In this document: in pieces, positions 1-29,423 of the stretch | Numbering within the stretch: the stretch's first letter is position 1 | How the letters are laid out: every line of letters starts with the position of its first letter | Virus record (IMG/VR): IMGVR_UViG_3300037484_000601 | Coordinates: 1 to 29,423 of that record | Direction: 5' to 3' (one strand) | DNA length: 29,423 nt | Source: a virus | Taxonomy: Duplodnaviria; Caudoviricetes | Notes under the pieces: generated by a model | Told to the model about the DNA's origin: nothing | Database searches by the model: none | What the model saw: only the letters and a program-made list of their open reading frames with translations | Program-made: the position numbers and the translations under genes

Positions 1-686
1 GCAGTAGATTGGGTATTCAATGCTTCGAGACGAACAGGGGAAGAATATCCACCCTGCTGAACAAGAACATCGGTATCAGAAGTTAAAAAGTTTCCGTTTC
101 CTGTTCTAATTCCCTTTTGATCATTTCCCAAGAGAATAAAACCAGTACTGTAGCTTCCACCGCTTATTGCAACCTGAGATCCAAGAGGCTCATGAAATAC
201 ATTCTGTCCACCTAGATACAGCCCGGCAAACACTCTGCAAGTCGTTACCCAGACTGAACCGTTCCACACTTTCATGAACCCTACATTTAGGTCATACCAG
301 TGTTGATCGATTGCCGGGGATGCAGGCTCTACAGTTCCGTAAGTTGGCTGCCAAGGAGTAAACCCTCGGGTGATAGCGCCGGTGCCTAGATCTACGTTCC
401 AGTAGAGATAATAAGCGGGAGTCACAGGCTGTGCTCCCCAGCTCGAGTTCCAAACTAAAGGTCCCCACGCATTGGCAATGGAGTTTGATTCTTGAATCAG
501 GTAGTCATATCCACCTTGTGGTACAGCGGATGTTGGAGCGATCCCGAAGGAAGCAGTGACAAGCACCGGTACCGCCGGGCTTATCTGAAACACTATGCTG
601 ATGTAAGAACCATTTACAGCTAGGAAGCTTGGAGAACCTCCAACGGTAAATGACTTTACGATACCTTGTCTAAAATTTAGAATCAT
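1..686 (-). CDS. Probable virion structural protein (partial, runs off the left edge; not in the ORF track)
   Basis: Hand translation from the ATG at 686 (AAGGGA SD upstream) gives MILNFRQGIVKSFTVGGSPSFL...YLYWNVDLGTGAITRGFTPWQPTYGTVEPASPAIDQHWYDLNVGFMKVWNGSVW..., open to position 1. It has a fibre-type WYD..MKVWNGxxW motif and is preceded by a late-type ATAAATA box. Confidence 0.7.
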   Translation of the reverse strand, partial: MILNFRQGIVKSFTVGGSPSFLAVNGSYISIVFQISPAVPVLVTASFGIAPTSAVPQGGYDYLIQESNSIANAWGPLVWNSSWGAQPVTPAYYLYWNVDLGTGAITRGFTPWQPTYGTVEPASPAIDQHWYDLNVGFMKVWNGSVWVTTCRVFAGLYLGGQNVFHEPLGSQVAISGGSYSTGFILLGNDQKGIRTGNGNFLTSDTDVLVQQGGYSSPVRLEALNTQST

Positions 687-711
687 TTGAATCCCTTGAC
701 TAACTTGCAAA

Positions 712-718
712 TATTTAT
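712..718 (-). promoter_or_regulatory. T4-like late promoter core (ATAAATA)
   Basis: The minus strand reads GATAAATA about 25 nt upstream of the structural ORF; the same core recurs in other intergenic gaps. Confidence 0.5.
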
Positions 719-2559
719 CATTCGTAGATCACGGTGCAGTTAATACCCGCGCCAATGGTAACAACAGTAAGACCAGTTGAGAACGAGATTCCTTTGAAAT
801 CAAGAGAAGCAATTTGATTTGGAGCTATCGTGGCGATGATCGTACCAGAAGCTGCAGTGTTGTCATATAGAGTGATCGAAGTTCCAGTATTAGCATTGAT
901 GACAACGGTTTGTAAGTTACCGGCTCCAGATTTCAACACTTGCGTTACAGCACCAGCGATGTTTTTGCCCACTGGTTGTGTTTCGGAAGGACCTAATCTT
1001 GAAATAAAGGCAATAAATGCATTGAGAGAGACGTTTGTCGTTGAACCACCTGTATTAAAATTTTCAAGTCTAGCAGGTAAATTCGTTGTAGAAGACCATG
1101 ACGTATTGAAACGTTGAGTGTGAATTGTGATACCGTCAATAAAGAAGTATACTCGAAATGGAGTATACATGATCTCAAGCACGTGTGTGATAGTATCTAT
1201 CACATGAGTCAATCCAGCTTTTCCGTTGAATGTCCCATTGATAATTCGTGTATCTACTCCTGCTTTTCTTGTAACAACCGCCAACTCAACACCGGATAAC
1301 TCAAAAAATGCTCCATCATTAATATTGAAAGCACCAATGCGCCGTGTATTGTTGACTATACCAGTATCTGTAATCTGTATCGATGCACGAAACTTATTGA
1401 TTGCACCAGCTACGTATCTTGCGTTTTGAACGGTTTGAATAGAAGTAGCATTATTTGTTGTTGTTCCCGTGGAAAGTGTAAGAGTTCCACTAGTAACAGC
1501 TACAGTACCACCGGTTCCTATGGAAGGAGTCCAGAAGTTTGTATCTAACGTGCTATCTGGAAACGCACTACCTACTAATTGAAAGATTGGAACAGATACA
1601 GCTTCACCGTTTGGAGAATAATATTGAGTGAATCCTGCACGATCTGTAATTTGATTAATTTGGGTTTGCAACCAACCATCGTCGCTTAAGCTACGAGGTA
1701 ATTGATTTGCAATAGGGACCGTGATAGCTTGAAGTCTAAAGAAAGTAGTCGTAATGGTTGTATCATTGTGAACTCGAACTCTATAGTAAGCACCAAACGC
1801 GCCTACATTGATTCCAAAATTACCGATAGATGCGTAAAATTTGTATGAATCGGATATGTCCCAATTGGTACCATCTTGACTTTGATCCAAATAAACAGTA
1901 CAATTTTGATCTGCATTTAGGAAAATTTGAATCATCGACGCTGTTATGTTAGATGCGGTAGCACCAACATAAGTAGCACCACCAGCAAGATTTACTGTTG
2001 ATGAATTAGTAGAATCGATTGCAATATCTTGATTGATTAAGAGACCACCTTCCGGGGTCGCTCTCACATCAACATAGTTACCGGTAAGAATGTTCTTACC
2101 GGTAAGAATTGATTTAACAACCAACGCATCATCACTCGGCTTAACTATAGCATCAGATTCAATAATAGATCCGTTTCCTGCAAATGGATGTAAAATTGAT
2201 TGAAGTCTAAAGAAAGTTTGATTAACTCCACCGTTTGTATAAACTATACGATAAAATTTAGAGTGTGGTTGTGCTTGTAATAATGCAGCAGATGGATGAG
2301 GTGTATATGTTGCAGAATGCAAATGATCCCAATTAACACCATCAGAAGAAAACTGAATCTGTAAGCCATCTGTTGCACTTTCCTGATCCGAGATGATAGA
2401 CACAGCAACCTGAGCGTAAGAAAGTACATTTGTTGAAGGCCCTGTGAAGACCCCGTTTGCAAGTAATGGAGCGGTTGATGAATTTGCTACATCAACAATA
2501 TCATTACTACCTACAGGCACTGCACCGTTTTGATCAATGGGAGTTGGTTGATAGCTCAT
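718..2559 (-). CDS. Probable virion fibre/decoration protein with two tandem beta-rich repeats and a lectin-like C-terminal part
   Basis: 613-aa T/G/S/N-rich ORF with AAGG SD. Internal duplication: NSSTAPL..SSDGVNWD..FYRIVYTN..FFRLQSI versus NSSTVNL..SQDGTNWD..YYRVRVHN..FFRLQAI. Lies in a late-type structural cluster. Confidence 0.6.
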   Translation of the reverse strand: MSYQPTPIDQNGAVPVGSNDIVDVANSSTAPLLANGVFTGPSTNVLSYAQVAVSIISDQESATDGLQIQFSSDGVNWDHLHSATYTPHPSAALLQAQPHSKFYRIVYTNGGVNQTFFRLQSILHPFAGNGSIIESDAIVKPSDDALVVKSILTGKNILTGNYVDVRATPEGGLLINQDIAIDSTNSSTVNLAGGATYVGATASNITASMIQIFLNADQNCTVYLDQSQDGTNWDISDSYKFYASIGNFGINVGAFGAYYRVRVHNDTTITTTFFRLQAITVPIANQLPRSLSDDGWLQTQINQITDRAGFTQYYSPNGEAVSVPIFQLVGSAFPDSTLDTNFWTPSIGTGGTVAVTSGTLTLSTGTTTNNATSIQTVQNARYVAGAINKFRASIQITDTGIVNNTRRIGAFNINDGAFFELSGVELAVVTRKAGVDTRIINGTFNGKAGLTHVIDTITHVLEIMYTPFRVYFFIDGITIHTQRFNTSWSSTTNLPARLENFNTGGSTTNVSLNAFIAFISRLGPSETQPVGKNIAGAVTQVLKSGAGNLQTVVINANTGTSITLYDNTAASGTIIATIAPNQIASLDFKGISFSTGLTVVTIGAGINCTVIYE

Positions 2560-2573
2560 TTACTTACCTTTAC

Positions 2574-5291
2574 TTAGATTACGAACCATTCAGATCCGCT
2601 ATATTGTACTTGAATTGACAGATATTGTCTATTTAGGATTGCAGTTGCAGCTCCGTCAATGTTCACTCCGTTTCCGCTAACCGTTATGGTGTTTACCGTT
2701 GCATCGATCTTCTTGATGTTAAAGATCGGATTGCCTACAGGTAAAGCTGGTAAAGTAACAGTAAATGGAGCAGTAGTAGCGTCTGCCAAAATTGTGAAGT
2801 CAGACAGCGTGATCAAATATCCAGAAGTCTTAGACGCAACGATTCCGTATGGGCCGGTTGGGCCGGTTGGGCCGGTAACAGAGGGACCAGTTGGACCGGT
2901 AACAGTTGAAGCCGGGCCAGTCGGGCCTGATGCACCCGTCGGTCCAGGTGGTGACTGAAGTTCAGACCAGTGTGCAAGATCGTTCTTCGGCAGAACTGTT
3001 GAAGTTAATGCAACAGTACAGATCCACAAAGAATTGATCAGCGCGTTTGCTGAACTTTCTGAGAAAACGTAATCACCAACGTTGTAAGCTGTACCTGATA
3101 CCCAATTTCCACGATTAGTCAGGCCTGTTCCTGGGTTTCCCTGCGGACCAGTTGGACCTGTTACAGTTGAGGCAGGCCCCGTAGGACCTGTAACGCTTGG
3201 GCCAGTAGGACCATCTGTTCCTGTAGGTCCAGTAACAGATGGTCCAGTGGGCCCTGTAACTGTTGATGCTGGACCAGTTGGCCCCGTAGGACCTCCGAAT
3301 GCTCCAGTCGGACCGACTGGTCCTGTCGGTCCAGTCACAGAAAGTCCGATGATACCCTGTGCGCCAGTTGGGCCTGTAGGCCCGCCTGGAGTGCCACGCG
3401 GACCTGTTGCTCCAGTCGGTCCGGTACCACCGATTAGTCCCTGCGCACCGGTTGCTCCTGTAGCACCGGTGACACCGACCATACCTGTGGGGCCTGTAAT
3501 CCCCGGCCCTGTAGGTCCGGTCACAGTTGAAGCAGGTCCTGTTGGCCCAGTAACGCTTGGTCCCATTTCTCCAGTTGGTCCGGTTGGACCACCATCACCT
3601 GTTGGCCCAGTAACGCTTGGTCCCATTTCTCCAGTTGGACCAGTAACTGAAGGTCCAATTGACCCCGTTGGACCAGTAACTGAAGGGCCGGTAGGTCCAG
3701 TTGCACCAACAATACCGATTGAACCGGTAGGCCCGGTTGCGCCAGTAGGACCTATGATATTAGAAGGTGCACCAGTTGGTCCGGTTGCACCAGTGGGGCC
3801 AGCCACAGTTGAAGCAGCACCGATTGGTCCTGTAGCACCGGTAGGACCAGTTATAGAAGCTCCGGTAGGGCCTGTTACGGTTGAAGCAGCTCCGGTGGGG
3901 CCTGTAATAGAAGGGCCTGTTGCTCCGGTTGCTCCGGCAGGTCCTGCAATTGTGGATGCCGCACCAGTAGCACCTGCCAAACCTTGAGGCCCCGTCGGAC
4001 CGGTCACGGTTGAAGCAGCACCGATTGGCCCTGTAGCACCGGTAGGTCCTGTAATCGAAGCTCCAATAGGACCCGTAGGTCCTACCATTGTAGATGCGGC
4101 CCCGGTAGGACCGGTAATTGAAGGTCCCGTCGCTCCTATTGCACCAGTAGGTCCTGTAACATTTGAAGCAGCTCCGGTAGGACCGGTGACACTTGGTCCA
4201 GTTGCCCCTGGTGCTCCTGTGGGTCCTGCTACAGTAGATGCAGGACCTGTAGCACCTGCCAAACCCTGAGGACCTGTAGGACCTGCCACAGTTGAAGCAG
4301 CACCGATTGGCCCTGTAGCACCGGTAGGTCCTGTGATCGATGCTCCAGTAGGACCAGTTACATTAGAGGCTGCTCCAGTGGGTCCTGTAATCGAAGCTCC
4401 AATAGGCCCTGTAATTGAAAGACCTGTAGGACCGGTGGGTCCAGCTACAGTTGAAGCTGCACCAGTTGGTCCAGTAACTGAAAGACCTGTAGGACCTGTG
4501 GGTCCTGCTACAGTAGATGCAGGACCTGTAGCACCTGCCAAACCCTGAGGACCTGTAGGACCTGCCACAGTTGAAGCAGCACCTGTTGATCCAGTAGCAC
4601 CAGTTGGGCCTGTGATCGATGCTCCAGTAGGACCTGTAAATCCAGTGGGTCCAGTTACTGTTGAGGCAGCTCCAGTAGGTCCTGTAATTGAAAGACCAGT
4701 AGGTCCCGTTGGACCCGCTACCGTTGAAGCAGCACCGGTCGGTCCGGTAATTGATGGACCTGTAGCGCCAGTTGCACCAGTAGGACCTGCAATCGTAGAT
4801 GCTGCACCGGTAGGACCGGTTATAGAGGGACCTGTAGCACCTATCGCACCGGTGGGTCCAGTCACATTTGAAGCTGCACCTGTTGGACCCATCGGTCCAG
4901 ATGGGCCTGTTGGACCGACGCTTGAAATCGCAGCACGGATAGCACCGTAGGCTTTGACCGTACCCCCACCACTAAAAGTTGAGCTAGTATTAAGATAGAT
5001 TACAGTTGGGGCTAGAAGATTGAATCTCTTGGTATACAGAGGAACTTCAAAAACCCCAGGGTTTGTGAAAGTTTCTCCTTGAAATCCCAGCCCTTCAACT
5101 ATGATGCCAGGATCATTATCTACAGTTCCGCTCAGTGTTCCTGACACGGAAGCAGTAGTAAGAATTCCAATATAAGCAGTAACGTCCCAACTACCTACAG
5201 GCAATAAGATTGAAGTGAGTGAAGTAGATTCTCCAGACGTCAAGGCGATCGCGTTTGCCTGTAGTACAATTGATTCGTAGTAATTTGCCAT
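2574..5291 (-). CDS. Collagen-like (Gly-Pro-Thr-rich) virion fibre protein
   Basis: About 700 aa of interrupted G-X-Y repeats (GPT, GAT) with AAST(V/I)A and S(I/V)T linkers. Globular N-terminus; an inserted CBM-like module ([21 protein letters not shown]....W); phage fibre-type C-terminal domain ([31 protein letters not shown]). ATG at 5291 has an AGGA SD. Confidence 0.9.
3538..3638. repeat. 41-bp identical direct repeat at 60-bp spacing within the collagen gene
   Basis: cctgttggcccagtaacgcttggtcccatttctccagttgg occurs at 3538-3578 and 3598-3638. Confidence 0.9.
4216..4583. repeat. 89-bp identical direct repeat (279-bp offset) within the collagen gene
   Basis: cctgtgggtcctgctacagtagatgc...gttgaagcagcacc occurs at 4216-4304 and 4495-4583. 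Confidence 0.9.
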
Positions 5292-5354
5292 CAAGTGGTC
5301 CTAGCCTAGATAAATGTTAATGCTCTCAAGAGTGAGATATAATGATCTTACTTC

Positions 5355-5361
5355 TATTTAT
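5355..5361 (-). promoter_or_regulatory. T4-like late promoter core upstream of the collagen gene
   Basis: The minus strand reads CATAAATAG about 65 nt upstream of the collagen ATG. Confidence 0.5.
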
Positions 5362-5700
5362 GAAACCAACTTATCTCTATATCAAACGCCATAATGTCAC
5401 CGGGTTGATGTACTTCGGGAAGACTAAGAAAGATCCGTTGAAGTATTCTGGATCTGGAAAGTATTGGAAAGACCATCTTAGGATGCATGGCGCTGACGTT
5501 ACAACAATTTGGTATGTGTAGAGACTAAAGCTAAATTCTCAGCGTCTGCATTAAAGCGTTTTGCTCTATCTCCAGTTTCTTCGGAAACTAGAGCAAAAAT
5601 TTCAGCTGCAAACAAAGGCAGACGAGGAAACACAAGTAAAGTAGTATCTCAAGAAACCAAAGACAAAATCTCAGCTGCAAATAAACTTTGCCTGGGCTAA
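5360..5700 (+). pseudogene. Decayed Seg-like GIY-YIG homing endonuclease with NUMOD3-like repeats
   Basis: 5360-5521 encodes MKPTYLYIKRHNVTGLMYFGKTKKDPLKYSGSGKYWKDHLRMHG...WYV* (GIY-YIG N-terminus). A different frame then encodes SSETRAKISAANKG and SQETKDKISAANK. The central part of the gene is missing. Confidence 0.8.
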
Positions 5701-5720
5701 TAGAAGATTGGAGAAACAAT

Positions 5721-6353
5721 ATGCCATTTAGACTACCATCAGGAGACACCGTAAAGTGGATCGGCGATCTCAGTTTGCAAGATGCAGAAATTTTGACTCA
5801 ATTTGGATTACATACTCAGAGAATCTTGGAGTTTGGATCTGGTGGAAGTACGCAGATCTTTGCTCAGTGTAAACCTGATGAAATCATCAGCATCGAGACT
5901 GATCCAGCCTGGATCACTCTTACTCAACAACGCCTTGATCAAATTTCTGACAAGACCGATGTTAAGTTTATCAGCTATGATCTCTATCCAGGTTTTGTAA
6001 ACGGCAAGACTTTTGATCTGATCTTGGTAGACGGAATTGACTATCTTCGTAGAGACTTTGCGATCAACTCTTGGAAGTTGCTTGAGGTAGATGGATTTAT
6101 GATCTTTCATGATACGAAGCGCTTTCAAGATTTTCAGAACGCCTCTTGGGTTGCTCAGCTCTATCACAACGAAATCAAGCAAATTGATGTCAATGCTCGC
6201 TGTTGTAACGGTAAGAGCAGCAACATGACGATTCTCCACAAGAAGTCACATGAGCCGTATGAGAATTGGAACTACACTGAGAATAAGCCACTTTGGGCAT
6301 ACGGTATGCCTGGACAACCTACTGACATGTCTCTATGGAGTCCCGGACAATGA
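5721..6353 (+). CDS. Class I SAM-dependent methyltransferase (sugar/small-molecule O-methyltransferase-like)
   Basis: ILEFGSGGST (motif I), ISIETD, FDLILVDG and FMIFHD. GGAG SD before ATG 5721. No DNA-methyltransferase PC or (D/N)PPY motif seen. Confidence 0.85.
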   Translation: MPFRLPSGDTVKWIGDLSLQDAEILTQFGLHTQRILEFGSGGSTQIFAQCKPDEIISIETDPAWITLTQQRLDQISDKTDVKFISYDLYPGFVNGKTFDLILVDGIDYLRRDFAINSWKLLEVDGFMIFHDTKRFQDFQNASWVAQLYHNEIKQIDVNARCCNGKSSNMTILHKKSHEPYENWNYTENKPLWAYGMPGQPTDMSLWSPGQ

Positions 6354-7342
6354 GAATAGGAATCTACGGTATATGCAAAAATGAGAAAGACTTCGTTGAG
6401 CGATGTTTGAATTCGGTGAAAGAAGCTGATGTCATCGCGTTCTGTGACACCGGCTCAACCGACGGAACATGGGAGTTACTCCAGAACTTTGACCACCCAA
6501 ATAAGATCGTCAAGCAAATCTGCGTCAGTCCATGGCGCTTTGATGATGCTCGCAACGTCGCGTTGATGTCACTTCCACCTGATGTAGACATGTGTATCTC
6601 TATTGACGCTGATGAGATGCTTGAGCCTGGTTGGCGCGAAGTTCTGACAGCAGCAATCACCAAAGATGCAGCTACTCTTGGAAAGATTCCAGAAAGATAC
6701 AATCATCGATTCAAGACAATCTGGGACTGGACTGGTGCCGGTACTAACATCAGTGAACACTGGCATGAACGTATCCATGCAAGACATAACTATCGTTGGA
6801 AGCTGCCTGTTCACGAAGTTCTGGTGAAGAGCGATGGATCTGATGAAGTTGCTTGCTGGGTTCCAGAGCTGATGATGGTACAGAAGCCTGACACAACAAA
6901 GAATCGTGGTAGCTATTTACCAATGCTTGAACAGTCTGTCAAGGAAGATCCAAAGCGCTGGAAGTCTCTTTCGTTCTTGGCCGGTGAGTATATGAATGCT
7001 GGTAGAATCGATGACGCAATCAAAACGATGCAAACATGTCTTGAGCTTCCAGATTCTGACAAGGCTTTCTTATCATATCAGCTGTCCACTATATACCAAC
7101 GTAAAGGCGACATGGACTGGGCAATCATCAGCATGTTGAACGCTGGTAAGTTTGCTCCACACGTTCGCGAGTACGTCGTCTATCTCGGACAGGTTTACTT
7201 AGCGGCAGGCAGAAAGTCAGATGCTCTCTCTGCATTTAATTGTGCTCTCTTGATCGCTGAGAGAACTTATGGGTACGAGTACAACCCTCAATGTTGGGGT
7301 GAAACTTTTGAGGAGTACGTAAAATCATGCCGAATGTTATAA
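6350..7342 (+). CDS. GT2-family glycosyltransferase with C-terminal TPR-like helices
   Basis: YGICKNE, DTGSTDGT, PWRFDDARN, IDADE (DxD) and YRWKLPVHE, followed by a helical TPR-like tail. ATGA overlap with the methyltransferase stop. Confidence 0.9.
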   Translation: MRIGIYGICKNEKDFVERCLNSVKEADVIAFCDTGSTDGTWELLQNFDHPNKIVKQICVSPWRFDDARNVALMSLPPDVDMCISIDADEMLEPGWREVLTAAITKDAATLGKIPERYNHRFKTIWDWTGAGTNISEHWHERIHARHNYRWKLPVHEVLVKSDGSDEVACWVPELMMVQKPDTTKNRGSYLPMLEQSVKEDPKRWKSLSFLAGEYMNAGRIDDAIKTMQTCLELPDSDKAFLSYQLSTIYQRKGDMDWAIISMLNAGKFAPHVREYVVYLGQVYLAAGRKSDALSAFNCALLIAERTYGYEYNPQCWGETFEEYVKSCRML

Positions 7343-7842
7343 AGACGTATAGCGGAGTAATGTTTGATCTTGTAAACTTCAACCCAGAAGATATCTTGAT
7401 TGAAGACATTGCACATTCTCTATCTCTGACTGCAAGTGGTGGGCATTCTAATTGTCTTTATTCAGTAGCTCAACATTGTGTATGGTGTGCTCAACAAGAA
7501 GGAGTGTTCTTCAAAGGACTATATCGTAGAGACATGCAGTATCCACTATATCGGCTGATGCATGATGGAGCTGAAGCTTATCTCGGGGATATTGTCACTC
7601 CTCTTAAAGTTTTGCTTCCAGAATATAAGAAGAGAGAAGATGCTCTACTTGACATGATCTATCAGAAATTCTGCGGTGGTTCTGAAACTGATTTAATAGA
7701 AGAGGAAGTTAAGTTCATAGATCGTAAAGCTCTTGACTATGAAATGAGCTTTATCTGGGAAGATCACTGCCATAAAGTTGCATGGTCTGCAAAGAAATCA
7801 GAACGTGAGTTCTTGAAGATGTTTAAGAGGTTAAGTAAATGA
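7327..7842 (+). CDS. HD-domain phosphohydrolase (YfbR/YfdR-like deoxynucleotidase family)
   Basis: IEDIAHSLS, YSVAQH, LMHDGAEAYLGDIVTPLK and VKFID motifs. Confidence 0.85.
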   Translation: MPNVIKTYSGVMFDLVNFNPEDILIEDIAHSLSLTASGGHSNCLYSVAQHCVWCAQQEGVFFKGLYRRDMQYPLYRLMHDGAEAYLGDIVTPLKVLLPEYKKREDALLDMIYQKFCGGSETDLIEEEVKFIDRKALDYEMSFIWEDHCHKVAWSAKKSEREFLKMFKRLSK

Positions 7843-8918
7843 AGAAACTTCGTATTGCAATTTACACGATCTGTCTTAATGAGGAAATATTCGCGCAACG
7901 CTTCATGGATTGTGCCAAGGAAGCTGACGGTATATTTGTAACTGACACCGGCTCCACAGACAACACGGTAAAGATTCTTGAAGAGAACGGTGCAATCGTT
8001 CATAAGATTAAGATGTCTCCGTGGCGCTTTGACATTCCTCGCAACATCTCAATGGACTTTGTTCCAGCTGACTATGACATTCTTGTTTGTATCGACTTAG
8101 ACGAGATCCTCTCTCCAGGCTGGGCAGAAGAGATTCGAAAAGCTTGGACTCCAGGTACTACTCGTATGAGGTACCAGTACATTTGGAATCATCTTTCTGA
8201 TGGACGCCCCGGAATCACATTCTGGTATGACAAGATCACATGCCGGCATGGATATCGCTGGGTTAAACCAGTCCATGAGATCTTGCAGTACTACAACGGC
8301 GAAGAGAAGCAGGCATTCTGTGAAACCTTTACCTTAGCTCACTTCCCTGACAATACCAAGTCTCGCGGTAGCTATCTGCCTCTACTAGAGCAAGGCTGTC
8401 GTGAAGAACCAAACGACGATCGAAACTCTCACTACCTAGGCCGAGAGTACATGTACTATGGAAAGTACGATCAAGCAATTGCTGAACTGCAAAGACATTT
8501 GTCTCTTCCTTCTGCTACCTGGAATGCAGAACGCTGTGCATCAATGAGGTTTATCGCTCGAAGTTGCGTTGCAAAGGGTGATTATGTCAATGCTGAACTC
8601 TGGGCTTTGAAGGCCTGTGCAGAATCATCGATTGATCGTGAACCTTGGCTCGAGCTGGGTAAAGTTTACTATGCAACTCAGAATTGGTCAGGTCTCTATG
8701 CGGCGATGAAGCGCCTTCTAACAATTGTCGAGAGGCCGAAGAGCTACATTTGTGAAGTAGATGCTTGGTATTCTCTGCCTCATGACTACTGCTCTATTGC
8801 TGCTTTCAATCTTGGAATGATCACTGAATCGGTTGCTCAGTGTGAAAAAGCAATTGAACACGATCCATCTGACCCAAGGCTTAAGTCAAATTTACAGTTG
8901 ATGCAGTCCAAGTTATAA
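7839..8918 (+). CDS. GT2-family glycosyltransferase with C-terminal TPR repeats (paralog of 6350-7342)
   Basis: YTICLNEE, DTGSTDNT, PWRFDIPRN, IDLDE, YRWVKPVHE, SRGSYLPLLE, HYLGREY and REPWLELG. Confidence 0.9.
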   Translation: MKKLRIAIYTICLNEEIFAQRFMDCAKEADGIFVTDTGSTDNTVKILEENGAIVHKIKMSPWRFDIPRNISMDFVPADYDILVCIDLDEILSPGWAEEIRKAWTPGTTRMRYQYIWNHLSDGRPGITFWYDKITCRHGYRWVKPVHEILQYYNGEEKQAFCETFTLAHFPDNTKSRGSYLPLLEQGCREEPNDDRNSHYLGREYMYYGKYDQAIAELQRHLSLPSATWNAERCASMRFIARSCVAKGDYVNAELWALKACAESSIDREPWLELGKVYYATQNWSGLYAAMKRLLTIVERPKSYICEVDAWYSLPHDYCSIAAFNLGMITESVAQCEKAIEHDPSDPRLKSNLQLMQSKL

Positions 8919-8919
8919 T
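8891..8919 (+). promoter_or_regulatory. Sigma70-type early promoter for the TS-like gene
   Basis: TTTACA (8891-8896), N17, TATAAT (8914-8919), followed by GGAG SD and ATG 8938. Confidence 0.75.
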
Positions 8920-8937
8920 CATTCTATTGGAGACGAT

Positions 8938-9840
8938 ATGACATCAGAACAAAACTTTCGCCAGATCTTTGTTGACTTGAAACAAAAGGGGAAGATGACT
9001 TCTCCTCGCGGTCTTCCAGTCATCGAGATCGAAAATTACACATACGAGCTTCCAGCTCGAGTACGCTTTTGCAACTTTGAAGCTCGCAAGCTCAACCTTG
9101 ACTACATCAAGCGTGAATTCCTCTGGTACCTACGTGGTAACAAGCATGACCTGTCTATCTTGAAGTATGCCAAGATGTGGGAAAACTTGGTGACTCCAGA
9201 CCAGTCAATTAACTCAAACTACGGACAGTATATCTTCAATGTACCTACAGAAGTTACTTACAACCAGTTTGACTTTGTAGTCAACCAACTCATTGAAGAT
9301 CGAGACAGCCGTCGTGCTTCTATCTCTATTCTTAAAAGCTCGCAGCTTATTAAGACTAACAAAGATGTACCTTGTACATACTCGTTGAACTTCCGCATTC
9401 GCGAGAGTCGATTGAATATGTCAGTTCATATGAGAAGTCAAGATGCGGTCTTTGGAATGGGAAATGATGCACCATGCTTCTCATTCATTCATGAGATGGT
9501 ATGGGCTGCTCTTACAAAACAATATCCAGACCTAGAGATGGGGTCTTACCACCACATTGCAGACTCTTTCCATGTCTACGACCGTCACTTTGAAGTGATG
9601 GAAAAGATTGCAGAAGGAGATAAGTACATTCCGATTGAGTGCCCTGTAATCTCAAACGCAGATGAAGTCAAGTATCTGCAGTCACAGATCCACGGTACTT
9701 ATGATGAAGAGTACTTTAGCCCGGCAATACGACCACGATATGCAAATCCACAGATGAAGGAAGAACTAAGTGACATTCTCAAGTTCTACCAAAAATCTAT
9801 CCCATTTTCGAACTGGTTAACCAGCTTCGACAAACCCTAA
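8938..9840 (+). CDS. Thymidylate synthase superfamily enzyme, dCMP hydroxymethylase-like
   Basis: EFLWY, NSNYG, DSRRA, catalytic DVPCT, MRSQDAVFGMGND and SFHVY. It has Asp where ThyA has its dUMP-selecting Asn. Confidence 0.8.
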   Translation: MTSEQNFRQIFVDLKQKGKMTSPRGLPVIEIENYTYELPARVRFCNFEARKLNLDYIKREFLWYLRGNKHDLSILKYAKMWENLVTPDQSINSNYGQYIFNVPTEVTYNQFDFVVNQLIEDRDSRRASISILKSSQLIKTNKDVPCTYSLNFRIRESRLNMSVHMRSQDAVFGMGNDAPCFSFIHEMVWAALTKQYPDLEMGSYHHIADSFHVYDRHFEVMEKIAEGDKYIPIECPVISNADEVKYLQSQIHGTYDEEYFSPAIRPRYANPQMKEELSDILKFYQKSIPFSNWLTSFDKP

Positions 9841-9857
9841 ATCAACAGGAGAATCAC

Positions 9858-10211
9858 ATGAAAGTAGTATGCATCCAATTGAACAGCGGCGTCGAGATCA
9901 TCGGACGTCTTAACGAAGACAACACCATCTTTGCTGGTGGAGAATTCTTTCCAGACGGGACCGTCTGGAAACCTACCGGAGTAGTGACTCTGGAAAAGAT
10001 CCGCAGTATCGGCGTGCAACAGGTAGGTCCGAAAGAAATGGGAATCTCTTTCTTCCCATGGTCGATCGCAAACCAAGATGGAGCGATCTCTTTCAACCTC
10101 GACAACTGTGCAACTTCAATCTACCCAGCTGAAAAGGCAGTGGAAGACGGCTATCTGTCGCAAACTTCACCAATCGTTCAAGCTCACAAGCCAAGCATCC
10201 AGATGGTGTAA
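9858..10211 (+). CDS. Small phage protein, probable Sm-like fold
   Basis: AGGAG SD. The L.SG.EIIG...LE.......FFPW...Y...TS.I pattern is typical of T4-like phage Sm-like proteins. Confidence 0.55.
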   Translation: MKVVCIQLNSGVEIIGRLNEDNTIFAGGEFFPDGTVWKPTGVVTLEKIRSIGVQQVGPKEMGISFFPWSIANQDGAISFNLDNCATSIYPAEKAVEDGYLSQTSPIVQAHKPSIQMV

Positions 10212-10230
10212 CAAGTAATTTCAAAGCTTT

Positions 10231-10275
10231 CAATGCCTTCCAAATAAATAAGAGAAATCTTATTGGGAGGCATTG
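10231..10275 (+). promoter_or_regulatory. RBS-sequestering hairpin containing a late promoter core
   Basis: CAATGCCTTCC (10231-10241) pairs with GGGAGGCATTG (10265-10275), with one G-U pair. Inner stem AATAAGA-GAAA-TCTTATT. ATAAATA at 10244-10250. Confidence 0.75.
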
Positions 10276-11147
10276 TGCTTTTAGAAATTTCTACATTAGA
10301 TGGGATAAAGAAAACTCAAAAAGTTAAGATATCTTGTGATAGGTGTCAGCAAGTAATAGAAAAATTTGTGTACTCTGTAATTAGTCAACGTGAAAAACGT
10401 AATGGTGAAGATGTTTGCAGAAGATGTTCAACAATCGAATACAATCAAAATCGTCCAATAGAAGTTAGAAAGAAAGCAGGAGATGGATTTAAGAATAAGT
10501 ATCTTGGAAAGAAACTAGAAGAGATTGTAGGAGAAAAGAAAGCTATCGAAATAAAAAGAAAATTCTCAGAATCTAGTTCAGGAGAAAATAATTCTAACTT
10601 TGGTGGTAAGTACTCACGTGGTTTTGCTGATCGCCCGTTATACGGTTTATGGGAATCTGTTTATGGGATAGAAAAATCAAAGCAAAAGAAACTGCAATTA
10701 TCTAAGCTGAATAGTGGATCTGGAAATCCAATGTTTGGTAAACCAGCACCAAAGAAATCTGGAAATGGAATAAGTGGATGGTATGGAAATGTCTATTTTC
10801 GTTCTTTGTTAGAACTGTCTTATATGATGCATTTAGATTCTCTTTCAATCAAATACATTAGTTGTGAATCTGAAAAATATAGATTTGAATATGAAATAGA
10901 TGGCATCAAGAGAAATTATTTTCCAGACTTTTTCATTCCATCAACTAACGAATACATCGAAGTTAAACCTTCTCAAATGTTGAGCAATGAAATTGTTATT
11001 GCTAAGGCTAAAGCAGTACAAGCATTGGGACACAAATTTACTTTTATGACTCAAAAAGATATAATGAAGATTAAGAAAGACGAGTTAATGAGTTTGATTA
11101 GTACCGGTAAAGTAACAATAGATAAGGGAAAAGAAAAATGGCTTTGA
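10275..11147 (+). CDS. Free-standing homing-type endonuclease (Zn ribbon + NUMOD-like repeats + TnsA-like PD-(D/E)xK domain)
   Basis: CDRC..CRRC; GENNSNFG and GSGNPMFGK; FRSLLE..YFPDF..YIEVKP. Visibly AT-richer than its neighbours. GTG 10275 follows GGAGG. Confidence 0.75.
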   Translation: MLLEISTLDGIKKTQKVKISCDRCQQVIEKFVYSVISQREKRNGEDVCRRCSTIEYNQNRPIEVRKKAGDGFKNKYLGKKLEEIVGEKKAIEIKRKFSESSSGENNSNFGGKYSRGFADRPLYGLWESVYGIEKSKQKKLQLSKLNSGSGNPMFGKPAPKKSGNGISGWYGNVYFRSLLELSYMMHLDSLSIKYISCESEKYRFEYEIDGIKRNYFPDFFIPSTNEYIEVKPSQMLSNEIVIAKAKAVQALGHKFTFMTQKDIMKIKKDELMSLISTGKVTIDKGKEKWL

Positions 11148-11728
11148 AATCAATAGTGATAGAGGGATGTGATAGGTTAGGAAAAGACACTCTCATAAAG
11201 GGTATCCAGAACGAGCTCGGATACTTTCAAACTCTGCACTATCAGAAGCCTGAGAAGCTAGATTACTTCAACGGTAGTCTGTTCAGTTATCAGTTTGCAT
11301 CGTTCAACACAATGTTCCACATTCTGTCAAGTAATGCTAGATTCATTTTGAATCGAGCTCACTTGGGTGAAGCTGTATACTCAAAGCGTTATCGTGATTA
11401 TGACGGTAACTATGTCTTTAGTCTTGAGAAAGATCACAGACGTTTTTGGGATGAAGATACACACATCTTCCCTCATAAAGACTCGTACGAGAAGACAACT
11501 TTGCTCGTGCTTCTTTACACGTCTGACTTTAGCTTTATCAAAGATGACGGTCAATCTTTTGACTTTGAGAAGAAGGAAGAAGAACAAGCAGACTTCTTGA
11601 AAGCGTTTGACAAGTCGATCATCGAAAACAAGATCATGATCGATGTAAGCAATGGCATGGGTGGATATCGACCAGCTTTAGAGACTCTTAAAGCTGTTAT
11701 TGATGCTTACAAAATGGAAGCAATGTGA
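11138..11728 (+). CDS. Thymidylate-kinase-like nucleotide monophosphate kinase
   Basis: P-loop IVIEGCDRLGKDT and LNRAHLGEAVY (DR-type motif). Confidence 0.75.
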   Translation: MALKSIVIEGCDRLGKDTLIKGIQNELGYFQTLHYQKPEKLDYFNGSLFSYQFASFNTMFHILSSNARFILNRAHLGEAVYSKRYRDYDGNYVFSLEKDHRRFWDEDTHIFPHKDSYEKTTLLVLLYTSDFSFIKDDGQSFDFEKKEEEQADFLKAFDKSIIENKIMIDVSNGMGGYRPALETLKAVIDAYKMEAM

Positions 11729-11979
11729 TGAGAGTTTTTAGAGTTACTACCAAGATTCACACTCCTGTAGGAATCTTTACAGGTATAGTGTCAGATGACT
11801 TCGAGACAGTTGAAAATGCTTTTGATGAGCGTGTCAAACTACAAGAAGTCATCTACAATTGTGACACCTTCACATTCAACTCAGATCAGGACGAGGGAAC
11901 CGAAGTTACCCTCAACCAGCTCGTTGTCAAAAACTCTGTGTTTGAGTTTACAGTAATAGCAGTAGACTTGCCAGATTAG
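11728..11979 (+). CDS. Hypothetical protein
   Basis: TGATG overlap with the kinase stop; last gene of the plus-strand block. Confidence 0.65.
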   Translation: MRVFRVTTKIHTPVGIFTGIVSDDFETVENAFDERVKLQEVIYNCDTFTFNSDQDEGTEVTLNQLVVKNSVFEFTVIAVDLPD

Positions 11980-12716
11980 CCGTTCAGCTTGTAATCACGG
12001 ATCTCTCTTTTAGAGGCGGTCCGTTTTGTCTCTATGTATTCTTCTACCTTTTGTTCTCTACCACCGTAGTAAGTGGTAAGAACACGAGGAATACGTGTCA
12101 CACTAAACCAAACTCCTTCTACGAAGCGAAACTTCTTACCATCTTGAAAGTCACGATGGCTCTTGTCAGCTTCTGCTTTTTGTATAGCTTTGCGCTTTGC
12201 TCTTTCTTGGCGACGAGAGTCACCTGAAGAGAGTTTAAGCTTACCGTCACGAGGATCAACGTAGAATGTACCAGGTTCTTCTTCTACACAACCAGCAGCA
12301 TCTCTAAAAGTGCCGTATCGAGACATGCAGTTGCTAGTGTAGTAGATGCGTCCGTCATCACCCACGAAGGTGTGAGTTTCAACGTTGCGGGTAAACAGAG
12401 CACGTAGATCAGATGCCTTTGCGACATCAGTATTGCACATCTTGGCGATCTCAGAATAAACATTGTTCCAATGACGGCCAATGCTAGAGGTAAGGAAGCG
12501 CTTTGCTACTTGGTAGAGATAAGAACGATCTTTGCCGTCCCATCCAACCTTCTTAGCGCGCATAGGAAGCACGCGGTCACAATACTCGTCATTGACATTC
12601 AGATCTTCATCAATCTTGAAGTTCTTTGCCAGACGATAATCGTTGGACTCGGTGCGATAATACGAAACACCACGACGAGCAGGCTCGGTGATGACTTTTT
12701 GCATATCATTGCGCAT
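11976..12716 (-). CDS. Hypothetical basic protein
   Basis: 246 aa with a strong AAGGAG SD and its own promoter region. Motifs MRNDMQKVI.E, RFL.SSIGR.WNNVYSEI and FYVDPRDGKL. Confidence 0.8.
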   Translation of the reverse strand: MRNDMQKVITEPARRGVSYYRTESNDYRLAKNFKIDEDLNVNDEYCDRVLPMRAKKVGWDGKDRSYLYQVAKRFLTSSIGRHWNNVYSEIAKMCNTDVAKASDLRALFTRNVETHTFVGDDGRIYYTSNCMSRYGTFRDAAGCVEEEPGTFYVDPRDGKLKLSSGDSRRQERAKRKAIQKAEADKSHRDFQDGKKFRFVEGVWFSVTRIPRVLTTYYGGREQKVEEYIETKRTASKREIRDYKLNG

Positions 12717-12804
12717 GTGTTTCTCCTTTAGTTAAATTCACATTCGCATGCTATACCCTTTCATGAAAGTTTGAAGAGTCAAGGTTAAGGTTAATTGAAA
12801 ATTT

Positions 12805-12828
12805 TATTTATAAAATAGCATTATATCA
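12805..12828 (-). promoter_or_regulatory. Tandem extended -10 element (TGATATAAT) and late box (TATAAATA)
   Basis: Minus strand has TGATATAAT at 12828-12820 and TATAAATA at 12812-12805 in an AT-rich gap. Confidence 0.6.
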
Positions 12829-12848
12829 TAAGGCTTCTTAAAAAGACA

Positions 12849-13160
12849 TTACTTTTTCACAAACTTGATCGTGATCTCTTTTCGAAACCTTGGAATCAAG
12901 GTAATTGGATCCACTGTACCAGTCTTACGATTTCTCGTGTGGATGATTACGTTGTATTCAGGTGGAATTTGACCCAATGAGATAGGCTCGAATTCAGCCG
13001 AGAAAGCTCTGACGTCATAAGAGTCATTCATGATATCATACTTGATGTCAACTGGAATTGCTTTTCTGAAGACTTTCTGGACAATACCTGGAGATTCTGA
13101 AAGGATATGATGCGAAAAACTAAAACGCCCGAATCGACGTTCATTGAAAAGTGTAGTCAT
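12849..13160 (-). CDS. Hypothetical protein
   Basis: ATG at 13160 (MTTLFNERR) follows GGAG. Confidence 0.7.
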   Translation of the reverse strand: MTTLFNERRFGRFSFSHHILSESPGIVQKVFRKAIPVDIKYDIMNDSYDVRAFSAEFEPISLGQIPPEYNVIIHTRNRKTGTVDPITLIPRFRKEITIKFVKK

Positions 13161-13170
13161 TTGACACTCC

Positions 13171-13205
13171 AAAAGAAAATGGCTCTACCGTAATAGAACC
13201 ATTTT
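13171..13205 (-). terminator. Intrinsic terminator with a UACG tetraloop
   Basis: Minus strand reads AAAATGGTTCTAT-TACG-GTAGAGCCATTTT-CTTTT, downstream of the 205-aa ORF. Confidence 0.7.
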
Positions 13206-13235
13206 ATCATAGACTTACTCTGCTGAGAATTTAAC

Positions 13236-13853
13236 TCATGTAGTCAAACGAGAGTCAGTAACGACCAGATTGCTGAAGTAGCCGTTCAGACGCTTGTCCA
13301 ATTCCTTAGACAAGAGAGCAACGTCAGCTTGGGCATGAGCAGCGGTGTGAGCAGATACGTCGACGGTGGTATCACTGTAGACGACGGCATTGCTCAGGAT
13401 CACTTGAGTACGAACTAATGTCTCACCACCTTCATACTTGAATACTGGAGTGTAGATCGCGTTAGCGCGGAAGCCGCGACGAGTCTTGACGCGAGACTTT
13501 TCAGCCCAACGCTTCAGAACTTCACGCAGATCGCTCTTGAGGCCACGAACTTCGCTCTTGTTATCGGTGCGGAGAATGATCTCCACGTCCAAGACGCTGA
13601 TCACGTTCTTGGGTTCTTCAGCTGCCATCGAATAGCCGACCGAATTCACGTCATCGTTGTTAATGACAGCTGGGATTGACAGGGTACGGAAGGTTGAATC
13701 GGTCAGCAAGGTAGCGACCGCGACAGCTTGTGAGTCAACGGTAACTTCCTTGAAAGAACCCTTGTCTTCAATTAGACCGGTAGGCGCTGAGAAGCTTTCC
13801 ATCTCCAGGTTGAAACCACGTACGACGTACACTCTCTTTTGCTTTTTGCTCAT
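13236..13853 (-). CDS. Hypothetical protein
   Basis: 205 aa, AAGGAG SD, followed by a terminator; no motif recognised. Confidence 0.8.
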   Translation of the reverse strand: MSKKQKRVYVVRGFNLEMESFSAPTGLIEDKGSFKEVTVDSQAVAVATLLTDSTFRTLSIPAVINNDDVNSVGYSMAAEEPKNVISVLDVEIILRTDNKSEVRGLKSDLREVLKRWAEKSRVKTRRGFRANAIYTPVFKYEGGETLVRTQVILSNAVVYSDTTVDVSAHTAAHAQADVALLSKELDKRLNGYFSNLVVTDSRLTT

Positions 13854-13892
13854 ATTACTCTCCTTGTTTGGTAGTTCTTTGATAAAGTGTTT

Positions 13893-14399
13893 CTAATACC
13901 CTTTGCGTAACTCTGTTGGGACGTTTGCCTTGATCCACAAGTCCATCTTGGTACCTACTTTTGACGAGACTTTTTCAATCGGAAAGATTGCAAAAGCATC
14001 CATCTCAGGATAATCTGGACCATTCTTGTTGATCACCATTGACTCACAGAATAGAGCTTTAGTGTCAAGTTCATCAACTTCTATGTAGAAGAGATGCATG
14101 TCACGATCTTTCTGGTATGAGTGCTGCCCGAGATCAATGGTTTCTTCACTCTCAAACTGAAGATCAATTCCAGTTTCTTCGCGCAGTTCACGAAGAGCGG
14201 CCTTGAGGTGATGTTCTCCTTCTTCTGCTCCACCTTTCGGAAAGTCCCAACGATTACCGCCGTTAGTTGGGTGAGCTAACAACCAACCTCGTCCGGTCAC
14301 GTTGATGATGAAGCCACAGGTACATTTTTCTTTCATTGGATCTTTCTTGAAATCATCTTCAGTATGATGCCAGGGGTATCGAGGAGATGTAGTCATCAT
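13893..14399 (-). CDS. Nudix hydrolase (T4 NudE-like)
   Basis: Nudix box RWDFPKGGAEEGEHHLKAALRELREETGI, plus PEMD. Confidence 0.9.
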   Translation of the reverse strand: MMTTSPRYPWHHTEDDFKKDPMKEKCTCGFIINVTGRGWLLAHPTNGGNRWDFPKGGAEEGEHHLKAALRELREETGIDLQFESEETIDLGQHSYQKDRDMHLFYIEVDELDTKALFCESMVINKNGPDYPEMDAFAIFPIEKVSSKVGTKMDLWIKANVPTELRKGY

Positions 14400-14406
14400 A
14401 CCTCTA

Positions 14407-14462
14407 ATTCGTTTACGATAGAGTAATTATATCATGAACTACACCAAAGTAAACACTTATTT
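14407..14462 (-). promoter_or_regulatory. Early promoter cassette, copy 1
   Basis: AAATAAGTGTTTACTTT-N11-TGATATAATTACTCTATCGTAAACGAAT, i.e. GTTTAC-N17-TATAAT. Near-identical to 19050-19105. Confidence 0.85.
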
Positions 14463-14531
14463 CAGCTCAGATCGATGACCTTCGAAGCTTTCTTAAAGAT
14501 GTATGCCTTATAGTAGTCTTCACTATTCTCA

Positions 14532-14786
14532 CTAGCCAAAGATCTCTTCACAGAGATCGCATAGCTCAAAGAACGGAACACGCCGTATTGATGAAGAATC
14601 AGGAAGCAGAATCCAAAAATCATTCCACATCTTGATCAGCTTTGTGTCAGCATGCTCATGACGGTTGATCGAATCTGATGTCATGCTGTTCTCCTTGAGA
14701 ACAACGTTGTAGATCGAAATGTAGTAACTTTCTCTGAAAACTTTGTCTTGCAGAGCAACAGACTTGCGCGAAATATCAGTAGGCAT
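14532..14786 (-). CDS. Hypothetical protein
   Basis: 84 aa, GAGGAG SD, tightly packed in the operon. Confidence 0.7.
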   Translation of the reverse strand: MPTDISRKSVALQDKVFRESYYISIYNVVLKENSMTSDSINRHEHADTKLIKMWNDFWILLPDSSSIRRVPFFELCDLCEEIFG

Positions 14787-14788
14787 CT

Positions 14789-15205
14789 TTACTTCTCCTC
14801 AACAATGACATCATGTTTGATACCGTTGACATCCCAGTAGAACAGTTCATAGCTGTCAATCATAGCCATGTATTGGTGATCACAAGTAACGTCGCCGGGA
14901 AAGAAATATGCATCGTTTGCTGAATCGATGATTTCTTCATCGATTGCCAAGACAGATGACAATTCAGTTGCTGTGATCCCACACACAGCATTCCACTTCT
15001 CTTTGGTAGCTTTGTCATATGCGATGAGAATGGTAAGTGCCTCGCTTAACTTGAAGCTGTCTCCCTTGTCATCCAATCCCTTGAATATGAAAGTATGAGT
15101 GTCATACGCGTCAGCATCGCCGCTCATGTACTCTACTTTAAGCTCAAATATATCCTTGGGTGTCTTAGACTTTATTGGTTCCCCAATCTTCAACGTGATT
15201 GCCAT
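14789..15205 (-). CDS. Hypothetical acidic protein
   Basis: ATG 15205 (MAITLKIG) follows GAGGAG and lies directly after the PARP stop. Confidence 0.75.
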   Translation of the reverse strand: MAITLKIGEPIKSKTPKDIFELKVEYMSGDADAYDTHTFIFKGLDDKGDSFKLSEALTILIAYDKATKEKWNAVCGITATELSSVLAIDEEIIDSANDAYFFPGDVTCDHQYMAMIDSYELFYWDVNGIKHDVIVEEK

Positions 15206-15206
15206 C

Positions 15207-16565
15207 TTACTTCTCCTCGAATTCAACCAGGTAACGGATGTTGACCTGAGAGTTTTTGTAGACGATCATCTCGTTGTTCATGATGCCGGAGACGCCAGGC
15301 TTTGCGAACGTAGAGTCATAGCCTTTCTTCGGCAGAGTCTCGTAAGAACCCTTCGGAATGTACTGCTCACCAAGAGCAAAGTCAACGAGGAACATGAAGC
15401 AGTTCTTGTCAATTGCACCGCGATCCCATGTACCACCGCGAGCATAGTTCAAAGCTTTGGTAGACTGGTCAGAACCGTAGATACCATCGCCGAACATACG
15501 ACCGGTCACGTGGAATGAACCGGACTTCGGAGGACAGAACAGACCGCTCTTCAAGATCGACAGAACGTTGAACATACGGGTGCCGTGCCACAACATCTGA
15601 ACGTTCTTGTTAACTGCTGGCCATGCGGCGATCTCCTTCTCAAAGGCAGACTTTGCATCAGGCATGGTCACCTCGTAGAAGCGAATCGGCTTCATGTTCT
15701 TGGAATCATGCTTCGAGTTGATGCTGTCAAAGAACATCTTCTCGATCTTTGCGATCATGATCTTGTCATCACAGATCTTGATTTGAGCAGTGAAGAGGTT
15801 CGGTGTGTCAGACATAGAAGTAGCAACCGCGATGTCTTTAGCAGACTTTAGGCGGGCATCAGCCAGATCAGCAGAAGCTTCCAACTGGTCAAGCAGAGTG
15901 CTTTGGCTTGTCAGAGTGTTGTAGGTGGAGAAGAAGTTCTTGTGCCAGCCTCGAGCATGTCCCACGGTCTGTGGAACGAGCATCAAGTAGGTGTTGAGGT
16001 TCTCGATGAATGTCTTGGCGTCAAAGTCAGACTTGGCAACGAACGGAGCCAACTCATCAAGAGCAATACGAGCCTGTTTGATTGTGTCTTTTGTGACGAC
16101 GCCGATGGGAGTAGAGATGATACCGGTCTTCAGGTCAATGTCCATCTTACCACCAGAGGCCTTGACCAGTTCGTGGCGGTTGGCTTCAACGAGGCGGTCA
16201 ATCAACTTGGAGAGTTCAGTATCGCCGCTGCCTAGTTGCTTTTTAGCAGCTTCGCGAACAACTTCCTTGGAGAGAGCAGGGCCGGTGGGTGCAGTAACAG
16301 CTTCAGTAAGGACTGTGATCTCACGATAGGGAGCTTTATAGCTCGGAGTACCTTCTTTGCCACGTCCGTTAACCTTTTCTCTAATCTTTCGATCGAGTTC
16401 AGTTCGAGACATTTGCTTTGGAGGATCTTCGGTGCAGGTTTTACCAACCCGACCATATTTGACAATGACGGAGCCGTCATCTCTTAAAATGTACTCCCAA
16501 AACTTATTATTATTTTGAAGAGCATCTGCACAAACAAACTTGCGGTGTTCAGTGACTTTAGCCAT
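15207..16565 (-). CDS. PARP-family ADP-ribosyltransferase (WGR + helical regulatory + catalytic domains)
   Basis: WGR-like NNNKFW..VKYGRVGK; REG-like GVVTKDTIKQAR..NTYLMLVP; catalytic LWHGT, TGRMFGDGIY, STKALNYA and NNEMIVY..QVNIRYL (H-Y-E triad). Confidence 0.92.
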   Translation of the reverse strand: MAKVTEHRKFVCADALQNNNKFWEYILRDDGSVIVKYGRVGKTCTEDPPKQMSRTELDRKIREKVNGRGKEGTPSYKAPYREITVLTEAVTAPTGPALSKEVVREAAKKQLGSGDTELSKLIDRLVEANRHELVKASGGKMDIDLKTGIISTPIGVVTKDTIKQARIALDELAPFVAKSDFDAKTFIENLNTYLMLVPQTVGHARGWHKNFFSTYNTLTSQSTLLDQLEASADLADARLKSAKDIAVATSMSDTPNLFTAQIKICDDKIMIAKIEKMFFDSINSKHDSKNMKPIRFYEVTMPDAKSAFEKEIAAWPAVNKNVQMLWHGTRMFNVLSILKSGLFCPPKSGSFHVTGRMFGDGIYGSDQSTKALNYARGGTWDRGAIDKNCFMFLVDFALGEQYIPKGSYETLPKKGYDSTFAKPGVSGIMNNEMIVYKNSQVNIRYLVEFEEK

Positions 16566-16638
16566 TATGAAATTCCTTCTAACTTATGAACGATTGCTAC
16601 ACATTATGAAGTGGGATTCACCTGAATCACCACGAAGC

Positions 16639-16646
16639 TATTTATA
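16639..16646 (-). promoter_or_regulatory. T4-like late promoter (TATAAATA) upstream of PARP
   Basis: Exact TATAAATA on the minus strand, about 75 nt before the PARP ATG. Confidence 0.6.
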
Positions 16647-16850
16647 GTTTCCATTGCTCCTTGAATTTCAAGAAATTTGAATGGTCAATAAACATGAAAG
16701 TAGTATGACCAAATATGCGCTTTACTGACCATGACCAATCAGGGGTTGGTTCTTTAAATGACCAACCGCCAGAACCGATGTTTTCTTTACACCATACGAT
16801 CATCTGCTCTTGGAGATGATAAAATCAGTGCCAAATTTTACTTCAAGCAT
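16642..16850 (-). CDS. Small hypothetical protein with an apparent 1-nt frameshift (intact 53-aa part at 16642-16803)
   Basis: ATG 16850 overlaps the upstream stop and gives MLEVKFGTDF. The protein-like frame YHLQEQMIVWCKENIGSGGW...FKEQWKL* continues only after a shift in the T4 run near 16821-16824. Confidence 0.5.
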
Positions 16851-17241
16851 TGTTGAAGACCCAAACATAAACTGGTCGAACGTGACTCATCCACTTATAA
16901 ACTTGCTTATTACTGGGATCATGAATCTCTTTTCCATCCCAGTAGATCATGTGCATACCCTTCTCATAGTTGAGAGAGTCAACTTGAATCATGGCCTTTC
17001 TCTTCCAGAGAAGGTCACGAATCTCATGTGGTGCAGCATGACCCATGTACCGAGTGATGTAATCCTCGTCTTTCTTCAGGCCGGCTTTACAGAAGGCTTC
17101 CTCGATCTCATCGTTGTTGCAGCCTTTGTTAGCCTCAATTCTCTGACAGAACTCTGGATCGAATAGCTCCTCGTAAGACTTACCTGCAGCCATCGCGATG
17201 CAAGCTAGAACACAGTCAAATTCAAAGTGCTGTTTCTGCAT
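16843..17241 (-). CDS. Peptidase C39-like (papain-fold) protein
   Basis: Q....DCVLACIAM near the N-terminus, then HMIYWDG...HDP (candidate Cys-His-Asp triad). Confidence 0.6.
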   Translation of the reverse strand: MQKQHFEFDCVLACIAMAAGKSYEELFDPEFCQRIEANKGCNNDEIEEAFCKAGLKKDEDYITRYMGHAAPHEIRDLLWKRKAMIQVDSLNYEKGMHMIYWDGKEIHDPSNKQVYKWMSHVRPVYVWVFNNA

Positions 17242-17277
17242 CTTATGCTTTCATGACATTCTTCTTGAATTGTCTCA

Positions 17278-18525
17278 TCACTCTTCCTCTGCAACAGACT
17301 GCAACAGGTTCAATTGACGCAGACCGAAGCGTTCCTTCAAGAACTGCTTCTCGTAGAACTCATTGTAGTCCGGTTCTTTACCCGAGAACTTCAGCATGAT
17401 CAACTTGAAGTATGGGTGAGGATTAGTTCCTTCCTGAGAAAACTTCAATGCCATCGCCTTACGATCATGATGGTCAATCGCAGCTTCGCCTCGGTGAATC
17501 TTGCGAGAAGCTGCGCATTCATTCAATACACGGTCAACTTCAGTGCGAATCTCATTGACGTCACGAACAACACGGGCTTCGATCTCATTGATCTCAGTGA
17601 GGTCACAATCTTCACCAGCCAATGTAGACTTAACGTCATCCAGAGATTCGTTTAGCACCATCACCGCGATGTCTCGCTCGCGCAGGTTGGTCATCACACC
17701 GTGACGGTCACAGTACCACTTGGTCTTCACCTTGACCATGCTACCATCGATAAACTGGACGATGATACCCTCAATGTTCTCAGTTTCCAGGTGAAACTTC
17801 CAGAAGTCAGCTTCGGTCTTCAGAGTAACCAGCAGATCATCGCGATCATCAACGATGCCGATCTCATACTTGGCACAGAGATCTTCAAGTGCTGCACGGT
17901 TCATATACTCACCAGTGACGTTGTCACGAATGTGTAGCAGCTTTAGTTCGTCTTGGGGATAAGCAAGAACGATACGAGCAGTTGGTGAAGTCCACTCAAA
18001 GATAGCAGTCTTATCATGGTCAACGCACCATTCACAGAACAACATCATTCCATGTTGAGCTACAGTGTCCAGAGATAAGACATGAGCTCGAGCTTGTTTA
18101 GCAACGTCAGACTCAAAGGACTTCTTTGACTTGAAGGTGAAGTTTGCACCGGTGGTGATCGAAGTTACACCGTCTACAGCTTTCACGGTGTGAATCATTG
18201 AGCCATCACGCTTGTCCATGATACGAGTAACCTTGGACCAATCCAGAGCAGCAAACTGAGTTTCCGGAATCTGGTTCAGGTTGAAAAATTTATGAAGTGG
18301 ACGGGCAATCACACGACCGTTCTTGTCAAACACGACACCGCGAGCTTCGCGAGAGTACATCTCATCGAAGGTGCCGTCGCATGAGATGATGTAGGAACAG
18401 ACAACGGTACCGTTGTCTTGGTCCATGAAGCGGATTTCTTCTTTGTGAGCGACAGCTTGACGCATCAAGATGTCATTCACAAGAATCGGGAAGGGTAAAT
18501 TTTGGCGCAGTCCGATGTAGGTCAT
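17278..18525 (-). CDS. rnlA: RNA ligase 1 (T4 Rnl1-like)
   Basis: REARG, KFFN, motif I MDKRDGSMI, FEWTSPTARIV, IEGIIV and VKVKTKWY. Confidence 0.9.
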   Translation of the reverse strand: MTYIGLRQNLPFPILVNDILMRQAVAHKEEIRFMDQDNGTVVCSYIISCDGTFDEMYSREARGVVFDKNGRVIARPLHKFFNLNQIPETQFAALDWSKVTRIMDKRDGSMIHTVKAVDGVTSITTGANFTFKSKKSFESDVAKQARAHVLSLDTVAQHGMMLFCEWCVDHDKTAIFEWTSPTARIVLAYPQDELKLLHIRDNVTGEYMNRAALEDLCAKYEIGIVDDRDDLLVTLKTEADFWKFHLETENIEGIIVQFIDGSMVKVKTKWYCDRHGVMTNLRERDIAVMVLNESLDDVKSTLAGEDCDLTEINEIEARVVRDVNEIRTEVDRVLNECAASRKIHRGEAAIDHHDRKAMALKFSQEGTNPHPYFKLIMLKFSGKEPDYNEFYEKQFLKERFGLRQLNLLQSVAEEE

Positions 18526-18773
18526 TCTTGTTCCTTAAGGATGTAGGGTGCATAGACCCAAAGACGAATCATAAGAGAGTTGTAAAGATCAAAGTTTTTT
18601 CTGAAGACACAGAGAAGACTGTAAACAGTCTCTTCACCAACAAGATTGATCTCTTTGCGAGTGTCGATAGTGTCAAACCAATCAACTACCTTGATGCTTT
18701 CTTCAAAGGAATACTTTGAGCACAATGCGATCAATGCAGCGCTCTTCCACTCAGAAAATTCATTTTCGTTCAT
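18522..18773 (-). CDS. Hypothetical protein
   Basis: GGAGG SD; ATGA overlaps at both ends. Confidence 0.7.
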   Translation of the reverse strand: MNENEFSEWKSAALIALCSKYSFEESIKVVDWFDTIDTRKEINLVGEETVYSLLCVFRKNFDLYNSLMIRLWVYAPYILKEQE

Positions 18774-19036
18774 TTGGCCTCCAGTTCGTACACTAAGAGG
18801 ACATCAGCAACTTCAGCAATGCGAGTATAATAGGAGAACTTTCCGTCTCTCCAATCCCAGTCATGGGTACGATCTTCTAAAAAGACGTTTTGGTTATGAA
18901 CCATCTCACCATCACGATCCAGGAAGTTCTGCTCATCGATAAGAGTTGCTACTCTTATTGGTTTCTCGGTCAACAGAATCTGCTTACGGCTGTTAGCCTC
19001 GATTCCACGCAAGATTTTATAGCGAGTAGCTTTCAT
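18770..19036 (-). CDS. Hypothetical protein
   Basis: GGAGGT SD; first gene after the promoter cassette. Confidence 0.75.
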   Translation of the reverse strand: MKATRYKILRGIEANSRKQILLTEKPIRVATLIDEQNFLDRDGEMVHNQNVFLEDRTHDWDWRDGKFSYYTRIAEVADVLLVYELEAK

Positions 19037-19049
19037 CTTTTACCTCCAG

Positions 19050-19105
19050 ATTCGGTTACGATGGAGTAATTATATCAAAGCACTCAAGAAAGTAAACACT
19101 TATTT
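19050..19105 (-). promoter_or_regulatory. Early promoter cassette, copy 2
   Basis: AAATAAGTGTTTACTTT-N11-TGATATAATTACTCCATCGTAACCGAAT. Confidence 0.85.
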
Positions 19106-19116
19106 GAAGAAAGCAC

Positions 19117-19311
19117 TTAATTTGAGCAGGGAAAGTGATCTTTAATCGTGTAACCGTGCTCACATCCGGGGACGTGAAGCGAATCTGCGACTACATTGAC
19201 AACAGGAGTCGTATAATCTACCTTGATTTCTTCAGAATCAGGAAAACGAATGAGCATTGCAGCAAGAATAGCGATAGCTGCGATTGTGTACAAGATAGAT
19301 TTCAGCTTCAT
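19117..19311 (-). CDS. Small membrane-anchored protein
   Basis: AGGAGG SD, N-terminal hydrophobic helix, and its own early promoter. Confidence 0.7.
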   Translation of the reverse strand: MKLKSILYTIAAIAILAAMLIRFPDSEEIKVDYTTPVVNVVADSLHVPGCEHGYTIKDHFPCSN

Positions 19312-19334
19312 AGTTTCCTCCTAAATGAGGAAAC

Positions 19335-19364
19335 ATTATATCACGAAACTGCAAGAATGTAAAC
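19335..19364 (-). promoter_or_regulatory. Early promoter
   Basis: (G)TTTACA-N17-TATAAT with an extended TG. Confidence 0.8.
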
Positions 19365-19381
19365 CGAAAAGTGTAAGATTC

Positions 19382-19609
19382 TCAATGGGAATGAGTCTTT
19401 TTAATCATGAAGGGTCTCCGAACACCAGCACTAAAGGCTTCAGCCGCTTCCAATGCAGCGCTAATTCTTTCATCCGGAGTTTTATCTTGAGTTGTGTGTA
19501 GAGCACCAAGAGCAAGTTCAGCACCACAACCAACCGCATCAAATGACTCTAAATTCTCTGCAACTTGATAGTCGTTGCATATTCGAAAGATGCGACCTTG
19601 AAAACTTAC
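19382..19609 (-). pseudogene. 3' remnant of an HslV/proteasome-beta-like (Ntn) protease gene
   Basis: Start-less frame VSFQGRIFRICNDYQVAENLESFDAVGCGAELALGALHTT...ERISAALEAAEAFSAGVRRPF...*. There is an in-frame TAA immediately upstream, and the N-terminal catalytic-Thr half is absent. Confidence 0.7.
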
Positions 19610-20406
19610 TTAGTCTGAGCGATCCACTCGTCAAAGTTTGCAATAGAATTTTTGTCTAAGCTTGGTCCAAAGTAGATACCGGTAGAAGCTTCAATCGCAG
19701 ACAAGGGAACTACATAGTTGCGAAGATCCTTTGTTGGTATGTCTGCATTCGGCATCGAGAAAGCAATCGTCTTTCCTGTCTCAGCATCGATCATTATCTT
19801 GAATAGATAGTCAGGAACCCAAACTTTGTTTAGACCGATAGTCACCCGTGCTTTGTTGGGCAAGAAAATTGGACCAGATACTACGTAAACTCCAGCTGGA
19901 TGCAAAGCAACATAACCACGAATTCTCATCTCTATGAACTTCCAGATGATCTCATTGTTACGATAATTTTGAGGTACCATGTTGCTCATGAAGAAAGATT
20001 CACTGACACAGTCTACACAAGAGCTAAAGTCTTGATTGGGTGTCATATGCCCACGATCACATGAATTTACTCGTCTCTTTGTAGTGATAGGTCCACAAGC
20101 AGTCCCCGAATCATCATAATCTGAAGAGGTTACTGCGTGAAGAGATTCTATCGCAGGATCTGCACGAAAATCATTAGTACGAGGTAAGCTACCTGTATCT
20201 CCTACTACAAGATGTTCTGTTGTGTAGATTGGATCGTGTGTGGTGAATGAATACGCAATTGCATATTCTTTGTGGCAGATGAATTGATCAGCCAGCACGA
20301 TGGGAGCCATCTTGTATGCCAACTGAGGGCAGTATCGGTCAATATCATTACATGCTAATGTCTGAAAGGACGTTAGCATTAAGATTAGGACAAACATCTT
20401 CTTCAT
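19606..20406 (-). CDS. Secreted DNA/RNA non-specific endonuclease (NucA/Serratia family)
   Basis: Signal-peptide-like MKKMFVLILMLTSFQTLA; RTNDFRADP; DRGH; ESFFMSNMVPQ..NN..IW..IE; VPDYLFK. Confidence 0.9.
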   Translation of the reverse strand: MKKMFVLILMLTSFQTLACNDIDRYCPQLAYKMAPIVLADQFICHKEYAIAYSFTTHDPIYTTEHLVVGDTGSLPRTNDFRADPAIESLHAVTSSDYDDSGTACGPITTKRRVNSCDRGHMTPNQDFSSCVDCVSESFFMSNMVPQNYRNNEIIWKFIEMRIRGYVALHPAGVYVVSGPIFLPNKARVTIGLNKVWVPDYLFKIMIDAETGKTIAFSMPNADIPTKDLRNYVVPLSAIEASTGIYFGPSLDKNSIANFDEWIAQTK

Positions 20407-20990
20407 GAATTTTCCTTTGAGTATAAGACTCGTTCAATTTGTTCATACAACTTGTTTAAGCCGAGAGACTTATCATTTATGATAAGCTTATCTTCTGGAA
20501 GGCGCTTGATACCAGATTCTGAACCGTGATTGTATTTTTCGTCACGCTTCAGCCCTGGGGTCTCTAGGAAGATCAGGATTGAGTTTGGTTGAGAACGAAC
20601 CCACTCAGCTTCATTTTCAAAACGCACGTCAGTAATGATCGTTCCGATACCTTCTGCCAAGTTATTTTTGGTTTCAAGTTCTGCGCGCTTAATCCAAACA
20701 TCCTTACGTAACATGTCTCGACCATATTCAGTACCAAGTTGTTGCATTGATTTGCGAGGTGTAAAACCCCAAAAAGGATCAACCTGTTCTTTCAGAACAC
20801 GATCATTCATCTGCTCGTCGGTGAAACCAAACATGACCTTACAAGCTTCCTTTACCGGTTTGGCAAAGGCGTACTTAGACCACCTCGAAGGGCCAGAGAT
20901 AGTTCGATCCATCCAATAGATGAATTCGGCAACCGTATCTTTTCCACCGTTGAGCGGTCCGTGGATACCGATGAGTTTAGTAGATTTCAT
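20403..20990 (-). CDS. Deoxynucleoside monophosphate kinase (T4 gp1-like)
   Basis: IGIHGPLNGGKDT, FAKPVK, TPR..MQQLGTE.GR, ITDVRFENE and H.SE. True start is ATG 20990 (TAATG overlap). Confidence 0.9.
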   Translation of the reverse strand: MKSTKLIGIHGPLNGGKDTVAEFIYWMDRTISGPSRWSKYAFAKPVKEACKVMFGFTDEQMNDRVLKEQVDPFWGFTPRKSMQQLGTEYGRDMLRKDVWIKRAELETKNNLAEGIGTIITDVRFENEAEWVRSQPNSILIFLETPGLKRDEKYNHGSESGIKRLPEDKLIINDKSLGLNKLYEQIERVLYSKENS

Positions 20991-21190
20991 TAGCGAATGA
21001 TCATGAGGAATGTTTGGAGAGCTGTATTCAAGCAGTAGATAAACCCAACGACCCCAAACCACGCACTAGCAAAGATAGAAGCAATAACGAATGCTGACCT
21101 GGTCTTGTAGTTATCGCTGAAGATAACTATCACAAGAGAGCTCAAGAAAATTGTTATCAATGCAAAATTTATGTATGAGAATAGTATCAT
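20990..21190 (-). CDS. Small two-helix membrane protein
   Basis: Two hydrophobic segments; start/stop overlaps with both neighbours. Confidence 0.6.
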   Translation of the reverse strand: MILFSYINFALITIFLSSLVIVIFSDNYKTRSAFVIASIFASAWFGVVGFIYCLNTALQTFLMIIR

Positions 21191-21444
21191 TTCTTAGCTT
21201 TCTTTTTCTTTTTCTTCTCAACGTGTTTATCATGAGCATGTTGAGCTTCTTCAATCATGTTTGTGATGACTTTTTCACCCTTGAACACTCTCTCAAGAAG
21301 CTCGTCAGCACCTGACGCGTTACCATCTTGAACCATGTAATTGTGAAGAAGAGATAAGTCGTCAAAACAACTCGGATGTAAAATCTCTCCTGTTTTACAA
21401 TTGACTAGCGCTTTTTCTTTGTGATTGATCTTGATTTTGCACAT
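21187..21444 (-). CDS. Hypothetical protein with a Lys-rich tail
   Basis: 85 aa, packed within the operon. Confidence 0.65.
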   Translation of the reverse strand: MCKIKINHKEKALVNCKTGEILHPSCFDDLSLLHNYMVQDGNASGADELLERVFKGEKVITNMIEEAQHAHDKHVEKKKKKKAKK

Positions 21445-21453
21445 TTTGTATCT

Positions 21454-21924
21454 TCAGTATGGTTGATGACACTTAACGATTGCTCTCGTGAGTAAGTGTT
21501 CTAGGTTATCAAATACTTCTACCCGATGGCGTAGAGCGAGAGCCTTCAAGTATGCATTCTTCGGTGCGTCAGGTGGAGCTCCAAAGATACACTTTCCTGA
21601 CGCAACGAGCGATCCAAACTCAACGTTAGTTGTAAATGCTGGCAGCTTCTTGAGCTCACGAGGAACCCAAAAGACAACGATCGTTGCCACGTTTAATGCT
21701 GACCACTCCCAGTGAATTTGCTCGTCGTAGTCAAAGTCAGGTTGAGACCAATGTTCAAGACTTGGTCTCAATTCAGGGACATAAACCTTACCATCAAAGC
21801 CATGCTCATGAAGAATCTTGATCGCTCCAGGCCGCCAGGAAGGTGTATCAGAATCTCTTGGAGTCGGACCTGCCAAAAAGATCGACTTTTCTACTTCTTC
21901 TCTTGCATATACAAGCTTCATCAT
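21454..21924 (-). CDS. Nucleoside 2-deoxyribosyltransferase-like protein
   Basis: SIFLAGPTPR, SWR, VYVPE, QIHWE, VFWVPR and AFTTNVEFG. Start at 21924 overlaps the HNH gene stop (ATGA). Confidence 0.8.
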   Translation of the reverse strand: MMKLVYAREEVEKSIFLAGPTPRDSDTPSWRPGAIKILHEHGFDGKVYVPELRPSLEHWSQPDFDYDEQIHWEWSALNVATIVVFWVPRELKKLPAFTTNVEFGSLVASGKCIFGAPPDAPKNAYLKALALRHRVEVFDNLEHLLTRAIVKCHQPY

Positions 21925-22202
21925 CTCTTCCTCTTTGAACTGACCGAACCATCGTAGAATCCCGGGTCTTTCTTTCTGACCCATGAAATGAAACTTGCAA
22001 TGTCCGGGTGAGCAATCAGCTCCTCCCAAGTGTGGTACTTTTTCTCTAGCTCCTTCTCAGTGAAGGTAGCATGGATCTTTCGGTGACAAATTCTATGAAT
22101 TGCGTACTTGTCTTTGCCACCGTGACATTTCGGCATCAAGTGATGCTCGTTGATGTTTATGTCACCGAGTTCTCGATGGCAGAGTGGACAGATCATGTAC
22201 AA
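21921..22202 (-). CDS. Small HNH-family nuclease-like protein
   Basis: CPLC..EHHLMPK.HGG..HRICHRKIH. Confidence 0.75.
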   Translation of the reverse strand: MYMICPLCHRELGDININEHHLMPKCHGGKDKYAIHRICHRKIHATFTEKELEKKYHTWEELIAHPDIASFISWVRKKDPGFYDGSVSSKRKR

Positions 22203-22272
22203 GGTTCTGTACTACTTAAGCACAAAGTTAATGGTAATCTATATCAAGGAAATTTAAAGTTAGCTCAGGACC

Positions 22273-22584
22273 TTACATGACATTCGTTCTCACATCATAG
22301 TTCAAAAGAGCTTGAGTGTAAGCCATAGTCATGTTAAATTCAACAGCAAGGTCCTTGGGATCGGCAAATTCCACTTCGTATCGGTAACGAGCAGCCCTTA
22401 CTTGATCATCAGTTAGAAATGCTCGGTGATGTTGCTTTTTAGCAGTTTTAACTTTTGGTTTAGCAGTCGGCTCACTTGCAATCTTGAGCAAGGTTGGGTT
22501 GAGATAAAGACCAGCTCTAACTACAGTTGAAGCGCCGCTGTCAGAACGACGATGTCCACCTAACTTGTAGGTACTTGCTTTCAC
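22273..22584 (-). CDS. Putative helix-turn-helix DNA-binding protein
   Basis: GTG start after AAGGAG; basic protein; LTDDQVRAAR...KDLAVEFNMT...LL pattern. Confidence 0.5.
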   Translation of the reverse strand: MKASTYKLGGHRRSDSGASTVVRAGLYLNPTLLKIASEPTAKPKVKTAKKQHHRAFLTDDQVRAARYRYEVEFADPKDLAVEFNMTMAYTQALLNYDVRTNVM

Positions 22585-22593
22585 TTGGTCTCC

Positions 22594-23961
22594 TTAGAGT
22601 TTCAATGCTGCGAGTTCACGTTTGTACATCTTGACAGGTTGGTCGACTTGGAGGTCAGCTAGCTTCTTCCTCTCAAACTCCAACTTCTTTGCACTGTCCT
22701 CAATGTGATCACGCGTCAGAGACCAGATTGACATCCCCAGGAGACGTTCCGGTTGAGTGAACTTGTTAGCATTCAACAGCTCAAGCAGATCTTTCTTCCC
22801 GGTGTCACGGAACTTTTGAGTGTTTGCGAGGTAGAAATTGATGAATCGAATCACCTCTTCCAACCAAGCAATTTGAGCACTCGTGAGTTCGATGTATTTT
22901 TGACGACGATCTTCATAGCGTTTAAGGCGCCAATCTACGAAAGCAGCAAGCAGTTTCTCGACTGACTCATACTTCTCGATCACACCGTCAGGATTCCAAA
23001 CAGTCAAGTTTTCTGTGTCACGAGCTTCTAGCTTCAATACCTTGATGAGCTCTTCGCGCTGTAAGACTGTAGTAGTGCGAGGAACTTTGAGGATGAAGTC
23101 AAATCCTGTGTCATCAGACGCGTTCTTGAAGCTCTTAACTTTTTCTTGATCTTCAAGCCTGAAGAGAATCTCTTCGTACTTGTCAGACTGAGTACCGACA
23201 GGAAGCTCAGTCACACGAATCTCGGTACTGTTGATGACGGTAAAGTCACCGGTAACCTTGACTTGGCCGTTCGTCTTGTCACGTTCAACCTTACCCTTAA
23301 AGTCATTCCACCAAGGCGTCAGTTCGTGATCGGTCAACTTCTTTCCGTCGAGGATTTTCAAAATCGCTTGCTTCAGATCATCTGGTTTGTAAGAGAAGAT
23401 GTGTGTAGCATGTCCTGTACCCATACCCTCTGCGCCGTTGAGCAACACAACAGGAAGTAGAGGAATGAAATACTTTGGCTCGATCTTCAGATCACCGGCA
23501 CGGCGCTGTTCCAGGATGATGTCATCTTCCTTCATGAAAATCTTACGGAAGTTTTCATGGATCTTGGTTTCGATGTAACGAGCAGCCGAAGTGCCGTGAG
23601 AGCGGCGAGAACCGAACTGACCTTCAGGTACCAAGAAGTTTACGTTGTTGCTACCAGCAAAGTCTTGAGCAAGACCGGCGATCGTTCCCTGCATGGAACC
23701 AATGCCGTGGTGATAGTCAGTAGCTGCTGCGCAGTGTGCTGAAACCCGTTCTACAGAGATGAGACCTGCATTTTCTCCGCGATCAAGCATTCCCCACATG
23801 GCCTTTCGCTGAGCTTCCTTGAAGCCGTCACCGATGAATGGAATGCCGCGAACGTTCGAGTGAGCGCTGTACAGCCGAAGAGAATCATTGAAAAAGTCAT
23901 GAGCAGTAATCTCGATGAGCTTTGCCGAGTTTAGTCCAAAGTTTTGTGTTTGTTTTGTCAT
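22594..23961 (-). CDS. Type IIA DNA topoisomerase, breakage-reunion subunit (T4 gp52/GyrA-like)
   Basis: DGFKEAQRK, YHHG, GQFGSR, catalytic AARY, EPKYF and NGAEGMGTG. Confidence 0.95.
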   Translation of the reverse strand: MTKQTQNFGLNSAKLIEITAHDFFNDSLRLYSAHSNVRGIPFIGDGFKEAQRKAMWGMLDRGENAGLISVERVSAHCAAATDYHHGIGSMQGTIAGLAQDFAGSNNVNFLVPEGQFGSRRSHGTSAARYIETKIHENFRKIFMKEDDIILEQRRAGDLKIEPKYFIPLLPVVLLNGAEGMGTGHATHIFSYKPDDLKQAILKILDGKKLTDHELTPWWNDFKGKVERDKTNGQVKVTGDFTVINSTEIRVTELPVGTQSDKYEEILFRLEDQEKVKSFKNASDDTGFDFILKVPRTTTVLQREELIKVLKLEARDTENLTVWNPDGVIEKYESVEKLLAAFVDWRLKRYEDRRQKYIELTSAQIAWLEEVIRFINFYLANTQKFRDTGKKDLLELLNANKFTQPERLLGMSIWSLTRDHIEDSAKKLEFERKKLADLQVDQPVKMYKRELAALKL

Positions 23962-24197
23962 CAGTATGCCGTCGCGTATGCGTAAAATTTACCATCAGAA
24001 GTTTGCATCGTGTCCCAGTAGACCCGACGATTACCACAGTCGCACCGGTGAGATTCTCCATCCCAACCCATACAATCTCTACCCAGGTCATCGCAATTGT
24101 GACCGTCAAAGCTAATCATACCTTCTTCGGAAGCTGAGGCCTTGGCAGCAGCGATCGCTTCTTCTGGGGCATTGTAAGTTTGTCCAAGGGTATTCAT
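23961..24197 (-). CDS. Small Cys-rich hypothetical protein, probably leaderless
   Basis: FDGHNC..CMGWDG..RCDCGNRRVYW. ATG lies 7 nt after TATAAT; TGATG overlap with the gp52-like gene. Confidence 0.75.
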   Translation of the reverse strand: MNTLGQTYNAPEEAIAAAKASASEEGMISFDGHNCDDLGRDCMGWDGESHRCDCGNRRVYWDTMQTSDGKFYAYATAY

Positions 24198-24203
24198 AGA
24201 GTA

Positions 24204-24233
24204 ATTATATCATGAAGCTCATCATTTGTAAAC
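24204..24233 (-). promoter_or_regulatory. Early promoter
   Basis: (G)TTTACA-N17-TATAAT followed by TACTCTAT, the same post -10 sequence as cassette copy 1. Confidence 0.8.
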
Positions 24234-24464
24234 TGGTTTGAGCTTCTTTCTCTTCATGTGCAACTTTCTAGCTCCTCTAAAGCGAAGCCAGTTGGCATTC
24301 CACTTAACTGTAGTAGCCTTCGTAAGAAAAGCTGCACCGCTGTGAAATTCCACAAAGGGCGCTCTAATGAATTTAACTTTTTGCCAGCACTTGCGAACAA
24401 TCTTCTGCAAACAACCAGCAGGTGAAGTTCGAGCTCTGCGAAGCTGCCGTCGTCTCATGAGCAT
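24222..24464 (-). CDS. Small, very basic hypothetical protein
   Basis: TAATG overlap with the upstream stop and fills the gap exactly; no motif recognised. Confidence 0.5.
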   Translation of the reverse strand: MLMRRRQLRRARTSPAGCLQKIVRKCWQKVKFIRAPFVEFHSGAAFLTKATTVKWNANWLRFRGARKLHMKRKKLKPVYK

Positions 24465-24994
24465 TAGTGAGGCTTGATCACCATCAAACGATTCGTGTAG
24501 GCCATGATTGCGGCAGAGATCACGAAGGTGAGGTGAATGATAACTTGGAACGTCATCGTTTGTTGTGTAAGGTTGGGAGCTTCAATGAACGTTTTCAGCA
24601 AGTGGATCGACGAGATGCCAACGAGGGCCATTGCCAACTTTACTTTCAGTGAGCCAGCATCAACGTGTTCTAACCATTCTGGTTGGTCTGGGTGATTTTC
24701 TAGGTACAATCGCGAAACGAAAGTCTCATAGCCACCGACGATAACCATCAGCATCAAGTTAGCGATCATGACTACGTCGATGAGCCCGAGAACGACGAGC
24801 ATGATCTCAGTTTCCGTTACCGTTGTCATGTGTTGAATCAAGTGTACAAGTTCAACACCGAAGTGGTACACGTACACGATCTGGGCGATGATCAAGCCAA
24901 AGTACAGGGGAGCTTGCAACCAACGGCTAGAGAAAATCAAGTTAGAGATTATCTTCAGTATGTTGTTCTGATGTTGAGTTACAGATGAGGTCAT
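24464..24994 (-). CDS. yqhA: UPF0114/TIGR00645 (YqhA-like) membrane protein
   Basis: IFSSRWLQAPLYFGL, VLGLIDVVMIANL, GGYETFVSRL, PEWL and LKVKLA..GISSIHLLKTF. Confidence 0.88.
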   Translation of the reverse strand: MTSSVTQHQNNILKIISNLIFSSRWLQAPLYFGLIIAQIVYVYHFGVELVHLIQHMTTVTETEIMLVVLGLIDVVMIANLMLMVIVGGYETFVSRLYLENHPDQPEWLEHVDAGSLKVKLAMALVGISSIHLLKTFIEAPNLTQQTMTFQVIIHLTFVISAAIMAYTNRLMVIKPH

Positions 24995-25007
24995 TTCTAT
25001 CCTTGTA

Positions 25008-25307
25008 TTAGTATGGAATTAGTTTGCAGCCGTAGTTCATGCCACGCTTTTGAAACGTGAATCTTCCCTTGATCTTACCGTGATCAATGTGGGACATCAT
25101 GTCATGAAGATCAGTCATAAAGACGCTGACTCTCTTTCCTGTAGAGAGTCGCTTGAAGTAAATATGAACGGCAGATTGCCCGCGAGCAAAGCTTTCATAC
25201 TCGAGAATATCTTCAAACACAAAGTTTTCTACCAGAGTGCAACCAGATCCTGGATAAGATACTTGGTTGCCCTGAGAGTCAAACGGAATCATGTAGATCG
25301 TTTTCAT
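25008..25307 (-). CDS. Hypothetical protein
   Basis: AAGGA SD, 99 aa. Confidence 0.75.
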   Translation of the reverse strand: MKTIYMIPFDSQGNQVSYPGSGCTLVENFVFEDILEYESFARGQSAVHIYFKRLSTGKRVSVFMTDLHDMMSHIDHGKIKGRFTFQKRGMNYGCKLIPY

Positions 25308-25352
25308 ATAGGTATCCTTAGACTCGGAAACGAAGAAGACGTGTGCCGTCTA

Positions 25353-27314
25353 TCAATCAAAGTTGTTGAAGTAGTTGACGTCATTCAGCCATTCCTTGCG
25401 GTCATCAGCCATGCTACCCTTAAAGGCGAGGTTGATACCGGCAAAGTCAACAGCTTCCAGCTTACCGATGCGAACAAGGTAGTTCTCGCGATTCTCAAGG
25501 ATCTTCTTGAAACGCGGGGTCTTGAACTTACCCAGTCCTTTGAAACGAGTTGCTTCATGCTTCGGAGCAGTCTTGGACCACTCATCGTAATCTTCGTCAG
25601 TCCAGAACTCTGTTTCCTTGCCCTTGACGGTGGCGATCACCAACGGAGTAGCCATGCGGTAGATGATTCCCATCTCGAACAACTCAGGCCAGAAGTAGGC
25701 GAAGAAGTTGATCAGTAAAGAGGAAACGTGGAATCCGTCCAAGTCTTGGTCGGACAGAATCACGATCTTGCCAAAGCGGAGGTCCTTGACGCTCTTAACC
25801 GGAACACCGATCTTCAGGCCGGTGATCTTCAAGATGTTCTTGATCTCGTTGTTACCGTCATCATTGTTCTTCTTGTCACCGATGACTTTTGCCAGATCGC
25901 AGTCCATGACGTTCAACGGCTTACCCTTCAAAGCGAAAGAGCCGATGTACGGATTCTTACCGCGAGCTTCATGGATTGACTTACGAGCAGAGTCACCTTC
26001 AGTGAGGTACAGTTCGCAGAGGTGACGGTCAGTATCTTCCATCGCATCGGAGAACTTCTCAACACGACGAGGATTCCCTTTGTCGATGTCTTTGCTCAGA
26101 TCACGCAGGCGCTTTAGCTCATCAGCTTTGGCCTTGGCTTCTGCCCAGATCAAGACACGGTCAACGATACCGCAGTCAATGATGCGCTTGATGAACTTGT
26201 CAGAGCATTCCCAGCTTGTCTTGTAGTCCTTGACCTCGGTCATCAGAGTTTCTTTGGTCTGCGAGTCATAACGCGGACGAACGATCGTGGCGTTGATGAA
26301 TACCTGCATGTAGGACTGAATTTCCGTTTGCTTGACGTCGATCTTGTGTTTCTTCTGGATGTACTCGCGCAGCTTGGTAGCGATCTGGTACCAGACGTAG
26401 TAGAGGTGGGTACCACCTTGAATCGTGTGCGTAGTGTTCACGAAAGAGACGTGGGAGAAACCGTCATCAGTTGCAGCTACGCCGATGCTCCAGTTTTCAT
26501 TCTCATCGAATTCGAACTTGGGTGTGTACAGCGCAATGTAGTCCTTGAAGGAGTTAATCTTGATGCGGTCACCATTGAAGTAGATCTTCAGTTTTGGGTT
26601 ACAACCGGCAATATCGTAGACACGCTTGACAAGCTTTGCATAGTTGTCATCATCGAGTTGTGTCTCGATGTGAGCATAGTCAGGAGTGTAGGTGATCTTC
26701 GTGAAGCCCTTACCATTACCTTCGGAGATCTTTGCTTCGGTCTTCTCCATCATGTTCTTTGTCCAAGTTTGCTTGAACTTTTTCTTACCGTCAGAAGTTT
26801 CTACGGTGAAGGATGTAGAGAAGATGTTGGTGAGCGAAGCACCTTCACCGTTTTGTCCGGTTCCGGTGGAGTCTTCAGTATCATCAAAGTTCGAACCGGA
26901 ACGGAGATAACCAAAGATCAGAGTGGGAACGTACTCATTGTACTCTTTGTGCAGTTCAACCGGAATGCCGCCGTTGTCAAGTACGGAGATTTCGCCTGTG
27001 GCATGATCGATCTCAACCTTGATGGTATCAAGGTGTTTGCCTTCAGGACGCTTGGAATGGTCAACAGCGTTGGAGATCACTTCATCGAAGAGTTTGAGCA
27101 GACCAGGATTCCAGGTCATCTCTTTCTTCATCATGCATGGGCCTGTTATCTTGATCGTGCAGTCTCCGTCAGAAACTACTTGAGAATCGACGAAGTAAGA
27201 TTCTGCTGTGTGCGGTTTGACAGATCCCACATACCTTCCGGGCCGCGCAAGAACATGCTCAATATCAGTAAGTTTTCTATATTTCTGTTCAATAGATTTA
27301 GATTTTGTTGTCAT
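25353..27314 (-). CDS. Type IIA DNA topoisomerase large subunit (GHKL ATPase + TOPRIM; T4 gp39+gp60 equivalent in one chain)
   Basis: EHVLARPGRYVGS, EVISNAVD, DNGGIP, GQNGEGA, TEGDSA, LKGK.LN, DQDLDG and RFKGLG. ATG at 27314. Confidence 0.95.
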   Translation of the reverse strand: MTTKSKSIEQKYRKLTDIEHVLARPGRYVGSVKPHTAESYFVDSQVVSDGDCTIKITGPCMMKKEMTWNPGLLKLFDEVISNAVDHSKRPEGKHLDTIKVEIDHATGEISVLDNGGIPVELHKEYNEYVPTLIFGYLRSGSNFDDTEDSTGTGQNGEGASLTNIFSTSFTVETSDGKKKFKQTWTKNMMEKTEAKISEGNGKGFTKITYTPDYAHIETQLDDDNYAKLVKRVYDIAGCNPKLKIYFNGDRIKINSFKDYIALYTPKFEFDENENWSIGVAATDDGFSHVSFVNTTHTIQGGTHLYYVWYQIATKLREYIQKKHKIDVKQTEIQSYMQVFINATIVRPRYDSQTKETLMTEVKDYKTSWECSDKFIKRIIDCGIVDRVLIWAEAKAKADELKRLRDLSKDIDKGNPRRVEKFSDAMEDTDRHLCELYLTEGDSARKSIHEARGKNPYIGSFALKGKPLNVMDCDLAKVIGDKKNNDDGNNEIKNILKITGLKIGVPVKSVKDLRFGKIVILSDQDLDGFHVSSLLINFFAYFWPELFEMGIIYRMATPLVIATVKGKETEFWTDEDYDEWSKTAPKHEATRFKGLGKFKTPRFKKILENRENYLVRIGKLEAVDFAGINLAFKGSMADDRKEWLNDVNYFNNFD

Positions 27315-27336
27315 TACCAATATACCTTCTAGGTCT

Positions 27337-27348
27337 TATTTATAAATA
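27337..27348. promoter_or_regulatory. Palindromic TATTTATAAATA, giving a late box on both strands
   Basis: Perfect 12-bp palindrome between the divergent topoisomerase and endonuclease genes. Confidence 0.55.
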
Positions 27349-27350
27349 GA

Positions 27351-27380
27351 ATTATAACACAATCTTTTAAAGATGTACAC
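27351..27380 (-). promoter_or_regulatory. Early promoter for the topoisomerase large subunit
   Basis: (G)TGTACA-N17-TATAAT with an extended TG. Confidence 0.65.
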
Positions 27381-27386
27381 AAAATT

Positions 27387-28250
27387 ATGATTCCATACAC
27401 CTACAAAGTGACTCATATTTTAACAGGTCAATGGTACTACGGGGTCAGATACGCCAATAATTGTCATCCTGACGATCTTTGGGTGAATTATTTTACATCA
27501 TCTAGTTACATTAGAGATCTTATCAATGTTGATGGCAAAGATGCTTTCAAAGCTGAAGTTAGGAGAACTTTCAAAACAAAACAAGATGCCATTAAATGGG
27601 AATTAAAAGTTCTTAAGAAAGTTTTTAAGTGGCTAAATTGTTTGAATCATGGAGCATTTCCTGCCATTTCACAAGAGGCGAGATCTCATGGGAATATAAC
27701 AAAGGCCAAAATTCAGGAAGATGGTCTGACGATCTTTCAACAAGCTGGGAAGAAGTGGAAAGAAAGGCAGCATGAAATAGATTCTATAACAGGACTTACT
27801 CGGAAAGAATTGAGAAAACAGCGATTCAATGCATCTCTTGATAAGAATGGGTCAAGAAAGAAAATGTCAGAGATTACAAGCAAACGCATGTCTCAAAATA
27901 ATCCAAGCAAGAACCCAGAAACCGCTGCTAAAATTAGTGAAACTCTCAAGCGAAAGATTGCTAGTGGTGAAATTACTACTACAAGGGGACAAAAATTTCA
28001 ATCTATCTCAGACATGCTCTTAGGCAATGAGTTTACCAAAAACACAATTTGGGTTAATGATGGAATTTGTGATAGACGTCTCAAACAAGGAGAATCTATC
28101 CCAGAAGGATTTAACTTAGGACGCTTGAACGTTAAGAACAAGGGTCACAAGTATCAGATCCTAACATGTCCATATTGTACTCATGAGGGCGGAGGTGGTA
28201 ACATGAAACGTTATCACTTTGAGAATTGTAAACATCGGCATTCATTGTGA
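27387..28250 (+). CDS. Seg-like GIY-YIG homing endonuclease with a C-terminal Zn ribbon
   Basis: YTYKVTHILTGQWYYGVR..YFTSS..WE; NNPSKNPE..KISE; WVNDG; CPYC..NMKRYHFENCK. Opposite in orientation to all its neighbours. Confidence 0.85.
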   Translation: MIPYTYKVTHILTGQWYYGVRYANNCHPDDLWVNYFTSSSYIRDLINVDGKDAFKAEVRRTFKTKQDAIKWELKVLKKVFKWLNCLNHGAFPAISQEARSHGNITKAKIQEDGLTIFQQAGKKWKERQHEIDSITGLTRKELRKQRFNASLDKNGSRKKMSEITSKRMSQNNPSKNPETAAKISETLKRKIASGEITTTRGQKFQSISDMLLGNEFTKNTIWVNDGICDRRLKQGESIPEGFNLGRLNVKNKGHKYQILTCPYCTHEGGGGNMKRYHFENCKHRHSL

Positions 28251-28461
28251 ACATGTTTGTTTGCTTTGAGAGCAATTCTTTTAGATCTTTGTAGCCTTGC
28301 TTGATGAGTTCAGCTTTCTCTGCCTTCTCTTCTGGAGAAGCATCTTTATATTCATCGTCGAGATATCTTAACCAGTCTTGAAAGTTATGGATGAGATTGA
28401 GCTCTCTATCTTCAACGTACTTACCCAAAGCTTGATCATACTTTAAGTGAAGAATCTTCAT
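28132..28461 (-). CDS. Hypothetical protein (3' end overlaps the endonuclease)
   Basis: ATGA overlap with the upstream gene; the last 119 nt are antisense to the endonuclease. Confidence 0.6.
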   Translation of the reverse strand: MKILHLKYDQALGKYVEDRELNLIHNFQDWLRYLDDEYKDASPEEKAEKAELIKQGYKDLKELLSKQTNMFTMNADVYNSQSDNVSCYHLRPHEYNMDMLGSDTCDPCS

Positions 28462-29081
28462 AGTACAAAGTTTCGTTGATCCACGTTCAACTGAACGTAG
28501 AACTTTCTTGACAGATTCATCTTCAAGAAGAACCCAGAGTTGTACTGTGACTCAACGTAGAGATTGAGCTCTGGATTGATAACTTCATTGTCGATTAGTA
28601 GCCAAGGAACGACGAAAGTTTGATCACCGATTTGCTTTACGTAGAAGGCCGTGATGAAATCAAATGACTTCCACTTCTGACGCATAGTCTCATCCTTAGA
28701 AGCTCTGCTGAAGCTGAAGAATTCTTTTGGAGCAACGTCAAAACCTTCTCCTTGAAACTTGATCTCACCTTTGAGTCCTTCTATCAGAACATCCCAGCTT
28801 TTCTCAAGAGTAATTGTCTCATCATTGTGAATTGACTCAAGTCCTGCTCTTCTACACAGATCAACGACAGCATGTTCACCGAGCTCTCCGATGAGAGTAG
28901 ACTCGATAAAGTCGCTCAGAGTGCGTCGATCGCCGTTCAAACTTGAGTTAGAATAATAGAGACTAGCTTTGGTGTGAACTTCATCTAAGAAGTCCGAGTT
29001 GCTCATCAGACGAGTCGCATTTAAATAACGGCCTGATAGAGCAGCTCGGATGAGACGCATGCTCAAGTGATCAAGTTTCAC
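28458..29081 (-). CDS. Putative PD-(D/E)xK restriction-fold nuclease
   Basis: GELGEHAV...WDV....GEIK pattern; GTG start after AAGGA. Confidence 0.5.
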   Translation of the reverse strand: MKLDHLSMRLIRAALSGRYLNATRLMSNSDFLDEVHTKASLYYSNSSLNGDRRTLSDFIESTLIGELGEHAVVDLCRRAGLESIHNDETITLEKSWDVLIEGLKGEIKFQGEGFDVAPKEFFSFSRASKDETMRQKWKSFDFITAFYVKQIGDQTFVVPWLLIDNEVINPELNLYVESQYNSGFFLKMNLSRKFYVQLNVDQRNFVL

Positions 29082-29097
29082 TTATGTCCTTGATTAC

Positions 29098-29423
29098 TCA
29101 ACGTGCCAAGGAACAGGACTTTACCATCGTGATAAGATCATGCTCAGCAGTAGATGTATAGTATTTCTTCACGAGAACTTTGTCTCTGATGAAATAATAT
29201 GCTTCGGTGTCATATTGACAATTACCATCAACCTGATCTGCAAGTACACGAGGATCGTCTACCATCAGACAAGCTTTACGATGATCAACAGCATCATAGA
29301 TCTCTTCGGGCAGAACACAACCGACACAGGTCAAGATTCCACCTAGAGAGTACTCATCTTCATGAAAACATTCAAACGGCATCGGAAAGCTTAACTTGTT
29401 AGAGATCAGTTCTAGCAGTGTGT
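29098..29423 (-). CDS. Phage protein, partial at the right edge (possibly PTH2-like)
   Basis: The frame stays open upstream of the track's Met to the window edge (..LLELISNKLSFPMPFECFHEDEYSLGGILTCVGCVLPEEIY). F.E...L.G..T.VG resembles the PTH2-like C-terminus. Confidence 0.5.
   Translation of the reverse strand, partial: TLLELISNKLSFPMPFECFHEDEYSLGGILTCVGCVLPEEIYDAVDHRKACLMVDDPRVLADQVDGNCQYDTEAYYFIRDKVLVKKYYTSTAEHDLITMVKSCSLAR

Follow-up and report, generated by a model that had tools for sequence, protein, structure and literature searches.

What do the two glycosyltransferases encoded beside a collagen-like gene in this phage modify: the phage's own fibre, its DNA, or the envelope of its host? 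The window that we analysed is the whole 29,423-nt stretch of IMG/VR record IMGVR_UViG_3300037484_000601 (Caudoviricetes; an uncultured phage from sediment), and the features that bear on this question are collected in Table 1. Judging from sequence, gene neighbourhood and structure models, we think it likely that two soluble GT2-TPR enzymes (GT1 and GT2) O-glycosylate threonines of the phage's own collagen-like protein, a predicted virion fibre; with less certainty, a coupled methyltransferase would O-methylate the attached sugar.

Table 1. Features of the locus, with positions counted along the window
Feature	Positions	Strand	Basis
Predicted virion structural protein, 613 aa, directly downstream of collagen-like gene	718..2559	-	phrog_1645 E 5.9e-12
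Thr-rich, heavily interrupted collagen-like protein, 906 aa; predicted fibre and glycosylation acceptor	2574..5294	-	PF01391; tail-fibre PHROGs
Its C-terminal 88-aa domain, predicted homotrimer	2577..2840	-	structure prediction
Its small inserted domain, weakly like CBM5/12	2940..3125	-	PF02839 E 0.005
Its N-terminal globular domain	4915..5291	-	phrog_11393 tail fibre, E 2.1e-7
Sigma70-type -10 element GATATAAT with weak -35, pointing at methyltransferase-GT run	5336..5343	+	motif count
Frameshifted homing-endonuclease remnant (GIY-YIG and NUMOD3 pieces), passenger	5342..5697	+	NUMOD3 E 1e-8; GIY-YIG E 0.07
Presumed T4-late-like promoter motif CATAAATA, pointing at collagen block	5355..5362	-	same position in 7/7 loci
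Class I SAM methyltransferase, cation-dependent O-methyltransferase fold	5721..6353	+	model and Foldseek; Methyltransf_24 E 2.9e-4, below cut-off
GT1, soluble GT2-TPR glycosyltransferase, 330 aa	6350..7342	+	PF00535 and TPR; phrog_13126
HD-domain dNMP phosphatase, passenger	7327..7842	+	phrog_318 E 3.8e-40
GT2, soluble GT2-TPR glycosyltransferase, 359 aa, main family member	7839..8918	+	PF00535 and TPR
Early-type promoter TTTACA-17-TATAAT before TS-like gene	8891..8919	+	best of 26 sigma70 matches
Predicted hydroxymethyl-dCMP synthase (TS homologue)	8938..9840	+	best PDB hits MilA, T4 dCMP hydroxymethylase
Thymidylate-kinase-like dNMP kinase	11138..11728	+	phrog_761; with TS in 6/245 loci and in RsoM2USA

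The collagen-like gene and the layout of the locus

The Thr/Ser-dense, GPT-rich collagen-like gene that an earlier note on this DNA had described is present: the whole protein holds 62 GPT triplets, 169 Thr and 76 Ser, Thr and Ser make up 21% and 8% of its repeat region, and the motifs GPTG and GPTGATG occur 62 and 8 times, respectively. It matches PF01391 (45.7 bits, cut-off 27.2) and tail-fibre PHROGs (E 5e-53) and is predicted to be a virion fibre. The Gly-X-Y register is broken every few triplets into 47 runs (median 4, longest 13 triplets) with 22 G4G, 21 G6G and 2 G3G interruptions; these short runs fall below the long uninterrupted Gly-X-Y stretches by which a triple helix is judged and rule out a continuous one across the protein. 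The C-terminal domain is predicted to form a homotrimer: its model has an ipSAE of 0.96, with none of 3 controls above 0.00, together with 100% contact agreement and pLDDT 97. The mark for this score is attained by 20 of 30 solved pairs and by 1 of 23 single chains; viral look-alikes of this domain were found in Atlas. The inserted domain is 49% identical to a stretch of locus L011, and its PF02839 match lies below cut-off with 14 residues matched.

The gene diverges from an overlapping methyltransferase-GT1-HD-GT2 run, as the earlier note had described, with ATGA overlaps between methyltransferase and GT1 and between HD and GT2 and a 16-nt overlap between GT1 and HD. The HD gene, which had been counted as part of this run, is ruled out as a conserved module member by the lack of a homologue in all 245 loci (0/245) and by the variable inserts between GT1 and GT2. 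The placement of the collagen gene in a late structural block is plausible: all of the loci compared (7 of 7) carry ATAAATA on the collagen strand between the divergent genes (in the window within CATAAATA, which we take to resemble the T4 late consensus) and tail-fibre PHROGs are matched, but window-wide the motif is not enriched (15 observed, 19.4 expected). On the opposite strand, GATATAAT occurs 7 times across the window, while shuffled sequences give 0.73, and a similar -10 is found in the same gap of relatives; at the level of motifs, the methyltransferase-GT run carries an early-type and not a late promoter. The separate promoter that had been placed at 8891 is not supported by the sigma70 count (26 matches in the window, with 21.9 +/- 4.6 expected by chance), but it is the best of these matches, recurs as the same motif in the same place in L006, and becomes more credible in that, of 11 TATAAT sites across the window, 6 are preceded at 17 nt by TTTAC(A/T) and followed at 12-78 nt by a gene start. 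The homing-endonuclease remnant, overlooked before, separates the collagen half from the GT half; six relatives, whose divergent gaps are short, show none there. Two sediment sequencing runs, one of which may be the record's own source, each hold one contig over 4554-12000 that shows no difference.

The glycosyltransferases, the methyltransferase and their relatives

PF00535 scores 41.8 and 28.6 bits in the two GTs (cut-off 23.3), the catalytic residues D86/D88 and H146/E147 are invariant in 51 of 51 alignment rows, and GT1 keeps DTGS, DAD and PVHE intact, so that both carry the PF00535 domain, DxD and downstream HE of GT-A (GT2-family) enzymes. GT2 (359 aa) matches phrog_13126 at E 9e-107, and the nearest solved GT domains are those of GmaR and SunS, which we take to be protein and peptide glycosyltransferases; the GTs of the T4, RB69 and RL38J1 hypermodification clusters match enzymes that we take to have the GT-B fold. 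A single-sequence PDB search with GT2 (359 aa) returned TPR proteins only, and no NCBIfam model scored above cut-off for either GT. The family is large: 7,819 of the 7,999 proteins that were scored reach E<=1e-20, and it accounts for about 700 stretches in the viral collection, where an alignment-based scan found matches and a single-sequence scan of viral contigs found none.

The comparison with C. difficile SgtA drawn in the earlier note holds for the architecture (GT-A plus C-terminal TPR, with GT2 alignable end to end) but not as orthology of either GT. GT2 and SgtA have 359 and 358 aa and are 23% identical over 357 aa (E 3e-17; 99.6% profile probability over 344 columns), GT1 aligns with SgtA over the GT domain only, and GT identities to SgtA span 23-30%. 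In a FastTree phylogeny that leaves out DNA-modifying GT sequences and carries a long-branch warning, SgtA sits on a long branch in a separate clade outside the phage/Bacillota family, which rules out the window GTs as its orthologues; by their sequences, both are distant relatives of SgtA. SgtA transfers beta-O-GlcNAc onto Thr or Ser of GPTG/GATG peptides (PMC7157674), and such acceptor-type motifs are abundant in the phage collagen, which like BclA3 is encoded next to the GT genes and is rich in GPT. Unlike the SgtA/BclA3 system, the phage has two GT paralogues and a methyltransferase, its layout is divergent rather than tandem, its collagen is a predicted virion fibre rather than an exosporium protein, and its repeats are far more interrupted (median run of 4 against 12.5 triplets in BclA3). 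An exosporium-like nap and triple-helix stabilisation are speculative for the phage fibre.

The methyltransferase probably starts at the ATG at 5721, which has a GGAGA ribosome site, and less likely at the TTG at 5688. Its model (pLDDT 95) has COMT/CCoAOMT-type enzymes as top Foldseek matches (TM ~0.6), and D104 and D131 are invariant in 44 of 44 rows, so that fold and conserved acidic residues are those of a cation-dependent O-methyltransferase. Among 53 viral loci of this family, the GT family lies within 5 kb in 23 (directly downstream in 17) and TS in 0, while 30 have no GT; the closest relative of the window, L006, has no methyltransferase. Fusions of GT1 to a methyltransferase of an unrelated family occur in 5 of 6 loci with a like arrangement and in 4 of the best 80 bacterial loci (of about 590 matches), Bacillota included, so the methyltransferase-GT pairing whose co-occurrence the earlier note had wanted checked recurs with two unrelated methyltransferase families. 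We are less sure of the analogy by which this enzyme would cap the fibre glycan: in the accessible part of PMC6222408, the BclA glycan of B. anthracis contains 2-O-methylated anthrose, and a collagen-like protein with an O-methylated terminal sugar is likewise proposed for the phage, whose window, unlike the BclA setting, holds no sugar-synthesis genes.

Genomic neighbours of the family and the rival readings

Viral, bacterial and metagenomic scans each gave a set of mutually related loci, the best 80 of about 590 matches, in which the GT has a collagen no more than 5 kb away in 62, 54 and 57 of 80 loci, respectively, against 5, 0 and 1 of 80 for TS; where flanks are complete (at least 5 kb on both sides for viruses), the collagen counts are 35 of 39, 27 of 35 and 13 of 16. 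Clustered at 70% identity, the viral loci have collagen in 15 of 18 clusters and TS in 4 of 18, and the nearest collagen lies within 2 kb of the GT in 24 of the 30 viral loci with 9-kb flanks. In the control, a Thr-rich collagen lies no further than 5 kb from TS in 6 of the best 80 TS-anchored viral loci (of about 590), and all 6 have the GT; where TS loci lack the GT, the collagens nearby contain less Thr (Y=Thr 0.01-0.33, n=7, compared with a median of 0.55, n=85). Sixteen of the 23 closest TS loci have no GT; the complete 343,806-bp genome of the cultured relative RsoM2USA retains TS (60%) and kinase (50%) and has no GT and no collagen match, and a TS-profile search matched 0 of 6 near-complete GT-bearing virus records. 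Across genomes the GT family follows collagen genes rich in Thr rather than the TS-like gene, the reverse of the pattern that the earlier note had named in advance as its refutation. Most related viruses and many bacteria have the family adjoining such collagens, which makes a sugar coat on the phage's predicted fibres likely. The GT1-GT2 pair also occurs in Bacillota without TS, beside collagen (L095, L114, L130) or CDP-sugar genes (L086); BclA_C scored below cut-off for two bacterial collagen C-termini. The PHROG 13126 proteins of PaBG, Lu11, Y3 and AD1 belong to the same protein family (26-34% identity) but, unlike the window GTs, are single-copy and not beside collagen. For PaBG, Y3 and HRDY3, no collagen lies within 12-15 kb of the GT, and collagens elsewhere in the PaBG and Y3 genomes are Thr-poorer (Y=Thr 0.07-0.32).

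DNA glycosylation stays a live rival because the TS-like gene is a predicted hydroxymethyl-dCMP synthase: its invariant Asp143, Asp169 and Asp177 form the L143D/D169/N177D signature, overlooked in the earlier note, and such synthases are marked by N177D, L143D/E and a retained D169 (PMC13326640). It would then make hydroxymethyl-dCMP, GT1, GT2 and the methyltransferase would glycosylate and methylate phage hmC against restriction, and the collagen would merely be adjacent. Immediately after GT2, the closest clade encodes a hydroxymethyl-dCMP synthase and a kinase (5 of 80 viral loci, best 80 of about 590, plus L263), with the order GT-TS-kinase kept in L006, L007, L009, L010 and L011 and GT-TS in L263; DSL-LC01 combines the GT with a TS that bears the signature above. 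GTs adjoin TS and kinase in known hoC clusters too (PMC13326640), GT-A DNA glycosyltransferases are known (bioRxiv 2023.12.21.572611), TrmR is among the fold matches of the methyltransferase, and the early-type motif on the GT run is what DNA-modifying genes would have. The window thus resembles the T4/RB69/RL38J1 clusters in its TS with N177D and L143D, its kinase and its adjacent GTs, but unlike in these clusters, for which PMC13326640 mentions no TPR, its GT does not follow TS. The co-occurrence expected of a DNA-modification cluster is not found in the counts above, the TS-like gene has its own promoter, both GTs are acidic (pI 5.6-5.8), 'TPR' has 0 mentions in the main text of both DNA-GT papers (PMC13326640, bioRxiv 2023.12.21.572611), and 2 of 3 complete relatives carry a separate 430-aa GT4 that in G428 lies beside the DNA-modification gene HMUDK_hel, all of which makes this reading an unlikely one to us. 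G416 has a candidate TS hit (profile level) alongside its GT, and a 442-aa protein near TS in L251 had matches in 0 of 4 complete relatives (in a search without positive control), its apparent kinship to two other proteins upstream of TS being alignment noise.

Glycosylation mainly of other Ser/Thr-rich virion proteins (capsid, tail or hair-like appendages) would fit the GTs of PaBG, Y3 and HRDY3, which lie among head and tail genes far from collagen, the acceptance of Ser besides Thr by SgtA (PMC7157674), and the precedent of capsid and tail-tube glycosylation in mycobacteriophages (Freeman 2023, as cited in PMC12619734), but these three GTs are distant members of the family and the close spacing of GT and collagen elsewhere makes this quite improbable. 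Phage glycosyltransferases are usually interpreted as DNA- or LPS-modifying, and publications on the GT islands of T4-like phages usually explain them by alteration of LPS or surface glycans against superinfection (PMC7029224, PMC7824862); the PHROG label (beta-1,4-glycosyltransferase) and the annotation of the PaBG gene as LOS glucosyltransferase point the same way. Yet GT1 and GT2 are soluble, TPR-bearing proteins with no transmembrane stretch, the same pair sits beside collagens in Gram-positive Bacillota, and a search for an NDP-sugar epimerase was negative for all 3 complete relatives, so that we consider envelope conversion very improbable.

A proposed glycofibre and its parallels

If the phage glycosylates its collagen-like fibre, the GT run would be expressed from an early or middle promoter before the late fibre genes, the TPR part would grip unfolded GPTG/GATG repeats, and the GT-A domain would glycosylate Thr/Ser with an NDP-sugar of the host as donor, by analogy with SgtA perhaps UDP-GlcNAc. 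Provided that sugar transfer holds, we slightly favour a division of labour in which GT2 initiates the glycan, GT1 as the methyltransferase-tied paralogue extends it or serves other sites, and the methyltransferase caps it. Trimerised through the modelled C-terminal domain, the chains would form a fibre that is kinked and stiffened by its glycans; the coat may serve to keep the fibre soluble, to aid its folding, to shield it from proteases or to mediate adhesion. The methyl-capped glycan of the earlier note has partial support, from the GT-collagen linkage and the recurrent methyltransferase pairing, but has to be revised for heavily interrupted repeats and a module without HD.

More tentatively, and with some doubt, the Thr-rich collagen, an initiating and a second GT2-TPR enzyme and a swappable O-methyltransferase may form a mobile cassette of jumbo phages and spore-forming Bacillota that builds a methyl-capped O-glycan on interrupted collagen repeats and so gives virions a mucin-like glycofibre coat. 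If so, O-glycosylated virion fibres would be common in environmental phages and the methyltransferase-GT1 fusion would be an extension/capping enzyme of the type still missing for spore collagens; the SgtA study found no glycan-extending enzyme (PMC7157674), a gap that the GT1 clade might fill. Should the family glycosylate fibres, virion protein glycosylation would be widespread beyond mycobacteriophages and giant viruses, which would bear on host recognition, on how long particles persist and on the antibody response.

The texts searched, which comprise few subscription papers and no supplements (those on DNA-GTs could list the family), describe no phage collagen/GT2-TPR glycosylation. Related logic is found in chlorovirus PBCV-1, where GT-GT-methyltransferase functions of A064R/A061L cap a virion glycan, and in mimivirus, whose L230 glucosylates viral collagen peptides; unlike the phage, these are viruses of eukaryotes, their acceptors are a capsid N-glycan or hydroxylysine, and the accessible part of PMC9614988, on which this comparison draws, describes no TPR module. 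Phage-encoded GTs acting on virion proteins, as predicted here, are known from mycobacteriophages (as cited in PMC12619734), where the targets, unlike the collagen repeats of the window, are the C-termini of capsid and tail-tube proteins.

The collagen-like protein and the opposing enzyme genes

The gene layout described in the earlier note is borne out, with a collagen-like gene on one strand and a methyltransferase, two GT2-TPR glycosyltransferases (GT1 and GT2) and an HD protein on the other. The collagen-like protein (906 aa) starts with an N-terminal domain matching a tail-fibre PHROG (E 2e-7). Gly/Thr/Pro/Ala repeats follow over about 690 residues, then a small insert and, at the C-terminus, a domain of 88 aa. 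This last domain is predicted to trimerise (ipSAE 0.96 versus 0.00 for the best control, contact agreement 100%, pLDDT 97). In calibration, 20 of 30 solved pairs and 1 of 23 single chains attained the mark used, and for three copies this calibration is only rough. Compared to the repeats of BclA3 (10 runs, median 12.5 triplets), those of the phage protein form 47 Gly-X-Y runs with a median of 4 triplets, interrupted by 22 G4G and 21 G6G breaks, and this frequent loss of register rules out clean collagen.

Features of the window and their coordinates
Feature	Position	Strand	Remark
Collagen-like gene	2574-5294	-	
Frameshifted GIY-YIG/NUMOD3 homing-endonuclease remnant	5342-5697		between collagen and enzyme halves
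Methyltransferase	5721-6353	+	
GT1	6350-7342	+	
HD	7327-7842	+	
GT2	7839-8918	+	
TS-like gene	8938-9840		
NUMOD3/TnsA-like gene	10263-11147		homing-endonuclease-like
Kinase	11138-11728		
Nudix hydrolase	13893-14399		
WGR-PARP_reg-PARP protein	15207-16565	-	phage-encoded
RNA ligase	17278-18525		
UPF0114 (YqhA-like) membrane protein	24464-24994	-	phage-borne
GIY-YIG-like gene	27387-28250		by-eye likeness, without Pfam match

In all 7 of the 7 loci with this arrangement, an ATAAATA motif, which resembles the T4 late consensus, is directed toward the collagen genes. The strand opposite the collagen gene carries a GATATAAT -10 element, and the fact that this class (7 in the window versus 0.73 expected) also precedes other non-structural genes makes the methyltransferase-GT enzymes look early or middle in expression, not late.

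The methyltransferase model (pLDDT 95) is nearest to cation-dependent O-methyltransferases (TM about 0.6, identity 12-21%), a likeness that does not name its substrate. Among 53 viral loci of its family, 23 have a GT of the present family within 5 kb (17 with the methyltransferase directly upstream), 15 lie near collagen and none near TS; of the other 30, some have different GTs or an epimerase as neighbours, and several have replication genes. L009, L010, L011, L263 and L245 have GT1 fused to a methyltransferase of an unrelated family, L167 has GT2 fused to one, and such fusions also occur in 4 of the 80 bacterial loci (the best 80 among about 590). These two unrelated families in one slot point to a functional yet optional link; locus L006 lacks the methyltransferase. 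No HD homologue was found in 245 loci.

Relation of GT1 and GT2 to SgtA

GT1 and GT2 share 36% identity, have intact DxD and HE motifs and are, judged by sequence, soluble proteins. We located SgtA in genome G166 through a primer printed in PMC7157674; the protein is 358 aa long and contains 10 Cys, and its gene stands immediately upstream of one starting with the BclA3 peptide published there. GT2 aligns with SgtA over 357 residues (23% identity) and GT1 over the GT domain (30% identity), and the GT family profile matches SgtA with 99.6% probability over 344 columns. The closest solved GT domains for the family are GmaR, SunS and 7msk, the first two being protein and peptide glycosyltransferases. 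In a FastTree phylogeny of 96 representatives chosen from 316 candidates, GT2 clusters with other large-phage copies (support 96%) and GT1 falls into a 13-row clade (support 100%) of which six rows are Bacillota or metagenome. SgtA is a long-branch outsider, a position that rules out orthology. The alignments show distant homology, the tree places SgtA outside the family clade, and the two together suggest that both GTs probably work in an SgtA-like manner without being orthologues.

The same GT1+GT2 cassette occurs in Bacillota loci L086 (8455-14190), L095, L100, L114 and L130, fused to a methyltransferase in the first three, and in Desulforamulus NDP-sugar genes follow it; we regard this cassette as candidate exosporium glycan machinery.

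Fibre or DNA as the putative glycosylation target

The order GT-TS-kinase resembles a DNA glycosylation cluster, which makes action of the GTs on modified DNA a real rival. The best structures for the TS-like protein are MilA and T4 dCMP hydroxymethylase, and it carries Asp143, Asp169 and Asp177, the set described as the hydroxymethyl-dCMP synthase signature in PMC13326640. However, when the 80 best out of about 590 confirmed GT matches were taken from each of the viral, bacterial and metagenomic collections, TS-like genes stood no more than 5 kb from the GT in 5, 0 and 1 loci, while collagen-like ORFs did so in 62, 54 and 57, and in 35 of 39, 27 of 35 and 13 of 16 where both flanks span at least 5 kb. 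The GTs thus do not track the TS-like gene instead of collagen, as the earlier note had considered. Viral GT clusters contain collagen in 15 of 18 and TS in 4 of 18 at 70% identity (8 and 3 of 9 at 60%). Anchored on TS (80 of 172 loci), a GT is present in 7 loci (5 distinct phages) and Thr-rich collagen within 5 kb in 6, all with a GT. TS-profile matches (E<=1e-10) occur in 3 of 25 GT-bearing records searched whole, among them DSL-LC01 with a hydroxymethylase signature, and in none of 6 near-complete GT-bearing virus records. The cultured Ralstonia jumbo phage RsoM2USA retains TS and kinase, with neither GT nor collagen match found. Phages PaBG, Y3 and HRDY3 are exceptions with the GT amid structural genes and collagens elsewhere in the genome, Thr-poorer in both measured (PaBG, Y3).

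Also against a DNA target, a promoter separates GT2 from TS in the window as in L006, the same cassette occurs in bacteria without TS, and genomes G427 and G428 have a separate GT4. We read the GT-TS adjacency as the boundary of a structural and a nucleotide block. RB69-type GTs have a GT-B fold. Our comparison with DNA glycosyltransferases drew on bioRxiv 2023.12.21.572611.

The orthologous 430-aa GT4 genes (38% identity) lie at L389:1134-2423 (G427) and L390:1120-3456 (G428), the latter beside an HMUDK_hel gene; far from TS, GT4 and HMUDK_hel form a candidate DNA hypermodification pair. At 8938-11728, the predicted hydroxymethyl-dCMP synthase and the kinase are 60% and 50% identical to unannotated RsoM2USA genes, which suggests that this jumbo group has hydroxymethylcytosine in its DNA; neither hydroxymethyl nor collagen appears as a word in the RsoM2USA paper (PMC8504454). 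RsoM2USA also encodes, 2.5 kb after TS, a different TPR protein with a by-eye GT-like C-terminal half (L387:23264-24595). In DSL-LC01 (L001:9538-23944), the GT accompanies two collagen genes and a tryptophan halogenase-annotated gene, and 2.9 kb from it the methyltransferase that is fused elsewhere has a homologue encoded as a separate gene; a second GT and a UDP-galactopyranose mutase are nearer to the hmdCMP-type TS.

A putative glycosylation pathway and its viral setting

On the preferred reading, fibre glycosylation, GT2 and GT1 would most likely O-glycosylate the Thr-dense repeats from a host NDP-sugar (no epimerase was found in any of 3 complete relatives), a methyl cap would be optional, and glycosylation would precede trimerisation of the chains into a kinked fibre. 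We infer every chemical step, and how GT1 and GT2 share the work and what the coat is for are matters of guesswork. The system, SgtA/BclA3 logic (PMC7157674) in a phage, is real and common and has good support from gene context, but is unproven. Like the earlier note, which knew of none in a T4-like phage, we found no description of a phage collagen/GT2-TPR system in the main texts searched. Comparisons drew on papers about BclA glycans (PMC6222408), chloroviruses and mimivirus (PMC9614988) and phage glycosyltransferases and virion glycosylation (PMC12619734, PMC10202952, PMC7029224, PMC7824862, PMC10611076). New from this window are the exchange of one methyltransferase for a non-orthologous one, the loss in RsoM2USA, and the explicit testing of the rival DNA reading.

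The 29,423-base contig was matched in two sediment metagenome runs, one possibly the source of the record itself. It encodes T4-type topoisomerase subunits, an RNA ligase and a dNMP kinase; the best cultured topoisomerase matches (42-48%) are phages of Xanthomonas, Pseudomonas and Ralstonia. Its nearest GT relatives sit on contigs of 345-389 kb (completeness 98-100%), which makes it probably a piece of a jumbo myovirus. A strain variant in sequencing run X2 has about 86% identity over 1-2545 and 94% over 2516-3567 and is identical from 4554 onward; variation seems greater in the structural block than along the enzyme run. The window also holds three homing-endonuclease-like genes, a PARP-type gene near those for a Nudix hydrolase and the RNA ligase, and a UPF0114 gene.
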